A stretch of 64,000 nt of DNA, from contig RXKC01000001.1 of the NCBI GenBank assembly GCA_003962975.1, forward strand, positions 38,061-102,060. Reading direction: 5' to 3'. The stretch is from Candidatus Saccharimonadota bacterium (GTDB taxonomy: Bacteria > Patescibacteriota > Saccharimonadia > Saccharimonadales > AWTP1-31). Below are positions 1 to 64,000 of the stretch, in pieces. The notes under the pieces were generated by a model. It saw only the letters and a list, made by a program, of their open reading frames with translations. It was not told where the DNA came from and made no database searches. Within the stretch, counting starts at the first letter, position 1, and each line of letters starts with the position of its first letter. The position numbers and the translations under genes are program-made.

Positions 1-1086
1 CAAAAACAGGTTAAAAAAACGCTGAGCAAGCGATACCGACGTCGTCTTGTTCGCTACGGAATTCTTCTTGCGAACCTCGTTATGTTGGTAGGTGTGGCTG
101 CTTTTATCCTCAAGACCCCTAGTAGTGGCCCTTCATCTGCAAATAACATTGCTAATGCTGGCAGTGAATCAGTGACAGCAACTGGTGCACTTGATCAGCT
201 TTCATCTGCTGACATTGCTGTTCAGGTAGCTATTATGACCAAGCTATATCAGGCGCCATCAGTCGCAAACCATGCCGATACCATGAACGCACAGTTGGCA
301 GTTACTCCTGCCGATGACACTGTTATTGCTAAGCCACAGGTAGTAGCGACAGCGTTGAAGTCATATAAAGATATTCAGACGTACGTCACCGTTGAAGGTG
401 ACAATATTCCAAACGTAGCAGCTAAGTTTGGTATAACCTCTGAAACCGTACGGTGGTCAAATGGCCTGCAGGGTGACAACTTGTCACCTGGAATGAGTCT
501 GGTTATTTCACCGGTGAACGGTATTGTATACACAGTTAAAGACGGCGATACTATCGACACAATTGCTTCTAAGTATCGCGCCAACAAAGATCAGATTATT
601 GCCGATAACGACGCTGAGGCCGGCGGTTTACGTGTTGGTCAGCGTATTCTGATTCGTGACGGTAGTGAGGCGCCAGTGGTTATTCCTCGAGTTGCTACTG
701 CTGCTACATACGGTGCTGGCTTCGCCTGGGGCGGCGGCAATGCTGTCTATCAAGGCGGCGCCAATGGCTACGACTACGGCTACTGTACATGGTGGGCTGC
801 TAACCGACGTGCCCAAATCGGTCGTCCTGTTCCAAGTAACCTAGGAAATGCAAGTACATGGCTAACGCTCGCTCAACGAGCCGGTTTTGCTACTGGTAGT
901 GTGCCACAGGCAGGTGCTGTTATTTGGACTCGTCCGTATGACTGGTATGGCCACGTTGGGTTTGTAGAATCAGTCAACGACGACGGCAGTGCCAATATCT
1001 CTGAAATGAACGTAGCCGGTTGGGGTGTAGTTAGTCGCAAGACTCTGTCTGCAGCCGAAGCTGCTAACTATCTCTACATCTACTAG
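1..1086 (+). CDS. LysM-repeat / CHAP-domain peptidoglycan hydrolase (5' end probably cut by window edge)
   Basis: ORF 82-1086, and the same frame stays open back to nt 1 (QKQVKKTLSKRYRRRL then TM-like LVGVAAFIL). LysM-like repeats (YTVKDGDTIDTIASKY...RVGQRILI). C-terminal CHAP signature (CTWWAANRR...GHVGFVESV). Confidence 0.8.
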   Translation, partial: QKQVKKTLSKRYRRRLVRYGILLANLVMLVGVAAFILKTPSSGPSSANNIANAGSESVTATGALDQLSSADIAVQVAIMTKLYQAPSVANHADTMNAQLAVTPADDTVIAKPQVVATALKSYKDIQTYVTVEGDNIPNVAAKFGITSETVRWSNGLQGDNLSPGMSLVISPVNGIVYTVKDGDTIDTIASKYRANKDQIIADNDAEAGGLRVGQRILIRDGSEAPVVIPRVATAATYGAGFAWGGGNAVYQGGANGYDYGYCTWWAANRRAQIGRPVPSNLGNASTWLTLAQRAGFATGSVPQAGAVIWTRPYDWYGHVGFVESVNDDGSANISEMNVAGWGVVSRKTLSAAEAANYLYIY

Positions 1087-1155
1087 AAACGACGAGTGGT
1101 TCTGGTTCCTGAGAAATACAAAACAACAATTCTAACATAATTTTTACGATTGTAA

Positions 1156-2463
<1,308 letters not shown>

Positions 2464-2527
2464 TCATAATCATATCGGCACATGCCGGTCGTGTCTAGGT
2501 ATTGGAGGGGTGATACACTAGATTGGT

Positions 2528-3982
2528 ATGGCTGACAGTCTTTATTTTTACGACCTAGAAACCTCGGGTATAAACCCACGAGAATCACGTGTGATGCAAT
2601 TCGCCGGTCAGCGCACCGATCTAGATCTAAACCCAATTGGTGAACCGCACAATATTCTCATTACTTTGTCGGAAGACGTCTTACCGGACCCTGACGCAAT
2701 CTTGATAACAGGAATTACTCCACAGCAAACACAAGCTGAAGGGACGACAGAGTATGACTTTTTACAAACGTTTGCGCGCGAGATTGCAACGCCAGGAACG
2801 ATTTTTGTTGGCTATAATACCGTCCGTTTTGATGATGAATTTATGCGCTGTCTGCATTGGCGAAACTTTCATGACCCATACCAATGGCAGTGGAAGGACG
2901 ATCGGTCGCGCTGGGATTTACTCGATGTTGTTCGCATGACTCGCGCCCTACGACCAGAAGGAATCAAGTGGCCAGTTGACAGTGAAGGCAGGCCGACCAA
3001 CAGGCTCGAACTACTATCTGCCGCCAACAAACTCGAACATAGTCACGCTCATGATGCACTCAGTGATGTTCGTGCCACCATAGCCTTGGCACAGCTGCTG
3101 CGAGGCAAGCAGTCCAAGCTCTTTGACTACTTATTGAAAGTACGCGACAAGCAATCGGTTCGCAGTATTGCCACTGCAGGAAAACCTTTTGTGTACTCGT
3201 CAGGCAAGTACTCGTCACAGTTTGAAAAAACCACTGTTGTTGAGTTCATGAGTGAAAACTCAAGAAAAGACGGGGCACTGGTCTATGACCTACGTTGGGA
3301 TCCGACGCCATTTGCTACTATGTCTGCCGATGAATTGGTAAATGCTTGGGCCTGGCAAAAACCAGAAGACCGTAAACCAGACGAGCCACGTTTGCCGATA
3401 AAAACGCTCAAGTATAATCGCTGTCCGGCAGTTGCTCCTTTAGCAGTACTAGACCAGGAAAGTCAGCAAAGACTAAAAATAGATATGGCAGTAATTGAAG
3501 CGAACCGAAAAAAGTTGGCAGCAATTACTGATTGGCCCGACAAAGTGTTATTAGCGCTTGATATTATGGATGGCCAAAGGCAGCAACACTTTGACGGACT
3601 TGAAAAACACGTCGATGGGCAAATATATGACGGCTTCTTAGATGAAGGTGACAACAAACTGATAGAGAAATTACGAAACGCGCAACCGGATGAGCTGGCT
3701 GACTTTGTGTCGCGGTTGCACGACAAACGGCTTAAAGAACTTTTGCCACTTTATAAAGCCAGAAACTTCCCCCGCAAGTTGAACGATCAAGAAAAGGAAG
3801 AGTGGGAGCAGTACAAATCGAAGCGTTTGTTTGATGGTGGCGCGAACAGCCGTTTGCAGAAATACTTCGCCAGAATACAAGAGATTGCTGCTCGACCCAG
3901 TCTGACACAGGCGCAACGATATATCCTCGAAGACTTAACTTTGTACGGTCAGAGTCTTATGCCAGCTGATTGGGAGAACTAA
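2528..3982 (+). CDS. sbcB: exodeoxyribonuclease I
   Basis: DEDDh exonuclease motifs (FYDLETSGINP, GYNTVRFDDEF, HDALSDV). 484 aa, ExoI-like length and C-terminal region. Confidence 0.9.
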   Translation: MADSLYFYDLETSGINPRESRVMQFAGQRTDLDLNPIGEPHNILITLSEDVLPDPDAILITGITPQQTQAEGTTEYDFLQTFAREIATPGTIFVGYNTVRFDDEFMRCLHWRNFHDPYQWQWKDDRSRWDLLDVVRMTRALRPEGIKWPVDSEGRPTNRLELLSAANKLEHSHAHDALSDVRATIALAQLLRGKQSKLFDYLLKVRDKQSVRSIATAGKPFVYSSGKYSSQFEKTTVVEFMSENSRKDGALVYDLRWDPTPFATMSADELVNAWAWQKPEDRKPDEPRLPIKTLKYNRCPAVAPLAVLDQESQQRLKIDMAVIEANRKKLAAITDWPDKVLLALDIMDGQRQQHFDGLEKHVDGQIYDGFLDEGDNKLIEKLRNAQPDELADFVSRLHDKRLKELLPLYKARNFPRKLNDQEKEEWEQYKSKRLFDGGANSRLQKYFARIQEIAARPSLTQAQRYILEDLTLYGQSLMPADWEN

Positions 3983-4145
3983 CTTTAGCTGTCGCTTTGT
4001 TTGTTCGACGAACAGTGCGAATTTTGCCACCTTCAAGATAGGCAAATGCAAAGCCAGCAGCTATAAGCCCTAGTAGCAGTAGCCAGCTAAGGGTGAGTAC
4101 GAAGTTTGTACCCGGTACGATTCCCAGAACTATGAATTCAAGCAT
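3957..4145 (-). CDS. small membrane protein, hypothetical
   Basis: ORF track 3957-4187. I prefer internal start MLEFIVLGIVPGT... at 4145 because a TTGACT-16-TATAAT promoter (4204-4177) sits inside the longer ORF. One clear TM helix. Overlaps the sbcB 3' end by 26 nt. Confidence 0.4.
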   Translation of the reverse strand: MLEFIVLGIVPGTNFVLTLSWLLLLGLIAAGFAFAYLEGGKIRTVRRTNKATAKVSSPNQLA

Positions 4146-4176
4146 CCCACGTCCATCCACATTAGATTTAGACGGA

Positions 4177-4204
4177 ATTATAAACAATATTGCACATAAG
4201 TCAA
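4177..4204 (-). promoter_or_regulatory. sigma70-type promoter TTGACT-16-TATAAT with two CAATATTG palindromes
   Basis: Minus strand: -35 TTGACT (4204-4199), 16-nt spacer, -10 TATAAT (4182-4177). The decamer AACAATATTG occurs twice on the plus strand (4183-4192 and 4203-4212), 20 nt apart. Confidence 0.45.
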
Positions 4205-4234
4205 CAATATTGTATTGTTCTTATGCTTAACGAC

Positions 4235-5071
4235 TTATTCGGCCTGATACGAGCCCAGAACTTGCAGCTTCCAACCCTCGCTCTGTAAGGCTGTCAGGAC
4301 GCGCGTGCCTGCTTCACTCTCTGCAGATTCATCAAAGTCGATGAAGAAGGAATAAGACCTAACCGCACCGGGTTTGGGGTGACTGTCAAGTTTAGACAAG
4401 TTAATATTTTCCTGCGTGAATAACCCCAGAGCTTTATACAGTAAGCCCGGTTGATCAGACTCGTTCTCTCGCAGAATTATGCTGGTTCGGTTGGCGGCCG
4501 GGTTAAGAATTGGGTGTTTGGTGATAACAAAAAAGCGCGTGTAATTTTGAGGGTCATCGTTAATATCGGTACGAATGACGGTGCCGCCATGTAATTCTGC
4601 TGCATGTTGACTGGCAATGGCAAAAGTACGTGGGTCAGGTGTCGCCACTATACTGCGAACAGCTGCGGCTGTGTCGTCTGCCTCAGATAACTTAGCTAAA
4701 GGAATATTGCCACGCAGCCACTGCTCACATTGTCCAAAGGCCGCAAAGTGCGAGTAGACGATTGTTTCAGGACTATTAAGAGTAGCGACATCTGCGGGCT
4801 GGCTCCCGATAAGGCATAAGTTGATACGCAGGCGAATCTCGCCCTCAACCCACAAGGATTCTTTGGCAAGCAGCCGATAGACAGGATTGATCGAACCATG
4901 GAGCGAGTTTTCGACGGCTACTATGCCTCGATCTGCCTGACCGTCCTGGACTGCCTTAAAAACATCTTGAAAGCTTAGACACTCAAGTATCTCTATGTCT
5001 TGTTTTGCATAATACTGAGCTGCTGCCTGCTCGTGGAATGAGCCACTAATTCCTTGGATCGCTACTTTCAT
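4235..5071 (-). CDS. pheA: prephenate dehydratase
   Basis: PDT domain (MKVAIQGISGSFHEQAA...) followed by a C-terminal ACT domain (TSIILRENESDQPGLLYKALGLF...SRP-like region). 278 aa, typical monofunctional length. Confidence 0.88.
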   Translation of the reverse strand: MKVAIQGISGSFHEQAAAQYYAKQDIEILECLSFQDVFKAVQDGQADRGIVAVENSLHGSINPVYRLLAKESLWVEGEIRLRINLCLIGSQPADVATLNSPETIVYSHFAAFGQCEQWLRGNIPLAKLSEADDTAAAVRSIVATPDPRTFAIASQHAAELHGGTVIRTDINDDPQNYTRFFVITKHPILNPAANRTSIILRENESDQPGLLYKALGLFTQENINLSKLDSHPKPGAVRSYSFFIDFDESAESEAGTRVLTALQSEGWKLQVLGSYQAE

Positions 5072-5146
5072 AACCTGCCTATGTTATCACAAATAACAAC
5101 AGATAAACGTTTGTTTGTTACGGCTTACGCTTTACTATATGACTAT

Positions 5147-5830
5147 ATGGGGGAAATTGTGCCACCAGAACCGGCAGAAGTTCTACAGCCAACCGGAATA
5201 TATGCGGCCGTTTATGTTGAGCCGATTGGTAGACACTCAAAATTCTTTAACCAGTTCAATAGCCGAACCTTACGCGAAAACCTGGCGGCTGGCAATATGC
5301 ATGTCAGTGTGCAATATCCTCGAGAAGTTATTGACCAGGGTGTCCAGGCCACAGATTATGAGCAAGTAGCCGACGCTGCAGCCCTGGCACAAAGTCGATT
5401 GGGTAAAATGGGACTATTTGGTGTGGAGTTTTATGTTGACACAGAGCGCGGCATACAGGGAAAGAAGAAATGGTGGACAGTAGAGGTAGACGAAGAATAC
5501 GACACCCTATTCAACCAGTGTCGACAGGCTGCCGCTCTGGCAGTCGAAGAAACACTTGAAGGCATTACGATTGCACACAGTAATCCTGACGGCTACCACG
5601 TAAGCCTCGTGCATAGAGGCAAGTCAAGTCATTCACGGATGAAAGCTAAAATTGCGCCGCCTCAGCGATGGCGAGTGACTGGGGTGGGTGTTATACAGTC
5701 TACGGTTTCGACTCGGGAAGCAGCCGAGCATTTGGCCGCTCATGGGTCGGCTGCAGCACCTGGCAACGACGGTCAATCTTATGCTAATCGGCCACGCAGG
5801 CTGCAAACAAATCATTCGGCACGTAAATAG
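5147..5830 (+). CDS. hypothetical protein, possible 2H phosphoesterase (LigT-like) fold
   Basis: ORF track 5054-5830. That start overlaps the divergent pheA start, so alternative starts are 5081 or 5147 (TACTAT 5133-5138, 8 nt before ATG 5147). Two H-x-S-x motifs about 99 aa apart (MHVSVQY, YHVSLVH). Low-complexity basic tail. Confidence 0.3.
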   Translation: MGEIVPPEPAEVLQPTGIYAAVYVEPIGRHSKFFNQFNSRTLRENLAAGNMHVSVQYPREVIDQGVQATDYEQVADAAALAQSRLGKMGLFGVEFYVDTERGIQGKKKWWTVEVDEEYDTLFNQCRQAAALAVEETLEGITIAHSNPDGYHVSLVHRGKSSHSRMKAKIAPPQRWRVTGVGVIQSTVSTREAAEHLAAHGSAAAPGNDGQSYANRPRRLQTNHSARK

Positions 5831-5884
5831 ACCGGCGCTAAGCTCTAGAAAGTTTTAGATTAGTGGCGTATACTAATTGGTCAC

Positions 5885-8695
5885 ATGACTGAGTTTATTG
5901 ACGTACGCGGTGCTAGGGAGCACAACTTAAAAAACGTGGATGTTAAGATTCCGCGTGGCAAGCTAGTCGTTATTACCGGACTTAGTGGCTCCGGAAAATC
6001 GAGCCTAGCTTTTGATACTATCTATGCTGAAGGTCAGCGTCGTTACGTAGAAAGTCTCAGTAGCTATGCACGACAGTTTTTGGGCCTTATGGAAAAGCCC
6101 GATGTTGACCAAATTGACGGCCTCAGTCCAGCTATTTCTATTGATCAAAAATCAACCAGTCGTAACCCGCGCAGTACAGTTGCTACCGTCACAGAAATCT
6201 ATGATTATCTTCGCTTACTGTTTGCACGCATTGGTGTGCCGCATTGTCCGGTTTGCAACAAGCCAGTCGAGCGCCAGACGGTTCAGGCCATTGTTGACCA
6301 AGTTGCTGGTCAGGCGGTTGATGCTCGGTTGTTTATATTGGCCCCGGTAGTTATTGATAAAAAGGGAGCCTTTGAGCATGTGTCTGAGCAATATCAACGA
6401 GCTGGCTTTGCGCGTGTGCGTGTAGACGGTGTTGTCTATGCACTCGACGAATTTCCTGAGCTCGATAAGAAGTATAAGCACACTATAGAAGTTATCGCTG
6501 ACCGACTGGTAAACAACCAAGACAGCCGCGGTCGACTTGCCCAATCGGTTGAGCAGGCCTTAGATATCGCCGACGGTAAGCTAAAAGTTATTGATGCAGA
6601 TAGTAACGAAGAGTTTAGTTACAGTTTGCAATATGCTTGTATTGATCACCCAGAAGTAACTATTCCAGAGCTCGAACCACGAACATTCAGCTTTAATAGT
6701 CCACATGGTGCGTGCCCGGTATGTACCGGTCTTGGCTCACGACTCGAAGTCGATCCAGAGCTTGTTATCCCAAACGGCCGGCTGACTATTGCCGAAGGCG
6801 CCATCCGACCGTTTAACCGTATCAACACAGACGCCTGGTATATGAAGAAGGTCCAGGCTTTGGCAGATCGGCATTCCTTTAGTTTGCACGTACCAACAAG
6901 TGAGTTGACTGAACAGCAAATGTACATGCTAATGTACGGTACTGGTAATGAAAAGTATCGCATTTCACTTGGTTCTGGACGTATGTTCGACACGACCTAT
7001 GAAGGTGTTGTTAATAACCTAGAGCGCCGACACAAAGAAACCGACAGTGACTTTATCCGTCGCGACATTGAGCGCTTTATGCAAGAGCGCCCTTGTCATG
7101 CCTGCAGAGGTAAGCGCTTAAAGCCCGAAGTCCTGGCAGTCACTGTGGGCGGCAAATCTATTATGGATATTTGTGAGCTGTCTATTGATGAAGCCATTGA
7201 CTACTTTAATGGAGTAAAAATGAGCGACAAAGAGCAACACATTGCCGCTATGATTTTGAAGGAAGTCTGCTCACGCCTGCAGTTCCTGCGTGATGTAGGA
7301 CTTAGCTATCTTAACTTATTGCGAAGCGCAGTTACTCTCAGTGGCGGTGAAGCACAACGCATTCGTTTAGCTACCCAGATTGGCTCTGGCCTACAGGGTG
7401 TGCTGTACGTCCTAGACGAACCATCAATTGGTCTACACCAGCGTGATAACGGACGACTTATTACAACGCTCAAACACCTCAGAGATATCGGTAACAGTGT
7501 CTTGGTTGTTGAGCATGACGAGGACACAATCCGAACCGCCGATTACTTACTGGACATTGGTCCTGGAGCTGGTGTGCATGGTGGCCATATTGTTGCCGCT
7601 GGTTCACCCGATGAGGTTGCCAAGAATCCAAAAAGTATCACGGGACAATATTTGCGGGGCACTAAGGAAATTGCTGCACCCAAAAAGTATCGCCCTGGGA
7701 ATGGTAAGGAATTAGTTATTGTCGGCGCTCGCGAGAACAACTTGCAAAACGTTACTGCCAGTATCCCACTCGGAAAGCTTGTGGTGGTAAGCGGTGTATC
7801 GGGTAGTGGTAAATCGAGTCTTATTAACGATATTCTTGCTCGCGAACTCTCTGCACGACTGATGCGTGCCAATACAGTTCCTGGCAAGCACGACGAAATA
7901 CAAGGCCTCGAGCATCTAGATAAGGTGATCATTATCGACCAATCGCCAATTGGCCGTACGCCACGCAGTAACCCTGCGACCTATACGGGCTTATTTACGC
8001 CAATACGTGAGCTATTTGCTGGTGTTCCGGAAGCCAAGCTGCGCGGCTATAGCGCCGGACGCTTCAGTTTTAATGTCAAAGGTGGTCGCTGTGAAAACTG
8101 TGCCGGTGACGGCATTATCAAAATCGAGATGCACTTTTTGCCTGACGTATATGTGCCGTGCGAAGTTTGTAAGGGCAAGCGGTACAACCGTGAAGCACTC
8201 GAGATTCACTTTAAGGGTAAAACAATTAGCGATGTGCTCGATATGACCTGCGAACAAGCGCTCGAATTCTTTGGCAACATTCCTTCTATTGCTCGTAAAC
8301 TTCAAACTCTTGTAGATGTTGGCCTTGGTTACATTGGCCTTGGCCAGCCAGCTACAACTCTCAGTGGCGGTGAGGCACAACGTATTAAGTTGGCGAGTGA
8401 ATTGTCACGTCGTCCAACTGGCCGTACGCTGTACATTCTTGATGAGCCAACCACCGGTTTGCACATTGCTGACGTAGACAAGCTGCTAAAAGTGCTACAT
8501 GCTCTGGTTGATACCGGCAACAGTATGGTAGTTATCGAACACAACCTAGACGTTATAAAATCTGCTGATCACCTAATTGACATGGGTCCAGAAGGCGGCT
8601 CTGGTGGCGGGCAAGTAGTTGCCACGGGGACTCCTCGTGAAATTGCCAAAGCCAAAGAATCATACACTGGCCAGTTCCTCAAAAAAATGTTATAG
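5885..8695 (+). CDS. uvrA: excinuclease ABC subunit A
   Basis: 936 aa. Two ABC ATPase modules ([18 protein letters not shown]; LSGGEAQR twice) and zinc-finger CxxC pairs. Typical UvrA N-terminus [13 protein letters not shown]. Confidence 0.97.
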
Positions 8696-8733
8696 AACGG
8701 CACTCTTTCTAATTGAGTAATAATCGGCTTAGA

Positions 8734-9408
8734 CTAGTCGACGCGTTTGTTGAGGAAGACTTTGCTGAGGTTTGACTTGATGCCGTCGATGACCATGGCA
8801 CGGGTTTTCTTATCTTTTAATAGATGTGCGAATGCCAGTAGAATACTCAAGACCACGACGCCAAGAATGGCGATCTCGATGTACTTGTCGAGATGAGGAA
8901 TTTTGCTACCAATGTAGTATCCGAGCAGGGGCATACCAGCACCCCAAAGGATGCCTCCAAAAACATTAAAGAACAAGAAGCGTTCGCGGGGCATCTTGCT
9001 AGCGCCAGCCACAACAGGAGCAAAGGTACGGACAATGGGCGTAAAGCGCGCCAGAATGATTGTCTTGCCACCGTGTTTCTCGTAAAACTCTTCTGACTTT
9101 TGGATGTACTCTTGCCGGAATAAAATGCCGTCTTTCTTTTTAAAGATACGTGGTCCAGCGCGGCGGCCAATACTATAACCAACGTTGTCACCGATAATGG
9201 CTGACAGAACCACAAAGAAGATAAGCCATAGTAGCGAGAACTTGCCTTGTGAGGCGGCTAGGCCGGCTCCAAACAGCAAAGTATCGCCGGGTAAAAAGAA
9301 GCCAATCAGCAAGCCGGACTCGGCAAAAATAATTAATGAAATAAGCAGAATACCGCCGGCTGAAATAATGCTTTCGATATCAAACATCCTCACCATAGTA
9401 CTGAACAT
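8734..9408 (-). CDS. DedA/SNARE-associated family membrane protein
   Basis: Multi-TM protein with DedA hallmarks (FAESGLLIGFFLPGDTLLF, GRFTPIVRTFAPVVAG). Confidence 0.85.
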   Translation of the reverse strand: MFSTMVRMFDIESIISAGGILLISLIIFAESGLLIGFFLPGDTLLFGAGLAASQGKFSLLWLIFFVVLSAIIGDNVGYSIGRRAGPRIFKKKDGILFRQEYIQKSEEFYEKHGGKTIILARFTPIVRTFAPVVAGASKMPRERFLFFNVFGGILWGAGMPLLGYYIGSKIPHLDKYIEIAILGVVVLSILLAFAHLLKDKKTRAMVIDGIKSNLSKVFLNKRVD

Positions 9409-9523
9409 ACGGCTACACGTCCAGGCGGTTTGATCTTTATCTAACTGTTATAAACTACAACAAACCCCTTACGATCTCTGGTATACTAGAAGGACAAAAT
9501 TGTTGATACGGAGGGTAACGACT

Positions 9524-10213
9524 GTGAGCGATCAAGCTATTTCATTAACACTCGAAAAACGAGAAGTTGTTGGTAAGGGTCTGGCCAAATTGCGCCGCGA
9601 CGGTAGTATTCCTGCAGTCATTCATGACCACGGCAAAGAATCACAGCACGTCATGGCAGGTTTCAGTGAACTTTCCAAGGTATACCAAGCCGCAGGTAAG
9701 CACCATCCAGTAAACCTCACCGTTGGTTCAAAAAAATACATGGCACTTATCAAAGATGCTGACTTCGAACCACGCAAGCACACCTTGCGTCACGTTGTCT
9801 TTAACGCTATTAAGGCAGACGAGAAGCAACAAACTGAAGTGCCTATCCATTTTCTTGAGGACGCCGAGATCCCAGCTGAAAAAGCCGGACTTATGGTCAT
9901 TCGCAGTCTTGATGTTGTCGAGATTGAGGCGCTACCTAAGGACCTTATTGACTCTATCGTTATTGACCCAAGTGGCCTTACCGAAATTGGCGACAAGCTG
10001 ACGGTCGCTGATCTAAAAGTGCCAAGTACCGTTACTATTGTTACCGAGCCAGAGCACACTATTGCAGTGGTTGAAGAAACCAAAGCACAGATGAGTGAAG
10101 AAGCCGAAGAAGAGGCTGCAGCTGAAGGAGCAGAGGGTGGAGCTCCAGCTGAAGATTCAGGCGAAAAGAGCAGTGACGACAAGGCCGCTGCTGACGCCGA
10201 AAAAGACAGCTAG
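9524..10213 (+). CDS. rplY: 50S ribosomal protein L25/general stress protein Ctc
   Basis: L25/Ctc domain (LEKREVVGKGLAKLRRDGSIPAVIH). ORF track starts at TTG 9500, but GGAGGG (9510-9515) precedes in-frame GTG 9524. TATACT at 9482-9487. Long acidic Ala/Glu tail. Confidence 0.88.
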   Translation: MSDQAISLTLEKREVVGKGLAKLRRDGSIPAVIHDHGKESQHVMAGFSELSKVYQAAGKHHPVNLTVGSKKYMALIKDADFEPRKHTLRHVVFNAIKADEKQQTEVPIHFLEDAEIPAEKAGLMVIRSLDVVEIEALPKDLIDSIVIDPSGLTEIGDKLTVADLKVPSTVTIVTEPEHTIAVVEETKAQMSEEAEEEAAAEGAEGGAPAEDSGEKSSDDKAAADAEKDS

Positions 10214-10262
10214 TTTTTTGTTCTCACACAATAAACCTACATAAGGAACGCTTCCTCACCCA

Positions 10263-10832
10263 ATGGCGACACCCCTTCACCCAGTACAGCAACCGTTTTC
10301 AGAAACTGTTCAGGGCGGGCTGGCGCATGTGCCTCATGAGCTTTTAGCGGGTTATCATGCCGTCGTAGATCTGGATGCTACTTCACGCTTTCATTTTGAT
10401 AATCACCTTCATCCAGCGGTGCAAGGCAAGCTTGTCCAGCTACTGGATGACGAGACGATTCAAAGTTTGTCGTTGGCAACACTTAACCCCAGGGCTATGA
10501 GTGTGGCAGGTATCGAGCAAGTGTTCGAGCATGTCTATGCTAGTCGATATGAGCGGACAAGGCGCGGCGTGCGTTTATTAACAAAACTACAGCCAGACTT
10601 TTATCGATGGATAGCTGAAGATTTGCAAACAGAGACAGACCAGCTGGTGGTTATTGATAACTCGCATGTGGCCGGATTGTGGGCAGCAGAACGGGCCGGC
10701 TGTAACACAGTCCATGTCGAGCCACTCAGACGTACGCCAATCCCTCCGCGTTTCCGTATGGTTACCCGGGCGGACCGAAGCCTGCGCCTGCGCACGCGTG
10801 GTGTCGTTGATCCGTCTGAGCAAGCTGCCTAG
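10263..10832 (+). CDS. hypothetical protein, weak HAD-like hydrolase features
   Basis: Possible HAD motif I (VVDLDAT) and motif IV-like VVIDNSHVAGLWAAERAGC. The segment looks GC-richer and carries several antisense or overlapping ORFs. Confidence 0.3.
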   Translation: MATPLHPVQQPFSETVQGGLAHVPHELLAGYHAVVDLDATSRFHFDNHLHPAVQGKLVQLLDDETIQSLSLATLNPRAMSVAGIEQVFEHVYASRYERTRRGVRLLTKLQPDFYRWIAEDLQTETDQLVVIDNSHVAGLWAAERAGCNTVHVEPLRRTPIPPRFRMVTRADRSLRLRTRGVVDPSEQAA

Positions 10833-10844
10833 TAATCTCGTGCC

Positions 10845-12602
10845 TCAAGCTTCGAGAAAGCCACCCGACTGATGATTCCATAGCTCTGCATACTGACCTT
10901 TTTTGGCCAAGAGCTGCTTGTGCGTGCCTTGCTCAATGATTTTTCCGTCATCAATCACAACGATACGATCCATTTTTTGTACGGTACTTAAACGGTGCGC
11001 AATAACCAGGGCAGTACGATCTTGCATGAGTTCCCATAGGGCTTGCTGAATGGCAATTTCAGACTCCGAGTCGAGCGCGCTCGTGGCTTCATCGAGCACC
11101 AGTATAGGCGCATCTTTTAAGATTGCTCTAGCAATGGCTACGCGCTGTTTTTGGCCGCCAGATAGTTTGACGCCACGTTCACCTACTTCAGTGTCATAGG
11201 CCTTTGGCAGTGAAGTAATAAAGCCATGAGCTTGCGCCAGCTTGGCTGCACGTTCGACATCTTTCTTCTTCGCTTCCGGCTGACCATACGCGATGTTCTC
11301 GGCAATTGTGCGATGAAAAAGCAGTGGTTCCTGCGGTACGTAGGCAATAGCTTGTCGCAAGCTTTCTTGTGTAACGTTGGCGATGTTCTGACCGTCAATT
11401 TCAATGGCGCCACCTTGGATGTCCATGAACCTCAGAGCAAGCTTGGTTACGGTTGTTTTGCCACCACCACTTTTACCGACCAGACCAACTTTCTCGCCTG
11501 GTTGAATCGCCAGGTCAAAGTTTGTGAATACAGCGTCTTCCTTGCTAGTGTCATTATAGTGAAAGGTTACATTGTTGAGTGATAGCGCTCCTTTACTGAC
11601 TGTCAAACGAGCCGCATCAGGTGCATCAACTAGTGTGTGAGGTGTATTCATGATGGCCACCATTTCATGAGCATCGGCAAAAACGCGTTCAAGCGCACGC
11701 ACTATGCTGGAAGCGTCCCAGAAAGATCCCGAAAGACGTACCGAGTAAAGCTGGGCGGTAATGAAGACGGCAGGCGCCAGGAAGCCCTGCTGAACGCCGT
11801 AAATGCCATACGCCATGACGGACAAATTCAAAAGAGCCATCATGCCAATAATGACATTGTTGCCATTAATCTGTTTTGCCCATGACACAAATACTGCATC
11901 TCCAGCAGCAACAACTTTCTTTTGGTACGAGCCTAGCTCTTCTTTTTCAGCCGCAAACATTTTTACGGTCATGGCATTAGTAATCATGTCGGCCAGGTGA
12001 GCGGTTTGTTCAGAATATTTTGCTACCGAGATTTTTTGTAATGGAAAACGCTTACGAACCATGATAATTGTTGAACCAGCACCAAGCACAGCGATTGTGA
12101 ACATAACCAGTGCTAGCCCAATGTCATACACGGCAATGGCGGCGCTAGAAATAAACATGATCATCAAGAAGCGGCCAAAGCTTTGGTACATGGTGTCGAT
12201 AAATGTTACATAAGCACTGCCCAGTCTTCCGGCCTGGTTAATGAGGGCACCGCTGTAACTGCGAGCATGAAATTCGTACGACTCATTGACGATGTGCTTT
12301 GCTATATCGGCATGAATTTCTTTGACGGCTGCAACTTCAAGGCGATCAACAGCACTGTTAGATATGCGGTTACATATGATTGCTACAACGCCAGCACCGG
12401 CAATGAGCCAAAGAATATTCGCAAACGATAAGCTTGTTGACTGAGCATTTCCAATTTTTGCTGCTCCCAAACCCAGGATTAGCGGAATCAAAATAACATT
12501 CATGCTGTACTGAATAAATACAAAACAGGCTAGAAAAATATCACGTGGATGTCTCTTGGTATATTTCCAAAAGAAGGAGAGTGTTGCTCGAGTATTTCGC
12601 AT
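10845..12602 (-). CDS. ABC exporter, fused permease/ATPase (third of three)
   Basis: 6-TM domain plus NBD. Walker A GKSGGGKTT, signature LSGGQKQR, Walker B LVLDEATSALD, IAHRLST. Ends HQSGGFLEA. ATG lies 1 nt after the upstream stop. Confidence 0.9.
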   Translation of the reverse strand: MRNTRATLSFFWKYTKRHPRDIFLACFVFIQYSMNVILIPLILGLGAAKIGNAQSTSLSFANILWLIAGAGVVAIICNRISNSAVDRLEVAAVKEIHADIAKHIVNESYEFHARSYSGALINQAGRLGSAYVTFIDTMYQSFGRFLMIMFISSAAIAVYDIGLALVMFTIAVLGAGSTIIMVRKRFPLQKISVAKYSEQTAHLADMITNAMTVKMFAAEKEELGSYQKKVVAAGDAVFVSWAKQINGNNVIIGMMALLNLSVMAYGIYGVQQGFLAPAVFITAQLYSVRLSGSFWDASSIVRALERVFADAHEMVAIMNTPHTLVDAPDAARLTVSKGALSLNNVTFHYNDTSKEDAVFTNFDLAIQPGEKVGLVGKSGGGKTTVTKLALRFMDIQGGAIEIDGQNIANVTQESLRQAIAYVPQEPLLFHRTIAENIAYGQPEAKKKDVERAAKLAQAHGFITSLPKAYDTEVGERGVKLSGGQKQRVAIARAILKDAPILVLDEATSALDSESEIAIQQALWELMQDRTALVIAHRLSTVQKMDRIVVIDDGKIIEQGTHKQLLAKKGQYAELWNHQSGGFLEA

Positions 12603-12603
12603 A

Positions 12604-14427
12604 CTATTCTTCTAAGAAGCCGCCTGATTGATGTTTCCAGAGTTCGGCATATTCACCCTTTTGCTTGAGCAGTGATTCGTGACTACCATCTTCAATAATT
12701 GTACCGTCTTTCATGACTAAAATGCGGTTAAGTTTACGAATCGTACTCAAACGGTGAGCGATCACAATTGTGGTGCGATCTTTCATGAGCCGATCCAAGG
12801 CTTCAGTAATAAGCTTTTCGCTGCGGCTGTCCAGTGCGCTCGTGGCTTCATCGAGAACAAGAATTGGTGCGCGGCTCAGCATAGCTCGGGCAATAGCAAC
12901 GCGCTGTTTTTCTCCACCAGAAAGCTTGACTCCACGTTCACCAACTAATGTGTCATATTGCTCGGGCATGCGTTCAATAAAGTCAGCGGCGTTGGCCATA
13001 CGGGCAGCAGCGTGCACTTCTTCATCAGTGGCATCGGTGCGGCCATAGCGAATGTTGTCGAGCAGCGAACGGTGAAACAGAATCGGTTCTTGCGGCACAA
13101 AAGCAATGTGTGAGCGTAAATCATCCTGCTTAATACTGCTGATATTTTGCCCATCAATGGTAATACTGCCGGCTTGAATATCGGAAAAGCGTAACAGCAA
13201 TCTAGTCAGCGTTGACTTGCCAGAGCCCGAGTGCCCGACCAGGCCAACCTTTTGACCGGCTGGAATATGCAAAGTAAAGTCATCGAATATTTCTCGTTTA
13301 CCGTCGGTGTAGCGAAAATTCATATGGTCAAAAACAATGTCGCCTTTGTTGATGCGAATAGGTTCTGGTTTCTCTGGGTCTTTAACATCAAGTTCTTGGT
13401 CTAGGATCGCTGTCATTTCGCTGGCATCAGCAAATGCTACCGAGGCACGTTCAATGGTTTTAGCGATATTAAATAGACGATCTACAATATTAAATATGTA
13501 TAGCTGAGCGGCTAACACGACGGTCATCCCAACTTGGCCAGTTATCACCATGTGTGCCGAATAGCCAATGTATGCCATCAGAAATATAGCCATGAATGCC
13601 CAACGAATGTTGCGAATTTTAAGATCATAGTTCCAAGAAGCCCTGCGACGTGTGAAGCGATTAAGCGTTGTGTTTGCAAAAGCTTTGTTTTCGGCATCGT
13701 GTCGTCCGAATACTTTCACGGTCAGAATATTGGTAATCACATCGGCGACATGTGCCGTGACTTTAGAATCGGCCTCGGCTGCAGCGCGCGTTAAAGGTGC
13801 TTTACGAATTGTCAGCCACATCATGGTACTTGCAAAAATGAGAGCCCAGACAAAAAGAGCGATGCCGAGAGGCGGTGCAATGAACAGGAGCACAATAGTC
13901 GAAAACAACAGCATGGCTATGGACTGTAGGATTTCAAAGTAAATCAGATCCTCGAGTGTCTCGTACGATTTAAGGAAACGATTAAACTGAGTGACAAGTG
14001 AACCAGTGAAGTTATCGGCAAAAAATCGGAAACTATGAGCTTGGAGTTTTTGCATACCCTTGTGTTCCAGGTCGCGCAAGATCCTTGCTTGTCTATACAG
14101 GTACGTATAGTCGTTAATGCGCCAGAATAGGATCTCTAGCGCCAGTAGCACCAGTAAAAACTTGAAGGTGCCCCAAATGGCACTCGTCGATACGCTATCA
14201 AGATTTGCCAGTTGTTCAAGCATGCGAGCCAAGTAATAGCTGAAGCCAATATTACCGAACAGAATAGCGAGCAGTGGGGAAAATAGAATCACATAAAAGC
14301 TAGGTCGATATTTCAGAGAGGCTTGCAAGTAGTGCCGGAGCGTGGCACGAATTGCGAGGGGGGCGGGCTGGCTAGTCTTCAAGAAATCCTCCGGATTGAT
14401 GTTTCCATAGCTCAGCATATTTACCAC
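12604..14427 (-). CDS. ABC exporter, fused permease/ATPase (second of three)
   Basis: Walker A GHSGSGKST, LSGGEKQR, LVLDEATSALD. Ends HQSGGFLEE. The ATG start overlaps the upstream gene by 56 nt. In-frame TTG at 14382 after GGAGGA is an alternative start. Confidence 0.9.
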   Translation of the reverse strand: MVNMLSYGNINPEDFLKTSQPAPLAIRATLRHYLQASLKYRPSFYVILFSPLLAILFGNIGFSYYLARMLEQLANLDSVSTSAIWGTFKFLLVLLALEILFWRINDYTYLYRQARILRDLEHKGMQKLQAHSFRFFADNFTGSLVTQFNRFLKSYETLEDLIYFEILQSIAMLLFSTIVLLFIAPPLGIALFVWALIFASTMMWLTIRKAPLTRAAAEADSKVTAHVADVITNILTVKVFGRHDAENKAFANTTLNRFTRRRASWNYDLKIRNIRWAFMAIFLMAYIGYSAHMVITGQVGMTVVLAAQLYIFNIVDRLFNIAKTIERASVAFADASEMTAILDQELDVKDPEKPEPIRINKGDIVFDHMNFRYTDGKREIFDDFTLHIPAGQKVGLVGHSGSGKSTLTRLLLRFSDIQAGSITIDGQNISSIKQDDLRSHIAFVPQEPILFHRSLLDNIRYGRTDATDEEVHAAARMANAADFIERMPEQYDTLVGERGVKLSGGEKQRVAIARAMLSRAPILVLDEATSALDSRSEKLITEALDRLMKDRTTIVIAHRLSTIRKLNRILVMKDGTIIEDGSHESLLKQKGEYAELWKHQSGGFLEE

Positions 14428-16150
14428 TTTTCTTTAGCAGTTCGGCATGTGAGCCTTCTTCAAGTATTTTACCGTCATCCATGACGATAATGCGATCCAT
14501 TTTTTGAATCGTACTTAAACGGTGGGCAATCACGATGGTGGTGCGACCTTCCATGAGTTTCCAGAGTGCATCCTGGATCAGGACTTCCGATTCACTGTCC
14601 AGTGCGCTAGTGGCTTCGTCTAGAAGTAGCACTGGCGCATCTTTGAGCATGGCACGAGCAATAGCAACACGCTGACGCTGACCGCCTGAAAGCTTTACGC
14701 CGCGCTCACCGACTAGTGTGTCGTAGCCGTCTGGTAGGTCTTTGATGAACTCGTGTGCATGTGCCATTTCGGCAACTCGCTCAATTTCTGCTTTTGTGGC
14801 GCCAGGCTTGCCATAGGCAATGTTTTCGGCCAAAGAACGGTGAAACAACAGCGGTTCTTGAGGCACATACGAAATGTGTCGTCGCAAGTTGTCTTGCGTT
14901 AGCTTACTAATGTCGTGACCACCAATGCGTATGGTGCCACTGTCTATGTCGGAGTAACGCAGTACTAGACGAGTCAGTGTTGTCTTGCCGGAGCCAGAAT
15001 GGCCAACGAGGCCAACCTTTTCTCCAACTCCAATAGAGAAGTTGAGCTTGTTAAAGAGTGGCTTAGGGCTGCCGTCGTGCGTAAAGGTTACTTTGTCAAA
15101 GTCGAGGTTGCCATTTACAGCTTCAACCTGAAGTGGATCGGCGACATCTTTAACACCAGGCTGTATGTCGAGAATTTCGACCATGTCCTTGGCGTCTCCA
15201 AAAGCACGGTTGTACTGACGGAGAATGTTTTGGAACTCCCATAGACGCATACCAATATTGCCGGTGTATGACACGATCAAGAACAGGGTGGCAATGTCAT
15301 TGCCAAACAACTTGGTGCCAAGTACGGCAATTAATAGAGCGGCAACGCCGATCGAAGTCGTTATAGTACTGGCAAAGATCTCTCGACTGGTTGTGGTGCG
15401 CAGCGACAAATAGCCAGCGTCTGCTACTTTGTTTGATGTTTTAGCAAAGCGAGATTTCTCGTAGTCACCGCGGGCAAAGCTCTTAATAGCCATAATGTTA
15501 GTTATGGCATCAGCCAGCTCACCAGTTTGTTTACTTTGGGCGGTTGCCTCGGCACTGTTGGCGTCCCGGACTGGTCGTGAAAGCTTAATGGTGCCTAGAA
15601 TAAACACCACCGCAAACACCAGCATGGTAACGGCATAGACCGGTACTTTTGGCCCCAGCACTACCATGGTTGCGACTAGGCTAATAATCAGTGTGTATAG
15701 GTTGAATACGGTTGAATCTGCAAAGCGTACATAGGCACCAGTCAGTTTGTTGGTTTGTGAGACTAATGAACCGCTAAAGCGGTTAGCATGGAATGTGGTA
15801 CTCATCGAGAGCAGGTGACTAAAGACGCGTTGGTTAAGATCACGAATGACTCGGTTTTCGAGTGACCAGATCATCCATACATTAAAGCGCCAACCCAGAA
15901 CTCCCCAGACATAGGTACTAATGGCGTACACCAAAATGTAGCCACCAAATGCGCCCCATAAATCGTTGGGGTTGTATCCGCCGCTGCTAATTATTGCTAA
16001 GACACGTGACAGAATGTAGGGGCCAAGAATGTCGCCTAATACAATAGTTATGGGGACGGTTACAAAGAGCGGAAATAGATACCGCTTATAACGAAGAGCA
16101 TGATTCCAAAATAATTGGATAGTTTTTTTACTTGTAGATGCAGTTTTCAT
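14372..16150 (-). CDS. ABC exporter, fused permease/ATPase (first of three)
   Basis: Walker A GHSGSGKTT, LSGGQRQR, LLLDEATSALD, IAHRLST. Ends HQSGGFLED. RBS AGGAGG upstream of ATG 16150. Confidence 0.9.
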   Translation of the reverse strand: MKTASTSKKTIQLFWNHALRYKRYLFPLFVTVPITIVLGDILGPYILSRVLAIISSGGYNPNDLWGAFGGYILVYAISTYVWGVLGWRFNVWMIWSLENRVIRDLNQRVFSHLLSMSTTFHANRFSGSLVSQTNKLTGAYVRFADSTVFNLYTLIISLVATMVVLGPKVPVYAVTMLVFAVVFILGTIKLSRPVRDANSAEATAQSKQTGELADAITNIMAIKSFARGDYEKSRFAKTSNKVADAGYLSLRTTTSREIFASTITTSIGVAALLIAVLGTKLFGNDIATLFLIVSYTGNIGMRLWEFQNILRQYNRAFGDAKDMVEILDIQPGVKDVADPLQVEAVNGNLDFDKVTFTHDGSPKPLFNKLNFSIGVGEKVGLVGHSGSGKTTLTRLVLRYSDIDSGTIRIGGHDISKLTQDNLRRHISYVPQEPLLFHRSLAENIAYGKPGATKAEIERVAEMAHAHEFIKDLPDGYDTLVGERGVKLSGGQRQRVAIARAMLKDAPVLLLDEATSALDSESEVLIQDALWKLMEGRTTIVIAHRLSTIQKMDRIIVMDDGKILEEGSHAELLKKSGKYAELWKHQSGGFLED

Positions 16151-16384
16151 AGGACAGCCTCCTGCTGCCTAAAATTAATAATGATTTTGTTTTAAGGTTT
16201 TTTGTTGTCTACAGGGCCGACTGGCGTGCCGCGTAGTGGGCGACCTGAAGAGAATTTGGTGAAACAATACTTTGTCTCATGGTTGTTTTGGCCGCCCTTT
16301 CCATTAGTTTGATAACAATCTATCTACTGTAGCATAAGCGCGCCCCTGATGACAAGAGAGTAATTTTACGGTATAATATATTCA

Positions 16385-17272
16385 GTGAAAAAAGTCATTC
16401 TCTATTACAAGTTTATCCCTGTTAGTGACCCTGCAATTACCATGCGCTGGCAGCGCGAATTGTGTACGCGTTTGCAGCTAACTGGCCGCATTATCATTAG
16501 CCGTCACGGTATTAACGGTACCTTGGGCGGTGATATAGAAAACCTGCGCGAATACAAGCGGGAAATGAACCGCTCGATCCTATTTAAGGACATCATGTAC
16601 AAATGGAGCGACGGAACTGGTAAAGACTTTCCGCGTTTGAGTGTCAAAGTACGCGACGAACTAGTCAGCTTTGGCGCCCCTGACGAAATTCAGGTAGACG
16701 AAAAAGGCGTAGTTGGTGGTGGAAAACATCTCAAGCCCGAAGCTGTACACAAACTCATCGAAGAGCGCGGTGAAGACGTGATCTTTTTTGACGGCCGAAA
16801 CGCCTATGAAGCCGCTGTTGGTAAGTTCAAGGACGCCGTCGTACCTGATACCAAAACAACCCGTGATTTTCTAGCCGAGCTGGAGGGTGATAAATACGAA
16901 GATATTAAAGATAAACCCGTAGTTACGTACTGTACTGGCGGTATTCGTTGTGAGGCACTTAGTGTGCTGATGAAGAATCGAGGCTTTAAAGAGGTCTACC
17001 AAATTGATGGTGGCATTGTGAAGTACGGTGAAAAGTACGGTGATGATGGTCTTTGGGAAGGCAGCTTACACATATTTGACGATCGTATGGCACACCGGTT
17101 TAGTGACAAATCAAAAGACATTGGCGAGTGTGTCCATTGCCAAGGTAAAACCAGTCGCTATATCAATTGTGCCGACAAATCTTGTAACCGACTCGTGCTA
17201 GTGTGCGAAGATTGCACCCAAAAAACACACTGTGCGACGCACCAGACTGCAACTGTAGGCGAGTTGAGTTAG
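16385..17272 (+). CDS. trhO: rhodanese-domain protein, UPF0176/YceA family (tRNA U34 hydroxylase TrhO-like)
   Basis: N-terminal YYKF...GRIIISRHGINGTLGG, rhodanese active-site loop YCTGGIRCE, Cys-rich C-terminal tail. GTG start 7 nt after TATAAT (16372-16377). Confidence 0.8.
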   Translation: MKKVILYYKFIPVSDPAITMRWQRELCTRLQLTGRIIISRHGINGTLGGDIENLREYKREMNRSILFKDIMYKWSDGTGKDFPRLSVKVRDELVSFGAPDEIQVDEKGVVGGGKHLKPEAVHKLIEERGEDVIFFDGRNAYEAAVGKFKDAVVPDTKTTRDFLAELEGDKYEDIKDKPVVTYCTGGIRCEALSVLMKNRGFKEVYQIDGGIVKYGEKYGDDGLWEGSLHIFDDRMAHRFSDKSKDIGECVHCQGKTSRYINCADKSCNRLVLVCEDCTQKTHCATHQTATVGELS

Positions 17273-17295
17273 TTCAGACACTGATTCACCTAATA

Positions 17296-17325
17296 TTGAC
17301 AAACTATACAAATAGGGTATAAAAT
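17296..17325 (+). promoter_or_regulatory. sigma70-type promoter for RNA motif copy A
   Basis: TTGACA (17296-17301), then TATAAA (17318-17323, 16-nt spacer) or TAAAAT (17320-17325, 18-nt spacer). Confidence 0.5.
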
Positions 17326-17353
17326 TGTCAGCACCGTGCTTGTTTCAGGTGTA

Positions 17354-17413
17354 GGCTATGAAATGTGAGTCAGATATGGACGCTTAGCTCACATAGAGCC
17401 ACTAGCGTAACCG
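17354..17413 (+). ncRNA. unclassified structured RNA motif, copy A (60 nt, helix plus pseudoknot)
   Basis: GGC-TAT-GAAAT-GTGAG[loop ..TGGACGCTT..]CTCAC-ATA-GA-GCC then CACTAGCGTAACCG. Loop GGACGCT is complementary to AGCGT-AA-CC in the tail. Both helices covary with copy B at 19516-19575. Confidence 0.6.
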
Positions 17414-17448
17414 AACAGTTTGACACAGGCCAAGATGGTGAGTTTTGA

Positions 17449-17479
17449 CTCCAGTCCCTACATGGGACTGGAGTTTTTT
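17449..17479 (+). terminator. intrinsic terminator after RNA motif copy A
   Basis: Perfect 10-bp stem CTCCAGTCCC/GGGACTGGAG, 5-nt loop, T6 tract (17474-17479). The opposite strand has no T tract, so it is plus-strand specific. Confidence 0.8.
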
Positions 17480-17487
17480 ATGCCCGT

Positions 17488-19383
17488 TTAGTGCTTGATG
17501 CCGCCGCGCAGTAAGCCACCCCATTCAACTAAGGTGAAGCCGTTACGTTTTGGTGCAGTAAATTTCTGAGGAGTAATGTCGATCGGACTATTTAAGCCTT
17601 CAAAGTCCAAGAAGGTGCGAATGGTAGTTTGTGGTTGCTGGCTGAGAGTTAGTGGGGCTAGCTGGTTAAGCTGTGTTGTGGTTAGCCAAGAGATACGTAC
17701 GTAGGGAGTGCTAGGAATATGAGGTTGCCAGAAGTCCATGAACTCTGTAATCTCACGGCCGCGCAGGCCTTGGGCTGCTAATTGGTCGCGCATTGTTGCA
17801 TCTGCTTGTGCGGTGGGTACTACGGTACCGCTGGTAATCTCAGGGTACGTGCCATATCCATAGCCTTCCCAGAAGAGTGATCCATATGCTTTGTTTTGGT
17901 AGCGTAGATTACCATTTGGCTCGGCAGTAACATTCTTCCAGCCACCTTTTGGATAGTTTGGTTCAGAGATGACGACGTCAGCTCCAACTGCTACATCAAG
18001 CATTGTTTTCTTGGTGGGATATAGGTAGATAACGGGTTTTGCACAACCTCCGCGTATAAACAAGTCATCCCGCAGGAAGACAACATATTCGCCGAGGCCA
18101 TTTTTGGCAAGGAAGTAGCCATGCTTATCTGTAAGTTGCTGAACAGTTAAGTTTTTCAGGCTGTCGTCATTAGTGCTTTCGCCAGTCATGTAGTCTTTCT
18201 CAAAGAGTTCTACGACTAATGGATGGGTGTTGGGCAGCTGGTATAGAGTTTGGCCGCCTGCTGTCTTGCCGGCGGCAACAACCATAGAATCCGTTACATC
18301 TTTTGCGGACACATAGCCACCGGCTGATCCACAGCCACTACCAGCGCTATAGTACGCCGAGGTATTCTTTTCGCCAGTTGTCCAGTTGTAGGCTACTTTG
18401 TCCGTCTTGCTAGCTATCTCTCCAGCGGGCTGATAAGGAATAGCGTATACGCCGTTTACAGTCCCATAGTACGCGTACACTTTATAGGTTGCGTTGTCGC
18501 TGATCAGCGCTTTGTAGTATGATTTGCCATCTTTATCTGCGAGCTTATCGGGTAAACCATGTTTTAACTCACCCCAGAATGAGCCACGAACACTGTTCAG
18601 TCCGCCAAGTATAAAGTAACCAGTTGCACCTTCTGACAAAGACATTTTTTGCCCAGCAATTTCAACTTCCTTTGGAAAATCGAGACCAGGTAGTTTAGTA
18701 GTAGTATCGACATCCACGCCAGCCGCTAGAGCATCTTTAAAACGTTTCAGCGTTGTTGCTTCGTAGTCATCAGTTTTTATCGCATAGATACCAGCGCCAG
18801 TTGATTGAAGGGCAAGCACGGTATATGTTCGATCACCATTATCGACGATGGTAAAGTCGCCGCTGTCCATGCCAAGCCCATAGGTGACCACAATGATCTT
18901 GCCGCCCGACTTGGTACTGCCAACCTGATGGTAGGTGAGCTCATCGGTTGTCACGCTAGGCTCGCACCCAGTGGTATAACTTGGTGGATCACAGTTTTCT
19001 TCACCTAGAATATTTAGGTTGGCCAAGAATGTGAACGGTGTATACGTCTGTGCTGACTCAAGGTACGTAACATCAGGAATTTCTTTGGCTACTGGTTTAG
19101 CTGTGTTTGCTTGGGGCTTGGGTGTAGGTTCAGGTGTTTTCTCTCGCCCAAAAACGAGCCAGCCAGCGATAGCCAGAATAATAACAGTGACTACTCCAAC
19201 GATAATCCACTGTTTTTTACTTAGTTGTATACGTCGTTTCTTCTTATCTGTTTGTACTTGATTATCATTGTTTTCAGAGGTTAGGTCGGTGTTGCTGTTA
19301 TCGCTTTCTAATGTCGTATCATCGGTGTTTTCGGTCAGGTCTGGTGAGATCACTTCTTCTGCGGGTTTGTCTTGTTTTGGCAT
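17488..19383 (-). CDS. large bitopic membrane/surface protein, hypothetical
   Basis: ORF track start is 19419. AAGGAG lies 7 nt before ATG 19383, so I prefer that start (631 aa). Acidic disordered N-terminus, one TM (WIIVGVVTVIILAIAGWLVFG), about 540-aa ectodomain with no motif I recognise. Confidence 0.6.
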   Translation of the reverse strand: MPKQDKPAEEVISPDLTENTDDTTLESDNSNTDLTSENNDNQVQTDKKKRRIQLSKKQWIIVGVVTVIILAIAGWLVFGREKTPEPTPKPQANTAKPVAKEIPDVTYLESAQTYTPFTFLANLNILGEENCDPPSYTTGCEPSVTTDELTYHQVGSTKSGGKIIVVTYGLGMDSGDFTIVDNGDRTYTVLALQSTGAGIYAIKTDDYEATTLKRFKDALAAGVDVDTTTKLPGLDFPKEVEIAGQKMSLSEGATGYFILGGLNSVRGSFWGELKHGLPDKLADKDGKSYYKALISDNATYKVYAYYGTVNGVYAIPYQPAGEIASKTDKVAYNWTTGEKNTSAYYSAGSGCGSAGGYVSAKDVTDSMVVAAGKTAGGQTLYQLPNTHPLVVELFEKDYMTGESTNDDSLKNLTVQQLTDKHGYFLAKNGLGEYVVFLRDDLFIRGGCAKPVIYLYPTKKTMLDVAVGADVVISEPNYPKGGWKNVTAEPNGNLRYQNKAYGSLFWEGYGYGTYPEITSGTVVPTAQADATMRDQLAAQGLRGREITEFMDFWQPHIPSTPYVRISWLTTTQLNQLAPLTLSQQPQTTIRTFLDFEGLNSPIDITPQKFTAPKRNGFTLVEWGGLLRGGIKH

Positions 19384-19459
19384 GTCACTGCTCCTTGTAT
19401 GATTGTTTGCTTTAAGCATAACCCCAAAAGCGTCAAGGGTAAACTAGACACGTAAAGTA

Positions 19460-19488
19460 CTTGACATAAATTAAACTAAGTACTATAA
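19460..19488 (+). promoter_or_regulatory. consensus sigma70 promoter for RNA motif copy B and downstream operon
   Basis: TTGACA (19460-19465), exact 17-nt spacer, TATAAT (19483-19488). Confidence 0.7.
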
Positions 19489-19515
19489 TACTGTCACCAA
19501 AAAAGTTTTGGTTGT

Positions 19516-19575
19516 CGACTATGAACTTGTACTCGTATTTGGACGCTTGAGTACTAGGGAGTCACTAGCGTAACC
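19516..19575 (+). promoter_or_regulatory. unclassified structured RNA motif, copy B (candidate riboswitch/attenuator aptamer)
   Basis: GAC-TA-TGAACTT-GTACTC[loop GTATTTGGACGCTT]GAGTAC-TA-GGGA-GTC then CACTAGCGTAACCG. Same loop and tail as copy A, with compensatory helix changes. Confidence 0.6.
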
Positions 19576-19600
19576 GGGCAACAGAACCTCTCTCTTCATG

Positions 19601-19630
19601 AGCGGTTTGGAGCCACCCAAACCGCTTTTT
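19601..19630 (+). terminator. intrinsic terminator inside operon leader
   Basis: 9-bp stem GCGGTTTGG/CCAAACCGC, 6-nt loop, T6 tract (19625-19630), 40 nt upstream of ATG 19670. Confidence 0.75.
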
Positions 19631-19669
19631 TGGTTGATCGATGTAAATCTTTCATCCAAGGAGGATGCA

Positions 19670-20350
19670 ATGACAAATCTAGGCCCTGAGTTCGTAGATC
19701 CAATGGACGCCTTTCCAGTCGGACAACCAGTTATTGGTGTTGATGTGAATGAAGTACAGTTTGTGCGCGACTTATATGTAGTCGGAGCAATTAGTGTGGA
19801 CACTGCCGGCACAGAACAAAGCCGTTATTATCCTTACCGATCTGCAGAGTTTGGCGGTTTGCTATTTGAGCCGATCGATACTCGTGAACCAAGTAATGAA
19901 TATTTACTAACTCCAGACTCCTACAATGATCGCGTCAGAAACGAAGGGCCGGTGATTCGAACTTCATTTGCAGATGGAAATCTGGAAGACCGATATGCAG
20001 TGCTACTACGTCCTAATGGTGGCCAGCCTTTTGCCGGCTATATCTTACGTTATGATTCTGCGCCACATGTTCGTATTGCCGAGCAACTGCCGCTCGTGCA
20101 GCGAGAAGTGCCAACCGGCTTACGCCAATTTGGCGAACGACGAGCTGCCATTAAAAATAATCGTGCTCTTGCTGAACGCGAGCAAGCAAAGCGATACCGC
20201 CGACAGCGAGCAAGTGATCCGCTTGGCCACACCGAAGTACTTGACCGTATGGCCGGTCTTTTCTATGGGGAAGTAACCCGACTGCAGGGTGGACCGGTTC
20301 GAATAGGTATGCCACCAGAAGCTCGTAAAGAACACGAAGAAGAGGACTAG
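19670..20350 (+). CDS. hypothetical soluble protein (first gene of three-gene operon)
   Basis: ORF track starts at 19598, inside the terminator. AAGGAGGA (19658-19665) precedes ATG 19670. 226 aa, no TM, basic Arg-rich C-terminal helix. No motif recognised. Confidence 0.6.
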   Translation: MTNLGPEFVDPMDAFPVGQPVIGVDVNEVQFVRDLYVVGAISVDTAGTEQSRYYPYRSAEFGGLLFEPIDTREPSNEYLLTPDSYNDRVRNEGPVIRTSFADGNLEDRYAVLLRPNGGQPFAGYILRYDSAPHVRIAEQLPLVQREVPTGLRQFGERRAAIKNNRALAEREQAKRYRRQRASDPLGHTEVLDRMAGLFYGEVTRLQGGPVRIGMPPEARKEHEEED

Positions 20351-20358
20351 GAGCTGTC

Positions 20359-23300
20359 ATGAGCACGACCAACTATGTGTGTGGTGGAATGTATGAGCCT
20401 GAACGACGTCCTGATATGAGTGACGTGGTGCCTTTTAAGACCGCCACATTGCTGCGATCACCCGAGTATCCCGAAGGTGTTCAAGCGATTACGTATCATG
20501 ACGGTAATCAAGAATTTGTACCATTACCCCATGTTTCGGTAGCAGAGCCCATGCCTCGACCGAGCGAGCTAGAACCAAAATGGAAGGATGGTTCAAGAGG
20601 ATCTGATACACCTGAGCTAACGTTTGACGTAGCGCTCCCTTCGGATTTGTTCTATAGGCTTATCTCGAGTGGAGAACTTAGTCCGGATTCACGACAGATT
20701 CCTTCGCCAACTCCGCGGCCTAAGGTTGTAATGCCCGCGATGTCTCGACCGGCTCAAGCGCAACGAAATCAGACCCAGTCGCCACAGAAACACCCCAAAA
20801 AAGAACGCCGTGAAGAGCCAATTGCACAAAGTCCCCAGTCAGAACCACCAAAAACCGGACCGAGCTTTAGAGAAAATCTACGAGATATAGTATTCCTAGA
20901 TATTCTTGGCTTGCCGGCCGGCGATAGCCCACTGGAAGTCTATAAAACTGGCTTCTGGGAAATTGGTCAGAGCATAAAAACTGGTGTACCAACAGTGTTA
21001 GGGGCAGTGCATAACATTACGCAGGGCACCGCCGAGAGTGCTCGGACAATGCGCGATCGTGTCACACCGCATGTGCGACGCACTGCAGCCGTAGCTACTG
21101 TTGCAGCCGCTGCTACCGTCGGATCAGTTATAGCAACGGGACAGATGGCTGATGTGCCAGAAAAGAACTTTGCAAAACCAGTTGTCATGATGCCTGTCGA
21201 ACTCACAAGTGTGACGGTGCCTTTGCAAAAAACCGAAGATCTTAACGCACTGGCTGACAGTTTACAGATTGGCCCTGAAGAAATGGCTATGCTGGCGCAA
21301 GCTGCAGGCATTAGTCCTGGGGAGCTAACTGAACCAGCCGAGTTAACACTTGAACTGCGCACTTCTGAAGTTGAGCTGTCTAGCCCAGCAACTGCTGATC
21401 AAATTGCTGAACGATTTGGTCTTACCCAAACGCTTATAGAGGCAGCCAATCCAGGCAGTACTGACGAGGCTCGTATGTCCTTCCGTATTCCTGGCCGAAT
21501 GGTTTTTGCGACGAGCGTTGAACAGCCAAATGTTTCAAGTGTTGCTCAAGTCATTGGAGTAGACCCAGCGCTAGCTCAATCTCTAAATACTGCTAATGAC
21601 GGACTAATTGCGTTACCCGCGCATGAGGAGGTTGACGCCTCGGCAGAAAAAGCTGTGGCCATGGCATTACTTGCTCCAATTCAACCAGAAGATGCACCAA
21701 TCGAAACAGTACCCGAAACGACAGTTCCACCAACAACTGCCGCTCCTGCAACCACGGTACCGGCTGCCGAAGCTGTTCAGGCACAGCCTGGCGACCCGGC
21801 ACTTGAACTATCACCACCACCGAGCATGCCTGAAAAAAATCCAGAACAGATGACAGATACCGAGTATATGCAGTGGCTGGCAAGCGAAGTCAATCCAACT
21901 GTTGCTGATTTGTTTGCGCTACAAGTAGATACCAGCCGCATGGGTGCATTTGATAGTGAACTCAGTGGCACCCGTATTCAACCCACGAAGTTTGTTGGTC
22001 ATTGGACAGCAGGTTTGTACGAAAACGGTGTTGATCAGTTTGTGAGTTCGATCAAAGGTCGCGACGGTGACTGCTGCAACGTGACTTACTTCATGGATCT
22101 GGACGGACAAATCTATCAGTTTGCTGACCCGAATATCATGACCAGCCATGCCAAGGGTGCAAATAGCTTTAGCCAGGGTGTTGAAATCGAAGCCCGCGGC
22201 CTACGCGATTATGGCCCACAACAAATGCGCAACTTTGTCTTGCTAGCTTACCGGTTCATGCGTGAGCAGAACATACCTATTGAACGCCCTAACTTTACCG
22301 GCCACGAAGAAGTAGATGTCATTCATGCGCATCGAGGCTGGAAGTCAGATATGCCTACCGAACTAGTCGACATGCTTTTCCCTAAGCTAAAAGCCCTGGA
22401 TGATCTTGTGAAAGCCCAAGATGCTCAAGATCAAGCAGTTGTCGACACAATTGCTCCTGAAGTTCACGAGCTTTCATCACAAGAACGATACGACGCCTTA
22501 ATCGACATGTTGCTAGCCGAAATCTCTTCTCATGAAGGCGGTATCGACTCCGTAAATACTGGCGATGCTGGTGATACAAAAGTCGGTAGCGAGCGGTACA
22601 ACCAAATTCTTGGCGGCAGATTGCTTTCTGAATTAACAATTGCAGAAGTCATGGAACTCCAGGCGCAAGATTTACTGTTTGCCGTGGGTTACATGCAGTT
22701 TATACCAGACACTCTAAAGGGTGCGGTCCAGGTTACTGGTATAGACACTGCTCGCAAGTTTGATCTTGTAACACAAAAAGAGTTAGCTATTAAGTACCTT
22801 ATATTCGGTAAGCGAAAGCACCTGAAGGGGTATATTAACGGCGAGAATTATTCTCTTGATTCTGCAACACAAGACCTGTGTCAAGAATTTGCCAGTATGC
22901 CATGCCCAAATGGTGAAGGTTTCTACGATGGTGACTCGGCAGGCAACAATGCCAAAAATGGCCTGCAACGATTACCACATATACGCGGTGTGCTCATTAT
23001 GCTGCGTACGGCTCAACAAGACCGGATTGCCGATATGCACGCAGCAGCACTTGCCGAGTCGGAAGCTCTAAAAACTCTGCCCGCACCAACGACCGAGCCA
23101 GCGCCATTGCCCGCACCTACGGATACTACTCCGCCAACTACTGAGGTTGTTCCGTTGCCGGCACCAGCTGACACAACTACAACCACACCAGCGTCAACTA
23201 CTTCGACCACACTGAAATCAACAACCACAACCAGCACACCAGCCGACCAGCTGATACTACGTACTGCGCTTTCAGAACCAGGTGCTCAGTCAGCCGAGGC

Positions 23301-23466
23301 AAGCTGGTTGCCAGTTGAAACGGCCAAACAAGTTGTAACTGTCTATCTCGGTTCCGAGCAAGCCGCTGAAGAATGGCTGGATACCCAGATATTTGCCCAA
23401 GATGGTGATGGCAGTAACACGCGCGTGTTTGTCGATCCCGCAAAACTAACCCCACAAGGAGAATAA
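20359..23466 (+). CDS. bitopic multidomain cell-wall hydrolase: LysM-like repeats, amidase_2-like domain, lysozyme-like domain, Thr/Pro linkers
   Basis: RBS AGGAG. About 240-aa cytoplasmic Pro-rich N-terminus, one TM (AAVATVAAAATVGSVIATG), degenerate LysM-like repeats. Amidase_2/T7-lysozyme-like motifs (VGHWTAG, TSHAKGANSFSQGVEIEA, TGHEEV...KSDMP). Lysozyme-like motifs (SHEGGIDSV..D.GDTKVG, AVGYMQFIPDT). T/P-rich tracts (PLPAPTDTT / PLPAPADTT). Confidence 0.7.
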   Translation: MSTTNYVCGGMYEPERRPDMSDVVPFKTATLLRSPEYPEGVQAITYHDGNQEFVPLPHVSVAEPMPRPSELEPKWKDGSRGSDTPELTFDVALPSDLFYRLISSGELSPDSRQIPSPTPRPKVVMPAMSRPAQAQRNQTQSPQKHPKKERREEPIAQSPQSEPPKTGPSFRENLRDIVFLDILGLPAGDSPLEVYKTGFWEIGQSIKTGVPTVLGAVHNITQGTAESARTMRDRVTPHVRRTAAVATVAAAATVGSVIATGQMADVPEKNFAKPVVMMPVELTSVTVPLQKTEDLNALADSLQIGPEEMAMLAQAAGISPGELTEPAELTLELRTSEVELSSPATADQIAERFGLTQTLIEAANPGSTDEARMSFRIPGRMVFATSVEQPNVSSVAQVIGVDPALAQSLNTANDGLIALPAHEEVDASAEKAVAMALLAPIQPEDAPIETVPETTVPPTTAAPATTVPAAEAVQAQPGDPALELSPPPSMPEKNPEQMTDTEYMQWLASEVNPTVADLFALQVDTSRMGAFDSELSGTRIQPTKFVGHWTAGLYENGVDQFVSSIKGRDGDCCNVTYFMDLDGQIYQFADPNIMTSHAKGANSFSQGVEIEARGLRDYGPQQMRNFVLLAYRFMREQNIPIERPNFTGHEEVDVIHAHRGWKSDMPTELVDMLFPKLKALDDLVKAQDAQDQAVVDTIAPEVHELSSQERYDALIDMLLAEISSHEGGIDSVNTGDAGDTKVGSERYNQILGGRLLSELTIAEVMELQAQDLLFAVGYMQFIPDTLKGAVQVTGIDTARKFDLVTQKELAIKYLIFGKRKHLKGYINGENYSLDSATQDLCQEFASMPCPNGEGFYDGDSAGNNAKNGLQRLPHIRGVLIMLRTAQQDRIADMHAAALAESEALKTLPAPTTEPAPLPAPTDTTPPTTEVVPLPAPADTTTTTPASTTSTTLKSTTTTSTPADQLILRTALSEPGAQSAEASWLPVETAKQVVTVYLGSEQAAEEWLDTQIFAQDGDGSNTRVFVDPAKLTPQGE

Positions 23467-23467
23467 G

Positions 23468-24574
23468 ATGAACGATCGAATCATACCTACAGAAAGTGTT
23501 GATGCAGAAACTGGCTTTGGCCGCTACGATATAGTTGCCGATGTTGCCCAGGGTGATTTTGCGCCTGAAGTGTCGACCGACATGGTAGGTTCAGACGCTG
23601 CTTACGATACTGCTGAACAGCGACAACAGGAGCTTTTGGTTGTGCGTACTGCTGAACCAGTACTCGAATCACCAGCATATGCTCCATCTCGTCGTGAACG
23701 ACGTCGTGCTAACAAACTGGCAAATCCAAAACCACCACGCCGACCTGGAAGAATTCGCAGGGGTGCAAGATTGATAGGATATGGCGGTGCAGCTGGGCTC
23801 ATGGCTCTTGGAGCTCTGCAGCTAGCTGATATTGCTGGTTGGGACTTTGATATTTTGCCAGGTGATGGCACAAAAGTAGAGGCAAGTGTCGGTGACGTAG
23901 AGACTACAGTCGAAGAGTGGCACGGGCTGGTTGCAGCTAAACTCAGTTCAACAGTTGACCTAGACATTACGCGTAACCTTAATCATGTGTTTCCTATCCC
24001 TGACTGTAATATTAGTGTCCACGAAGATAACCTTTCGCTAAGTGGCCTCTTAACAGTTGGATTGTCGGGCATTCAGGTTGAGACAGTCGGAGATCAAGTA
24101 ACTGCTACTGTGTCAGCGTTTGAGGTGCCACAACTTGGACTTCCGCTTGATGATCCTGTTTTGCCAGAAGGCTCAGGCACCAGTGCGTGTGTGCAAAAAG
24201 ATGGCGAAGAAAAGAAGGATAGTCCAGAGAATGTTCCAGTTTTGATAGCAGGGGAATTACTCGAGGCCTCAAGCCAACGTATTGGTGAGTGCGTTATCAA
24301 TCGAGCCAACGACGAAGGCAGTGACGTACAACGCTTATTGTCTACGAGCATTGCGCAGACCATCGCTACTATCCGAGGTATTGACGCTGCGCAAGTGGAT
24401 GTTGTCTTTGACTTCGAAGATAGTGACGAAGGTAAGAAAGCAATTAAAGATGCCAAAGAACGCATTATTGCCAAACAAAAAGAAGAAACCGACGCCAAGG
24501 TAACCATCGATACTGTTGCTGTAGAGGACTGCGAGTTGCACGAGATTCAAGCCGTACTCGCACCAGCAGCCTAA
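23468..24574 (+). CDS. hypothetical bitopic membrane protein (third gene of operon)
   Basis: AAGGAG RBS. ATG lies 1 nt after the upstream stop. Arg-rich juxtamembrane segment, one TM (LIGYGGAAGLMALGALQLADIAGW), acidic ectodomain. No motif recognised. Confidence 0.6.
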   Translation: MNDRIIPTESVDAETGFGRYDIVADVAQGDFAPEVSTDMVGSDAAYDTAEQRQQELLVVRTAEPVLESPAYAPSRRERRRANKLANPKPPRRPGRIRRGARLIGYGGAAGLMALGALQLADIAGWDFDILPGDGTKVEASVGDVETTVEEWHGLVAAKLSSTVDLDITRNLNHVFPIPDCNISVHEDNLSLSGLLTVGLSGIQVETVGDQVTATVSAFEVPQLGLPLDDPVLPEGSGTSACVQKDGEEKKDSPENVPVLIAGELLEASSQRIGECVINRANDEGSDVQRLLSTSIAQTIATIRGIDAAQVDVVFDFEDSDEGKKAIKDAKERIIAKQKEETDAKVTIDTVAVEDCELHEIQAVLAPAA

Positions 24575-24582
24575 GTACAAGC

Positions 24583-24605
24583 GGGGTGCTATATCCAAGC
24601 ACCCC
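24583..24605 (+). terminator. weak hairpin after operon
   Basis: 7-bp stem GGGGTGC/GCACCCC with a 9-nt loop and only a short T-containing tail. Sits directly upstream of the uvrC -10 box. Confidence 0.3.
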
Positions 24606-24620
24606 TGTTATACTGGGCTA

Positions 24621-26135
24621 GTGAACGAAATACTTGCCAAGAAATTAAAGGATCTACCCAAAGAGCCTGGTGTTTATTTTCATAAGGATGCTAAGGGCGA
24701 GATTATCTATGTGGGTAAGGCAGCCATTTTACGCAACCGTGTGCGCCAGTATTTTCAGAAATCTCGTTTACGCGATCCCAAAACTGACCTACTGGTAAGC
24801 GAAATTGTTGATACCGATTGGCAGGTGGTCGAAAGCGAATTCGACGCACTTTTCTTAGAGGCCGAGATGATTCGTCGCTACATGCCGCGTTACAACATTC
24901 TGCTGCGTGACGACAAAAGCCAGACCTTTGTGCGCATAGATTTTAAAAGTCAGTACCCAACGGTAACCATGACTCGTCGGCCGCTTGATGACGGCGCAAA
25001 TTATTATGGACCTTTTCTTAGTACCATTGCTGTGCGCCGGGCGCTCAAGTATTTACGAAAAGTTTTCCCATATTCGACGCACACAGTTATGCCTAAGCGA
25101 GCTTGCTTGCTGGCGCACTTGCATTTGTGCCCTGGGCCAGAAACGGGCGAGCTTGATGAAAAAGATTACAAAACGAATCTCAAAAAATTAGTCCGCGTCT
25201 TGCAAGGGCAAAAGGGCTCGATTATTCGAGAAATCGAAAAAGATATGCAGGCAGCAAGCGCCGCTCATAACTTTGAGTTGGCTGCCAAAAGACGTAATCA
25301 AATAACGGCCCTCAAAGACCTAGATCGCCGAGTATTATTTAGTGACAAAGAATTCCTAGACTTGTCGAAAGATCATGCGCTTATAGAATTAACCGAAGTG
25401 CTTGGCTTGGCAAAAGTGCCAAAGCGAATCGAGGGCTACGACATATCGCATATGAGTGGCACTGACGTGGTGGCCAGTATGGTTGTGTTTACCAATGGTG
25501 CGGCCGATAAAGCCAATTACCGCAAGTTTAAATCGCACAAGCAAAATAACGACGACTTCGAGCATATGCGCGAAACTATGACACGACGTTTCAGCGAAAA
25601 GAACATCAAACAGTGGGGTATGCCCGAACTGGTCTTGATCGATGGTGGTAAGGGTCAGCTTGAAGCTGCCTTGTCAGTCATTCGCGAAAAAGAGCTAAAG
25701 CTCCCCGTAATTGGGATTGCCAAAAAGCACGAAGAAATCGTTATTCGTAATGATTGGCCAAATACCGATTTGCAGCCGCAAGTCGTGACTCGTTTACGCG
25801 GCATATTACGTGAAAGTGACGACTTTACCTTAGTTGATCTGCCAAATTCAAGTAATGTTATAAAGCTTTTGCAGCGCATTCGTGATGAGTCACACCGCTT
25901 CGCGGTGAGTTACCACAGTGTTCTAAAAGTAAAACGCCAGACAGCCAGTATTCTCGATGATGTACCAGGCATTGGCCCGGCTACTCGCAAGAAACTGATT
26001 CGAACTTTTGGCAGCCTACGTGGTGTCCAGCAAGCTCGTCGTGACGAACTAGAACAAATCCTCGGACCTGTGAAAGCGACTGTCCTGCGCCAGTATTTGC
26101 GCGCCGCCAACAAAGAGCAAGACAAAACTAGCTAG
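24621..26135 (+). CDS. uvrC: excinuclease ABC subunit C
   Basis: GIY-YIG N-terminus (PGVYFHKDAKGEIIYVGKA...RYMPRYNILL), UVR motif, RNaseH-like endonuclease region, C-terminal HhH (IPGIGPATRKKL). GTG start 6 nt after TATACT (24609-24614). Compact at 504 aa. Confidence 0.93.
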   Translation: MNEILAKKLKDLPKEPGVYFHKDAKGEIIYVGKAAILRNRVRQYFQKSRLRDPKTDLLVSEIVDTDWQVVESEFDALFLEAEMIRRYMPRYNILLRDDKSQTFVRIDFKSQYPTVTMTRRPLDDGANYYGPFLSTIAVRRALKYLRKVFPYSTHTVMPKRACLLAHLHLCPGPETGELDEKDYKTNLKKLVRVLQGQKGSIIREIEKDMQAASAAHNFELAAKRRNQITALKDLDRRVLFSDKEFLDLSKDHALIELTEVLGLAKVPKRIEGYDISHMSGTDVVASMVVFTNGAADKANYRKFKSHKQNNDDFEHMRETMTRRFSEKNIKQWGMPELVLIDGGKGQLEAALSVIREKELKLPVIGIAKKHEEIVIRNDWPNTDLQPQVVTRLRGILRESDDFTLVDLPNSSNVIKLLQRIRDESHRFAVSYHSVLKVKRQTASILDDVPGIGPATRKKLIRTFGSLRGVQQARRDELEQILGPVKATVLRQYLRAANKEQDKTS

Positions 26136-26162
26136 CAGAGTTTGCTATACTAATACACCGAC

Positions 26163-27386
26163 ATGAGTGATCTACTTTCCGCAGATTTTTATGCGGGTAA
26201 TCGAAAACGACTTCGTTCTCTCTTTCAGGGCACTGCCCCGATAGTTATAACTGCTGCTGGTTCGCTGCAGCAGGGTAGTGATTACGCATATAGCTTTCAT
26301 CAAGACGGAAGTTTCCTGTATCTTACTGGGCTAAATAACGCCGAATTAGTACTCGTTATAGACCGCGACCGAGAATATCTTATTCTGCCTGAACGTAGCC
26401 ATGTGTCTGATGTTTTTGATGGCAGCTACGAGGCTGAATCATTTGCTAAGATCTCTGGTATAAGTGAGGTACTAGACTACAAAGTAGGCTGGAAAAAGCT
26501 GGCCACTCGCTTAAAACGGTCTAAGCACGTGGCTACACTAGCACCACCAGCTCCGTATGTTGATGTTCTAAATTTGTACACCAACCCTGCGCGCGCGGTC
26601 CTCATGGAAAAAATTAAAACTCTGAATCCTGACATCGAGCCGCTCGATTTGCGTCAGCACTTGGCTGTGATGCGTATGATCAAGCAGCCAGCGGAACTGG
26701 CTGCAATCCAAAAAGCTGTCGATACTACCGTAAAAACATTCCAAGAGATTCAAAAGAAATTACCAAAACTACGCTATGAGTATGAAGTTGAAGCATTGCT
26801 AGGCTATGGCTTTAGGCGACGCGGTGCAGACGGCCATGCATATAGTCCAATTGTGGGGGTGGGGCAAAATGCCTGCACGTTGCACTACGAAGAAAACAAC
26901 GACCCATTAACCGAAAATCAGCTTTTGCTCATTGATGCTGGCGCCCAAGTTAATCGATATGCTGCTGATATTACGCGCACCTTTGCTATTGGCCAACCAA
27001 CCAAGCGCCAACGTCAGGTTTACGATGCGGTGCTTGAAGTTCATGAATTTGCACTGACGAATCTAAAAGCTGGTATCTCGATTCGGGATAACGAAAAAAC
27101 TGTGGAGCAATTTATGGGCGAGAAGCTACGCAGCCTCGGTTTGATTCGTAACGTCGAACGCGAAGAGATTCGCAAATACTATCCGCATGCCACATCACAC
27201 TTTTTGGGTCTCGATGTTCATGACGGTGGAGATTACGACAAGCCGCTCGAGTCCGGTGTCGTACTAACCGTAGAGCCTGGTATTTACATTCCCGAAGAAG
27301 GCATCGGTATTCGCATCGAAGACGACGTACTCATTACTGCTACTGGTATTGATGTGCTGTCGGCAAAACTACCTACAGTGCTGTGA
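26163..27386 (+). CDS. pepP: Xaa-Pro aminopeptidase (M24B)
   Basis: M24 metal-ligand context (LIDAGAQVNRYAADITRTF, HATSHFLGLDVHD, LTVEPGIY, IRIEDD) plus a creatinase-like N-domain. Confidence 0.88.
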   Translation: MSDLLSADFYAGNRKRLRSLFQGTAPIVITAAGSLQQGSDYAYSFHQDGSFLYLTGLNNAELVLVIDRDREYLILPERSHVSDVFDGSYEAESFAKISGISEVLDYKVGWKKLATRLKRSKHVATLAPPAPYVDVLNLYTNPARAVLMEKIKTLNPDIEPLDLRQHLAVMRMIKQPAELAAIQKAVDTTVKTFQEIQKKLPKLRYEYEVEALLGYGFRRRGADGHAYSPIVGVGQNACTLHYEENNDPLTENQLLLIDAGAQVNRYAADITRTFAIGQPTKRQRQVYDAVLEVHEFALTNLKAGISIRDNEKTVEQFMGEKLRSLGLIRNVEREEIRKYYPHATSHFLGLDVHDGGDYDKPLESGVVLTVEPGIYIPEEGIGIRIEDDVLITATGIDVLSAKLPTVL

Positions 27387-27402
27387 TATACTAAGCATAA
27401 GT

Positions 27403-27765
27403 ATGAAGCGACCGTTTTCGCGATTTTTAGTTCGTTGGTTTGTATCTGGCTTGGGTATATGGATTGCTGCCGGATTACTTGGTGACCGTATCAATTACGA
27501 CCGACGCCTTGGTGTTATTGTGATTGCCGGCCTGATACTTGCGCTGGTAAATACCATTATCAAACCGATTGTTATTTTATTATCATTGCCAGCAATACTT
27601 TTCAGCCTTGGTTTGTTCATGATTGTCATCAATGGACTGATGGTTATGATTGTAAGTAAACTGTATGAACCGCTGCACGTAACTAACTTCGGTGCTGCCA
27701 TGGTTGCCGGTATGGTGATTGGCTTGGTGAATTACCTTGTCACCACTATAATGGAAGAACGATGA
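27403..27765 (+). CDS. small 4-TM membrane protein, phage-holin-4/DUF360 (YvlD-like) family
   Basis: ORF track starts at 27349, overlapping pepP. I prefer ATG 27403 (MKRPFSRFLVRW...). Four hydrophobic helices with a family-like NTIIKPIVILLSLP segment. Confidence 0.6.
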   Translation: MKRPFSRFLVRWFVSGLGIWIAAGLLGDRINYDRRLGVIVIAGLILALVNTIIKPIVILLSLPAILFSLGLFMIVINGLMVMIVSKLYEPLHVTNFGAAMVAGMVIGLVNYLVTTIMEER

Positions 27766-27974
27766 ACATATTCAACTACATTACTATTGGGTCAATGGTA
27801 CTTCTGACCATTCTTATTCTTATGCAAACACGTGGCGCATCTCTTGGTGCTGGCTTGGGCGGTGGTGGCGAAGTGAACAGTGTGCGACGAGGATCTGACA
27901 AAACACTACACCAGATCACTATTCTTTTAGTGGTTATTTTTAGTGTGTCATTAATACTTGGCATTCTGGCGTAA
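27762..27974 (+). CDS. secG: preprotein translocase subunit SecG
   Basis: 70 aa, two TM helices flanking a Gly-rich loop (QTRGASLGAGLGGGGE). ATGA start/stop overlap with the upstream gene. Confidence 0.8.
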   Translation: MNIFNYITIGSMVLLTILILMQTRGASLGAGLGGGGEVNSVRRGSDKTLHQITILLVVIFSVSLILGILA

Positions 27975-28014
27975 TACGAGCAAAGATGTATGAAGAAGAT
28001 CATAGTGGGGGCAT

Positions 28015-29799
28015 ATGATTGACCGTTCCACTAAGCTCCGTTGGCGACGACGGTTCCGTCGGAGCAAGCAGCAAGTTGAGGATCTTGGTCAGCAGACTGA
28101 AGTCCAGCTTGAGCGTCACTTTTTTACTCGATTGAGTCGACTCACAAAAGTGCGTCGTTTCATGGCTGCATGGTTACTTCTTTTTGTGTTAATCATTGGC
28201 GGCGTATTGTACCAGGCACGCAGTCTCGGGCAGTTCTACCTACAGCCAACACCAGCAGACGGCGGTGTTTTTACGGAAGGAGTGTTGGGTAGTTTCAGGA
28301 ATGCCAACCCACTATATGCCAGTGGCAGTGCCGACAATAGCGTAGAACGATTGGTTTTTTCTGGTCTCTTTCGATTCGACCAAAATAATAATCTTGTCGG
28401 TGAGCTGGCGGAGGGCTGGCAACTGGATACCCGCGAAACCACCTATACCGTCACGCTAAAAGAGAACTTACGTTGGCATGACGGCGAGCCGCTGCAGGCC
28501 GATGATGTGGTGTTTACCTATAACATGATCCAAAACCAAGATGCTAAGTCACCCTTGGCCACTAGTTGGCAGGGTATAAAGGTGGTTGAGGTAAACCCAC
28601 GCACGGTACGGTTTACACTCCCAAGTATCCTGAGTGCTTTTCCATATTCACTCACAAATGGCATTGTGCCCAAGCATGTTCTCAAAGATGTGCCGCCAAG
28701 CCAGCTACGTGCTATCGCGTTTAACGCCAACAATCCGATTGGTTCTGGGCCTTTCAAGTGGGAAGCGATTGAAGTGATAGAGACCAGCGAAAACACGCGC
28801 GAGCAGCGCATTGCACTGGTAGCAAACAATGACTATGTCGGTGGCCGACCTAAACTAGACCGGTTTATTATTCGTACTTTTGCTGATGAACAAAAGCTTA
28901 TAAAGTCATTTGAAAAGCGTGAGATTGTAGCAGCAGCGGGTCTAAGCGTAGCGAGCGATGCTATGAAAAGCGACACAAATGTCCAGACGTATAACATTCC
29001 TTTGACAAGCCAAGTCATGGTGTTCTTTAAATCTTCCTCCGAAATAATGGGTAATGTTTCGATTAGGCGAGCATTAGCATATGGGCTTAATATTCCAAGC
29101 ATTCTTGAGGGCTTGGGACGCCCAGTGTTGCCGAGTGATGCGCCGCTATTAAAAACACAGGTTGGTTACGATAAGTCGGTAGTGCAAAAAACAAATGATA
29201 TCGCTACTGCCAACAAGCTGTTGGATGAAGCCGGTTGGGTGCGTGGTAAAGACGGCATACGCGTAAAAGACAAACGTCCACTATCCTTCATGCTGACAAC
29301 ACAGGCAAATTCAACTTACGACTACATCGCCAAGTCATTAAAAGACCAGTGGCGCGGCTTGGGCGTAGATGTAAAAGTGTTGCCGCTGCAGGATAGTGAA
29401 TTACAGCAAGCGCTTTCAGTCCATAACTACGATGCTTTGCTCTATGGCATTTCATTAGGTGCTGACCCAGATGTCTTTGCCTACTGGCATAGTTCTCAGG
29501 CTGACATTCGATCTGCGAGTCGGCTCAATTTTGCAGAGTATCGTTCACCTGTTGCTGACCAGTCATTGGAAGGCGGCCGTACACGTAGCGATGACGTCGT
29601 GCGGTCAATCAAGTACCGACCATTCCTGGATGCGTGGCGACAAGACGTACCCGCTGTGGCCTTGTACCAACCGCGGTATTTATATGTTTTCCGTGAACCA
29701 CTATTTGGTTTTGCGCCTTCCGAAATGAATGCTGGAGCCGATAGGCTCAACAATGTAGTGAACTGGCGCGTCCGTGTCAGCGATCAGCCTGTTCGTTAG
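28015..29799 (+). CDS. ABC transporter substrate-binding protein, family 5 (oligopeptide/dipeptide type), membrane anchored
   Basis: N-terminal TM anchor and SBP_bac_5 features (LRWHDGEPLQADDVVFTYN, GSGPFKW). No permease or ATPase genes adjacent. Confidence 0.85.
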   Translation: MIDRSTKLRWRRRFRRSKQQVEDLGQQTEVQLERHFFTRLSRLTKVRRFMAAWLLLFVLIIGGVLYQARSLGQFYLQPTPADGGVFTEGVLGSFRNANPLYASGSADNSVERLVFSGLFRFDQNNNLVGELAEGWQLDTRETTYTVTLKENLRWHDGEPLQADDVVFTYNMIQNQDAKSPLATSWQGIKVVEVNPRTVRFTLPSILSAFPYSLTNGIVPKHVLKDVPPSQLRAIAFNANNPIGSGPFKWEAIEVIETSENTREQRIALVANNDYVGGRPKLDRFIIRTFADEQKLIKSFEKREIVAAAGLSVASDAMKSDTNVQTYNIPLTSQVMVFFKSSSEIMGNVSIRRALAYGLNIPSILEGLGRPVLPSDAPLLKTQVGYDKSVVQKTNDIATANKLLDEAGWVRGKDGIRVKDKRPLSFMLTTQANSTYDYIAKSLKDQWRGLGVDVKVLPLQDSELQQALSVHNYDALLYGISLGADPDVFAYWHSSQADIRSASRLNFAEYRSPVADQSLEGGRTRSDDVVRSIKYRPFLDAWRQDVPAVALYQPRYLYVFREPLFGFAPSEMNAGADRLNNVVNWRVRVSDQPVR

Positions 29800-29874
29800 C
29801 TTCACATCTGTTGAGCACTTGAGTTTGTGGTGTTTCTCGAGTACAATCACCCCATTACATGAGTCTATTTTGTT

Positions 29875-29961
29875 GCCGCGATGGCGGAATTGGTAGACGC
29901 GCTACGTTCAGGACGTAGTGAGAGCAATCTCGTGGAGGTTCAAGTCCTCTTCGCGGCACCA
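29875..29961 (+). tRNA. tRNA-Leu (anticodon CAG)
   Basis: Hand-folded cloverleaf: acceptor GCCGCGA/TCGCGGC, anticodon arm CTACG-TTCAGGA-CGTAG, long variable arm, T arm GGAGG-TTCAAGT-CCTCT, encoded CCA. Confidence 0.9.
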
Positions 29962-29977
29962 AAATAGGTATCAGGTT

Positions 29978-30178
29978 CTAATCAAGATATTTTTGACTGC
30001 AGCTAGTTTTGTCTGCGTTTTGCACACACTGTCTGTACTGTCTTTGTCTGTACTCAGTTTTAAAGTTGCTCGGCCGTATGTATAAGAGGCTAAGTAAGCC
30101 TGAGGCCAGGAGGCAAATAATGCCAACGATAAGTAATCGTGCAGGAAGTTTTGAAGTGTGAGTTACAGGTCGTCTCAT
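29978..30178 (-). CDS. small membrane protein, hypothetical
   Basis: 66-aa ORF with one TM (LLIVGIICLLASGLLSLLYI). No RBS checked. Coding status uncertain. Confidence 0.3.
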   Translation of the reverse strand: MRRPVTHTSKLPARLLIVGIICLLASGLLSLLYIRPSNFKTEYRQRQYRQCVQNADKTSCSQKYLD

Positions 30179-30205
30179 AATGATTATGCTAAGCTTATAC
30201 TAACT

Positions 30206-30655
30206 ATGTCCGTACGCAAGAGCAAGCATCTGTCGACCCGAAAACTTATGACGTATGTCATGTTTGCCGTAGCATTCTTGGCGCCATTATCGAATATTCC
30301 ACAAATACATACCTTGTATAGTCTTAGGGTTACCGAGGGCCTATCGCTTAGTACATGGCTTATGTATGTTGCGTTCGCCTTAGTGCAGCTGACCTATGCA
30401 CTGATCAATCGCATACGACCGTTAATTATCTCGAACATTCTATGGATTTTTGTTGAGCTGGTAATGATTTACGGCATTATTGTTTTTGGAGTTCAAAAGG
30501 CACCACCCGCGTACGAACAGTTACTACTGATCAATACGATTGGCAAGACGCTCAGTGGGCTAGCGATTATTTGCTTCAGTTCAGCAGGAGCACTGTATGC
30601 CTATGAGCTGCTCGAAATGGAGAAGGCGCTGTTGCACAAGCAGCGACGACGTTGA
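30206..30655 (+). CDS. PQ-loop (SemiSWEET-like) membrane protein, putative
   Basis: ORF track 30158-30655. I prefer ATG 30206, just after TATACT (30196-30201). Has the PQ motif (LSNIPQIHTLY), three TM helices and one extra C-terminal TM. Confidence 0.4.
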   Translation: MSVRKSKHLSTRKLMTYVMFAVAFLAPLSNIPQIHTLYSLRVTEGLSLSTWLMYVAFALVQLTYALINRIRPLIISNILWIFVELVMIYGIIVFGVQKAPPAYEQLLLINTIGKTLSGLAIICFSSAGALYAYELLEMEKALLHKQRRR

Positions 30656-30745
30656 TTGCCGGAGTGACTGGCAAGTTGTTGTGCAGAATGCTATCATACA
30701 TGCAACACACTAACGGTTATTTTTTAGCTACAAACAAGAGGGTAC

Positions 30746-32383
30746 ATGAGTAAAGTCGCGCACTATTTACAAGAACATCTTAGCGGTGAGGTTACAGCTG
30801 AAGCCCGGATGCGCAAATACTTTTCGACAGACGGCGGTGTTTTTGAGTTAACTCCTTCATTGATTGTTTACCCACGAAACGAAGGTGACGTCCGTAAAAC
30901 AGCCAGGTTTACCTGGCAGCTCGCCGAAAGAGGCCGTGTCATACCAATCACAGCTCGCGGTATGGGTACTGACCAAGCCGGTGCGGCCGTTGGTTCAGGA
31001 ATTATGATGGTATTCCCGGCGCACATGAAGCGAATTTTAGAGTTCGATGGCAAGACCGGTGATGTGGTTATTGAGCCAGGCATTTTGTATGGCAAGTTAC
31101 AACAAGCCCTGCACACTCATGGTCGCTTTTTACCGCCGTATCCGTCTTCTATTGAATTTAGTACCTTAGGTGGTGCAATCGCTAACAACGCAGCTGGCGA
31201 AAAAACAGTCAAATATGGCTGTACACGTGACTTTGTGAAAAGCCTCCGTGTAGTGTTGGCAAACGGCGAATCAATCGAGACTCGACGTCTTTCCAAGCGC
31301 GAACTCAATAAAAAAATGGGACTGACTACCTTTGAGGGCGAAGTCTACCGAGCCCTCGATGCCTTGATCGAAGAGAATAAAGAACTACTGAAGGACTCAA
31401 AACTCAAAGTTTCTAAAAACTCTGCCGGTTATGCCTTGGCCGACGTAAAGCGTAAAGATGGTTCTTTTGACCTGACACCACTACTCGTCGGTTCTCAGGG
31501 CACGCTCGGAATTGTGACAGAAGCTACCATAAAGACAGTTCCATACAACCCCGAAACCACACTGATTGCTGCCTACTTTGACGACCTGTCAGTTGCTGAA
31601 CAGGCCTTGGCAGAGATTCGGGCCTTGCCAGATCAGCCAAGTGCTATGGAATTGGTTGACGAACACCTACTGAACTTCCTGGACAAACACAATCCAAACC
31701 AGCTAAAAGGCATTGTCGAGAAACCATTCCATAAGTTGGTGGTCCTGGTTGAATTCGACAGTGCTAATGGGCGTGTGCAAAAGAAGATGGCCAAACGCGC
31801 TACAAAGATTCTTAACAAGCTACAGGTGAGCTTCCAGGTAGAGACTGACGAAAAAGAAAAGGAAAAGCTCTGGACAATTCGTCATTCTGCTGCCGCCGTC
31901 ATTTCTCACAGCGAAGGTAGCACCAAGGCCTTGCCAATCATCGAAGACGGCGTGGTGCCGGTCGAGAAAATGCAACAGTACTTGCACGCTGTCTATGATA
32001 TGTTTGCCAAGTACAAACTGGACGCTGCCGTGTGGGGTCATGCCGGTGATGCTAATGTGCACATGCAGCCGTTTCTTGACCTTAGTCAAATTGGTGACCG
32101 ACAGAAAGTTTTTAAGATTATTGACGAATACTACAGCATGGTAATTAGCCTGGGTGGTAGTACAAGTGGCGAGCATAGCGACGGACGTTTACGTGCGCCA
32201 TACCTTAAGCCACTCTATGGTGAGGGAATCTACACTGTCTTCCAGAAACTTAAGCTTATTTTTGATCCCTACGGCACACTTAACCCAGGTGTAAAAATCG
32301 ATGTCACCCTTGACGACATCAAGCCACTACTGCGCCATGAATATTCTATGGATCACTTGGCTGACCACTTGCCAAGGACCTAG
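30746..32383 (+). CDS. FAD-linked oxidase (GlcD / D-lactate dehydrogenase-like)
   Basis: PCMH-type FAD-binding domain (VYPRNEGDVRKTARF, GGAIANNAAGEKT) and an FAD-oxidase C-terminal domain (GGSTSGEHSDGRLR). Confidence 0.85.
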   Translation: MSKVAHYLQEHLSGEVTAEARMRKYFSTDGGVFELTPSLIVYPRNEGDVRKTARFTWQLAERGRVIPITARGMGTDQAGAAVGSGIMMVFPAHMKRILEFDGKTGDVVIEPGILYGKLQQALHTHGRFLPPYPSSIEFSTLGGAIANNAAGEKTVKYGCTRDFVKSLRVVLANGESIETRRLSKRELNKKMGLTTFEGEVYRALDALIEENKELLKDSKLKVSKNSAGYALADVKRKDGSFDLTPLLVGSQGTLGIVTEATIKTVPYNPETTLIAAYFDDLSVAEQALAEIRALPDQPSAMELVDEHLLNFLDKHNPNQLKGIVEKPFHKLVVLVEFDSANGRVQKKMAKRATKILNKLQVSFQVETDEKEKEKLWTIRHSAAAVISHSEGSTKALPIIEDGVVPVEKMQQYLHAVYDMFAKYKLDAAVWGHAGDANVHMQPFLDLSQIGDRQKVFKIIDEYYSMVISLGGSTSGEHSDGRLRAPYLKPLYGEGIYTVFQKLKLIFDPYGTLNPGVKIDVTLDDIKPLLRHEYSMDHLADHLPRT

Positions 32384-32680
32384 ATGAATTGGTCTGATCC
32401 ATATCACTATGTGGGAGCTGTTGGTGTTGTTTTGGTGCTGGTTGGCATTTGGCGCACCAGCTCTGGAAAATGGCGACAGAACTCGGTGTGGTATGAGCTC
32501 GACACAATTGTCGGTGCTGGCCTACTCTTGCTCTACCAAATACATATGAAGGCCTACATCGTCATGCCCATAAATATTGCATTAGTCATTATTTCGTTCA
32601 GAGGGCTATCTTCGTTTGCTGAACGCTATGCAGTACGTGAAAAGAAGCAGATTGTTAAACGCCTCAAAAAGAAACGCTAA
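32384..32680 (+). CDS. small 3-TM membrane protein, hypothetical
   Basis: ATG immediately follows the upstream TAG. 98 aa with hydrophobic helices and a basic tail. Confidence 0.5.
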   Translation: MNWSDPYHYVGAVGVVLVLVGIWRTSSGKWRQNSVWYELDTIVGAGLLLLYQIHMKAYIVMPINIALVIISFRGLSSFAERYAVREKKQIVKRLKKKR

Positions 32681-32723
32681 GAGTGGTTTGCGCGATAGCT
32701 TAGTACATGATATTATCATTTTT

Positions 32724-32801
32724 ATGAAGATTCTTAACTTCAGTTCAATTGTTCGCCGACGCAGCAGCCGTATTTGCGGGAGCTGTCCTTGTAGTTGTTA
32801 A
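32724..32801 (+). CDS. candidate 25-aa Cys-rich micro-ORF (MKILNFSSIVRRRSSRICGSCPCSC)
   Basis: TATTAT (32711-32716), inside palindrome ATGATA-T-TATCAT, lies 7 nt before the ATG. A strong terminator follows 25 nt downstream. The unit could instead be a noncoding sRNA. Confidence 0.2.
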   Translation: MKILNFSSIVRRRSSRICGSCPCSC

Positions 32802-32825
32802 GAAAATAATCTAAGCCCTAGTCAT

Positions 32826-32848
32826 GCCCCGCAAAACGGGGCTTTTTT
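32826..32848 (+). terminator. intrinsic terminator
   Basis: GCCCCG-CAAAA-CGGGGC followed by T6. Confidence 0.8.
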
Positions 32849-32872
32849 AATATTCAATTTCTAGGAGTAGAT

Positions 32873-33466
32873 ATGAAAAATTTCGATATTAGCGCAGCCG
32901 TGGTGACACACGGTAATGAGCTAGAAAGTTTAGCAATGCATGCTATAAATGCGAGCCAATGGCTGGCGGCTGGCGTGCCAGATACAAAACCAAAATCCAT
33001 GGCAGAGCTCATCGATGACGCAGCCGCCAGTAAGTACGTTTTGTTTAACGGTCACACCGTTGGCCATATTGCGACGACTGCGCACACTGAGCTGTTTGCG
33101 CTTTGTTTTGGCAGCGCCAGAGAAGGTATGGACTACAAAGATGTTCCACACTTTACTATTGAAAGTTTGGCTGTAAAACCAGACATGAAGGGCATGGGTA
33201 TTGGTGGATTGGTGCTCGAGACTGCCCTGGGTGATATAGCTGCGCAGGTGGGCACCGGGCAAGAAAAAGTTACACTGGCAGTAGTCAGCGCTTTGGCATG
33301 TAGCGCATCTTTGCCACTCTTCCAAAAGTTTGGCTTTAGCGAGTTTGCCTACAGAAACGACGATCTCGAATACCATGAGCCATTCAAAGATATCGACCTT
33401 GTGGCCGCACAAGCGCACGGCAAAGACATCGTGAGCACAGTTCTGGTAGTTCCTCCAGGCGCGTAG
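32873..33466 (+). CDS. GNAT-family N-acetyltransferase, putative
   Basis: RBS AGGAG. GNAT motif A-like LAVKPDMKGMGIGGLVLETAL. The antisense 199-aa ORF is judged spurious. Confidence 0.55.
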   Translation: MKNFDISAAVVTHGNELESLAMHAINASQWLAAGVPDTKPKSMAELIDDAAASKYVLFNGHTVGHIATTAHTELFALCFGSAREGMDYKDVPHFTIESLAVKPDMKGMGIGGLVLETALGDIAAQVGTGQEKVTLAVVSALACSASLPLFQKFGFSEFAYRNDDLEYHEPFKDIDLVAAQAHGKDIVSTVLVVPPGA

Positions 33467-33536
33467 CGATTCGTAGCTCAAATTAAAGCCCGGCCTTCGG
33501 GCCGGGTCAGAACACCACATAATACGCAAGAAAGTT

Positions 33537-34331
33537 TTGAGGTATGTTGATATGCATTTACCTAAACGTGTAGCTGCAGTACGACATGGAGAATCTGCCT
33601 ACAATAAAATGGCCGCAGTAAAACAGGCGCATCCGCTTTACAGACAGTTCGATGCAGCTTTTCAGGCTCGCTCAGAGAATCCTGAGCGAGCAGTCGAATT
33701 GGCGAACGAGTTACTCGATGCGCAGGTTCTTTCCTTTGGTGCAAGTGATCTCAGCGACAATGGCAATCGTCAATTATATGAAACGGGTGCAGGGCTTAGC
33801 GGTAATCGTGAATTGCCGGATCTCGTGATAGCCTAGCCGTATCTGCGCACAGGACAGACATTAGCAGGCATGGTGTTAGGCTGGCCGGAATTGGGGGCCG
33901 TTGAAACGATAGTCGAAGAACGAGTTCGAGAAAGAGAGCACGGATTAGCTAATCTCTACAATGACTGGAAGGTTTTCTATACTCTCCACCCAGAGCAGCA
34001 ACGTTTGCATGCACTCGAAGGAAGTTACTGGTACAGGTATCCTCAGGGTGAAAGCATTCCAGATGTCAGGGAGCGAATGAGATCGGAGATGAATACGCTG
34101 TGCGTGGATTATCCGGGTCTCGACATTATGATTGTCACACACCACGTATCTATACTCTCGCTGGTAGCAAACGTACAGGGGCTAGATAGTGTGGCGTTCA
34201 AGAAGCTGGATAGAACAAACAAGCCAGACAACGCCAGCATTACAACCCTAGTCCCAATCTCTGATGGCGGACCGACGGGCAGCATGGTTGTCGAAAGCTA
34301 TAACCAGAAGTTCTACCAGGAAGCAGCCTAG
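33537..34331 (+). pseudogene. histidine phosphatase (phosphoglycerate-mutase-like) family gene interrupted by in-frame TAG at 33834-33836
   Basis: ORFs 33537-33836 and 33870-34331 share one frame. The first carries the catalytic RHGES motif. The stop falls exactly where the family has Ser in S-P-x-x-R (VIA*PYLRTGQT). The second ORF carries REREHG and VTHHVSI. Confidence 0.65.
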
Positions 34332-34385
34332 ACATGAGCCATGTCAAGTGACACCACCAAAGTACGTAGGTGGTGCCACTGAAGG

Positions 34386-34865
34386 TTACTTCCCAAAGAG
34401 CTGAATCCGGACCTGGTCAGTGTCTTGTTTGCAAAGCAGGTAGACACCCTGTCTTTCAAGCCGCTGTTTCATTGCTGCGGCCATACTAAATGATTGCTCG
34501 AAGATCTCCAGTATGCCGTATTCAGGGTCATCCCGGGCAACTCTATTTATATGGATTTTTGGGCATGACAAACAAGCATGTATGAACATGATTTCACCCA
34601 CTTTTCCGAATCCTTCATGCTTAAAGGTAAGTCCTACTGGCTGCATACCACCTTTGCAGTCAGACCTACGGTCTCCTGTTTGGCTGTCGACATGTTTTGA
34701 CCAGAAGCATATGTTACAGTGGTTTCGGTTCACTGTTCCCATGTAGTCGTTTATTACGACAAATTGTCTACAGTGCGAGCAACGGAAGCCACCTGCGTTA
34801 TGTTCTTTGTTCCAATCTTGTAATCTTTTCTTCTCAAAATAGTCACTATCCTCATAGCGTTTCAC
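34386..34865 (-). CDS. RNHCP-domain protein
   Basis: Cys-rich Zn-ribbon-like motifs (CSHCRQ, RNHCNICFWSKH, CLSCP). Family name recalled from the RNHC signature. GTG start 6 nt after AGGA. Confidence 0.65.
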   Translation of the reverse strand: MKRYEDSDYFEKKRLQDWNKEHNAGGFRCSHCRQFVVINDYMGTVNRNHCNICFWSKHVDSQTGDRRSDCKGGMQPVGLTFKHEGFGKVGEIMFIHACLSCPKIHINRVARDDPEYGILEIFEQSFSMAAAMKQRLERQGVYLLCKQDTDQVRIQLFGK

Positions 34866-34879
34866 AAATTTTCCTTACT

Positions 34880-35065
34880 AAAAAACCAGCCGTTTGGCTG
34901 GTCTACTGGATAGTAAAGAAACTATTTTCTATATGGTATTGCGAACTGAATTTTGACCAGCCAAAGATACCCCTTCGCGAGGGGCAACGGCGGTTGCAGT
35001 GGTACGGTAGTTTACTAAATGTGTCATACAAAATACTATTATATACACTTATGCATATATATCAA
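34880..35065 (-). promoter_or_regulatory. candidate transcription attenuator: promoter, 32-codon leader ORF, antiterminator/terminator
   Basis: Minus strand: TTGATA (35065-35060), 16-nt spacer, TATAAT (35043-35038). Leader ORF 35027-34929 (MTHLVNYRTTATAVAPREGVSLAGQNSVRNTI). Segment A GGCTGGTC (34962-34955) is complementary to B GACCAGCC (34903-34896). B also pairs with C GGCTGG (34891-34886), followed by T6 (34885-34880). Confidence 0.5.
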
Positions 35066-35153
35066 TGGTGCGCGAGAGAGGACTTGAACCTCCACGTCCC
35101 TAAGGAACACTACGACCTCAACGTAGCCTGTCTACCAATTCCAGCACTCGCGC
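35066..35153 (-). tRNA. tRNA-Leu (anticodon GAG)
   Basis: Reverse complement folds as acceptor GCGCGAG/CTCGCGC, anticodon arm CTACG-TTGAGGT-CGTAG, long variable arm, T arm GGAGG-TTCAAGT-CCTCT, A-CCA. Confidence 0.9.
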
Positions 35154-35253
35154 ACAGACATCGTATTCTAGCATTTTACAGTGGTAAATGAAAGCATAAA
35201 GCTATAGACGATTGCTATTTACTTTGCTATAATCACCTCTGTTAGAAAAATTT

Positions 35254-35330
35254 GGGCGCTTAGCTCAGTTGGCTAGAGCACCTCGTTTACACCGAGGGGG
35301 TCGGGGGTTCGAGTCCCTCAGCGCCCACCA
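35254..35330 (+). tRNA. tRNA-Val (anticodon TAC)
   Basis: GGGCGCT acceptor, D arm GCTC-AGTTGGCTA-GAGC, anticodon arm CCTCG-TTTACAC-CGAGG, T arm GGGGG-TTCGAGT-CCCTC, CCA. TGCTATAAT lies upstream (35224-35232). Confidence 0.92.
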
Positions 35331-35337
35331 TACAAGC

Positions 35338-35367
35338 AACTCATCTGAAAGGATGAGTTTTTTGTTT
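35338..35367 (+). terminator. intrinsic terminator after tRNA-Val
   Basis: AACTCATC-TGAAAG-GATGAGTT followed by a T-run. Confidence 0.75.
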
Positions 35368-35418
35368 GCATATTCAACCTTGTAACCAGGTGGTATAGTT
35401 AAAGAACAAGGAGAATAC

Positions 35419-36165
35419 ATGGAAGGCTTTATAACATCTATAGTTTTTGTTGGAATCTTTATTCTGGCAAGCGGTATACGCATTATTAATCAGTACGAAC
35501 GAGGGGTCATCTTGACGCTCGGTAAGTACACTGGCATGCGTAACCCGGGGCTGAACATTATCATTCCTATCGTCCAAACGCTCCGCAAAGTAGATGTACG
35601 CTCAACTCCTGTTGACGTGCCAAAGCAAGAAGTTATCACCAAAGACAACGTAACTATTGGTGTCGATGCAGTTGTGTACTTCCGTGTGCTTTCGGCAGAA
35701 AAGGCTGTGCTAGAAACGACAAACTACACCTACGCCACCGCACAGTTTGCCCAAGCAGCACTACGTGATGTGGTTGGTAATGTTGAGCTAGACGAATTAC
35801 TCAGCAAGCGTGACGAGATCAGTACCCAAATCAAGAACGTCGTCGACAGTGAAACCGATAAATGGGGAATTGACGTCGAGAATGTAAAGATCCAAAACAT
35901 CGAGCTGCCACAAGATATGAAGCGCGCTATGGCTAAGCAGGCAGAAGCCGAGCGTGAGCGCCGTGCCGTTATCATCACGGCCGGTGGTGAAAAAGCTGCC
36001 GCCCAAGAGGTTGCCGAAGCCGCCAAGATCTTGAGTGAATCACCAGGTGGTGTAGCAATTCGTACCTTGCAAACACTCGAAAAAATATCGGTAGAACCAT
36101 CACAAAAGAGTGTCTTTGTCCTTCCAATGGAAATGACAGACGCGCTCAAAAAACTCGTCCGCTAG
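35419..36165 (+). CDS. SPFH/band-7 (stomatin/prohibitin-like) membrane protein
   Basis: RBS AAGGAG. N-terminal TM, SPFH core (INQYERGVILTLGKY...), PQDMKRAMAKQAEAERERRA coiled-coil segment. Confidence 0.9.
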   Translation: MEGFITSIVFVGIFILASGIRIINQYERGVILTLGKYTGMRNPGLNIIIPIVQTLRKVDVRSTPVDVPKQEVITKDNVTIGVDAVVYFRVLSAEKAVLETTNYTYATAQFAQAALRDVVGNVELDELLSKRDEISTQIKNVVDSETDKWGIDVENVKIQNIELPQDMKRAMAKQAEAERERRAVIITAGGEKAAAQEVAEAAKILSESPGGVAIRTLQTLEKISVEPSQKSVFVLPMEMTDALKKLVR

Positions 36166-36193
36166 TTACAGACTGCGGCAGAAAGAAGACCCT

Positions 36194-36508
36194 ATGTCTC
36201 TGCAAAAATATCAGCAGCGTATTGACGCTGAACTGCAACTCTATGAAAAGCCCTATTGGGACCCGCTCAGTATTCTGGCGCGCATGACAGAAGAAGTTGG
36301 CGAAGTAGCCCGTATTGTAAACCACACCTTTGGAGATAAGCCAAAAAAGGTTAGCGAAGAACACGAGCCACTCGAAGACGAACTAGCTGACGTTATCTAC
36401 GCGGCTATTTGCTTAGCGAACAGTCAGAAGCTTGACCTCGACGCCGCTATGGAGCGAGTCATCGCGAAGCTAAGCACTCGTGACAAAGATCGCTTCAAAA
36501 AGAAGTAG
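36194..36508 (+). CDS. MazG-like nucleotide pyrophosphohydrolase (small single-domain)
   Basis: EVGEVARIV ... EDELADVIYAAICLAN, the EExxE/D-type MazG helices. 104 aa. Confidence 0.7.
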   Translation: MSLQKYQQRIDAELQLYEKPYWDPLSILARMTEEVGEVARIVNHTFGDKPKKVSEEHEPLEDELADVIYAAICLANSQKLDLDAAMERVIAKLSTRDKDRFKKK

Positions 36509-36586
36509 CATTGAAAAATCACCCCTGATCGGGTATCCTATACAGGTTGACCAAACAGCAGTTATGCTTCTTCCGAAGCATAATCT

Positions 36587-36662
36587 GGCTCTTTAGCTCA
36601 GTTGGTAGAGCAGAGGCCTGAAGAGCCTTGTGTCCCCAGTTCGAGTCTGGGAGGAGCCACCA
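36587..36662 (+). tRNA. tRNA-Phe (anticodon GAA)
   Basis: GGCTCTT acceptor, D arm GCTC-AGTTGGTA-GAGC, anticodon arm GAGGC-CTGAAGA-GCCTT, T arm CCCAG-TTCGAGT-CTGGG, CCA. Confidence 0.92.
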
Positions 36663-36700
36663 AACCAAAATCCCGATATTCTTCGGGATTTTGGTTTGGT
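36663..36700 (+). terminator. intrinsic terminator after tRNA-Phe
   Basis: About 14-bp stem AACCAAAATCCCGA/TCGGGATTTTGGTT with a T-rich tail. Confidence 0.7.
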
Positions 36701-36828
36701 AATACGGGTGTAGAAAAAATGAACTGCACGTTGGCTATGGTGCATCTTTTTCTACTATTGACTGACTAGGTAACCGGTTCATATACGCGTAATTTGCCAA
36801 GCATAGGCTGGTTATGGGATCCTGACGT

Positions 36829-38244
36829 ATGGAAGTGCAGACATTTACTTCAGACACTAAACGTTTGGCTGGAACGGAAACCGAGCACGGTTGCCAGGTC
36901 GAGCGTGAATTTAACGGTCACATGCTTGTGGGCCATGAGATTGCGCGCTATGTCTATGACTACATGGACGAAGATGTTGCCCACGCCGGCTATCATTTAG
37001 AAACGGGAGACAGGGCATACCCTGATATTAATGGTCACTTTGAATTTGCCACTGCAGAAGAAGTCTCTTTTAGGAGCGTTATAGAACGCGAATTTTGGGG
37101 CGGTCAGTTTGTGTTCCGTGCTATGCAGCGAGCCAAAGAGGCCGGACGAATTGCTGATTTTAAGATCACTAAGAACGTAAACAACGGTATCTTCTATTGG
37201 GGATACCACGAAAACTATCTGACGCCACGAACCGAATGTTGGCAAGAACAGTACATATTGCCATTGGCCGTGCACCTTGCAACCCGACAAGTCTTTGCGG
37301 GTGCTGGCGATCTGCGTCCAGACGGAACATATTTGGTGTCACAAAAAGCCGACAGTACTAGGTCTCTCAACCATGGTGAGGCACACCAAGAGCTCTGGCG
37401 ACCACTGGTCGACATGCGTGACGAGCCACACGCTGACGCAGACATGTATCGACGACAACATATAACTCCTGTTGACCCACATCTGTGGAAGTTCCCAGCG
37501 TGGTTGCAGATGGCTACTACTTCGGTGGTTATGCGGTTAGTAGAGGGAGGGGTAGACTTGAGTGACCTGTATTTGCAGAATCCGGTCGCAGCAACTCACC
37601 AGGTAGCTAAAGACGTTTGGCTCAAGCAGCCACTAGAAATGGCAAATACACAAAAGACGTACACAGCGCTTGAGATTCAGTACCTACTGGCACTACGCAG
37701 CAAGCAGTTTGCAGAAACGCATCCTCTGCCCGAGGAAGAGCAGATAGCCATAAAAGAATGGATACGTATTCTCGAAGATCTACAGAGTGGCCCATCTGCG
37801 TGTGTTGACCGAGTAGAATGGATCGGTAAACGCAATTTTCTGAATGCCATGCGCGAAAGGCGAGGCGTGGATATGAGGCATCCGCATATGGTTGCCGCTG
37901 CTCGCAACTGGACAGACCTCGACCCTGAAACTGGGTTTGGGCTACGCCTGCAACATAAATCTGCTGATATACCGTATGGCGACAACCTTGTAGACGGTTC
38001 GGTGCCGCCAGCTGACACGCGTGCTCACGCCCGCGGCCGCCTGATCGGTGCAGTCATGGCATGGACACGTAGGTCTCAAGAAAGACCAAAACACCCCATT
38101 AGAGGTATGGGTACAGACTGGAGCAGGGCGACATTAGACAGGTCACATAGCGTCAAAGAAGGGCAACATATCCTGATGTTAGACCCGTACCGCTCACGCT
38201 ACGACCATGTCGAAGAAGTCATTGATGAAATGGAGGCCGCCTAA
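36829..38244 (+). CDS. Pup-ligase/deamidase family protein (PafA/Dop-like carboxylate-amine ligase)
   Basis: Collinear matches to the M. tuberculosis PafA sequence as I recall it: GTETEHG (GIETEFG), [11 protein letters not shown] (GSHPEYATAE), WGYHENYL (YGCHENYL), [31 protein letters not shown] ([21 protein letters not shown]), [10 protein letters not shown]. 471 aa. Confidence 0.8.
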   Translation: [471 protein letters not shown]

Positions 38245-38312
38245 GCAAAAGATCAGCAAAAAATACTGACTTGAGTGTAACGCTAAAGTCCAGTATAATC
38301 TTCATCTGTTAC

Positions 38313-38389
38313 GCGGGTCTAGCTCAGTTGTTTAGAGCGCGTCCTTGCCAAGGACGAGGCCAGGGGTTAGAGTCCCCTGACCCGCACCA
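38313..38389 (+). tRNA. tRNA-Gly (anticodon GCC), unusual D-loop/T-loop pair
   Basis: GCGGGTC acceptor, anticodon arm CGTCC-TTGCCAA-GGACG, CCA. D loop is AGTTGTTTA (no GG) and T loop is TTAGAGT (A at position 56). TATAAT at 38294-38299. Confidence 0.85.
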
Positions 38390-38405
38390 ATTTGGTAAAT
38401 CTGTC

Positions 38406-38429
38406 AAATACACCTTCGGGTGTATTTTT
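38406..38429 (+). terminator. intrinsic terminator after tRNA-Gly
   Basis: AAATACACC-TTCG-GGTGTATTT with a T-run. Confidence 0.75.
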
Positions 38430-38487
38430 GTTATGATGAAGTTATGAAAATTATCTCGAGCCAGAGTGCTGAGCGAGGAGAAATAAT

Positions 38488-38856
38488 ATGACACCATTTG
38501 AAGCTTGGAAAGATCCAGTAACTGGCGTAGAGTTTGTGTTTGCTCATTCTGACGAAAAGTTCACAACCGGAGTTATGTACATTCCTCCTGGTGCTGCTCT
38601 ACCTAAACATAATCGACCAAAGGCATTCGAGAACCTAAAACAAATAAGCGGCAAATGTCAGATGACGGTCTTTGATATTGACGGCGAAGGATCCTTTGAC
38701 AAAGTTTTAAATCCTGGAGATACATTACACATGGAAAAAGGGCAATTCCATATACACTCTAACCCTTTTGACGAGAAGTCATTTACACTGTTCAAGGCGG
38801 AGGGGGATATTACGGGAGTGATGAAAGTACTAAGAGAAAACTTTAAGAGTATCTAG
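38488..38856 (+). CDS. cupin-domain protein
   Basis: RBS GAGGAG. Cupin-like motifs (YIPPGAALPKHNRP ... GDTLHMEKGQFHIHSN). 122 aa. Confidence 0.55.
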   Translation: MTPFEAWKDPVTGVEFVFAHSDEKFTTGVMYIPPGAALPKHNRPKAFENLKQISGKCQMTVFDIDGEGSFDKVLNPGDTLHMEKGQFHIHSNPFDEKSFTLFKAEGDITGVMKVLRENFKSI

Positions 38857-38858
38857 GC

Positions 38859-39204
38859 ATGACGGCCCTCGAAATAGCCAAGCATTACTTTGATCTTTCA
38901 AACAGAAGTGACTTTGATGAAATTGCCAAACTGTTCACCAGTACAACTACTTGCAGTTCACAGAATACTGGCGTATATCTTGGGGTAGCAGACATCATCG
39001 ATATGCAGAAAGAGTTCCTTTCAAAGTTTCAGAAGCTCCACTGGCAAGTAAATTCAGCAGAGGAAGTAAAGCCCTGGCATTATCCTGTTTGACTATAGTT
39101 TTGAAGCAACTACAAATTCGGGTGAAGCTACCAATAGTTCCGGGCTTGAATATGTCGTTGTAGCCAACGGAAAAATTCAGCACGTTGAAGTAAGGAATAA
39201 ATAG
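38859..39204 (+). pseudogene. SnoaL/NTF2-like protein gene with apparent +1 frameshift near 39070-39092
   Basis: ORF 38859-39092 stops after ...EEVKPWHYPV. The +1 frame continues GIILFDYSFEATTNSGEATNSSGLEYVVVANGKIQHVEVRNK to TAG 39204, which is the expected C-terminal beta-sheet of the fold. The shift lies near a CCC run. Confidence 0.5.
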
Positions 39205-39227
39205 CTACAAGGAGCTAAAATTCGAAT

Positions 39228-39662
39228 ATGACAGACCAGAACAAGACTAAGCAAACGGACAGTTCAGTAACAGGCTTTTTGAATACGCTTAATGACGAAG
39301 AGGTAGTCAGCGACTGTCTAAAACTTATTGACATCATGACCAAGGTGAGTGGCTGTGAGGCTAAAATGTGGGGCCCAGCTATCATTGGCTTCGATAGCTA
39401 TCACTATAAGTATGCGAGTGGCCGAGAAGGCGACGCACCGGTTATCGCATTCTCTCCGCGTAAGGGCAAGTTAACCGTCTATATAGATGCTCATGATGAA
39501 TCTCGTAATGCCGATTTGTTTGCGAAACTTGGTAAACATACAACCAGTAAGGTGTGTATTTACATTAAGCGTTTGAGCGATATTGACCTGTCCGTGCTGA
39601 CCCAGATAGTCGAAAAATCCTATCACTACACAAAGTCTCTCTCAGAAACTGAGCACGCGTAA
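39228..39662 (+). CDS. DUF1801 (YdhG-like) domain protein
   Basis: Family recalled from VTGFLNTL...MWGPAIIGFDSYHYKYASGREGDAPVIAFSPRKGKLTVYI. Confidence 0.5.
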   Translation: MTDQNKTKQTDSSVTGFLNTLNDEEVVSDCLKLIDIMTKVSGCEAKMWGPAIIGFDSYHYKYASGREGDAPVIAFSPRKGKLTVYIDAHDESRNADLFAKLGKHTTSKVCIYIKRLSDIDLSVLTQIVEKSYHYTKSLSETEHA

Positions 39663-39695
39663 ACCTAAAATTTGCTATAATTACATTTAAGTTTT

Positions 39696-40808
39696 ATGAC
39701 TTCAGAAAACAATCTCGACTTAAACCGAATCAACGCATCAATTGCCGATAGATCGGACGTGTTTTATTGGCAGACCGACCGTGCGGTTGAGCCAGAAGAG
39801 GCTGGTCACATTTGGGCGGATCGACATCGCTATTTCACGGACGATGAACTTCTAGAGCGGGTAAATGCTGTACTGCCTGGTGATAAGCTTGCGTCAATAC
39901 AACCACTAGACCAAGAAGCACAAACAAATTTGGGCAATGTGAGCTCGGTGCGAGTTGGTGTGCTTGAAGGTGGTGACGAAGTCATAATGCGCTGTTTCCC
40001 GAAAGGAGTCTTGAATGGCTACTTCCATGCTGAAGCAGCGGCTGCCGATAAGGTTCGCGCGGCAGGACTGCCGACATATCAGACCTTTGCAATTCATGAT
40101 TTTGAAGGCGGCGATGATTTTGCGTTTCATGTACTGCAAAAGCTGCCGGGCTTTGCGATTCGGCGGTGGCTAGAACAGCACCCTGAAGATGAAGACAGCC
40201 TGATTGCTGAAGTAGGTGCAACAATGGCGCGAATGCACACTGTGTCAGTAACTGGGTTCGGGCCTTTCGATAATGAGAAGGCTAAGACTGGTCAATCGGT
40301 TGGACTACACGAAACCTATGCGCAAGCGTTGCGTGCAGGTTTGCCGTTTAACCTTAAAGTGCTCGTTGATGAAGGTATATTCACGCCGGCTCAAAGCGAA
40401 GCGGTAGCCAAACTATTTACCGACGACAACCCACTACTGCAAGTCAGTGATTCAGTCCTGGTACACAATGACTTTGCAGATTGGAATCTGCTCACAGATG
40501 GCAAGAGTGTTACGGGTATTCTGGACTACGACGAATGTGTCGGTGGCGACCCAGTGTCAGATATTGCCTGCTGGAGCACATTCTTTGAGCCAAAACGTAT
40601 GGACGCGTTCTTAAAGGGCTACTTTAGTGTTGCTGAAAAGCCGGCTGACTTTGAGGCTAAATTTGAGCTACTTAGACTACGCTACACCGTTTCTAAAATG
40701 ACACTTCGTATTCGCCGCTATACCTGGAGTCCCAGCGAGGATGTTAAGAAGCGAATAGAAAACGGCAAGGAACACCTCGCTCAATCTCTGAAGTACTTCG
40801 AAATATAG
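39696..40808 (+). CDS. phosphotransferase (APH/choline-kinase-like) family protein
   Basis: Catalytic loop LVHNDFADWNLL and the Mg-binding ILDYDE motif. TATAAT at 39676-39681. Confidence 0.8.
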   Translation: MTSENNLDLNRINASIADRSDVFYWQTDRAVEPEEAGHIWADRHRYFTDDELLERVNAVLPGDKLASIQPLDQEAQTNLGNVSSVRVGVLEGGDEVIMRCFPKGVLNGYFHAEAAAADKVRAAGLPTYQTFAIHDFEGGDDFAFHVLQKLPGFAIRRWLEQHPEDEDSLIAEVGATMARMHTVSVTGFGPFDNEKAKTGQSVGLHETYAQALRAGLPFNLKVLVDEGIFTPAQSEAVAKLFTDDNPLLQVSDSVLVHNDFADWNLLTDGKSVTGILDYDECVGGDPVSDIACWSTFFEPKRMDAFLKGYFSVAEKPADFEAKFELLRLRYTVSKMTLRIRRYTWSPSEDVKKRIENGKEHLAQSLKYFEI

Positions 40809-40882
40809 CTCTTTGTAATCTTTGGGTCGAGTACTAGGTGGAGTAAACTAAAAGTACATAAGACGTAAAAGGGGACAAGGCA

Positions 40883-41263
40883 ATGGCAAAGTATGTAGAT
40901 GGTTTTGTGTTAGTAGTACCAAAGGGCAAAGAAGCTGAATACCAGAAAATGGCTGAGCTTGGTCGTGATTCATGGATGAAGAACGGCGCACTCCAATACT
41001 TTGAATGTAAAGGCAATGATCTTAAGGTCCAAGAAATGGGCGATCAAAAATCACGCGGCTACAAAGACATGACCGATGCCAGTGACGATGACAACGTCTG
41101 GTACTCGTTCATCGTTTTTGAATCTAAAGAACACCGCGATGAAGTCAACGCTAAGGTCATGGCCGAAATGGACGAAACCTACAGCGAAGAAACTGATTTT
41201 GAAATGCCAAATGACATGCAAAAAATGGCATACGGCGGTTTTGAGGTAGTCGTTGAAGGATAG
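40883..41263 (+). CDS. DUF1428 family protein
   Basis: N-terminus MAKYVDGFVLVVPKGKEAEYQKMAE...ALQYFEC matches the recalled DUF1428 pattern. 126 aa. Confidence 0.55.
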   Translation: MAKYVDGFVLVVPKGKEAEYQKMAELGRDSWMKNGALQYFECKGNDLKVQEMGDQKSRGYKDMTDASDDDNVWYSFIVFESKEHRDEVNAKVMAEMDETYSEETDFEMPNDMQKMAYGGFEVVVEG

Positions 41264-41771
41264 TCCTGAAGCTAGCCCTGAGCAGATCACAAATGCCAAG
41301 AAGCTTCTAAAGACGGTGAGGCATGCAGCGTATGCAACGGTCAGCGAGGATGGTACGCCGCATAACTCACCATTGATGTTGATCTATAACGACGATCTTT
41401 CGAAACTTTACATTGGTTCGCATAGCGATTCACTACATAGCAAGAACATAGCGCGTACCGGAAAAGCCTTTGTGGTTTTGTTTGACTCTTTTGTCAAAGG
41501 GCAAGGCGGCGTGTACATAACTGCCGTCAACGGGCACGAGTGTCAGGACGACGAACTCACAGAAGCGCTGAGTGTGCATAATGCCGTTCGAACTCGCTAC
41601 AGCAGACAAGCAATAGAGCAGAGTTTTTATATGGCTCCAAAACCTGCCCAAAGAATGTACAGCCTGGATATAGAAAAGATTGAAGTGTACAGTCCAGAGC
41701 GCAATAGCGAGGGGTTGATTGTGCAAGAAACTAGAACCCCTGTGTCAACCACGGCCTTACTAGATGCATAG
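41253..41771 (+). CDS. pyridoxamine 5'-phosphate oxidase-like FMN-binding protein
   Basis: Split-barrel pattern (LKTVRHAAYATVSEDGTPHNSPL...LYIGSHSDSLHSKNI...AFVVLFD). TTG start overlaps the upstream gene by 11 nt. Confidence 0.55.
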   Translation: MKDSPEASPEQITNAKKLLKTVRHAAYATVSEDGTPHNSPLMLIYNDDLSKLYIGSHSDSLHSKNIARTGKAFVVLFDSFVKGQGGVYITAVNGHECQDDELTEALSVHNAVRTRYSRQAIEQSFYMAPKPAQRMYSLDIEKIEVYSPERNSEGLIVQETRTPVSTTALLDA

Positions 41772-41831
41772 AACTTTTGTTGCGAAACTAACGTTGCGAG
41801 ACCCTCACGTTTCCTGACATACTGATGATTC

Positions 41832-43382
41832 ATGTTACAGAACGAGGCGTTAGATATATTAAAGATGGGGCACAATGTGTACCTGACTGGTGCTGCTGGT
41901 AGCGGTAAGACTTTTGCATTGAACCAATACATCAAATATCTTCGTGAAAACAACATTACGGTTGGTGTGACGGCAAGTACCGGCATCGCAGCAACACATA
42001 TGAACGGCATGACCATTCATTCCTGGGCTGGTCTGGGTGCGGGTGACGCTATAGATATCGATAGTATTTTGACTCGGCCTACCCTGAAGAAGCGAATGCT
42101 AGAAACAAAGGTGCTCATTATCGATGAAGTATCTATGTTAGACGGCAACATCCTTGACGCGGTTGATGCTATCACTCGAGCCTTTAAGGACAAGACAAAA
42201 CCTTTTGGAGGCTTGCAGGTTGTCTTGAGTGGTGACCTGTTTCAGTTACCTCCCGTCTCCAAATCAGGTGAACCATTCTTTATCTTTAAGTCTGCCGCAT
42301 GGAAAGCCATGGGGCTGAAGATCTGCTACTTAGAAGAGCAGCACCGACAAGACGACAGTAGTCTTTTGAATATTCTGAACGCTATTCGAGCGAATAATGT
42401 CGACGAGACGCATTTCGAAGAGCTCAGTGAGCGTATGAAGCCAGCTCCTAAAGACGAAGATATCATCAAGCTGTATACGCACAATGCGCATGTTGACGAT
42501 ATCAATACAGAAGAGCTAAAGAAGATAAAAGGCAAAACTACGTCATATATTATGGCGACACATGGGCAAAAGAATGCTGTGGAGTCGCTAATAAAACGCT
42601 GCTTGGCACCTGAACAACTGCAGCTTAAAGTTGGTGCCGAGGTTATGTTTGTGGCCAATAACCCAACCAAAGATTTTTATAACGGTACCTTAGGTAAAGT
42701 GCTCGAATTTAACGATGCTGGTCAGCCGGTTGTCCAGACCAGACACAAACGGATTACCGTTGAGCCACATAGCTGGAAGACAGAAGACGGCGACAAGACC
42801 ATTGCCGAGGTAGAGCAATTACCATTGCGGCTGGCTTGGGCTATAACGATTCATAAAAGTCAGGGTATGAGCCTAGACGCAGCCGAAGTAGACCTTTCTA
42901 AATCATTTGAGCCAGGCATGGGGTACGTGGCCTTGTCTCGGGTGAGAAGTATTGAGGGGCTGTATATTAAGGGCATTAACAATATGGCCATGGTGGTTAA
43001 CGAACTGATCATAGATTTTGATGCCCAGCTCAAAGCGCGATCTGCACAAGCAGTGGCTGGCCTAAAGACAATAAGCAAAAAGTCGATGGACCAGTATCAC
43101 CAGACAGTCCGTAAAGCTTTGCAGTCCGACGAGGACAAGCTGTTAGCAGATTACGACGAGGCGGTATTTGAAAAGCTCAAACAATGGCGCACCAAGCAAG
43201 CTGATAAGCAGAGTGTCCCTGCCTACGTGATTTTGCCTGACAAGACCCTTAAACTAATCGCGGCAATCTTGCCAAGCGACAAACAGGCCTTAGCTCGGAT
43301 TAGTGGAATTGGCACCGTAAAACTCGAAAAATACAGCGCAGACATACTATCTGTTATTGAATCGACCCAGCCATACAAGTAG
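41832..43382 (+). CDS. Pif1/RecD-like SF1 helicase with C-terminal HRDC-like domain
   Basis: Walker A GAAGSGKTF, Walker B LIIDEVSM, later motifs QLPPV and AITIHKSQGMS. C-terminal about 80 aa is HRDC-like (WRTKQA...PAYVILPDKTLKLIAAILP...ISGIGTVKLEKY). CATACT lies 8 nt before the ATG. Confidence 0.82.
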   Translation: MLQNEALDILKMGHNVYLTGAAGSGKTFALNQYIKYLRENNITVGVTASTGIAATHMNGMTIHSWAGLGAGDAIDIDSILTRPTLKKRMLETKVLIIDEVSMLDGNILDAVDAITRAFKDKTKPFGGLQVVLSGDLFQLPPVSKSGEPFFIFKSAAWKAMGLKICYLEEQHRQDDSSLLNILNAIRANNVDETHFEELSERMKPAPKDEDIIKLYTHNAHVDDINTEELKKIKGKTTSYIMATHGQKNAVESLIKRCLAPEQLQLKVGAEVMFVANNPTKDFYNGTLGKVLEFNDAGQPVVQTRHKRITVEPHSWKTEDGDKTIAEVEQLPLRLAWAITIHKSQGMSLDAAEVDLSKSFEPGMGYVALSRVRSIEGLYIKGINNMAMVVNELIIDFDAQLKARSAQAVAGLKTISKKSMDQYHQTVRKALQSDEDKLLADYDEAVFEKLKQWRTKQADKQSVPAYVILPDKTLKLIAAILPSDKQALARISGIGTVKLEKYSADILSVIESTQPYK

Positions 43383-43403
43383 CCATTTGCTATGATATGA
43401 GCA

Positions 43404-44510
43404 GTGACTAAGCATAAAAAGAAACAAAGTAACCCATGGAAATATCCCAAGCTGGTTCTCGCGCTGGGGCTGGGCATCGTGGTAGCTTTTTCTTCGATCT
43501 CATACGTATCTTTACGGGCACCAGATCTACCATCGCCGTCACTTAAAGATCTGGCTGCAAAACACGGTATTGACTTGGGCATGCTGGTCTATGACCATAA
43601 ACTCAACGATAGAATCTACCCAGACCTTGTTCGTGATCAGTTTGGGTTGGTAACCATAGACGGTGGTGCACATTTTAAAGAGCTAAGACCGTCAGAAACT
43701 GAGTTTGATTTCTCGACTTCCGACACTATTGTTGCCTTTGCAGCGGCCAACAACATGCCTGTGCAGTTACACCACCTGATTTGGGGTGATCGGATCATGA
43801 TTCCAAAGTGGCTCGAGCAAGGGAACTATTCTAAAGATCAGCTGCGGGCTATTTTGCGCGATCACATCACCAAAGTCATGCAGCATTATAAGGGCAGAGT
43901 GCGTGAATATTCGGTCGTGAACGAAGCCTTTACCGAAGCCCAGCATTTGTATGGTTTAAGAAGCTTTTATGGTGACGAGTTGGGTTACGAATACGAGCTG
44001 CTCGATGATTACTTTAGGTGGGCCAAGCAAGCTGACCCTGACGCTAAGCTGATTCTTAATGACTTTAATAATGAAACCAAAAACAAGGTTTCGGACGCTA
44101 TGTATGTGTATATAAAAGCGGCAAAGGCTCGAGGTGTGCCAATCGACGGTATTGGTATGCAAATGCACATTAATGCTTCGAATATTCCTCCTAAACAAGC
44201 CTTGCTCGACAACATGAAACGGTTTGGTGAGCTTGGAGTGTCGATCTATATCACTGAGTTTGACATCAATAGTAACTCTGTAAAACAAAGTGAAGCAGAT
44301 AAGGATAAGTTGGAGTCCCGAATTATGTATGATGTTACGCGCGCCTGTATTGAGTCTAAGGTTTGTAAGAGCATGACGGTCTTTGGTTTGACTATGAAGA
44401 ACGATCTCGTGAAAAAGCTCACCAGGGCTAACTCTCGTGACCTGCTCTTTACTAGTCGTTTCGAACCAACTCAGGCCTATTTTGGACTGAGACAAGCTTT
44501 CTCGGAGTGA
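43404..44510 (+). CDS. glycoside hydrolase family 10-like (endo-beta-1,4-xylanase fold), membrane anchored
   Basis: GTG start, N-terminal TM. Catalytic-type motifs YSVVNEAF (acid/base) and IYITEFDIN (nucleophile) with TIM-barrel spacing. Confidence 0.65.
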   Translation: MTKHKKKQSNPWKYPKLVLALGLGIVVAFSSISYVSLRAPDLPSPSLKDLAAKHGIDLGMLVYDHKLNDRIYPDLVRDQFGLVTIDGGAHFKELRPSETEFDFSTSDTIVAFAAANNMPVQLHHLIWGDRIMIPKWLEQGNYSKDQLRAILRDHITKVMQHYKGRVREYSVVNEAFTEAQHLYGLRSFYGDELGYEYELLDDYFRWAKQADPDAKLILNDFNNETKNKVSDAMYVYIKAAKARGVPIDGIGMQMHINASNIPPKQALLDNMKRFGELGVSIYITEFDINSNSVKQSEADKDKLESRIMYDVTRACIESKVCKSMTVFGLTMKNDLVKKLTRANSRDLLFTSRFEPTQAYFGLRQAFSE

Positions 44511-44521
44511 GTTGCTAACAA

Positions 44522-44917
44522 TTACGATGCCTTGTTTTGATTGACTTCAATTGCGGACAGGACGAGTTTCTGAATAGCCGGACCATTTACGGCATCACCT
44601 TCATGCAGTTCAATCGCACGGAGCGCTGAACTGTTTAGTCGAGCATTAAAAATCTTGTCGGTGTCCTGTAGCTGCGCCCCTTTGGCAAAGAGCAGCTTTA
44701 TATTGTCTTTCCACGTTTCGGTATAGCAAAGAATGCCTTGATGACTCCAGACAGGCAGGCCTTCTGGTCTGCTGGCCATTTTCCACTTTATTTCTTCAGT
44801 TATACCTGGGCTGCTGGCCAATATGGCTGCACGGATTTGCGAAAGAACTTCACCCTTCCATCCTCCGTAGGTTTTAATGATGTCATCAATTTGTTGACTG
44901 GCAGATTTGTCATGCAT
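44522..44917 (-). CDS. DUF1801 domain protein
   Basis: Recalled family pattern ([24 protein letters not shown]...EEIKW...[28 protein letters not shown]). Confidence 0.5.
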
Positions 44918-44971
44918 AAAGTAGGGCCCTTATTACAGAAAGTATACGCTACTGTTTGCTATGATTACCTT

Positions 44972-45334
44972 ATGAATGAACGAAATCAACGTATTTATAC
45001 AATGACCTTTGCTAGGGTGTACCCACTGTACATAACTAAAGCAGAGAAAAAGGACAGACAAAAAGCCGAAGTAGATCAGATTATCTGCTGGCTCACGGGG
45101 TATAGCGATAAACAATTACAAACTAGTGTCGAAGAGCAGGTCACTTTTGAAGAGTTTTTTGCGAACGCACCTAGGTTAAACCCAAGTAGAAAGCTGATCA
45201 CAGGTATGATTTGTGGTGTAAGGGTCGAGGAAATCAAAGAACCCCTCATGCAAGAAATTAGATATCTCGACAAGCTCATCGACGAGCTTGCAAAAGGTAA
45301 GGTAATGAGCAAAATTCTAAGGAGCGACAAGTGA
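44972..45334 (+). CDS. DUF2200 family protein
   Basis: ORF track starts at 44738, but that extension is antisense to the DUF1801 gene. ATG 44972 gives [44 protein letters not shown], matching the recalled DUF2200 N-terminus. Confidence 0.6.
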
Positions 45335-45407
45335 GGCTAGGCATTGTACTTTACCGGCTGGGTTTGCTCTGCTTGGGCTCAGTGCGATTATTACAGAAAT
45401 TGTAGTC

Positions 45408-45938
45408 TTGGTTCAAAGGGAAAAATTTGTACCTGCAAACTTTTTTAGCTACTTTACCATTCAGTCTAATATCCTTGCGGTCATCATTCTAGCAATTAGT
45501 GCATTCGCTGCGTGGCGAGGTTTACACAGCAAAACCATTAGTATGCTACGCGGAGCTAATACTCTCAATATGGTTGTTGTCGGGGTGGTTTTTTCCTTGT
45601 TACTGTCGGGGCTGGACGGGGACTTGACCGCAGTACCATGGGACAACACGGTCCTGCACTATATTATTCCTGTCGTAGTGGCGCTTGATTGGCTATTTAT
45701 ATCATCAAAAACAAAAATCACATTTAAGCAGGGTATTGTTTGGGCAATATTCCCAATGCTTTATGTACTATATAGCTTGGTGCGGGGGCACCTTGTAAAC
45801 TGGTATCCATATCCATTTTTGAATGCTGCCGAGCAGGGTTATCTTCGGGTTTTGATAGTCTGCACGGCCATAACGCTGGGTGCGTTCGTCTTAATATATG
45901 CGATAGCTAAGACGTCTGGTCGAGTGCAAAAGCGCTAG
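45408..45938 (+). CDS. Pr6Pr-family membrane protein (N-terminal helix apparently in another frame from GTG 45331)
   Basis: FFSYFTIQSNILAVIIL hallmark and multiple TM helices. The ORF-track TTG start lacks the first TM. See the finding on the frameshift at about 45355-45365. Confidence 0.6.
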   Translation: MVQREKFVPANFFSYFTIQSNILAVIILAISAFAAWRGLHSKTISMLRGANTLNMVVVGVVFSLLLSGLDGDLTAVPWDNTVLHYIIPVVVALDWLFISSKTKITFKQGIVWAIFPMLYVLYSLVRGHLVNWYPYPFLNAAEQGYLRVLIVCTAITLGAFVLIYAIAKTSGRVQKR

Positions 45939-45959
45939 ATTGTCTGTTATGCTGGATTT

Positions 45960-46274
45960 ATGAAGACTACCAAAGAACAGGCTCAGAGCATTCTAGAAAA
46001 AATTCAAGTTGTTGCGGAAGCCCGTATCCGGCCTATGATGGGCGAATACATTGTCTATATAGACGAGAAAGTCGCTGGTCAGATTAATCACGGAGTGTTG
46101 TTTATTAAGGTCACTGACTTTGGCGAGAGTTTTGCTGCAGGCCTAATTAAAGAGTCGCCGTATGACGGTGCAAAGCCAGCTTTTATAGTGCCCGAAGCCA
46201 AGATTGCCGACACTGCCTGGATGCGTGAATTTGTAGCCGGTACTGTCAGTGAGCTGCCAGCCCCAAAAAAATGA
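45960..46274 (+). CDS. TfoX N-terminal-domain-like protein
   Basis: Pattern RPMMGEYIVYIDEKVAGQINHGVLFIKV...AKPAFIVPEAKIADTAWMREFV resembles TfoX_N. TATGCT lies 6 nt before the ATG. Confidence 0.4.
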   Translation: MKTTKEQAQSILEKIQVVAEARIRPMMGEYIVYIDEKVAGQINHGVLFIKVTDFGESFAAGLIKESPYDGAKPAFIVPEAKIADTAWMREFVAGTVSELPAPKK

Positions 46275-46780
46275 GAAGAATCACTATCCTTGGTAATCCT
46301 GGTGCAGGCAAGACAACGTTTGCACGAGCTCTTGGCAAAAAGACGGGTATACCTGTACATCATCTGGACTATTATTATCACCAAAAGGGCACGGATTATT
46401 CGCAAAACAAAGAGGCGTGGCTGTCATTAGCCAAGGATCTTACGAGTAAAGATCGTTGGATAAGCGAAGGTAATTACAGCACAACCTACCCAGCCAGAAT
46501 ACCGAAATCAGATCTGCTTATCTTGATGGATGTGCCAACGTGGCTTTCAGTTTGGAGTGTCCTGAAAAGAAGGTGGCAGTATCGTAATACAACACGTGCA
46601 GAAATGCCTGATGATTGGGTTGAGAAAATTGATCCAATATTCTTTTGGTATGTACTGCAGTTCCGTTTGAAGTCGAGGAAAGATGTGGTTGCGGGTATAC
46701 AACAGTACAAGCACGATAAGCTACAGATCCTGACGTTCAAAAGTCGAAAAGCTGCGTACGAATGGCTTGATACTCAATAA
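46271..46780 (+). CDS. P-loop NTPase, adenylate-kinase-like (topology modulation protein family)
   Basis: Walker A GNPGAGKTT at the N-terminus. 169 aa. ATGA overlap with the upstream gene. Confidence 0.65.
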   Translation: MRRITILGNPGAGKTTFARALGKKTGIPVHHLDYYYHQKGTDYSQNKEAWLSLAKDLTSKDRWISEGNYSTTYPARIPKSDLLILMDVPTWLSVWSVLKRRWQYRNTTRAEMPDDWVEKIDPIFFWYVLQFRLKSRKDVVAGIQQYKHDKLQILTFKSRKAAYEWLDTQ

Positions 46781-46822
46781 AAACATATTGTAAAACGACA
46801 AATACTGTGTTATTCTTCTTTC

Positions 46823-47329
46823 ATGAAGAAAGCAATCATGAACCGTGTATCAACAATAGTATTACGAATCGCTTTGGCGGTTATTGGGTCAATAGTCTTG
46901 GCAATATGTATCTTTGCATTACCAGGAGGCTGGGCTGGAGCTGCCAAAGAGTATCCTAACGATCCGGATGTTGTATTTGCCATGAGAGGCATACTGGTTG
47001 TTCTTTATGCTGCTGCAATACCGTTCTTTGCCGCGCTGTATCAGGCATTAAAGCTCGTGAAGTACATTGATCAGAACCGGGCATTTTCTAAATTGTCAGT
47101 TCTAGCGCTACAGCGAATTGCATACTCTGGTCTGACAATTAGTGCTATTTTTGCAGCAGGGCTGCCATTCTTTTATATATGGGCACAAAAGGATGATGCT
47201 CCAGGGTTAATCGTCATAGCTATGGGTTTCAGCGGTGCGGCATTCACGGTAGCAGTTTTTGCAACTGTTGTGCAGCGTTTACTGCGACAGGCGATAGCTA
47301 TTAAGTCAGAGAATGATCTTACGGTTTAA
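46823..47329 (+). CDS. DUF2975-like 4-TM membrane protein
   Basis: Four TM helices. The typical partner gene (a small XRE regulator) follows 2 nt downstream. TATTCT lies 6 nt before the ATG. Confidence 0.5.
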   Translation: MKKAIMNRVSTIVLRIALAVIGSIVLAICIFALPGGWAGAAKEYPNDPDVVFAMRGILVVLYAAAIPFFAALYQALKLVKYIDQNRAFSKLSVLALQRIAYSGLTISAIFAAGLPFFYIWAQKDDAPGLIVIAMGFSGAAFTVAVFATVVQRLLRQAIAIKSENDLTV

Positions 47330-47331
47330 CT

Positions 47332-47541
47332 ATGGCAATAATTATTAATGTTGATGTTATGCTGGCCAAGCGCAAAATGAGTGTAACCGAATTGGCCGAT
47401 AAAGTCGGTATTACTATGGCTAATATTTCTATCCTAAAAAACGGTAAAGCCAAAGCAGTGCGTTTATCTACACTCGAAGCTATTTGTGTAGCACTGGATT
47501 GTCAGCCCGGCGACATACTAGAATATCGCAAAGACATATAG
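47332..47541 (+). CDS. XRE-family helix-turn-helix transcriptional regulator (YozG-like)
   Basis: 69 aa. HTH MSVTELADKVGITMANISILKNGKAKAVRLSTLEAIC. Confidence 0.85.
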   Translation: MAIIINVDVMLAKRKMSVTELADKVGITMANISILKNGKAKAVRLSTLEAICVALDCQPGDILEYRKDI

Positions 47542-47565
47542 TCAATATTCATCGTATCTGTTAGT

Positions 47566-48375
47566 ATGGTGGCGATGTATAAGACGGTGACACGACCAGC
47601 TATTGAGCACAGAGCAAGAGCCCTTGCTAAAGGCCCACGAGAATCATTAGCGTTCCCCGAGGTGATACCTGGTCTAGTGACGGCCAAAGCAGACTGCAAA
47701 GCGTTGCTCGAAAAAGGTCTAGATGTCACTCGTGAAGGGCTCGACTTTTCAATGATCGCTGCACTGGCTGTACGGCATTTAGCAGAGAGTGAAGTAGAAT
47801 CGGAAGGCTCAAGCTCTTCATTGATAAGTATGACTTGGTCACGTAAACGGCTCCTGGCTGTGCGGGCAGTGTATGACATAATGGCCCATGCCAAAGCGCC
47901 TCGACCCATTAAAGAACTGTGCCGTGCCATGGGGACTGCAAAAGATACGAGTCAAGTTGGCGCGGTTGCCGTGAAGGATCTGCCCCGTATTGTGTATTGG
48001 GCGGACGAGGCCCGACCATTTGCGACCCGCAACGCAAGACCCGTCAACTTGGCAAAGTTCACAGGACGCATGGATTATAGGCACGCCACAATTCAGTCAA
48101 TCGCCGACGGACAGGCGATGCCTTTTGGCCAATATCACGCAGCGCGCCGCAACATTCGTCAGTTGGCCACCTTGCATATGGTTGCAGCGGTAGGTGCACC
48201 GACAATCGAGGACCCGCTGGTAGAGACTGCGGCACTGTTGATGAACGCCAGCAATATGGCGGGCCGAGAGCTTGGACCTCCGCAGGCTGGGCCAGAAGTT
48301 GTGCAGGCACCTGAGCATCTGCAACAATTAATGACAGGATACCTAGAGGGCGTGCAAGCCGGTGTGATACACTGA
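47566..48375 (+). CDS. hypothetical protein
   Basis: 269-aa ORF with no recognised motif. Looks GC-richer than the flanks and carries long ORFs in other frames and on the other strand. Strand choice rests on length and tight spacing to prs. Confidence 0.4.
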   Translation: MVAMYKTVTRPAIEHRARALAKGPRESLAFPEVIPGLVTAKADCKALLEKGLDVTREGLDFSMIAALAVRHLAESEVESEGSSSSLISMTWSRKRLLAVRAVYDIMAHAKAPRPIKELCRAMGTAKDTSQVGAVAVKDLPRIVYWADEARPFATRNARPVNLAKFTGRMDYRHATIQSIADGQAMPFGQYHAARRNIRQLATLHMVAAVGAPTIEDPLVETAALLMNASNMAGRELGPPQAGPEVVQAPEHLQQLMTGYLEGVQAGVIH

Positions 48376-48380
48376 TCGGT

Positions 48381-49352
48381 ATGAGCGCAAGCGTCGTGCA
48401 GCGTCAGCTGCATCTTATTGGGGGAAGGTCGCATCCGACATTAACAGAAGATGTCGCTAAGCGTCTGGGTATAAAGCCCTGTGACATAAAACTAGGCACC
48501 TTTGCGAACGGTGAAATAAGTGTGAAGCTGGGCGAAACCATTCGCGGTGCCGACGTCTTTGTGATGCAGACACATAGCCGTAGCGTTAACGAAGCTATTA
48601 TGGAGCAAGCAATCATCATTGATGCGTGCAAGCGGGCTTCGGCCGGGTCAATCACAGCGGTCTGTCCATTTTTGGGGTACGCTCGGCAAGATCGCAAATC
48701 AAGTGGTCGTGAACCGATTACCGCAAAGCTGGTCGTAGATATGTTGGCGCATGCTGGTGCCGACCGAATTATGAGTGTCGATTTGCATGTTGGTCAGATC
48801 CAAGGTTTTTTTGATGGGCCATTTGACCATTTGGTAGGCATGCCAATACTGACTACATTTATTACCGAAAACTTTAACCTTGATGACCTAGTTATTGTGT
48901 CGCCTGACGCTGGTCGAGCTAAAACGGCCGAACGCTACAGCAGCTTCCTTGGTTGCGGCATGGCCATAGTGCACAAACAGCGGTCGTACGTAAAACACAA
49001 TGTTGCCGAAGCAAAGTATTTGATCGGTGATGTCAAAGGCAAGCAGTGTGTCGTTATCGATGACATGATCGATACGGCTGGCACTATGTGTGCAGCTGCT
49101 ACAATCTTGAAAGAGCACGGCGCCAAGTCGATTTATGGCCTAGCGACACATGGTGTACTATCTGACCCTGCACTAGAACGCATCGAAGCATCTGATTTTA
49201 AAAAGGTTGTCGTCACCGATACGCTGCCTCTGCCCAAGAAATCTAAGAAAATCAAAGTCTTACCAATTGGGCAGCTGCTGGCTGATGCGATTTCAGCTGT
49301 CCATTCAGGCGATTCAGTCTCCGCACTATTCGGCGGCAAGAACCAGTCCTAG
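48381..49352 (+). CDS. prs: ribose-phosphate pyrophosphokinase
   Basis: DLHVGQIQGFF, PRPP-binding loop VVIDDMIDTAGT, ARQDRK. TACACT lies 7 nt before the ATG. Confidence 0.95.
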   Translation: MSASVVQRQLHLIGGRSHPTLTEDVAKRLGIKPCDIKLGTFANGEISVKLGETIRGADVFVMQTHSRSVNEAIMEQAIIIDACKRASAGSITAVCPFLGYARQDRKSSGREPITAKLVVDMLAHAGADRIMSVDLHVGQIQGFFDGPFDHLVGMPILTTFITENFNLDDLVIVSPDAGRAKTAERYSSFLGCGMAIVHKQRSYVKHNVAEAKYLIGDVKGKQCVVIDDMIDTAGTMCAAATILKEHGAKSIYGLATHGVLSDPALERIEASDFKKVVVTDTLPLPKKSKKIKVLPIGQLLADAISAVHSGDSVSALFGGKNQS

Positions 49353-49355
49353 GCA

Positions 49356-49961
49356 CTATTTACTTAAGAAGTCGACGCACTCTTTGTATTTGGCGTCGTC
49401 AATTTTGCCTTCGTCGTGCATGATGTCCACAACTTCTCGCATGGTCATAACAGCGTGCAGTGCGTAACCCTTTTCTCGTAGCAAGGCGCTACCGCCTTTT
49501 TCGTAATCGATCAGCACTACGAAGTCTTTAATTTCGAGATCATTGCTCTTGAACGGTTCGATGACTTCAAGCTTTGAGTCGCCCTTGGTTATCAAATCGT
49601 CAATTACGACAATTGTGTCACCTTTATCGTACTCACCCTCAATAGCTTTTTTGAGTCCGTAGCCTTTAGCTAGGCCTTCTTTGCGCATATAAATCCATGG
49701 CTTTTCCATTTCTAGACTGACGGCACCAGCAATCGGTAGCGCTGCATAGGCAATACCGGCAAGCTTGTCGTAGGTGAGTGGTTCGATAATCTGCGCATAT
49801 GCCTGGGCAACCTTCTTGAGTAGCTTGGGATGGCTCACGAATAGGCGAAGATCCATGTACATCGGGCTGACGATACCACTCTTAAAGGTAAATTCACCAA
49901 ACTTCAAAGCACCAATGTTGTGTAGCTCGAGTGCAATTTCTTTCTTCAATGTATCTGCCAT
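49356..49961 (-). CDS. pyrE: orotate phosphoribosyltransferase
   Basis: [22 protein letters not shown] and PRPP loop [13 protein letters not shown]. Confidence 0.85.
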
Positions 49962-49985
49962 GGTATCTCCTTCGTTAACGCGCGG

Positions 49986-50795
49986 TTAGCGATATTTATT
50001 AATTTCGTCTTTAAACTCTAACGCTGCGGTGCGGGCTGCGTCTGCGTAATCATCGCCACTGCTTGCGTACAAAATTGCGCGTGACGAGTTGATCAACACA
50101 TTTTCACCACCAGCCTTTACGGTTTTCTCTAAATCACCGCCTTGCGCACCAATGCCGGGGATGAGTAAGAACATGTCAGGTCCTACAATGTTACGTACTT
50201 CGGCTATTTCGTCTGGATACGTTGCACCCACTACAAGTAAACAGTTTTTGTTTGTGTTCCACGTGGTAGCAACGCGCTCGGCGACATGTTGGTAGACGGG
50301 CTTACCGTCTACCAATAGATCTTGGAACTCGCCGGCACCCGGGTTAGAGGTACGACAAAGAATGATAATTCCTTTTTCTGCTTGTGACAGGAATGGCTCC
50401 AAGGCTTCTTGCCCTAAGTATGGATGAACGGTGACTGCGTCAGCACCCAGGTAGTCAAAGCTTTGCGCAACGTAGCCATTATTGGTGTTACCAATGTCGG
50501 CGCGCTTGCTGTCGAGGATAATAGGAATATCTGGATGTGCTTGCTTGATGTAATCGCAGAGCTGTTTGAGGTGGGCTACGCCATCTGCACCTTGTCCTTC
50601 AAAGAAAGCGCTGTTTGGTTTGAAGGCACAGGCTAGATCGGCTGTAGCATCAACAATGGCTTTGCAGAATTGAAAGTAGGCGTCTGTCTGGTCGGCGACA
50701 GACTTTGGTAGCTTAGGTGAGTCGGGGTCTAAGCCAACGCACAGCAAAGAGTTATTCTTTTTGGCTGCAGCTTGTACCCTCTCGCTAAAAGTCAT
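49986..50795 (-). CDS. pyrF: orotidine 5'-phosphate decarboxylase (type 2)
   Basis: LCVGLDPD, ILDSKRADIGNT, long-form ODCase length (269 aa). Confidence 0.85.
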   Translation of the reverse strand: MTFSERVQAAAKKNNSLLCVGLDPDSPKLPKSVADQTDAYFQFCKAIVDATADLACAFKPNSAFFEGQGADGVAHLKQLCDYIKQAHPDIPIILDSKRADIGNTNNGYVAQSFDYLGADAVTVHPYLGQEALEPFLSQAEKGIIILCRTSNPGAGEFQDLLVDGKPVYQHVAERVATTWNTNKNCLLVVGATYPDEIAEVRNIVGPDMFLLIPGIGAQGGDLEKTVKAGGENVLINSSRAILYASSGDDYADAARTAALEFKDEINKYR

Positions 50796-50835
50796 TACTG
50801 CTATGGTATTCTAAAACCAGAAAGGGTACAAATTT

Positions 50836-51903
50836 ATGTTGCAACAAGTTCAGCTGTACGATGATCAACTTGATTTTGAAGAGAATAAGGCGAAGGGGCC
50901 ATTTGGTGACTATGCCAACACTAGTGAAAGGTACAAAAACAGTGGCGAGCCACAGTACGATTTTTTTGGTACACCCGTCTACAGTCCATTTGGCATAGCC
51001 GCTGGACCGTTGCCAACAACACAGTTTATTGATGCAGCGCTGGCCAAAGGCTTCGATATTGTTACCCTCAAATCTGTACGGACTGACATTTTTCCATTAA
51101 ATGCCTACCCACAAGTACGGCCAGTTATATGCGACGGCGATGTCAGTACTGACCCAGACTTTACAGTAAAAGTTGCCGATGCCTATACAGAGCGTCTAGC
51201 GGTAAGTAACTCATTTGGTATTCCTTCTGTAACGCCGAGCGAGTGGCAGCCATTCTTGCGAGACTCAAAAGCCTTGCTGCAAAAAGGACAAGCTCTACTG
51301 ACGGCCTTTCAGGGTACAGCACATGGCAAAGGCAAAGACGATTTTGTGCAAGACCACGTCCGAGGTATTGAGTTGATCAGACAAACCGGTGCCGATGCCG
51401 TGATAGAGATTAACCTCAGCTGTCCTAACGAAGGCGAAGCAGTCCTGGCATGTTTTGATACGGATATTACAGAGCGCATTGTGAAAGCGGTTCGCGAAGC
51501 AAACCCCGACCTAAAATTCATTATCAAGCTAGCTTATTTCAGCGATCACGAACAACTGAAAGATTTGGTGAAACGAGTTGGCAACATTGTTGATGGTTTT
51601 AGCGCTATTAATACTATGGCTACAACTGTTGAGGACGAGAATGGTAAAGAGGTCTTTCCGGGCCGACCAAAAGCGGGCGTGAGCGGTGCTCCAATCAAAT
51701 GGGCGGGACTCGAGATGACAAGGCTCTTAAAACAGTATCGTGATGAGCTTGGCTATGACTATAAGATCGTCAGTATGGGTGGTGTACTGACACCAGATGA
51801 CTTCAATGAATATCTAGAAGCTGGCGCTGACACCGTGATGTCGGTCAGTGGAGCAATGTGGAACCCGCAGCTCGCGGCCCAAATTAAAGCGACATTACAA
51901 TAG
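50836..51903 (+). CDS. pyrD: dihydroorotate dehydrogenase-like (class 1, Cys base) with N-terminal extension
   Basis: TIM-barrel DHOD motifs (IEINLSCPN, GVSGAPIK, VSMGGV). 355 aa. Confidence 0.7.
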   Translation: MLQQVQLYDDQLDFEENKAKGPFGDYANTSERYKNSGEPQYDFFGTPVYSPFGIAAGPLPTTQFIDAALAKGFDIVTLKSVRTDIFPLNAYPQVRPVICDGDVSTDPDFTVKVADAYTERLAVSNSFGIPSVTPSEWQPFLRDSKALLQKGQALLTAFQGTAHGKGKDDFVQDHVRGIELIRQTGADAVIEINLSCPNEGEAVLACFDTDITERIVKAVREANPDLKFIIKLAYFSDHEQLKDLVKRVGNIVDGFSAINTMATTVEDENGKEVFPGRPKAGVSGAPIKWAGLEMTRLLKQYRDELGYDYKIVSMGGVLTPDDFNEYLEAGADTVMSVSGAMWNPQLAAQIKATLQ

Positions 51904-51916
51904 ACTTTTTCGCAGC

Positions 51917-52711
51917 TTAAGCAGCGGGTTTTTGGAGAATAAAAACGTCTACTTCGTTGCAGGGATTGACAGGGGATGGGAACTGGTAGGGTTCGTGGCT
52001 TACGATTTCAAAACCACTGGCGGTAACAAGTGTTACCATGTCACCTACAGAACCTAGGTAGGTTTGCGTCCCAAGTCGTTGTAGTTTTTCGTCAGGCTTT
52101 GGTGGTTCATCGTCGGTAACACAGCCTCGATAATCAAGCCCGACCACGCTCAGGTGCACATCATCAGTAACCTTTAGGTCTGCTTCTGTGAGGATACCGC
52201 CTCGCTCGAGGTAGTGATCGTAAAAGACAGCGTTATTCGGATTGTTAAAAGATCGAAAGTTTACCGCACACTGGGCGCCAGGCTGCAGGGCGTTAAACAT
52301 TGTCCAAAGCATTTGGCCAGGAACATAAATCATGGCGTTAACCATCATACCGGCATCGGCAAATCCTGGACGCAATGCTGTGTTGCTGGCATCGGCAGCA
52401 AAAAACATTGCCCTATCACCCAGACGTCGTTGTACTTCTGGCAAAATATCAGGAGATATGTCAGTAGCAAAAACTTCGATATCTTCTGGGATAAAGTCCA
52501 GTTCAAAACCAGGGCTGCAGGCAATATCGAGCATGCGTGGTCGGCGGGCGCCAGCTAATTCTCGCGCGTGTGCAAGTACTGGCTCGTGGAACTGTTCGTA
52601 GTAATCCACACGTCCGGCGGGTGTGTTGATATGCGCAGCATAATCAGCTGTATCCATGTTGGCATGGTAAGTCGAGCCTGATCCGGCCAATGTATCGCTT
52701 GGTATGCTCAT
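51917..52711 (-). CDS. class I SAM-dependent methyltransferase, putative
   Basis: Motif I-like MLDIACSPG. ORF track start 52759 overlaps peptidase E. ATG 52711 lies 7 nt after TATACT (52724-52719, minus strand). Confidence 0.5.
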   Translation of the reverse strand: MSIPSDTLAGSGSTYHANMDTADYAAHINTPAGRVDYYEQFHEPVLAHARELAGARRPRMLDIACSPGFELDFIPEDIEVFATDISPDILPEVQRRLGDRAMFFAADASNTALRPGFADAGMMVNAMIYVPGQMLWTMFNALQPGAQCAVNFRSFNNPNNAVFYDHYLERGGILTEADLKVTDDVHLSVVGLDYRGCVTDDEPPKPDEKLQRLGTQTYLGSVGDMVTLVTASGFEIVSHEPYQFPSPVNPCNEVDVFILQKPAA

Positions 52712-52733
52712 TCGCGCTAGTATAGCATGTCTG

Positions 52734-53357
52734 TTAACTGTACAAGCGGTACCAATCATCTTTTACTACAATATATTGCAGGTTGCTGAGTGGTATAAGT
52801 TTATACGATTCGTCGTATGCTTTTAAAAGCCGCTCAGAAAAATAAACTTTACGCAGCTCATCAGAGCCCCAGTGGGGCAGTACCGTAAAATCGATCAATC
52901 CCATGCCTTCTAAATTGTCAGGAATTTTTGTATGAGCAGCATGATCAGAGCGAACTGCAGGCACTAACGTCGGTCCGGCCACCATGGCGCCGGCACTTTG
53001 ACCAATATAGGCTTTGCCAGAATTCATATGCTTTTGGGCGTACTCTTTGAAACCACTCTTATGAATCTGTTCAAGCAGGAACATGGTATTTCCCCCTGTT
53101 ACGTACAAAGTGTCAAAATCTTGCAGATCTTGCGTGAGTTGCTCAAGGGTCTTGCCGGTAATCGTGTATTCCGTTACAGATACGTCCTGCAGGCTCGCCA
53201 AAGCTTGCTTGTCCTTACTAAACCAGTCAGGAGTTTGCACTTCTTTTTCAAGTGCAGTCGTAATGAGAGCAATCTTTTGGGAGTGCTGACTAACAAAGTC
53301 TTGAAGAGACTGAATGACTGGCGCTGCGTACGAAATGAACAGCAGTTGCTTGGACAT
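52734..53357 (-). CDS. peptidase E / S51 family dipeptidase
   Basis: LYVTGGNTMFLL, nucleophile context YIGQSAGAMV, His region VLPHW. Confidence 0.72.
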   Translation of the reverse strand: MSKQLLFISYAAPVIQSLQDFVSQHSQKIALITTALEKEVQTPDWFSKDKQALASLQDVSVTEYTITGKTLEQLTQDLQDFDTLYVTGGNTMFLLEQIHKSGFKEYAQKHMNSGKAYIGQSAGAMVAGPTLVPAVRSDHAAHTKIPDNLEGMGLIDFTVLPHWGSDELRKVYFSERLLKAYDESYKLIPLSNLQYIVVKDDWYRLYS

Positions 53358-53360
53358 GAT

Positions 53361-54413
53361 TTAGGGGAGGAGCGTTCCAGAGCCAGGCTGTACAATAACC
53401 TGACCATCTTTAAAGGCTTCAGCGCCATGTAAAGTCACATTGGTAACTTTACCGACAACTCGTTGGCCAGCAAAAGGCGTCCAGCCAGCCTTAGTGAGGA
53501 GTTTTTCATTAACTAATTCGTATTCTGACATATCAACAGTTACTACGGTCGTGTCATCAACGGTGACGTTAAAGATCCTGGCTGGGTTTGCGTGCAGGCG
53601 ATCAATGAGCTGCTGACGGTTTAGCTTGCCTTCTTGCTCAGCTGTCAGCATAAGTGGCAAACAGGTTTCGATTCCAGGAACACCAAATGGTGGCTCGGCG
53701 CTATCTTTTTCGGCACGGGTGTGCGGCGCGTGGTCTGACTCGATGACGTCAATGGCGTCAAGGTGATCCCATAAGAACTGCACATCTTTAGCTGTTTTTA
53801 GGTAAGGCTTCATGTGGCCATAGGCGCCTAGACGATCGGCATCTTTGTTGGTTAGAAACAGGTGATGTGGGGTGACGCCACAGGTTATCGGCAGGCCTTT
53901 TTCTTTGGCTTTCATAACAAAAGTAAGCTCGGCTTCGGATGACACATGGCAAATGTGGGTTTGCTTGGGCACTGCTGCGAGCGTTTTAAAGACGATGTCC
54001 GATACATCGTCTTCGGCATGCAACAGTATTGGTTTGCTGCCTGGCCATGCTTTGTAGATTTCAATCAAACGGTCGGCGTCTATTTTGAAGTTACCGGTTG
54101 TAACATTCATATAGATCTTGAGGCCCATAACTTTATCGATTACTTTTGGGAACTCCTCAAAGTTATCGCCCAGCGTGCCGAAGTGAAAACCAATGTCACT
54201 GACTGCTTTGCTTTTGGCGCCGGCAATCTTTGCCTCAAGGCGCTCTAAAGAAATAATAGGCTCAGCATTGTTGGGCATATCCATCACGGTTGTATAACCG
54301 CCAGCTAAGGATGCGCTGGTGCCTGTAAAGAAATCTTCTTTGTGCGTTTGTCCTGGGTCACGTAAGTGTACGTGCGGATCAATGAGACCTGGTAGTGTGA
54401 TTGTTTTTGCCAT
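53361..54413 (-). CDS. pyrC: dihydroorotase (short, amidohydrolase superfamily)
   Basis: LPGLIDPHVHLRDPG metal site, later HAED, HICHVS and ESDHAPH motifs. RBS AGGAGGG. Confidence 0.8.
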   Translation of the reverse strand: MAKTITLPGLIDPHVHLRDPGQTHKEDFFTGTSASLAGGYTTVMDMPNNAEPIISLERLEAKIAGAKSKAVSDIGFHFGTLGDNFEEFPKVIDKVMGLKIYMNVTTGNFKIDADRLIEIYKAWPGSKPILLHAEDDVSDIVFKTLAAVPKQTHICHVSSEAELTFVMKAKEKGLPITCGVTPHHLFLTNKDADRLGAYGHMKPYLKTAKDVQFLWDHLDAIDVIESDHAPHTRAEKDSAEPPFGVPGIETCLPLMLTAEQEGKLNRQQLIDRLHANPARIFNVTVDDTTVVTVDMSEYELVNEKLLTKAGWTPFAGQRVVGKVTNVTLHGAEAFKDGQVIVQPGSGTLLP

Positions 54414-54469
54414 AAACCCTCCTGCTTTGGTTTGGTAACACTATATCATGAGGAGATATTGCTCTGACT

Positions 54470-55450
54470 CTAGAGGGCTGCAAAATTAGCTACTTGGCGT
54501 TCGGCCCGATAGCGGTTGTGGCTCGCATTATCGGGGAAGCGGTCGGGATCCCACTGGAAATAACTACCGTCTACAATATCGGTTAGGTACCGCGCAGCTA
54601 GGCCAAGCGCCATTAATCGTGTTGCTTGAACGGCTTGGTCAAAATAGGTATCAACATCGACATCGGGACGAGCTTGGGCATAGTAGCCAAGCACAATAGG
54701 CAAGAGCGCATCTTTGTTCATAGCAGGATTTGTATCACGCAGAATTCCTGTCATCGAACGCAGCATATCTGCGACATCGAGCATAGGGCTACCACGCATC
54801 AAGGTGTCCCAGTCGATAAATGTAAAGACTTCACCATTTCTGTAGAGCCCATTTGTCAGCTTTGGATCACCATGAATCAGTTGAGGTGCACCAGGTATAT
54901 CGGGCAGGCGCTGCATCTCGTCTAGGATCATTTCGGCCATGTCTTGATCTTTGTTGTCGAGTAGCAATAGTCGACGAGTAAGCTGTGCTTGATGATGAGA
55001 AAAATCATGGAAGTGAGGTATAGTCGCTTTCGGCTCATAGTCTAGTTCGGCGAGGTCAGTATGAAGTTTGCCCAGTAGGCCGGCAAACTGCCGAAAGCCA
55101 GCTTGGCTGTGAGGTGGCTGCGCCTGGTCGGATTCTATATAACGATAGCTGCGCCATGGTTTACCGAACACATCGACGGGCGTGAGCGAGTTGCTTATGC
55201 CGCGAACTGGCTCGGCGATTTCCCAGCCCTTTGCTCGCAAGTGATCGGACGCGATGGCAAAATCTTCGGTTGCTTTTGGCAAAGAACTCGGAGCCATTTG
55301 TTGCATGACCGATATGTCCCCCAAGGCATCTATAACCCGGTAGGTTGTATTGACCTGCCCACCTTCTAGTTGCTGTATTTCGTGAACGCCGCTTGGGCAG
55401 AACTCTGCCAAAATACCAGACGGTATACCAATGTGCATGGTTCGACTCAT
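54470..55450 (-). CDS. phosphotransferase (APH/homoserine-kinase-II-like) family protein
   Basis: Catalytic loop LIHGDPKLTNGL and FIDWDT. Starts 2 nt after the glmS stop. Confidence 0.7.
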   Translation of the reverse strand: MSRTMHIGIPSGILAEFCPSGVHEIQQLEGGQVNTTYRVIDALGDISVMQQMAPSSLPKATEDFAIASDHLRAKGWEIAEPVRGISNSLTPVDVFGKPWRSYRYIESDQAQPPHSQAGFRQFAGLLGKLHTDLAELDYEPKATIPHFHDFSHHQAQLTRRLLLLDNKDQDMAEMILDEMQRLPDIPGAPQLIHGDPKLTNGLYRNGEVFTFIDWDTLMRGSPMLDVADMLRSMTGILRDTNPAMNKDALLPIVLGYYAQARPDVDVDTYFDQAVQATRLMALGLAARYLTDIVDGSYFQWDPDRFPDNASHNRYRAERQVANFAAL

Positions 55451-55452
55451 GG

Positions 55453-57261
55453 CTACTCTACCGTCACTGACTTAGCGAGATTGCGTGGCTTGTCGATATT
55501 GCGTTTGTTTTTGGCAGCAATCTCGAGGGCAAGTAATTGCAAGCAAGCGTTCATTACCAAACCGTCAGTATGTGGCCCGGTATGGGCAACTTCAACATGG
55601 TAGTCACTCTGGCTTGGTTTAGGGCGAGTTGAAACAGTGAGTACTGTACCACCGCGCGCTTTTATTTCTTGCAGTGCAGACAAGCCTTTTTCATACAGCA
55701 GTTCATCTTCGGGTAGGAGCAAGACTGACACATGCTTTGCATCAATCAGCGAGATCGGGCCGTGTTTCATCTCCCCGGCAGGAAATGCTTGAGCGTGGGC
55801 ATAGGCGACCTCGGATAGTTTAAGTGCTCCTTCAAGTGCTACTGGGTAGAGCTCGCCTCGCCCTAGGAAAAACCAGTCATGACGATCATATAGTTCTTCG
55901 GCTAGCTTCTTGATTTGCTTATGTAGTTCTAAGGCAGAGGTGATCTCGCTTGGCAGCATGGCAAGTTCTCGCGCCAGGTTGCGCATAAGCACCTGGTTTT
56001 GCCCCAGCTTGTTGGCCATGAAGCCACCAAACATGAGCAACGCAACAACCATGGCAGTGAAAGCTTTCGTACTGGCGACAGAAGTCTCGACGCCAACATG
56101 TAGGTAAATACCGCCGTGATCTACATCGCGGGCAAGTGAAGAGCCAACTGCATTCACGATACCCATGGTCATGATGCGTCGGCGCTTGGCCTCGTGTAGC
56201 GATGCCAGAGTGTCAGCGGTTTCGCCGGACTGACTCATAAAAATAGCCAAAGTGTGTTCAGGATCGTAAGCACCATAGCGATAACGAAATTCACTGCCAT
56301 GCTCTACGCTCACCGGTATGCCCAGCATTTCTTCTAGACGATACTTCGCATAAAAACCAGCATAGTAGGCAGTGCCACAGCCAATAATTAATATATGCTT
56401 GATAGCCTGCATCTCTTCAAGAGCTAGATTTGGCCCGCCCAAAACAATTGAACCATCTTCACTTACTCGACCACGCATGGTGTTGGTGAGTGCAGTTGGC
56501 TGTTCGTAAATCTCTTTTTCTAGATAACTCTCAAACCCTTCGAGTTTGGAGGCCCGTTCGGTCTCTTCGAGTTCTTCGACAGCGATTGACTGTACTTGCA
56601 TTTTTAGGTCATACACCTCGAGTCCAGCTTTCGAGAGCTTGGCAACCTGATTATCTTCTAAGTACACCACTCGGTCCGTGTGATCAATCAGAGCTGTTGG
56701 ATCACTAGCGATGTAATACTGCTCATCGTCAACGCCAATAATGACTGGGCTACCACGACGCGCAGCAATCAATGCGCCCGGCTCTTTTGGCGACATAGTA
56801 ATAATGCCAAAGGTTCCCTTGGCACGAGACAGTGCTTGCTGTGTGGCTTGCAGCAGATCTTTAGTACTATGAAAGTATAGATTAATTAAGGCTGCTAAAA
56901 CCTCACTATCAGTTTGACTCTTTAGCTTTGTAGTGTCGATTTCGGCTTTTAGATCTTCGAAGTTTTCGATAATGCCGTTGTGTACCAAGACAATATCACC
57001 AAAGTGATGAGGGTGAGCATTGGCCGCAGATGGTTCGCCATGTGTAGCCCAGCGCGTGTGACCGATTCCCATAGTTGCCTCATCGCTAAGCTTCTGTAAA
57101 TTCAAGCTGGCAGTATCGCCTTTAGTCTTATTAATACTGAGTGACTGGTCAAGTAGTGCAATACCCGCTGAGTCGTAGCCGCGATACTCTTGCTGTTTGA
57201 GCCCACTATATATAATCTGCTTTGCCGGACGAGTGCCAATATACCCCATGATGCCGCACAT
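55453..57261 (-). CDS. glmS: glutamine--fructose-6-phosphate aminotransferase
   Basis: MCGIMGY Ntn Cys, GHTRWATHG, two SIS domains, C-terminal KSVTVE. Confidence 0.97.
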   Translation of the reverse strand: MCGIMGYIGTRPAKQIIYSGLKQQEYRGYDSAGIALLDQSLSINKTKGDTASLNLQKLSDEATMGIGHTRWATHGEPSAANAHPHHFGDIVLVHNGIIENFEDLKAEIDTTKLKSQTDSEVLAALINLYFHSTKDLLQATQQALSRAKGTFGIITMSPKEPGALIAARRGSPVIIGVDDEQYYIASDPTALIDHTDRVVYLEDNQVAKLSKAGLEVYDLKMQVQSIAVEELEETERASKLEGFESYLEKEIYEQPTALTNTMRGRVSEDGSIVLGGPNLALEEMQAIKHILIIGCGTAYYAGFYAKYRLEEMLGIPVSVEHGSEFRYRYGAYDPEHTLAIFMSQSGETADTLASLHEAKRRRIMTMGIVNAVGSSLARDVDHGGIYLHVGVETSVASTKAFTAMVVALLMFGGFMANKLGQNQVLMRNLARELAMLPSEITSALELHKQIKKLAEELYDRHDWFFLGRGELYPVALEGALKLSEVAYAHAQAFPAGEMKHGPISLIDAKHVSVLLLPEDELLYEKGLSALQEIKARGGTVLTVSTRPKPSQSDYHVEVAHTGPHTDGLVMNACLQLLALEIAAKNKRNIDKPRNLAKSVTVE

Positions 57262-57262
57262 A

Positions 57263-57439
57263 CTATTCTTCTACCTTTTCTATGACGAGTTTATTGCCCT
57301 GACGACGAACCATAAGAGTCGTGCCTTTTTCCCAGCCGAGTTGCTTTACGACGGCGACGGGCAGGCTTACTGCGTATGATTTCTTACCAACCATATTCAG
57401 TTTGCGTATACCGGTTTGATCGTTATCTGGACGTGCCAT
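57263..57439 (-). CDS. AbrB/MazE/SpoVT-type DNA-binding protein
   Basis: SpoVT-AbrB pattern KKSYAVSLPVAVVKQLGWEKGTTLMVRRQGNKLVIEK. ORF track start is 57475. I prefer ATG 57439, which lies 7 nt after TATTCT (57452-57447) with TTGCAT (57475-57470) at 17-nt spacing. Stop is 1 nt from the glmS ATG. Confidence 0.6.
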   Translation of the reverse strand: MARPDNDQTGIRKLNMVGKKSYAVSLPVAVVKQLGWEKGTTLMVRRQGNKLVIEKVEE

Positions 57440-57475
57440 AACAGATAGAATAGGGCACTGAAACACAAAATGCAA

Positions 57476-57491
57476 TTAATTACGTAATTAA
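57476..57491. promoter_or_regulatory. perfect 16-bp palindrome TTAATTACGTAATTAA (operator candidate)
   Basis: Abuts the -35 TTGCAT of the abrB-like/glmS promoter in the divergent intergenic region. Confidence 0.45.
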
Positions 57492-57552
57492 ATATCTTAC
57501 ATACTTCTAGCTGTTTCATGGTTATACTTGTGTCTACGTAAGTGGAGCCTCA

Positions 57553-57894
57553 ATGCATACAGTCGGAGAGATAGACACAGCTGCTCGAGAATTTATCACC
57601 AGACAACTTGATCCGAATGAATGGAATGGTTGTTACGCGTTTATCTTTGTTGAATGTCTTGGTGATGAGGTACTAATGGTTGAGGCGTGGCAGCGAGACG
57701 AAGCATGCGAACGCGTTAGGGATGAGAGTTATATTTTGGAGAAACCGGAGTATTGGCTAGTAGATGCGGCTCACTACTACGGAGTAGAACCATGCTTTCA
57801 GGAGGTAGCTTTGTTAACGGCCGCTATTGCACGAGAAAAACGACAAAGAGAGCGGCAAAACGATCTCGTCGCTGCATACGTTGTGCAGTATTAA
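57553..57894 (+). CDS. hypothetical protein
   Basis: 113-aa ORF. GTGGAG lies upstream of the ATG and TATACT at 57523-57528. No motif recognised. Confidence 0.4.
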   Translation: MHTVGEIDTAAREFITRQLDPNEWNGCYAFIFVECLGDEVLMVEAWQRDEACERVRDESYILEKPEYWLVDAAHYYGVEPCFQEVALLTAAIAREKRQRERQNDLVAAYVVQY

Positions 57895-58406
57895 TGCAGT
57901 AGCTTGTTGACTCGTCTTGTGCTGACGTAAAAGATTGATAGCGCTACGATAACGGCCGCAGCAATATTTTTATTGAGCTGCAAAACAATAAGTAGCGGAA
58001 CAGTGACTCCACTGACAGTAATGGGGAGTCCAATCAGGTAGCCCTTGGTAAGATGCCGATTAATGTTGTGACGAGCTAGGCGGAGTGCCCCACATACTGG
58101 TAATAAAATCGCAAGCAGAGATAGCCACGGTGTGTTGTAGTGTGCCGTCACCAGCACCATCGGTGCAACACCAAATGTTACGAGGTCCGCCAGTGAGTCT
58201 AACTCGGCACCAAACTTTGACTCGATGTGCATGCGCCTGGCAACGTAACCGTCGATAGCATCAAAGAACACACCGAGTAGCAACAGTACCGCTGCAGTCA
58301 TAAAGTAACCGTGAATAGCGGAGTATATAGAAAGAAGTCCGGCAACTAAATTCAGACATGTTACATAGTCTGGTAGCTTCATGATCTTAGGAATTGATTT
58401 TTGCAA
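57891..58406 (-). CDS. pssA: CDP-alcohol phosphatidyltransferase (phosphatidylserine synthase-like)
   Basis: D-G-x2-A-R-x8-G-x3-D-x3-D motif (DAIDGYVARRMHIESKFGAELDSLADL). Multi-TM, 171 aa. Confidence 0.8.
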   Translation of the reverse strand: MQKSIPKIMKLPDYVTCLNLVAGLLSIYSAIHGYFMTAAVLLLLGVFFDAIDGYVARRMHIESKFGAELDSLADLVTFGVAPMVLVTAHYNTPWLSLLAILLPVCGALRLARHNINRHLTKGYLIGLPITVSGVTVPLLIVLQLNKNIAAAVIVALSIFYVSTRRVNKLLH

Positions 58407-59010
58407 GGATAGTCTCCCCGGCGATCACACGATCGCCCTTATTACACATAAGCATAACAGATTTTGGTACTACTAAGGTAACCTGCGACCCAAGATTGAT
58501 TAAGCCGACATGCTGACCAGCTTTTACTTTGTCTCCTGGTCTGACATTTGTAATGACGCGTCTGGCCAGAAAGCCAGCGATTTGCACCATTTTTACCTTG
58601 ATGGTGCCGTGAATAATTGTTTCGGTTTTTTCATTGACCAGTCCAGCTTGAAAGGTGTTTACCGCTAAAAACTTGCCATCACTATGCTTAACGCTACGCA
58701 CTGTCCCAGAAATAGGTGAGCGGTTATGGTGTACGTCAAGAGGCGACATAAAGATTGAGATAATATAGCCCTCTTTTGCGATATCGTTAGTCAGTGTATG
58801 GATGTGGCCAAGCCATTCGTGCCCGCCTTTAAAAAGATCCACACTCTTGTCTTTATAGGTAAAGATTTCAATAATGCGGCCGTCTGCAGGGGCAACAATG
58901 TGGTTGCCCTTAGGTGTGGTGCGCTTCGGGTTGCGTAAAAATATACCTTTCCAAAATGCTAATAAGCCTGCGCCAGTCAGAACCAGCAAATACCCTATGT
59001 TGCGGATCAT
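58387..59010 (-). CDS. psd: phosphatidylserine decarboxylase (short form)
   Basis: Pyruvoyl self-cleavage context INLGSQV near the C-terminus and an N-terminal TM. RBS AAGGAGG. Overlaps pssA by 20 nt. Confidence 0.8.
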   Translation of the reverse strand: MIRNIGYLLVLTGAGLLAFWKGIFLRNPKRTTPKGNHIVAPADGRIIEIFTYKDKSVDLFKGGHEWLGHIHTLTNDIAKEGYIISIFMSPLDVHHNRSPISGTVRSVKHSDGKFLAVNTFQAGLVNEKTETIIHGTIKVKMVQIAGFLARRVITNVRPGDKVKAGQHVGLINLGSQVTLVVPKSVMLMCNKGDRVIAGETILAKINS

Positions 59011-59066
59011 GCCGCCTCCTTTAGTAACATCATAGCATAAGCAATGTGGGGCAATGAAATAAGCTC

Positions 59067-59095
59067 TTGACCTAAGTTAGCATAAGTGGTAATAT
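59067..59095 (+). promoter_or_regulatory. sigma70-type promoter TTGACC-17-TAATAT
   Basis: Read directly. Followed by a 65-nt leader with two mutually exclusive hairpins (GTGTC/GACAC and ACACCTG/CAGGTGT plus TTT). Confidence 0.45.
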
Positions 59096-59161
59096 ACATG
59101 CTTTGTGTGTCATAAAAGACACCTGTTTTTGCAGGTGTTTTGCATGAAAGGAGAATGAACT

Positions 59162-59437
59162 ATGGCAGAACGATTTGGACAAGAAAACAGCTCACGGAAA
59201 TCTATCCGTGGCATCATCACCTCACTTACTGGGGTTAGTCTTGATGTATTTGGTGACCCAGTGTCAGTTGGCGAACAGCGTATACGTGAAAAACGTCGTA
59301 TGGAAGCAGAAGTGGATCGGGCTATTGCTGATATTGCTATCGCTGAAGCATTAGGCGAAGCAACAGAGACACCTGCTGCGGTACAGGCGGCACCTCAAGA
59401 AATGCCACCAGTGCGGCCAGACTTTCTCGAAGGGTAA
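59162..59437 (+). CDS. hypothetical protein
   Basis: RBS AAAGGAG. 91 aa with no motif recognised. Confidence 0.4.
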   Translation: MAERFGQENSSRKSIRGIITSLTGVSLDVFGDPVSVGEQRIREKRRMEAEVDRAIADIAIAEALGEATETPAAVQAAPQEMPPVRPDFLEG

Positions 59438-59461
59438 CAATATCGTATACTTAGCTTCTGT

Positions 59462-59535
59462 GGCGCGTTGGCCGAGAAGTTAGGCACAGGTCTGCAAAAC
59501 CTGGTAGACGGGAGCGTTACCCGTACGCGCCTCCA
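59462..59535 (+). tRNA. tRNA-Cys (anticodon GCA), atypical T loop
   Basis: Acceptor GGCGCGT/ACGCGCC plus U73-CCA, identical to E. coli tRNA-Cys as I recall it. Anticodon arm CAGGT-CTGCAAA-ACCTG. T arm ACGGG-AGCGTTA-CCCGT lacks the TTC. The D loop has no GG. TATACT at 59446-59451. Confidence 0.7.
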
Positions 59536-59548
59536 CACTGCATAAGCA

Positions 59549-59574
59549 CGACTCTCACCCGAGGGTCGTTTTTT
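59549..59574 (+). terminator. intrinsic terminator after tRNA-Cys
   Basis: 8-bp stem CGACTCTC/GAGGGTCG (one G-U pair), loop ACCC, T6. Confidence 0.7.
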
Positions 59575-59634
59575 ATTTGTGTAACAAACGTATTCCCGAC
59601 GCTACGCATGGTCAATGAGGGTATACTAGAAGCT

Positions 59635-60864
59635 ATGAATCCATGGGAAGAGGCCAAACAAAATGTAATCGCCGCAGCTCAGTCTGCCCAAATCGAGGAT
59701 GACTTTGTCGACAAGCTGTTGACCCATGAAAATACGATCCAGGTGCAGGTGCCACTAGTCAAAGAAGACGGTACAAAAGTGCATATTCACGGCTATCGAT
59801 TACAGCACAACAGCTGGCGTGGTCCTTATAAGGGCGGTCTGCGTTTTCATCCGCAAGTTTCCGTAGACGAAGCTAAGGCACTGAGTTTGTGGATGACTAT
59901 TAAAAATGCCGTTATCGATGTGCCATTTGGTGGTGGTAAGGGCGGCCTTGCGGTTGATCCAAAAACGTTGAGTAAGAGTGAGTTAGAGCAGCTGACACGT
60001 TCCTTCACGCGCGAAATTGCCCAGCATATTGGCCCCGATGTTGACGTGCCAGCCCCTGACGTGAACACGAACGGCGAAATCATGGGTTGGATTGCTGATG
60101 AATATGGCGACGCAGCGGTGGTAACAGGCAAGAATATTGATGGTGGTGGCTCAGAAGGCCGACTAGAGGCTACCGGTCTGGGCGGAGTCTACGCACTGCT
60201 CGAGTATTTCCGCTTGAATAATATCGATCCTGCAACTCAAACTATTGCCATTCAGGGTTTTGGTAATGTCGGGCTGTATGCGGCACACTTTTGCGAACAG
60301 AACGGTATAAAGGTAGTTGCTTTAGCGGATTCCAAAAATACCGTGATCGCAAGTGAAGGCTTTAAAGATGTATTGACTTTGGCCAGCGCTAAACGAAAAC
60401 ATGGCAGCCTTGCTGCCGCAGTTGAATCTTTGAATATTGACGCAAAAGTCATGCCAGCTGATGCAATATTTAGTACTCATGCAGATGTTCTCGCACCGGC
60501 AGCATTGGAAGCCGCTGTGCATGAAGGCAATGCTGACGATATAAAGGCTTCTATTATCCTCGAACTTGCCAACGGGCCGCTCACAATTGAGGCAGACCAG
60601 ATTTTGGCCAAAAAACAGATAACGATTATCCCGGATGTATTAGTAAATGCAGGTGGTGTGGCGGTGAGCTATTACGAATGGCTACAGAATAAGCAGCGCG
60701 AGACTTGGTCTAAACAACAGGTGTTTGACCGACTTGAAAAGCAAATGATCACTGCAGTAAAAGCAGTGGCAGCTGTGCAATTTGATAATAAAGTAACCTG
60801 GCGAGTCGCAGCCTACACCCTAGCCCTCCAGCGTCTGCAGCATAGCTTCTTAAATAAATCTTAA
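59635..60864 (+). CDS. gdhA: Glu/Leu/Phe/Val dehydrogenase family (glutamate dehydrogenase)
   Basis: GGLRFHPQV and the catalytic Lys region VPFGGGKGG, plus a Rossmann GFGNVG. ORF track start is 59608. TATACT (59622-59627) lies inside that extension, 7 nt before ATG 59635. Confidence 0.88.
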   Translation: MNPWEEAKQNVIAAAQSAQIEDDFVDKLLTHENTIQVQVPLVKEDGTKVHIHGYRLQHNSWRGPYKGGLRFHPQVSVDEAKALSLWMTIKNAVIDVPFGGGKGGLAVDPKTLSKSELEQLTRSFTREIAQHIGPDVDVPAPDVNTNGEIMGWIADEYGDAAVVTGKNIDGGGSEGRLEATGLGGVYALLEYFRLNNIDPATQTIAIQGFGNVGLYAAHFCEQNGIKVVALADSKNTVIASEGFKDVLTLASAKRKHGSLAAAVESLNIDAKVMPADAIFSTHADVLAPAALEAAVHEGNADDIKASIILELANGPLTIEADQILAKKQITIIPDVLVNAGGVAVSYYEWLQNKQRETWSKQQVFDRLEKQMITAVKAVAAVQFDNKVTWRVAAYTLALQRLQHSFLNKS

Positions 60865-60928
60865 GTCGCACCCAAAAAGACAACATAATCAGCAACTTTA
60901 CGAGGTGTAAAGTCGATACAATAGTTGT

Positions 60929-61438
60929 ATGAGTTCTGGTGGCAGGAAACGTTCTTGGACTGACGAGCAGCTAATTGCAATTGTTAAAGAATCGCGCAGT
61001 GTCCGTATGGTTATTATGAAGCTAGGTCTAATTCCGGCAGGCGGCAATTACGCACAGGTTGGTGCAAGAATTGATGAGCTCCATCTGAACACAGAACATT
61101 TTACTGGAAAGGGCTGGAATCATGGATTACTCTTCGTCCCGGTTCCGCCAACACCTCTTGAAGAAATCCTTGTGAAAAATAGAAGGTATCAAAGCCACTC
61201 ATTAAAAAAGCGATTATTTGCAGCTAATCTTAAATTGCCGGCATGTGAACTATGTGGCTGGGCAGAGAAGTCGGTAGATGGTAGAATTCCAGTAGAGTTG
61301 GACCATATCAATGGAGACCACTTAGACAATAGAATTGAAAATTTACGCATTCTTTGTCCAAACTGTCATAGTCTTCAGCTTACTTACAGGGGTAAGAATA
61401 AGAAAGTCTATCTGACAAAACATGCGCGGGTGTTGTAA
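60929..61438 (+). CDS. HNH endonuclease with N-terminal HTH-like domain
   Basis: CELCGW...ELDHINGDHLDNRIENLRILCPNCH. TACAAT (60917-60922) lies 6 nt before the ATG. The last 15 nt overlap the tRNA-Leu 5' end. Confidence 0.8.
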   Translation: MSSGGRKRSWTDEQLIAIVKESRSVRMVIMKLGLIPAGGNYAQVGARIDELHLNTEHFTGKGWNHGLLFVPVPPTPLEEILVKNRRYQSHSLKKRLFAANLKLPACELCGWAEKSVDGRIPVELDHINGDHLDNRIENLRILCPNCHSLQLTYRGKNKKVYLTKHARVL

Positions 61439-61510
61439 TTGGTAGCCAAGTCTGACTTAAAATCAGATGCCTTAATCGGCGTGCGGGTTCAAGTCCCGCC
61501 CCGCGCACCA
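61424..61510 (+). tRNA. tRNA-Leu (anticodon TAA)
   Basis: Acceptor GCGCGGG/CCCGCGC, anticodon arm TCTGA-CTTAAAA-TCAGA, long variable arm, T arm GCGGG-TTCAAGT-CCCGC, A-CCA. Confidence 0.88.
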
Positions 61511-61529
61511 TAACCGAACTTATACTTTG

Positions 61530-61868
61530 ATGACAGATTATTCAATTGAGATGGGCGTTGCTCGCTATGCCGCCCTTTTGGGTGTCATGCCTGCAATTCC
61601 AAAGCTAGTACCAGATGTTCTGCAGGTCGTGTGCGCACAAGAAATACCGAATCCAATGAGCCTTGTGACCACTTTTACGTTCCAAGGCGATCCGTATACT
61701 GAAATAATGTTTGATACAGCTGAGCTTGAAGCTGATTGTAGGACGCAGATGTATGGTGTAGCCAACGGTATAGCTGACTTACTGAGCTCTAATGGGCATA
61801 GTGTTACTCGGGGTATTTTGCTACCGGAAACCTTGGGAAGCCTTCGCCTTTTTCGACATACAATTTAA
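61530..61868 (+). CDS. hypothetical protein
   Basis: ORF 61527-61868 (TTG) with ATG at 61530. No motif recognised. Confidence 0.35.
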   Translation: MTDYSIEMGVARYAALLGVMPAIPKLVPDVLQVVCAQEIPNPMSLVTTFTFQGDPYTEIMFDTAELEADCRTQMYGVANGIADLLSSNGHSVTRGILLPETLGSLRLFRHTI

Positions 61869-61911
61869 GTGTATGTAGTGCTATACTTTTAGAGTAACTA
61901 AGGAGTAGAAA

Positions 61912-62469
61912 ATGCTTTATATTATTTTGGCAGTAATTGCGGTCATCGTGATTGTGATTATCGCAATGTATAACGGTTTGGTTCGCGCCAATGTACGCGT
62001 CGACGAAGCCTGGAGTGACATCACCGTTCAGCTCAAGCGACGTGCGGATTTGATTCCAAATCTCGTAGAAACCGTCAAAGGCTATGCTAAGCAAGAAAAA
62101 GAAGTTTTCGAGAATGTAACCAAGGCTCGTTCTGCAGTTATGAACGCCAACGGTGTGCAAGAAACTGCTGAAGCCGACAATATGTTCACTGGTGCATTGA
62201 AAAGCCTGTTCGCTGTTGCCGAAGCCTACCCAGACCTAAAATCAAACCAGAACTTTGCCCAACTGCAAGCAGAGCTTACTGACACAGAAGACAAGATCCA
62301 AGCTTCACGACGTTTCTATAACGGTTCAGCTCGTGACCTAAACATCAAAGTACAGACTTTCCCAACCAGTATCTTTGCGGGAATGCTCGGCTTCAAAAAG
62401 CGCGAGTTCTTTGAGCTTGAAGAAGCTGAAGCGGCCGCTGCTAAAAACCCAGTCGACGTAAAGTTCTAG
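61912..62469 (+). CDS. lemA: LemA family protein
   Basis: RBS AAGGAG. N-terminal TM, LemA pattern ([40 protein letters not shown]...RRFYNG). Confidence 0.9.
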
Positions 62470-62494
62470 TTAGTCACGAGTAATTCACACATAG

Positions 62495-63373
62495 ATGTAT
62501 AAAGAGATAGATGCCAATAAGCGCAAGAGTGCCTTTATTATGGTGTTCTTTGTGGCGTTCGCTTCTGCAATAGCCTACATTGGCGGCTACTATGCTGGAG
62601 GCAAGAGCTTTGCTCCGTACGCGATCATTGCAGCTTTTGCGTATACACTCTTTTCATATTTTGCGGGCGCCAAAATGGCTCTGGCATTAAACGGCGCCCA
62701 TGAAATAACAAAACAACAAGAACCTCGTTTGTACCGCACCGTCGAAAATCTAGCCATAACAAACGGCATGCCAATGCCTAAAGTTTATGTTATCGAAGAC
62801 GCTGGGCTAAATGCGTTTGCAACAGGCCGAGACCCAAACCACTCTGCTGTCTGTGCTACACGTGGCCTTCTTAACAGTCTTACGGATGTTGAGCTGCAGG
62901 GGGTCATGGCGCACGAACTTGGACACGTCAAGAACTATGACATCCGAGTTAGCCTCATCGCCTTCGCACTCGCCTCAATAATCGGCATTATTAGCGACCT
63001 CGTGTTGCGCATGTGGTTCTGGGGCGGCAGTGATGACGACGCACCATCTAACCCTGTTTTTATGGCTATTGGCGTTGTGGCAATCTTGCTTTCGCCGTTT
63101 GTCGCCATGCTTATTCAGTTGGCTATCTCACGGCGTCGTGAATATCTGGCAGATGCCACCGGAGCATTGACAACCAGATACCCAGAAGGTTTGGCATCGG
63201 CCCTAGAAAAGCTTGAGCAGCAGGGCAGTGCACTCAAACGCCAAAGCAGCAGCACCGCACATTTGTTCTTTGCTAATCCATTAAAAGGCAAAACACTGGC
63301 TGGTTTGTTTAGTACCCACCCCCCTATTCAAGACCGGATCGCTCGACTTCGGCAAATGGGACAGGGCGGATAG
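62495..63373 (+). CDS. htpX: zinc metalloprotease HtpX (M48)
   Basis: HELGHV zinc motif, 4 TM, downstream EYLADA glutamate ligand context, C-terminal THPPIQDRI. Confidence 0.9.
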   Translation: MYKEIDANKRKSAFIMVFFVAFASAIAYIGGYYAGGKSFAPYAIIAAFAYTLFSYFAGAKMALALNGAHEITKQQEPRLYRTVENLAITNGMPMPKVYVIEDAGLNAFATGRDPNHSAVCATRGLLNSLTDVELQGVMAHELGHVKNYDIRVSLIAFALASIIGIISDLVLRMWFWGGSDDDAPSNPVFMAIGVVAILLSPFVAMLIQLAISRRREYLADATGALTTRYPEGLASALEKLEQQGSALKRQSSSTAHLFFANPLKGKTLAGLFSTHPPIQDRIARLRQMGQGG

Positions 63374-63374
63374 T

Positions 63375-64000
63375 ATGCCTGCAAAAAAGTCTGCGCAAAA
63401 GTCAAAAAAGACCGCAAGCACTAAATCAAAAACGGCGCGTGCGTCTACGGCAGTAAAGGCAGACGATCAGAAACCACGCCGATTAAAAACTCCTCGCTAT
63501 AGCAGTTTCCGTCTTCGTAAGAAAATAAAGCTTCGGCAGAAACCCCTCAGCGGACCCATTTCATTGACTAGGCAAGCCTTTCGGCTTATGCGACAACACT
63601 GGGTTATCTTTGCTTGGTTGCTCATTATCTATGCTGCGCTTTCTGTGGTACTTGTTCGTGGGTTTGGTAGCGAACTAAATGTACGAGAAGCAAAAGAAAC
63701 GCTGGCCATACTAGTTGAGGGTCGCTTAGCCGATGTGACGATCACCGCTTCAGTATTTGGCATTATGCTCGGTACGGTTGGAACGGTTAGCACTGCGACT
63801 GCTTCTGTATATCAATCAATACTTCTGGTCGTCGCTATCTTAACGACCATATGGACAGTACGCACGCTCTTGGCGGGCCAACCCATGCGAGCCCGTGATG
63901 CCTATTACCGCGGACTTTACCCGCTGGTTGTTTTCTTGCTTGTACTTATGGCAATCGGGGTGCAGTTGCTGCCATTAGTGGGCGGTAGCTGGCTGTACGG
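63375..64000 (+). CDS. hypothetical membrane protein (3' end cut by window edge)
   Basis: ATG 63375 lies 1 nt after the htpX stop. The frame is open to nt 64000 (hand-translated, no stops). Lys/Ser-rich N-terminus followed by several TM helices. Confidence 0.5.
   Translation, partial: MPAKKSAQKSKKTASTKSKTARASTAVKADDQKPRRLKTPRYSSFRLRKKIKLRQKPLSGPISLTRQAFRLMRQHWVIFAWLLIIYAALSVVLVRGFGSELNVREAKETLAILVEGRLADVTITASVFGIMLGTVGTVSTATASVYQSILLVVAILTTIWTVRTLLAGQPMRARDAYYRGLYPLVVFLLVLMAIGVQLLPLVGGSWLY

Follow-up and report, generated by a model that had tools for sequence, protein, structure and literature searches.

Antisense-acting riboswitches have been experimentally demonstrated only twice, and many cases predicted for c-di-GMP riboswitches are without independent support. 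The antisense RNA AspocR depends on a riboswitch that lies at the 3' end of a gene in antisense orientation, where ligand-dependent termination gives rise to a short or a long antisense RNA, and action in trans has also been reported for it. The riboswitch in this antisense-acting case is a B12 riboswitch, and the gene is pocR of Listeria monocytogenes (PMC9943018). In Clostridium acetobutylicum, antisense action has been experimentally shown for an S-box (SAM-I) riboswitch downstream of ubiG-mccBA (PMC2566862), which has its own promoter, is convergent to the genes it regulates and relies on a terminator platform to decide whether antisense RNA is made, while a second RNA switch, a T-box, stands at the other end of the locus and controls the same operon in sense. 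Among all riboswitch families, the strongest antisense tendency has been found for c-di-GMP riboswitches, with 152 predicted cases (P = 4.6e-62) in which the riboswitch lies within 500 nt of, and convergent to, a gene; these cases come from KEGG genomes, are predictions only, and the examples discussed are of class I (PMC9943018). In C. difficile, the antisense RNAs RCd11 and RCd12, type I antitoxins with a second promoter, lie behind c-di-GMP-I riboswitches, and one riboswitch is an orphan, whereas the class II switches of this species are ON switches that control pili and adhesins in sense (PMC11477304).

In this study, we analyzed a 64,000-nt stretch of DNA (the window) from a Saccharibacterium, in which positions 17296-17479 of the plus strand comprise a promoter close to consensus, an RNA element of 83 nt and a strong intrinsic terminator that works in one direction. 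This element (copy A) has a counterpart (copy B), and the two lie on the same strand, one on each side of a minus-strand gene for a 631-aa protein (X631), confirming an initial annotation in which two motif copies flanked that gene in one orientation. The features of the locus are as follows.

16385-17272, plus strand: trhO-like gene with UPF0176 N-terminal, rhodanese and rhodanese C-terminal domains (Pfam)
17296-17325, plus strand: promoter A, with -35 box TTGACA (17296-17301), an 18-nt spacer and -10 box TAAAAT (17320-17325), 11 of 12 consensus matches
17333-17342, plus strand: leader A (CACC-GUGCUUG), predicted in minimum-free-energy folds to pair with 17426-17440 (CAGGC...GGUG) and to extend P1 of aptamer A
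17343-17425, plus strand: copy A aptamer with P1, P2 and P3, scoring 55.5 bits with RF01786 (cut-off 53.5)
17447-17479, plus strand: intrinsic terminator A, a 12-pair stem (17447-17458/17464-17475) with a 5-nt loop and T6 (17474-17479)
17488-19383, minus strand: X631, the convergent 631-aa gene and putative antisense target
19461-19489, plus strand: promoter B, with TTGACA, a 17-nt spacer and TATAAT, 12 of 12 consensus matches, divergent from X631
19505-19588, plus strand: copy B aptamer, scoring 56.3 bits with RF01786 (cut-off 53.5)
19600-19632, plus strand: intrinsic terminator B, an 11-pair stem with T6, followed by the SD sequence AAGGAGG and an ATG at 19670
19670-24574, plus strand: copy-B operon of three genes, with products of 226 aa (function unknown), 1035 aa (containing an N-acetylmuramoyl-L-alanine amidase domain) and 368 aa (function unknown)

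The resemblance to the S-box riboswitch extends to the promoter of its own, the position downstream of and convergent to the gene concerned, a terminator that would decide on antisense RNA, and a second RNA switch at the other end of the locus. The two systems differ in ligand (SAM as against a c-di-GMP-II aptamer) and in the partner switch, since copy B points away from X631 and governs another operon; moreover, the Clostridium acetobutylicum case is experimentally proven, whereas that of copy A is a prediction. AspocR is likewise a case of a riboswitch transcribed antisense at the 3' end of a gene, but with a cobalamin aptamer and a transcription factor as its target. Copy A has the same geometry as the 152 predicted c-di-GMP cases, although its aptamer is of class II, and the locus goes beyond them in that comparative data tie the target family to a c-di-GMP-II riboswitch and a diguanylate cyclase. 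It shares with the C. difficile examples a c-di-GMP aptamer placed before a non-coding or antisense RNA, or before nothing annotated, and differs from those preceding RCd11 and RCd12 in aptamer class and in the nature of the RNA. The arrangement is thus most likely of a kind that is already known but rarely tested; what is new is the host, a member of the Candidate Phyla Radiation (CPR), and the comparison that connects the putative antisense target with an operon of riboswitch and cyclase in relatives.

Assignment of the two copies to the c-di-GMP class II riboswitch aptamers (Rfam RF01786), an identity that was absent from the initial annotation, rests on covariance-model scores that exceed the gathering cut-off of 53.5 bits by a small margin in both cases. 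Covariance models were built, the first from the two window copies alone and the second wider, and 95 further aptamers were gathered with these models and a pattern scan of metagenomes. Across the 95 aptamers, 90.8% of the cells in the P1-P2-P3 structure were paired, and the covariation score was 0.74, compared with 0.198 in shuffles and at most 0.16 in slid controls. At each of the 24 columns with at least 90% conservation among 96 other aptamers, copy A has the consensus base, a test that is weaker than the number suggests, with about two thirds of these columns fixed by the collecting pattern. By inspection, the P3 loop of copy A (ACGC) is complementary to GCGU at 17405-17408, which would form the pseudoknot; the corresponding partners are UCGC/GCGA in relatives and GCAC/GUGC in the Rfam consensus, and the outermost pair is not strictly kept across the c-di-GMP-II family. 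The two copies are 74% identical, compared with 69-72% between copy A and unrelated family members, and P3 of copy A (AUGUGAG/CUCACAU) is unlike that of copy B in sequence, yet fully complementary. Because its identity to copy B is close to family background and its P3 is complementary in its own right, copy A is, to judge from its sequence, an old, maintained and intact aptamer. The possibility that it is a recent duplicate of copy B was considered and rejected, given that same level of identity, and the decaying duplicate, which the initial annotation had named as a finding that would speak against its idea, is at odds with the intact 24 conserved positions and with a divergence from copy B about as large as that from unrelated family members.

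We infer that copy A binds c-di-GMP, and indirect support for this ligand comes from related aptamers that stand before GGDEF diguanylate cyclase genes. Copy B is in the typical 5'-leader position before a same-strand gene, and copy A is not; nearly every one of the 95 family members with enough flanking sequence has a same-strand ORF within a few hundred nt, to which copy A is the exception. Products sampled behind the family aptamers include adhesin-like and secreted proteins with SpaA, lamin-tail and CAP domains. With crude ORF calls, no further convincing convergent case was seen among the 95 metagenomic aptamers, three contigs (L116, L151 and L160) being ambiguous. On L116 (159-1153), ~560 nt lacking a convincing ORF separate an aptamer and strong terminator from a convergent 103-aa ORF, which, within the limits of these ORF calls, is possibly another orphan or convergent case; the aptamer and terminator of L115 are near-identical to those of L116. 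Tandem same-strand c-di-GMP-II aptamers, two to three within a few hundred nt, were observed on metagenome contigs L085, L118, L102, L145, L114, L097, L121 and L160.

The transcriptional signals around copy A agree with what had been described. The promoter-like element noted earlier (TTGACA at 17296-17301 plus TATAAA/TAAAAT) is a sigma-70-type promoter with TATAAA at 17318-17323 as an alternative -10 box, and is one of five near-consensus sites (at least 11 of 12 matches) in the window; all five are intergenic, in a window that is ~84% coding, and three of them stand before the trhO-like gene, copy A and copy B, respectively. Transcript A is predicted to start near 17332 and to end at 17479, with a length of ~148 nt. 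The terminator, previously given as a 10-bp, T6 structure that works on the plus strand only, has 10 perfect Watson-Crick pairs (17449-17458/17464-17473) within its stem, and is unidirectional, since the same hairpin read on the minus strand has CAAAAC after it. A scan for plus-strand ORFs of at least 50 aa starting at 17480-19598 returned only short ones buried inside the minus-strand X631, so the claim that no plus-strand gene lies downstream of copy A holds, and so does the convergent geometry in which readthrough would be antisense: the X631 stop codon (17488-17490) lies 8 nt past the T run of terminator A and 62 nt past the end of aptamer A. An 18-codon ORF at 17435-17491 (MVSFDSSPYMGLEFFMPV) begins in the linker after aptamer A and crosses terminator A; preceded only by a weak SD-like AGG, it probably occurs by chance.

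The protein encoded by X631 is disordered and charged at its N-terminus, crosses the membrane with a single helix (residues 56-78) and has a large domain outside the cytoplasm, which is confidently folded in an AlphaFold2 model with a mean pLDDT of 79. Searches against Pfam, NCBIfam and a PDB sequence profile, and a Foldseek search of the AlphaFold2 model against the PDB, returned no match, and it may reasonably be described as a surface or envelope protein with no assigned function. Of the named X631 homologues, nearly all belong to Saccharibacteria (Saccharimonadales), to which the family is essentially confined, and this identifies the window host as a CPR bacterium. Past the X631 stop, the minus strand showed no terminator-like site, and copy A is therefore probably covered by X631 transcripts. 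On the other side, there is no terminator-like site between 17272 and 17447, and transcripts of the trhO-like gene must therefore run through copy A and end at terminator A. Three consecutive fused ABC transporter permease-ATPase genes (585, 607 and 592 aa) occupy the minus strand at 10845-16150, just upstream of the trhO-like gene, and no GGDEF, EAL or HD-GYP gene was found within the 64-kb window.

Copies A and B have a common layout, consisting of a promoter, ~16-18 nt, the aptamer, a short linker and a strong terminator, with a like promoter-aptamer distance. Since the ATG at 19670 has no promoter other than promoter B before it, terminator B must be bypassed conditionally, and by analogy with this like architecture the same would apply to terminator A. 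The leader of copy B (19496-19505, ACCAAAAAAG) is a perfect 10-nt complement of the terminator B tail (19626-19635, CUUUUUUGGU), and may pair with the U tract of terminator B and weaken termination, or the match may be due to chance. Within the operon, the 1035-aa protein (20359-23466) has a central amidase domain at residues 542-652, the remainder being without a family match. The 226-aa gene was also considered as a homologue of the genes behind the aptamers of relatives, which it is not, those genes being GGDEF cyclases.

Taken together, the reading we prefer, tentatively and at slightly less than even chances, is that copy A is an antisense-acting riboswitch that works against X631 by ligand-controlled readthrough of terminator A, while copy B controls the operon downstream of it. 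Copy A would be a promoter-driven c-di-GMP-II riboswitch with terminator A as its expression platform: stopping at 17479 would leave the ~148-nt RNA, whereas readthrough would produce an antisense RNA over the 3' end and body of X631, and c-di-GMP would set the ratio between the two. Antisense transcription would lower X631 by interference between convergent polymerases, by formation of an RNA duplex, or by both. As no gene follows copy A, any readthrough is necessarily antisense to X631, and the locus has the elements of such a design, i.e. a promoter of its own, an aptamer that is convergent just beyond that gene's 3' end, and a terminator platform before the target. Copy B would gate the operon of the 226-aa, amidase-domain and 368-aa proteins, so that one messenger drives X631 and this operon in opposite directions. 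The initial annotation had suggested that one signal acts through both copies; this idea now has a candidate signal in c-di-GMP, and gains from the like layout of the two units and from the linkage of X631 to the same messenger in relatives, but the folds offer no ligand-sensitive alternative to terminator A, and the two-copy bracket occurs only in near-identical strains.

Folding calculations gave terminator A a pairing probability of 0.97 whether the aptamer was locked or free, with the same value of 0.97 for terminator B, and revealed no convincing antiterminator that overlaps terminator A or other ligand-sensitive alternative fold. The best candidate, in which the 5' arm and loop of the terminator pair with 17349-17374, is long-range and weak, with a duplex energy of -19.4 kcal/mol compared with -13.0 +/- 2.5 in shuffles. 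As copy B behaves alike, this lack of coupling may reflect a limit of the method.

Such a seemingly constitutive terminator would also be expected if the terminated ~148-nt RNA were itself the product, acting as a c-di-GMP buffer or sponge, as a trans-acting RNA, or as a partner of the untranslated 3' tail of X631; an sRNA or decoy had also been offered as an alternative in the initial annotation. The terminated transcripts of the riboswitches SreA/SreB and EutX/Rli55 work as sRNAs or protein sponges and are the model for this alternative, though, unlike copy A, they have defined trans partners. With the predicted helix between the leader (17333-17342) and the tail (17426-17440), the aptamer would be closed off and the whole RNA would be compact and stable, with two domains, and the probable overlap of X631 transcripts with copy A would provide a partner. 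On the other hand, copy B has to act in cis despite an equally "constitutive" terminator, no partner or target in trans is apparent within the 64-kb window, an RNA from a single copy would be a weak sponge unless very abundant, and a same-strand gene nearly always lies behind the aptamers of the 95 family members. We thus regard a function of the short RNA alone as unlikely, although it is the first contender after antisense control by readthrough.

Support for the link between X631 and c-di-GMP, and thus for X631 as a target of copy A, comes from relatives of the window's lineage. One genome per species was scanned, yielding 80 loci with X631 homologues, the best of which is 47% identical. 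The model built from the two window copies alone finds aptamers in three of the 80 (L003, 46.2 bits; L001, 42.5 bits; L010, 35.6 bits); the wider covariance model found no others among these loci, and Rfam at the gathering threshold found none at the ten next-closest loci. In each of the three, the aptamer lies upstream of, and on the same strand as, the X631 homologue, in an operon that sometimes begins with a ~170-aa gene of unknown function, followed by a GGDEF diguanylate cyclase gene (Pfam PF00990, E = 1e-30 to 5e-35) and then by the X631 homologue. The cyclase gene is directly upstream of the X631 homologue in all four closest relatives, three of which have the sense aptamer:

L003, 6398-9743: cyclase-X631 locus with sense aptamer
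L001, 6466-9917: cyclase-X631 locus with sense aptamer
L010, 2436-5126: cyclase-X631 locus with sense aptamer
L002, 7157-9860: cyclase-X631 pair with no aptamer

Gene order thus connects the X631 family with c-di-GMP synthesis and, in three lineages, also with c-di-GMP-II riboswitches. In none of the 80 species-level relatives did we find the convergent two-copy bracket, there being at most one aptamer, placed in sense; the bracket is, on this comparison, peculiar to the lineage of the window, and the conservation in related genomes that had been proposed as a check extends no further than near-identical strains. The aptamers of L001, L003, L010 and L125 have short P1 helices and score below the RF01786 gathering cut-off, while the two-copy model finds them, and surveys based on Rfam probably undercount this riboswitch in Saccharibacteria. 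L125 is a second Saccharibacterium in the metagenome assembly that also contains the strain haplotype L081 described below; on its contig (JACCDT011875058.1, 1500-1810), a promoter-aptamer-terminator unit lies right after tRNA genes, and the 230-aa ORF behind it matches no family. A literature search for c-di-GMP-II and Saccharibacteria returned no paper joining both terms.

The expression platforms of these relatives look like OFF switches in their predicted folds. In L003, the 3' end of the aptamer (GCGAACC) is complementary to GGUUCGC in a hairpin that would sequester the SD sequence, and the probability of this sequestor is 0.01 with the aptamer free and 1.00 with the aptamer locked, in the folding model a clear OFF design; an antiterminator of the same kind appears in the minimum-free-energy fold of L010. 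The 3' arm of the platform hairpin holds the SD sequence (CCAAGGAG or CCCAAGGAA) in L003 (6475-6523), L010 (2518-2559) and L001 (6536-6589), and its 5' arm and loop are complementary to GCGAACC(C) of the aptamer. In L010 and L001 the hairpin ends in a U run abutting the ATG, which would make it a combined terminator and SD sequestor. For copies A and B, an ON polarity may tentatively be proposed by analogy with the class II switches of C. difficile (PMC11477304), and it fits terminators that form by default, as both do in the folding calculations, whereas the OFF-type platforms of the relatives point the other way. If the switches are ON switches, high c-di-GMP would raise the copy-B operon and the antisense RNA and lower X631, an effect with the same sign as that of the OFF-type sense switches in relatives, which is suggestive. 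With copies A and B of like polarity, X631 and the copy-B operon would be regulated reciprocally, whichever that polarity is.

At the strain level, the bracket is present in three haplotypes (the window, L202 and L081). Five contigs, assembled from independent sequencing runs (SRR7877879, SRR35571890, SRR35571891, SRR35571893 and SRR29476928), are 100% identical to the window over 16300-20400. L202, 96.1% identical to the window over the shared stretch, carries both complete units, whereas the L081 contig (96.9%) ends inside copy A and keeps its 3' half and terminator. The differences within 16300-20400 are mosaic, with blocks of 5-11% divergence beside stretches of 100% identity: the changes in L202 are confined to 17011-17143 and 18028-19798, and those in L081 to 17402-18034, a pattern that suggests recombination between co-existing strains or chimeric metagenome assemblies. 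Identity of whole units between strains (0 of 366 nt changed for copy B in L081, 0 of 215 nt for copy A in L202) was initially considered as a sign of purifying selection, and this argument was dropped because, with mosaic differences, only the diverged blocks are informative. The diverged block of L202 shows no change in aptamer B, in either promoter hexamer or in terminator B, while 13 changes fall in the intergenic/promoter-spacer region and one in the linker. In that of L081, the core of aptamer A (17403-17423) and the terminator (17447-17479) are unchanged beside coding sequence that is ~11% diverged, and five substitutions cluster in outer P1 and the linker (17424-17433), two of which would keep extended P1 pairs (G-C to G-U and U-G to U-A) if the unseen 5' strand is unchanged. 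This is modest evidence, from ~86 nt of one partial contig, for constraint on the core and terminator of copy A, and conservation of the terminator is not specific to a riboswitch, because the same hairpin is needed in any case for termination of the trhO-like gene and for shielding the convergent genes from each other.

This double use of the terminator is at the heart of a further alternative, in which copy A is a stranded riboswitch with no present role: a rearrangement would have removed or inverted the gene that it once preceded, and the hairpin would have been kept for termination of the trhO-like gene, which has no other terminator, and for separation of the convergent genes. A convergent layout unique to this lineage, where relatives have one sense aptamer at most, would be expected on such a history, "antisense" riboswitches generated by transposons or rearrangements have been described (PMC9943018), and the five substitutions in the outer P1 and linker of L081 would fit it as well. 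A stranded element would, however, hardly be expected to have retained a near-consensus promoter, an aptamer that is intact at 24 of 24 positions with its helices paired despite a sequence differing from that of copy B, and a core and terminator free of changes inside a block with ~11% divergence, where two of the substitutions that did occur would even preserve P1 pairs. We consider this reading unlikely, and slightly more so than a function of the short RNA. Finally, the 23 nt between the trhO-like stop codon and the -35 box, with no terminator between them, could make copy A a 3'-UTR element of the trhO-like mRNA, produced mainly by readthrough and tuning its 3' end or stability, which is highly improbable given an 11-of-12 promoter at the canonical distance from the aptamer in mirror of copy B, and given that, to our knowledge, genes of the rhodanese or tRNA-hydroxylase type have no link to c-di-GMP and there is no established class of riboswitches that control the upstream gene from a 3' UTR.

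Returning to antisense control of X631 by copy A, the comparison with relatives allows a broader, speculative scenario that we consider improbable as a whole. The lineage of the window would have rewired c-di-GMP control of X631, from an ancestral operon with an OFF-type sense riboswitch, a cyclase and X631 to an antisense-acting riboswitch at the 3' end of X631, plus a second riboswitch on the amidase-domain operon, thereby toggling two cell-surface programmes of an episymbiont while keeping the sign of the effect on X631. If true, no earlier c-di-GMP circuit based on riboswitches would have been described in the Candidate Phyla Radiation. Copy B, for its part, would place a peptidoglycan hydrolase of an episymbiont, the 1035-aa protein, under c-di-GMP control, and in the relatives the aptamer-cyclase operons may form a loop by which c-di-GMP synthesis in Saccharibacteria feeds back on itself. 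The X631 locus is a good test case for antisense-acting riboswitches, as orthologues of the target lie in a riboswitch-cyclase operon of related species and give independent support. More generally, little is known of regulation and host attachment in the ultra-small Saccharibacteria, in which c-di-GMP riboswitches and diguanylate cyclases are here seen beside a gene for a lineage-specific envelope protein.

Follow-up and report, generated by a model that had tools for sequence, protein, structure and literature searches.

Class-II cyclic di-GMP (c-di-GMP) riboswitches (RF01786), exemplified by the 3Q3Z aptamer of Clostridium acetobutylicum and by Cdi2_1 to Cdi2_4 of Clostridioides difficile, share P1, a kink-turn, P2, P3, a loop-to-3'-tail pseudoknot and a bulged AA in an AACCG motif. 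They occupy the 5' leaders of genes for surface or cell-wall proteins and are coupled to intrinsic terminators (PMC11477304; PMC7288161), and the class-II transcriptional switches characterised in C. difficile are all ON switches (PMC11477304). We analysed a 64-kb stretch of DNA (the window) from a Candidatus Saccharibacteria genome containing two RNA motifs, copy 1 and copy 2, that display the same aptamer elements, in units that are likewise coupled to intrinsic terminators. The window differs from the known c-di-GMP-II systems in its pseudoknot core (ACGC/GCGU, not GCAC/GUGC), in a P1 that is long and conserved in sequence, in a separate terminator whose strands mimic the P1 strands, which would imply OFF and not ON control, and in its host phylum, Saccharibacteria/Patescibacteria. 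Patescibacteria are poorly understood obligate epibionts whose regulation is, to our knowledge, almost unexplored. For Saccharibacteria/Patescibacteria, the searchable literature yielded no report of a natural riboswitch.

The whole 64-kb window was searched with the Rfam covariance models. Copy 2 matched RF01786 with 56.3 bits (E 8.5e-10) and copy 1 with 55.5 bits (E 1.4e-9), both over model positions 1-84 of 84, thereby exceeding the Rfam-curated gathering score of 53.5 bits by 2-3 bits only. Within clan CL00127 the canonical c-di-GMP-II model returned the top score at both sites, the clan relatives scoring lower on the same stretch, and 11 relatives in Saccharibacteria-type loci likewise passed the RF01786 gathering score. 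Our own covariance model, R1, returned 78.2 bits for copy 2 and 70.3 bits for copy 1. Both motifs are therefore very probably class-II c-di-GMP riboswitch aptamers. The initial annotation of this DNA had described the motif as unclassified, a view it tied to the lack of a significant match to any known Rfam family, and had proposed an Rfam search of the two stretches; that search returned RF01786 at both. Because of these matches, the cell-wall precursors and nucleotides formerly suggested as ligands are replaced by cyclic di-GMP as the predicted one. As an RNA class the motifs are nothing new, since both are recovered by standard Rfam annotation, and only the use of class II in the Saccharibacteria phylum and the wiring to the terminator appear to be undescribed.

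Unit 2, which contains copy 2, has the following elements:

19461..19489, + strand: sigma-70-type promoter TTGACA-17-TATAAT, 12/12 consensus match
near A19496, + strand: transcription start predicted from the promoter position
19496..19505, + strand: 5' leader segment Z, ACCAAAAAAG, exact complement of 19625-19634
19505..19588, + strand: aptamer copy 2, assigned to c-di-GMP-II from RF01786, model R1 and covariation
19505-19515/19578-19588, + strand: P1 of copy 2
19517-19519/19561-19563, + strand: P2 of copy 2, GAC/GTC
19520-19524 and 19559-19560, + strand: kink-turn of copy 2
19526-19533/19550-19557, + strand: P3 of copy 2
19541-19547 with 19567-19571 and 19574-19575, + strand: pseudoknot of copy 2, loop GGACGCT with AGCGT and CC
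19600..19631 (stem 19600-19627), + strand: intrinsic terminator, stem GAGCGGTTTGG/CCAAACCGCTT, loop AGCCAC, then a T-run
19625..19634, + strand: Z', CTTTTTTGGT, the final terminator-stem base, the U-tract and 3 more nt, complementary to the leader
19658-19665, + strand: RBS AAGGAGGA, assigned from sequence

Judged from its sequence, unit 2 is a complete predicted transcription-attenuation riboswitch, made of a promoter, a 9-nt leader, an 84-nt aptamer, a terminator and an operon. Much of this arrangement had already been recognised in the initial annotation, most of whose coordinates are shifted by 1 nt and all of which lie within 1 nt. The consensus promoter is indeed found, at 19461-19489, and TTGACA promoter-like boxes occur at the equivalent relative position in related loci. 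The GAC/GTC helix corresponds to P2 and the GTACTC/GAGTAC helix (19529-19534 with 19549-19554) is real and belongs to P3, whereas the proposed TA/TA step is instead the internal loop of the kink-turn, with a UAU bulge and tandem G.A/A.G pairs in which GA 19523-19524 stands opposite GA 19559-19560; at the sequence level the same loop is present in copy 1. The H-type pseudoknot between GGACGCT and AGCGT-AA-CC is present and would form the ligand pocket. The description of the motif as about 60 nt long correctly placed a pseudoknotted aptamer in the promoter-proximal leader but missed P1, with which the aptamer spans 84 nt. The intrinsic terminator expected after the motif was also found, with a hairpin dG of about -16 kcal/mol, and its AGCGGTTTGG...CCAARCCGC sequence recurs in 10 related units, where two of the stem pairs have changed compensatorily. 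As a sequence scan revealed no promoter-like site between this terminator and ATG 19670, operon expression should need readthrough, in line with the earlier proposal. The complementarity of Z to Z', exact in unit 2 and first noticed as a match between the 5' end and the U-tract, recurs in relatives.

A pattern scan collected more than 119 related loci, and the covariation set comprised 124 distinct aptamers. Samples that carry the present contig include SRR29476928 and SRR35571891. The metagenome scan returned 8 loci only, half of them near-identical to the window, and for this reason about 10 and 5-8 units underlie the statistics on type 1 and type 2; the near-identical population variants (L001-L006, L128, L131) were without informative SNPs in either unit. 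Across the 124 aptamers, 81.7% of cells were paired in the proposed register compared with 36-42% in slid registers, and the covariation score was 0.514 against 0.12-0.17, a value reached by 0/500 shuffles. Double-sided changes were observed at 11/11 P1 pairs and 8/8 P3 pairs, P2 was 93% paired, and RNAalifold recovered the same aptamer helices from ten full units. For the family, the pseudoknot was defined as pairing of the P3 loop (UGGNNNNUU) with the 3' tail (NNNN-AA-CC). Both independently degenerate positions were Watson-Crick in 133/137 matches, although only 4 of the 16 allowed combinations are so, and these two free pairs covary (AU 64 / GC 57; CG 117 / UA 5) with 99.3% of cells paired, the other pseudoknot positions being fixed by the search pattern and carrying no information. 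The two window copies have an identical pseudoknot, GGACGCU with AGCGU..CC. In the kink-turn, at positions lying outside the search pattern, the 5' strand has G in 121/124 and A in 124/124 aptamers. P1, P2, P3 and the pseudoknot thus covary strongly across the 124 aptamers, and these figures, like the Rfam E-values, put the motif well outside what chance would give; the collection of homologs and the covariation test that had been recommended for this motif bear out the idea of a selected RNA structure.

Three genes follow the terminator of unit 2:

ATG 19670, to 20350, + strand: 226-aa ORF, directly after the RBS
20359..23466, + strand: 1035-aa protein with an N-acetylmuramoyl-L-alanine amidase domain at residues 542-652 (Pfam PF01510, Amidase_2, E 5.8e-10)
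23468..24574, + strand: 368-aa protein, conserved partner of the hydrolase gene

The Amidase_2 domain, together with PDB matches to the amidases 6srt and 6ssc, agrees with the former description of the downstream genes as a hydrolase operon. In five loci besides the window, homologs of the 1035-aa and 368-aa proteins follow the riboswitch; those of the 1035-aa protein are encoded directly 3' of it in L133, L078, L055, L058 and L127, the L127 version carrying an SLT lytic transglycosylase domain in place of the amidase. By this comparison of sequences, the hydrolase gene is the conserved predicted target of type-2 units. The 226-aa protein could be assigned to no family and lacked a counterpart in related loci; neither it, nor the 368-aa protein, nor the 643-aa protein described below had sequence relatives in Pfam, NCBIfam or PDB.

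Unit 1, which contains copy 1, lies upstream and faces a gene on the opposite strand:

17296..17325, + strand: promoter-like TTGACA-18-TAAAAT, 11/12 match
17343..17425, + strand: aptamer copy 1, assigned to c-di-GMP-II from RF01786 and model R1
17354-17356/17398-17400, + strand: P2 of copy 1, GGC/GCC
17378-17384 with 17404-17408 and 17411-17412, + strand: pseudoknot of copy 1
17447..17481, + strand: strong intrinsic terminator, 12-bp stem, T6, dG about -22 to -25 kcal/mol
17488..19419, - strand: convergent gene, 643-aa ORF (likely true start giving 631 aa), membrane-anchored, no recognised family

As stated in the initial annotation, this second copy keeps the loop and tail identical and changes its helices compensatorily (GGC/GCC, GTGAG/CTCAC). 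A point overlooked there is that the ORF list holds no + strand ORF after unit 1 and before the convergent gene. The stop codon of the latter is at 17488-17490, and copy 1 and the unit 1 terminator end at 17425 and 17481, respectively. A bidirectional role of the unit 1 hairpin as terminator for the convergent gene was considered and is probably not the case, CAAAACTC and not a U-tract following on the minus strand. A match to Pseudomon-1/ErsA at 17385-17489 (20 bits versus a gathering score of 50, E 0.62) was dismissed as the terminator hairpin only.

By position alone, copy 1 at the 3' end of the convergent gene resembles antisense-acting riboswitches such as the Listeria B12 riboswitch/AspocR. 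A survey of such elements counted riboswitches lying at most 500 nt from the 3' end of an opposite gene and pointing into it, a placement that copy 1 shares, and reported the strongest tendency towards it for the c-di-GMP family (PMC9943018). Because its 3' end faces unit 1, the 643-aa gene is a candidate antisense target, to which readthrough from unit 1 would be antisense. We tentatively consider that copy 1 (17296-17481) may be a stand-alone riboswitch-derived small RNA or antisense regulator and not a cis leader, and that it would couple the 643-aa gene to c-di-GMP with a sign opposite to that of the hydrolase operon. Its own promoter-like site, its strong terminator and the missing ORF are consistent with this possibility, as are the failure to detect a U-rich terminator there for the minus-strand gene and the leading position of the c-di-GMP family in antisense placement. 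ORF-less units with the conserved TTGACAA...TAGGGTATAAAAT promoter box and a long leader-closed P1 were also found in L111, L115, L127/L132 and L039, and in L054 a homolog of the C-terminal ~200 aa of the 643-aa protein belongs to an operon under sense control by tandem class-II aptamers. However, in the sister genomes L111, L115 and L127 the counterpart of unit 1 stands directly 5' of another riboswitch unit with the same orientation, not of a convergent gene, and for this reason the antisense placement may be secondary; copy 1 may simply be the leading unit of a tandem that a gene insertion or inversion broke up in the window lineage. Also arguing against a stand-alone role, no conserved alternative structure was seen, with 0-3 terminator nt captured in L111 and L115. 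Tandem arrangements do occur in relatives: L111, L115, L127 and L054 each have a pair of class-II aptamers on the same strand at a spacing of 110-210 nt, and in L046, L051 and L104 the pair is closer still. Unlike these, the window units are 2.1 kb apart, with an opposite-strand gene between them and a promoter-like site before each.

The direction of control was then considered for unit 2. In an ON-type platform the 5' half of the terminator is made from the AACCG tail of the aptamer and the 3' strand of P1. The unit 2 terminator begins 12 nt past the end of P1 and has no bases in common with the aptamer, and the overlap was found in 0/18 Patescibacteria units versus 43/71 mostly-Bacillota units. 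In unit 2 the terminator 5' half finds its complement in the P1 3' strand and aptamer tail, and the terminator 3' half with the U-tract finds its complement in the leader and P1 5' strand, an arrangement that would allow a four-strand exchange between the P1/leader strands and the terminator strands. Without ligand, both terminator halves would be captured, leading to readthrough, and binding of c-di-GMP would lock the pseudoknot and P1, free the terminator halves and stop transcription. Given a terminator that lies outside the aptamer and P1 strands that match those of the terminator by complementarity, we lean towards a model in which c-di-GMP favours termination, i.e. unit 2 would be an OFF switch. 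In the OFF-type transcriptional riboswitches of Bacillota (SAM-I, purine) the P1 3' strand is part either of P1 or of an antiterminator. Unit 2 would resemble them, a ligand-stabilised P1 freeing the terminator 5' half and the free P1 3' strand capturing it; it differs in its aptamer class and in the complementarity of its extreme 5' leader to the terminator 3' half and U-tract, for which we know of no standard counterpart.

The support for an OFF switch is thermodynamic or comparative throughout. When the nascent RNA was folded up to the terminator loop, the MFE structure had 8-12 nt of the terminator 5' half paired with the aptamer tail/P1 3' region in 10/10 type-2 units, and enforcing the aptamer in this fold cost 6-12 kcal/mol in these units. 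The duplex between the leader plus P1 5' strand and the terminator 3' half plus U-tract returned energies of -10.7 to -18.9 kcal/mol (z -2.5 to -6 versus shuffles), and in the pseudoknot-free MFE of the full unit 2 leader segment Z pairs with the U-tract. The leader/U-tract complementarity recurs in relatives with some covariation. Column covariation failed for this helix because the leader is indel-rich, and a duplex-energy permutation test was therefore used: leader:tail complementarity was present in 10/10 related units with p ~0.002 for same-locus versus cross-locus pairs, although, owing to sequence conservation, the cross-locus controls lagged behind by only 1-2 kcal/mol. The helix was not part of the RNAalifold consensus of the ten full units. 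In a second group (L039, L129, L130) the P1 and terminator sequences differ and the complementarity of the P1 3' strand to the terminator 5' half is kept.

Several observations count against an OFF switch. Pairing of the P1 3' strand with the terminator 5' half is weak in some loci (-5 kcal/mol in L115, with z often above -2), the unconstrained full-length MFE still forms the terminator, and the aptamer-enforced nascent fold leaves the terminator 5' half partly paired in several loci. Moreover, pairing to the terminator 3' half makes a kinetically poor antiterminator. Since the pseudoknot-free MFE misses the aptamer and forms the terminator regardless, thermodynamics alone cannot settle the choice between ON and OFF. 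The same class could be wired as in Clostridioides difficile, where every characterised class-II transcriptional switch is ON (PMC11477304); c-di-GMP would then prevent termination and induce the hydrolase operon. We regard this as rather unlikely. When unit 2 is folded as nascent RNA with the aptamer enforced, its leader CCAAA is able to pair with the terminator UUUGG, and with P1 in place this might in principle impede the hairpin, but the leader:terminator-5' pairing amounts to 5 bp only. Every sizeable alternative pairing joins free P1/tail strands to terminator strands and would therefore be lost, not gained, upon ligand binding, and the lack of any shared aptamer base in 18/18 Patescibacteria terminators, compared with the overlap in 43/71 others, points away from ON control as well.

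The ligand-contact nucleotides were compared with those of 3Q3Z. Positions were mapped through a presumed version of the crystallised sequence, checked for consistency with the published contact list. The reported contacts are A13, A14, U37, G39, U60, A61 and C68-A74 (PMC7288161). With this mapping, both copies have the equivalents of U37, G39, A61, A69, A70, C71, C72 and G73, while the A14:U60 equivalent is G:C in the window, as in most members, and the C68 equivalent is U, compensated by its pseudoknot partner. At the A13 equivalent copy 1 has A and copy 2 has C (A80/G20/C16/T7 across the family, with C in 16/124), and at the A74 equivalent they have A and G, respectively (G78/A44 across the family). 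As judged from the aligned sequences, the presumed contact positions are conserved or within the natural variation of the family. The two substitutions in copy 2, together with scores near the gathering threshold and lower-scoring matches of clan relatives to the same stretch, could hint at a class-II-like aptamer with altered specificity for another cyclic or linear dinucleotide, as for the c-di-GMP-II-GAG/GCG models of the same clan. This is very improbable, as the canonical model is the best of the clan at both sites, the A13- and A74-equivalent positions vary freely across the family with copy 1 having the canonical A at both, and the core AACCG, UGG and the A61 equivalent are intact. That the motif forms a class of its own, be it a riboswitch or a protein-dependent attenuator, with a ligand other than those of known classes is scarcely credible: apart from the fact that the initial annotation had matched it to no riboswitch consensus, this view is favoured just by the ACGC/GCGU pseudoknot in place of the Rfam consensus GCAC/GUGC, a compensatory change found in many family members, and both copies match RF01786 full-length above the curated threshold, with kink-turn, P1-P3 and pocket nucleotides all fitting c-di-GMP-II.

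In the 64-kb window a regular-expression search for GG[DE]EF found no matching ORF reaching 100 aa, a point against the c-di-GMP assignment, and in the related loci (~160 kb) none reached 120 aa; similar searches for GGDEF/EAL/HD-GYP in the window and related loci gave nothing convincing. Diguanylate cyclases have been reported in ultra-small groundwater MAGs (PMC9938205).

A conserved c-di-GMP riboswitch 5' of a ~1000-aa protein whose peptidoglycan-cleaving domain is interchangeable, being either an amidase or a lytic transglycosylase, would link c-di-GMP signalling to cell-wall hydrolysis in Saccharibacteria, where hydrolysis under riboswitch control could serve host attack, attachment or division. 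OFF logic and ORF-less units, if true, would widen the known repertoire of class-II expression platforms, and genetic tools for cultivated Saccharibacteria could draw on the aptamers as native ligand-responsive parts. A more far-reaching proposal, which we consider doubtful, is that Saccharibacteria rewired the class-II aptamer twice, into a four-strand-exchange OFF platform in which the 5' end pairs with the terminator 3' half and U-tract, and into ORF-less units acting as c-di-GMP-responsive antisense or small RNAs, with the two units of this genome placing the hydrolase operon and the convergent surface-protein gene under reciprocal c-di-GMP control. If true, cell-wall attack or remodelling would be connected to a second messenger in an obligate epibiont.

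Finally, the locus as a whole has a conserved order, namely a rhodanese, the riboswitch unit(s), the ~1000-aa peptidoglycan-hydrolase protein, a ~350-aa protein and UvrC. Compared with named Saccharibacteria MAG loci, a comparison that assigns the window to Candidatus Saccharibacteria by synteny, the rhodanese-like protein shows 78-85% and UvrC 83-87% identity, with the gene order kept.

The whole window was scanned against Rfam 15 at gathering thresholds, and the only two non-tRNA matches were both to RF01786, the c-di-GMP-II riboswitch aptamer (gathering score 53.5), each covering model positions 1-84 of 84:

19505-19588, + strand: aptamer of copy 2 (56.3 bits, E 8.5e-10)
17343-17425, + strand: aptamer of copy 1 (55.5 bits, E 1.4e-9)

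The initial annotation had considered the motif unclassified, a description that was to hold unless a significant match to a known Rfam family appeared; since both copies exceed the gathering score, the claim of a new class fails. Judged from their sequences, both motifs are c-di-GMP-II riboswitch aptamers, a known RNA class. The Rfam alignment showed that the noted 60 nt form the core of a larger, 84-nt aptamer, which an 11-bp P1 helix (19505-19515 with 19578-19588) closes, and that the pseudoknot ACGC/GCGU is a compensatory swap of the family consensus GCAC/GUGC. Our own covariance model, built from an alignment of 124 aptamers, also returned exactly two aptamers in the window. The c-di-GMP-contacting nucleotides of structure 3Q3Z, taken from a review (PMC7288161), were present in the window copies or varied inside the family range; the A13-equivalent of copy 2 is C rather than A, as in 16 of the 124 members among the matches listed.

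Most of the architecture first proposed for copy 2 was reproduced, with most positions shifted by one base. Sequence reading and a consensus scan placed a flawless TTGACA-17-TATAAT promoter at 19461-19489, GGACGCU of the loop UGGACGCUU is complementary to the tail AGCGU-AA-CC, and the stem of an intrinsic terminator (19600-19627) is followed by a T-run, then by AAGGAGGA and the ATG at 19670, with no promoter-like site found by the consensus scan between terminator and ATG. The GAC/GTC and GTACTC/GAGTAC helices were correct, while the supposed TA/TA step is no helix and belongs to the kink-turn internal loop between P2 and P3. The second copy around 17354-17413 indeed has an identical loop and tail with compensatory helices, and the reading as a riboswitch-type, terminator-coupled leader was right.

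Recurrence and covariation were checked by scanning one genome per species with a loop and tail pattern, leaving the helices unconstrained and two pseudoknot positions degenerate independently on either side. The motif recurred in at least 119 stretches (related loci bear L numbers), the sources among the matches listed being Candidatus Saccharibacteria, other Patescibacteria, Trueperaceae/Deinococcota, many Bacillota, Rubrobacteraceae and Anaerolineae. Both degenerate pseudoknot positions were Watson-Crick in 133 of the 137 matches listed, an outcome given by 4 of the 16 allowed combinations. From these matches, 124 distinct aptamers were aligned with MAFFT, and the Rfam structure and the pseudoknot were mapped onto the alignment from the window sequence. 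In the proposed register 81.7% of cells were paired and the covariation score was 0.514, vs 36-42% and 0.12-0.17 across all slid registers; 0 of 500 shuffles equalled the observed value. Double-sided changes occurred at all P1 and P3 pairs, the helices and the pseudoknot covary, and the kink-turn 5'-strand G (121/124) and A (124/124), both outside the search pattern, were conserved among the listed aptamers. Aptamers of relatives also scored above the RF01786 threshold; those at L115 61-146, L127 1898-1986 and 6133-6221, and L111 1051-1139 fell below it with 64-70 bits in our own model, and several tandem-partner aptamers were detected by that model alone. Standard annotation would overlook part of the Saccharibacteria class-II repertoire.

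All window ORFs were compared by tblastn with named genome loci. The rhodanese-like protein (16385-17272) and UvrC (24621-26135) showed 78-85% and 83-87% identity, respectively, to named Saccharibacteria/Saccharimonadota MAG loci, which keep the order ABC transporters, rhodanese, riboswitch unit(s), ~1000-aa protein, ~350-aa protein and UvrC. By synteny, the window therefore belongs to a Saccharibacterium. The transporters in the window are three fused genes in series (10845-16150, - strand; ABC_membrane + ABC_tran; 585, 607 and 592 aa); as listed, the second ORF overlaps the third, and such an array also adjoins the riboswitch locus in L111, L078, L048 and L132.

Downstream of unit 2, the promoter-aptamer-terminator unit containing copy 2, the 1035-aa protein (20359-23466) has an N-acetylmuramoyl-L-alanine amidase domain (Pfam PF01510; PDB amidase matches were weak). 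The label "hydrolase operon" is fair because of this domain, of homologs immediately behind the riboswitch in L133, L078, L055, L058 and L127, and of a conserved 368-aa partner. The L127 version (6332-9463) bears an SLT lytic transglycosylase domain where the window and L133 (964-3696) have Amidase_2; outside the peptidoglycan-cleaving domain, the ~1000-aa protein showed no recognised domain. The 226-aa and 368-aa proteins have no recognisable family. The 226-aa ORF (19670-20350), preceded by a strong RBS, had no homolog in the related loci, and the exact protein occurred only on metagenome contigs of identical gene order; the ORF seems to have been inserted into the regulated operon in this lineage specifically.

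The expression platform was then compared across the family. In the ON design of mostly-Bacillota class-II members, the AACCG tail and the P1 3' strand make the terminator 5' half (AACCGRCC...GGYCGGTTTTT). Among the matches listed, this overlap was seen in 43 of 71 mostly-Bacillota units vs 0 of 18 Patescibacteria units, 12 of which have a separate terminator starting more than 20 nt past AACCG and 6 none. Ten units resembling unit 2 (type 2), the window's included, share a P1 of UUUGGUUGU with GRCAACNAAACC, a terminator AGCGGUUUGG...CCAARCCGCUUUU and an A-rich leader. Their P1 3' strand resembles the terminator 3' half and their P1 5' strand the terminator 5' half, so that partner exchange among the four strands is possible. 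The extreme 5' leader also complements the last stem base of the terminator, the U-tract and 3-4 nt beyond it, a pairing already noticed in the initial annotation:

19496-19505 and 19625-19634, + strand: leader ACCAAAAAAG, the exact complement of CTTTTTTGGT at the U-tract; leader:U-tract complementarity also in L007, L016, L048, L055, L058, L078, L111, L115 and L133

In nascent folds up to the terminator loop, the aptamer tail/P1 3' region paired with 8-12 nt of the terminator 5' half in 10 of 10 units, and enforcing the aptamer cost 6-12 kcal/mol, plausibly payable by pseudoknot formation and tight ligand binding. The leader and P1 5' strand formed a duplex with the terminator 3' half, U-tract and following bases (-10.7 to -18.9 kcal/mol; z -2.5 to -6 vs shuffles), same-locus pairs being better than cross-locus ones (permutation p about 0.002), and its flanks covary between lineages, the window having ACC:GGU, L078 UACAA:UUGUA and most of the rest AAUC:GAUU. 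L039, L129 and L130 have a different P1 (GGCUGU/ACAGCC) and terminator (GCUCGGC/GCCGAGC) and keep the P1-3':terminator-5' complementarity.

As all these alternative pairings require an open P1, c-di-GMP would be expected to turn the operon OFF, locking the pseudoknot and P1 and freeing the terminator. On these folding models we lean towards unit 2 being an OFF switch. Against this, some loci show weak P1-3':terminator-5' pairing and cross-locus controls score just a little worse; moreover, the terminator forms in the full-length MFE in any case, and pairing to the terminator 3' half is kinetically unfavourable. We know of no standard role for a leader:U-tract helix; it could be the last part of the antiterminated fold, lengthen the terminator via a three-way junction once P1 has formed, or protect the RNA ends. 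Class-II switches characterised in C. difficile are of the ON type (PMC11477304), a further argument against an OFF switch.

Unit 1, which contains copy 1, was delimited by the consensus scan:

17296-17325, + strand: promoter-like site
17447-17481, + strand: strong terminator

No ORF follows it in the window ORF list; 7 nt past its terminator lies the stop codon (17488) of a convergent 643-aa ORF (17488-19419, - strand; 631 aa in metagenome gene calls). ORF-less units of this kind occur in L111, L115, L127/L132 and L039; their promoter box is conserved, and CACC in the leader pairs with GGUG just before the terminator. In three of these loci a type-2 unit comes after, preceded by a promoter-like site of its own; L058 and L078 are without unit 1. 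In the window lineage the two units are separated by the oppositely oriented gene, to which readthrough from unit 1 would therefore be antisense. A survey found the c-di-GMP family most often antisense to a neighbouring gene (PMC9943018), and the consensus scan detected no U-rich terminator for the minus-strand gene near unit 1. The membrane-anchored 643-aa protein matched no family. Over its C-terminal ~200 aa it shares 40% identity with a 385-aa protein (L054 29-1186, - strand) whose operon lies downstream of two tandem class-II units, under sense control. An antisense or small-RNA regulator is thus a plausible, if tentative, role for unit 1, which could equally be the displaced first stage of a tandem arrangement. 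A minus-strand promoter-like CTGACA-17-TATAGT (17303-17331; 10/12) overlaps the unit 1 promoter and aims at the rhodanese gene 3' end; it may be due to chance.

In a full-text literature search, no paper was found to connect natural or c-di-GMP riboswitches with Saccharibacteria or the Candidate Phyla Radiation, the mentions found being synthetic or heterologous tools. Ultra-small groundwater MAGs are reported to encode diguanylate cyclases (PMC9938205); a crude motif search found none in the window. The value of the present locus lies in the host phylum and in the conserved tie to a giant peptidoglycan hydrolase, as well as in its expression platform, which looks unlike the textbook class-II ON switch.

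Other arrangements were observed in relatives. In other Patescibacteria and in further MAGs, two class-II aptamers lie ~45-60 nt apart on one strand, apparently with no terminator in between (L046 6516-6734, L051 6999-7227, L104 1342-1572, L019, L090), and may be cooperative tandem aptamers. At L054 ~2575-2665 (- strand) the P1 3' strand GGCATTG runs directly into TTTTTTG, so that the ligand-stabilised P1 may itself be the terminator stem, a very compact OFF design. Finally, a Saccharibacteria aptamer sub-type without terminator (L115 251-390, L127 1898-2045, L016 with its aptamer at 6546-6634, - strand) has an RBS and a 466-489-aa ORF of no known family within 40-60 nt downstream, which suggests translational control; the copy 2 aptamer resembles this sub-type most and shares its unusual C at the A13-equivalent.

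Follow-up and report, generated by a model that had tools for sequence, protein, structure and literature searches.

The locus considered here lies within a window of 64,000 nucleotides (the whole stretch of DNA that was analysed) from contig RXKC01000001.1, positions 38,061 to 102,060, of a Candidatus Saccharimonadota bacterium. A tRNA-Leu gene is followed on the minus strand by a promoter, a short open reading frame and a series of mutually complementary segments, which together lead into a single gene encoding an RNHCP-domain protein (Table 1). Much of this had been recognised in an initial annotation of the sequence, which described a promoter of the form TTGATA-16-TATAAT, a 32-codon leader ORF running from an ATG to a TAG, a perfect complementarity of 8 nt between segments A and B, a terminator formed by B with C and a run of six T residues, and an AGGA ribosome-binding site ahead of a GTG start. 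All of these elements were found on the minus strand where that annotation had placed them, the promoter matching the consensus at 11 of 12 positions and the AGGA standing 4 nt past the terminator, and both pairings proved to be longer than had been claimed, that of A with B reaching 10 bp (UUGGCUGGUC with GACCAGCCAA) and that of B with C 8-9 bp. However, the description had overlooked the leaderless start which the leader probably has, the hairpins P1 and P3, segment 1, and the part that CUAUCCAG may play as an anti-SD sequence.

Table 1. Features of the RNHCP leader and its surroundings, with positions counted from the first nucleotide of the window
Feature	Position	Strand	Remarks
tRNA-Leu(gag)	35153-35066		Upstream neighbour of the leader
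-35 box TTGATA	35060-35065	-	Starts 1 nt after tRNA-Leu ends; orthologous loci conserve a TTGACA-like box in this place
-10 box TATAAT	35038-35043	-	Together with the -35 box, 11/12 consensus positions
Leader ORF, 32 codons plus TAG	34929-35027	-	ATG at 35027, TAG at 34931-34929; translation MTHLVNYRTTATAVAPREGVSLAGQNSVRNTI
Segment 1 (ACCGCC)	34989-34994	-	Complementary to A; candidate anti-antiterminator; paired with A in the window MFE
Hairpin P1 (UGCCCCU-CGCGA-AGGGGUA)	34968-34986	-	Within the ORF
Segment A, GGCTGGTC at 34962-34955, extended UUGGCUGGUC	34955-34964	-	5' strand of the antiterminator; codons 22-25 of the ORF
AAAAUAG, conserved	34922-34928	-	5' arm of P3 and back-up stop codon; AAUAG invariant in 59/59
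Hairpin P3 (AUAGU-UUCUUU-ACUAU)	34910-34925	-	96% paired
CUAUCCAG, invariant	34906-34913	-	Candidate anti-SD; predicted partner of the RNHCP SD on the far side of the terminator
Segment B, GACCAGCC at 34903-34896, extended GACCAGCCAA	34894-34903	-	Pairs with A in the antiterminator and with C in the terminator
Segment C, GGCTGG at 34891-34886 (GGCUGGU), plus T6 at 34885-34880	34880-34891	-	3' arm and tail of the terminator
SD AAGGA of RNHCP	34872-34876	-	6 nt before the GTG; AGGA 4 nt past the T-run
RNHCP-domain gene, 159 aa	34386-34865	-	GTG at 34865; Pfam RNHCP PF12647, E 2.7e-23; monocistronic here

The RNHCP homologues that were compared are 158-165 aa in length and have the same N-terminus, those at 56-72% identity all being of approximately 160 aa. 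The protein in the window is 100% identical to one recorded at NCBI for a Candidatus Saccharibacteria bacterium. It has a high content of Cys and His, and the invariant Cys and His residues in the protein alignment (A1) suggest that it may bind zinc. A literature search on the RNHCP protein found nothing on it, the only matches being chemistry papers; the strongest match of a profile search in the PDB had an E value of 0.39, a Foldseek comparison of its AlphaFold model (pLDDT 79) with the PDB found no significant structural neighbour (best E 0.22), and a scan against NCBIfam returned nothing above cut-off. Nothing was consistently common to the RNHCP gene neighbourhoods on four long contigs. 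An Rfam scan of 20 loci carrying distant RNHCP homologues detected tRNAs only, and so there is no known riboswitch at these loci that would hint at the function of the protein.

In a promoter scan, TTGATA-16 nt-TATAAT was the top promoter-like site within 3 kb, and no further promoter-like site was found in the window before the start of RNHCP, the U-run and the SD being only 4-20 nt apart across the family. For 33 loci the upstream sequence was long enough to be scanned; their best -35/-10 pairs match the consensus at 9.7 of 12 positions on average, the distance from the end of the -10 box to the A of the leader start codon is 6-10 nt with a mode of 8, and the base before this start codon is a pyrimidine, either C or T. 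The start of the leader ORF is not preceded by an SD. As the expected transcription start falls at the start codon itself and the gap is too short to hold an SD, the leader mRNA is probably leaderless, or else has a 5' UTR no longer than 3 nt; the comparative support for such a start is moderate, and the leader peptides reported in Corynebacterium (PMC3890552) provide one precedent. The sequence AATAGT was also considered as an internal -10 box and rejected; no conserved -35 box accompanies it, and a transcript beginning at this point would lack A and would always terminate.

The upstream regions used for comparison were gathered independently of the leader, by exact-protein look-ups and by one metagenome scan with the RNHCP protein alignment, the latter returning 80 loci of which 77 had usable upstream regions. 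The initial annotation had staked its reading on the A/B/C complementarity being kept in orthologous loci, and the comparison bore this out strongly. The whole unit, from promoter through ORF, A/B/C and U-run to SD, was found in 65 of 66 metagenomic RNHCP orthologues with usable upstream sequence, and also in five loci that had been fetched separately (L018, L020, L101-L103); one orthologue (L056) has no leader and another (L051) carries a variant. The terminator pattern was present in 65 of the 77 usable upstream regions. With respect to range, the unit occurs upstream of RNHCP orthologues down to approximately 47% protein identity, and was absent upstream of the ten most distant homologues of the scan (42-47% identity) and at seven homologues from other phyla, the distant homologues without a leader (33-47% identity) belonging to other CPR phyla and the Bdellovibrionales.

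Ten strain-level copies have an identical leader. Two orthologues with approximately 70% protein identity, one situated after CopG antitoxin genes and the other after a NUDIX gene, have retained every element of the unit from the promoter to the SD, and the leader is present at all three of three further loci on long contigs which had not been selected otherwise. Genomic contexts and neighbouring genes differ between the leader loci, each of which has its own promoter. The possibility of a tRNA-associated element was rejected, as only 4 of 60 scanned loci have a tRNA nearby, with none at the remaining 56. A search of the 64-kb window for the composite P3/B/C pattern gave a single occurrence, compared with none in 100 shuffled versions, and in the fetched loci the motif is found directly upstream of RNHCP only; a scan of viral contigs for the P3/B motif gave no matches.

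Within the window, the calculated energy of the 10-bp A:B helix is -17.3 kcal/mol against -13.8 kcal/mol for the terminator hairpin B:C of 8-9 bp, and segment C is an almost exact copy of A which is then followed by the U-run. The window leader folds more stably than its shuffled counterparts (z = -2.86), with one of 200 shuffles being equally good. The terminator hairpin was missed by a simple scanner, yet it can readily be seen in the sequence and appears in all folds. For the family as a whole, 59 leaders, 58 of them distinct, were brought together in one alignment (A2). The A:B helix is 95.1% paired among the 58 distinct sequences and five of its ten pairs vary on both sides. At columns 84:188, for example, 39 sequences have UA, 17 have CG and two have UG, with no sequence unpaired, whilst sliding the partner by 1-3 columns leaves only 23-46% paired. 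Pairing in the terminator helix B:C amounts to 90% and the core of the helix is invariant, the terminator being present in all 59 aligned leaders. When RNAalifold was run unguided, the consensus that it returned consisted of the P1 core and A:B.

As A and C are near-copies of each other, the complementarity of A to B would come automatically from that of B to C, and the leader does directly follow tRNA-Leu in the window; the hairpin could thus be taken for the terminator of that tRNA gene, with the ORF and the A/B complementarity arising by chance. This reading is refuted by the comparison and we give it virtually no credence. The whole unit, with its own promoter, is kept at the 56 of 60 loci from which a tRNA is absent, and shuffling of the window did not recreate the pattern. 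In addition, where a position of B has changed from A to G, its partner U in C has remained unchanged (AU 33, GU 19) whilst the partner in A has gone from U to C, so that the compensatory change has hit A and B but not C. A change in B which is compensated in A and not in C is direct evidence that A:B is itself under selection, and does not merely follow from the likeness of C to A. We regard the comparative evidence for an RNA switch as strong.

The second component of the leader is the ORF. Its start codon is ATG in 57 of the 59 leaders, GTG in one and TTG in one, and in 57 it runs open through A; a UAG adjoins the 5' edge of A in L033, in L068 and in the variant L051, where a terminating ribosome would still cover A. 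The ORF covers or adjoins A in 59/59, with a stop at least 23 nt before B in every case. The stop lies 3-39 nt beyond A, and in about half of the loci 23-39 nt beyond it; a ribosome waiting at one of these more distant stops no longer covers A. Two in-frame stops are found between the start codon and the end of A, as opposed to 103 and 106 in the other frames (two as opposed to 48 and 45 if the first five codons are left out), and under a mononucleotide shuffle the region stays open 32% of the time. The frame in which A itself is read is frame 2 in 33 sequences, frame 1 in 14 and frame 0 in 12, so that it is translated as LAGQ, SGWS/GWP or WLV according to clade. Given that A is read in all three frames, its nucleotides must be conserved on account of the RNA pairing, and the absence of stops on account of the ribosome.

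The part of the ORF before P1 behaves differently from the part after it. The start codon is separated from P1 by 33, 36, 39, 42 or 45 nt, always a multiple of three (59/59) and with indels at several positions, whereas the length of P1 plus linker varies over 23-26 nt, thus suggesting that the frame of codons 1-16 matters and that the frame past P1 does not. Single-nucleotide codon changes are synonymous and non-synonymous in a ratio of 77:99 in frame, compared with 43:100 and 37:102 in the shifted frames, which is a weak signal. The comparative evidence that the leader ORF is under selection is strong, and from the conserved start codon, the multiple-of-3 indels and the frame-independent openness we infer that it is translated.

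Constraint of this kind might also be expected if the peptide of the small ORF were functional itself, or if the terminated leader RNA were trans-acting, the terminator then setting the ratio of the small gene to RNHCP. The N-terminal 14-16 codons do keep frame and have a mild synonymous excess, and there is a precedent in the Sinorhizobium trpL attenuator, for which both a trans-acting leader RNA and a trans-acting leader peptide are documented (PMC6614838, PMC7298713). We nevertheless hold this to be very improbable. The peptide varies between 20 and 37 aa across the loci and its N-terminal sequence is weakly conserved, whilst its C-terminal half, because of the frame shifts, is wholly different between clades (LAGQ..., SGWSK..., WLV...); moreover, a functional peptide or trans-acting RNA would leave the covariation of A:B unexplained, and would in any case be compatible with attenuation.

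Further structures are found on either side of A. The duplex of segment 1 with A has a family mean of -10.2 kcal/mol as against -8.1 kcal/mol when shuffled, and is better than shuffled in 45/59; when the alignment columns are held fixed, pairing is seen in 70% of cells and there is a single compensatory change, from GC to AU; in the three sequences with GGUUGG in A, segment 1 changes from G to A and B keeps a G.U pair. Support for this pairing, which would make segment 1 an anti-antiterminator, is moderate, and A:B prevails over it in 47/59 nascent folds without a mask. In P1, the core of which was picked out by RNAalifold, six of the seven pairs vary on both sides among the 58 distinct sequences. 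The innermost pair of P3 also covaries (UA 35, CG 5, GC 1) and its outer pairs are invariant. The AAUAG of its 5' arm pairs with CUAU and, within UAGAAAAUAGUUAG, gives stop codons in all three frames, and in approximately one locus out of two the stop of the ORF is situated directly before or within the AAAAUAG motif.

The sequence just ahead of B may act on the RNHCP gene itself. In the MFE structure of the window, UUUCUUUACUA, which consists of CUAUCCAG and its flanks, pairs across the terminator with the SD-containing UAGUAAGGAAA. Over the family the duplex of anti-SD with SD has a mean energy of -12.6 kcal/mol for a leader's own partner, compared with -8.9 kcal/mol for swapped partners and -7.3 kcal/mol for shuffled ones, and it beats the shuffled duplex in 55/59. 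The SD is mostly paired in 38/59 leaders in the terminator state as compared to 26/59 in the A:B state. These comparisons lend moderate support to a sequestration of the SD by CUAUCCAG.

The AAUAG and CUAUCC(AG) sequences which flank P3 are invariant in 59/59, a conservation stronger than that of the paired stems and in excess of what simple helper pairings need, thus leaving room for a bound factor. It could therefore be argued that the terminator and antiterminator are set by a ligand or a protein in a riboswitch-like manner, for example by RNHCP repressing or activating its own leader, and that the ORF is not the sensor. P1, P3 and A:B together make up a fold of several stems in which the bases at the junctions are conserved, and a Cys/His-rich protein such as RNHCP could bind nucleic acid. 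On the other hand, a switch that worked without a ribosome would need neither an ORF open through A in three frames, nor a start codon at the 5' end, nor indels in multiples of three. The strand from A to P3 is long (20-45 nt) and variable, unlike an aptamer core, and CUAUCCAG is more simply explained as an anti-SD. The leader also matches no Rfam family; a permissive scan of positions 34300-35500 gave only two tRNAs above threshold, and cmscan with E values up to 10 found only sub-threshold chance matches in the leader (RsaOG, at 17.3 bits as compared to a gathering score of 50, and mir-5615). We consider a switch of this type to be unlikely, although less so than a functional peptide.

Folding with and without a mask over the leader, which the initial annotation had proposed as a check, distinguishes between the states of the switch. 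In nascent transcripts ending before C, A:B forms in 47/59 leaders without a mask, in 0/59 when A is masked and in 59/59 when the codons around codon 10 are masked; with a ribosome-sized mask at the stop codon it still forms in 35/59. When the RNA extends through the whole U-run, 45/59 unmasked leaders have the terminator as their MFE structure, as do 58/59 with A masked, and in RNA that includes the SD it is the MFE structure in 54/59. The terminator and A:B states are approximately 5 kcal/mol apart on average, and the leader in the window behaves like those of the family. On these folding predictions the element is a bistable switch in which A:B would be kinetically favoured if A is free, with the terminator thermodynamically favoured later, and in which it would be for the ribosome to determine if A is free.

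The leader thus combines a terminator between promoter and RNHCP, an antiterminator which shares the 5' arm of that terminator, and an ORF which overlaps A, these being the structural features of an attenuator. The classic attenuation geometry put forward in the initial annotation, in which A:B and B:C are mutually exclusive and a ribosome on A favours termination, is supported by the covariation, the open ORF and the masked folds alike. We are fairly confident that the element is a ribosome-mediated (leader-peptide) transcription attenuator controlling the monocistronic RNHCP gene in Saccharibacteria, and it appears from the conserved arrangement of ORF and pairing segments that RNHCP expression depends on the reading of the leader by the ribosome.

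The sequence of events would be as follows. A sigma-70-type promoter would start the transcript at, or within approximately 3 nt of, the AUG, and the ORF of approximately 30 codons would be translated leaderless, the ribosome passing segment 1, then P1 and then A. Were the ribosome to be on A as B emerges from the RNA polymerase, B would be free to pair with C; termination would follow, with release of a leader RNA of approximately 150 nt. A ribosome held within the first 10-16 codons would instead cover segment 1 and leave A free, so that A could capture B first, resulting in read-through into RNHCP. In the case of no ribosome at all, either segment 1 would pair with A, leading to termination, or A:B would form. 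There may also be a second layer of control, as in the terminator state CUAUCCAG would tend to pair with the SD, and read-through RNA which had refolded into this state would be poorly translated.

The nature of the signal is less easily read from the leader. It contains no run of one regulatory codon and no rare codons (ACC is not rare in the genome). Codon 9 encodes Thr in 39 of 56 sequences, and codons 6-16 are composed of 18.5% Thr and 19.3% Ala, compared with 5.8% and 9.4% in the proteins of the window, a difference confounded by the C-rich pairing segments that lie in this region. Cys accounts for 0.3-0.4% of leader residues and there is no polycysteine tract. RNHCP itself has no known function in amino-acid biosynthesis or import, so that both the codon run and the biosynthetic target which characterise amino-acid sensing are missing from the element.

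The arrangement bears a clear similarity to the classical leader-peptide attenuators, such as those of the trp, thr, his and leu operons of E. coli and the ilvBNC and trp leaders of Corynebacterium (PMC11857589, PMC10272879, PMC3890552); a short ORF near the promoter, four segments with the pairings 1:2 (a candidate pairing in the present leader), 2:3 and 3:4, a terminator just before the gene and an outcome which here, too, would be decided by the position of the ribosome are common to both. It differs from them in that there is no codon run, the target is a single Cys/His-rich protein and not a biosynthetic operon, and the leader has no SD and is probably leaderless; in that a covarying hairpin, P1, is placed between segments 1 and 2 and an invariant hairpin/anti-SD module between segments 2 and 3; and in that the host is a Saccharibacterium with a reduced genome. 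A second parallel is found in the leaderless polycysteine short ORFs of mycobacteria, in which, according to Canestrari et al. (bioRxiv 10.1101/834739), sequestration of the SD controls translation and the poly-Cys tract senses Cys. The two have in common a short first cistron, leaderless there and probably so here, and the control, putative in the present case, of SD-sequestering structures by the position of the ribosome, whilst the conserved intrinsic terminator, the covarying antiterminator and the lack of a codon tract set the present element apart.

In logic only, the leader also resembles drug attenuators of the yxjB type, in which stalling in the leader switches terminator to antiterminator, with no codon run and a single target gene; the yxjB leader of B. 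subtilis responds to tylosin (PMC6851288). Systems of this type regulate a single stress or resistance factor, whereas RNHCP has no known link to the ribosome or to resistance, and the present leader has no known stalling motif or inducing drug. With the platforms of transcriptional riboswitches the element shares an exclusive terminator/antiterminator pair and, putatively, the sequestration of an SD, but it has no recognisable aptamer and no match in Rfam, and the region where a sensor would be expected is an ORF under coding constraint. As the structural features of an attenuator are present, those of amino-acid sensing are missing and there is no Rfam match, we have filed the element as a putative new family among the ribosome-mediated transcription attenuators. 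In the literature that was searched, no leader-peptide attenuator is described in Saccharibacteria or other CPR bacteria, nor any leaderless mRNA in Saccharibacteria.

One tentative possibility, which we put forward as a speculation, is that the leader reports translation stress and not amino-acid supply, through arrest by nascent peptide or drug within the frame-constrained codons 1-16 or because leaderless initiation fails. In that case RNHCP would be induced by stress, and the invariant AAUAG/CUAUCC sequences could allow for additional input, for example if RNHCP fed back on its leader. Saccharibacteria are ultrasmall episymbionts which live on antibiotic-producing Actinobacteria. If the suggestion were true, RNHCP would be a dedicated translation-stress factor, acting for example on ribosomes or RNA, in these episymbionts.

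Saccharibacteria and other CPR bacteria have very small genomes with few recognisable regulators. With more than 60 independent loci, the leader forms a well-supported cis-regulatory family in this group, and the element implies that leaderless translation, if the start is as the promoter spacing suggests, is at work in Saccharibacteria. The alignment supplies a set of natural variants, among them frame-shifted ORFs, compensatory pairs in A and B and a subclass of leaders with a short ORF. For the RNHCP domain (PF12647), the leader provides a first functional handle.

Among the 59 aligned leaders, two motifs (AAUAG and CUAUCC(AG), coordinates in the table) are conserved more strictly than the paired stems, and pairing alone does not explain why these residues should be invariant. 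In a subclass of leaders (L033, L051 and L068) the ORF is short, with 14-21 codons, and its UAG stop adjoins the 5' edge of segment A, the 5' strand of the antiterminator; in L051, segments B and C, which form the terminator hairpin, are also variant (GGACCGGUC ... CUGGUU). In L072 the terminator U-run is separated from the SD by an inserted 22-nt GC-rich palindrome (GGCCTGCCTGCCGGCAGGCAGG, at about 655-680) that would form a second hairpin, and a 53%-identity orthologue (L056) is found without a leader, its RNHCP gene following immediately after another ORF.

At the upstream end, the -35 box of the leader begins 1 nt past the end of tRNA-Leu(gag) (window region 35066-35360), from which a tRNA-Val gene with its own promoter-like site and terminator-like hairpin diverges. 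In a 72%-identity orthologue (L018 353-1228 and L019) the position of the tRNA is taken by BrnT and CopG toxin-antitoxin genes, yet the junction ...ACCATTGACA... still leads into the leader promoter, as though a tRNA gene had left its promoter-proximal end in place. In the strain copy L013 (positions 1-60, one Logan contig) the tRNA-Leu body is replaced by unrelated sequence immediately 5' of ...GCGCACCA and the leader, representing either an assembly chimera or a genuine rearrangement at the 3' end of the tRNA.

Features of the RNHCP leader and its surroundings
Feature	Location	Strand	Remarks
AAUAG	window 34922-34926	-	invariant, 59/59 aligned leaders
CUAUCC(AG)	window 34906-34913	-	invariant, 59/59 aligned leaders
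tRNA-Val	window 35254-35330	+	divergent from tRNA-Leu(gag)
tRNA-Val promoter-like site	window 35205-35233		TG precedes -10 box
tRNA-Val terminator-like hairpin	window 35338-35359		
Histidine phosphatase, first ORF	window 33537-33836	+	99 aa
Histidine phosphatase, second ORF	window 33870-34331	+	153 aa
MazG or NUDIX	window 36194-36508	+	near RNHCP
MazG or NUDIX	L020 884-1294		near RNHCP
MazG or NUDIX	L101 1666-2352		near RNHCP
MazG or NUDIX	L102 3454-3984		near RNHCP
MazG or NUDIX	L103 4807-5334		near RNHCP
Pup-ligase family	window 36829-38244	+	471 aa; PF03136, E 3.6e-68

Downstream of RNHCP in the window lies a convergent histidine-phosphatase gene which looks broken into two ORFs; the second matches the His_Phos_1 profile over positions 69-184 only. 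Since strain copies L008-L014 show identical ORF calls, either the gene is split for good or a pseudogene, or its start has been mis-called. MazG/NUDIX nucleotide pyrophosphohydrolase genes repeatedly occur one to a few genes from RNHCP in otherwise unrelated surroundings, a recurrence that could be due to chance given the small genomes. The window, part of a Saccharibacteria genome, also encodes a Pup-ligase-family protein, and in another genome a second copy (L101 10670-12085) is found less than 5 kb from RNHCP; the pupylation-type enzymes of CPR bacteria may merit study.
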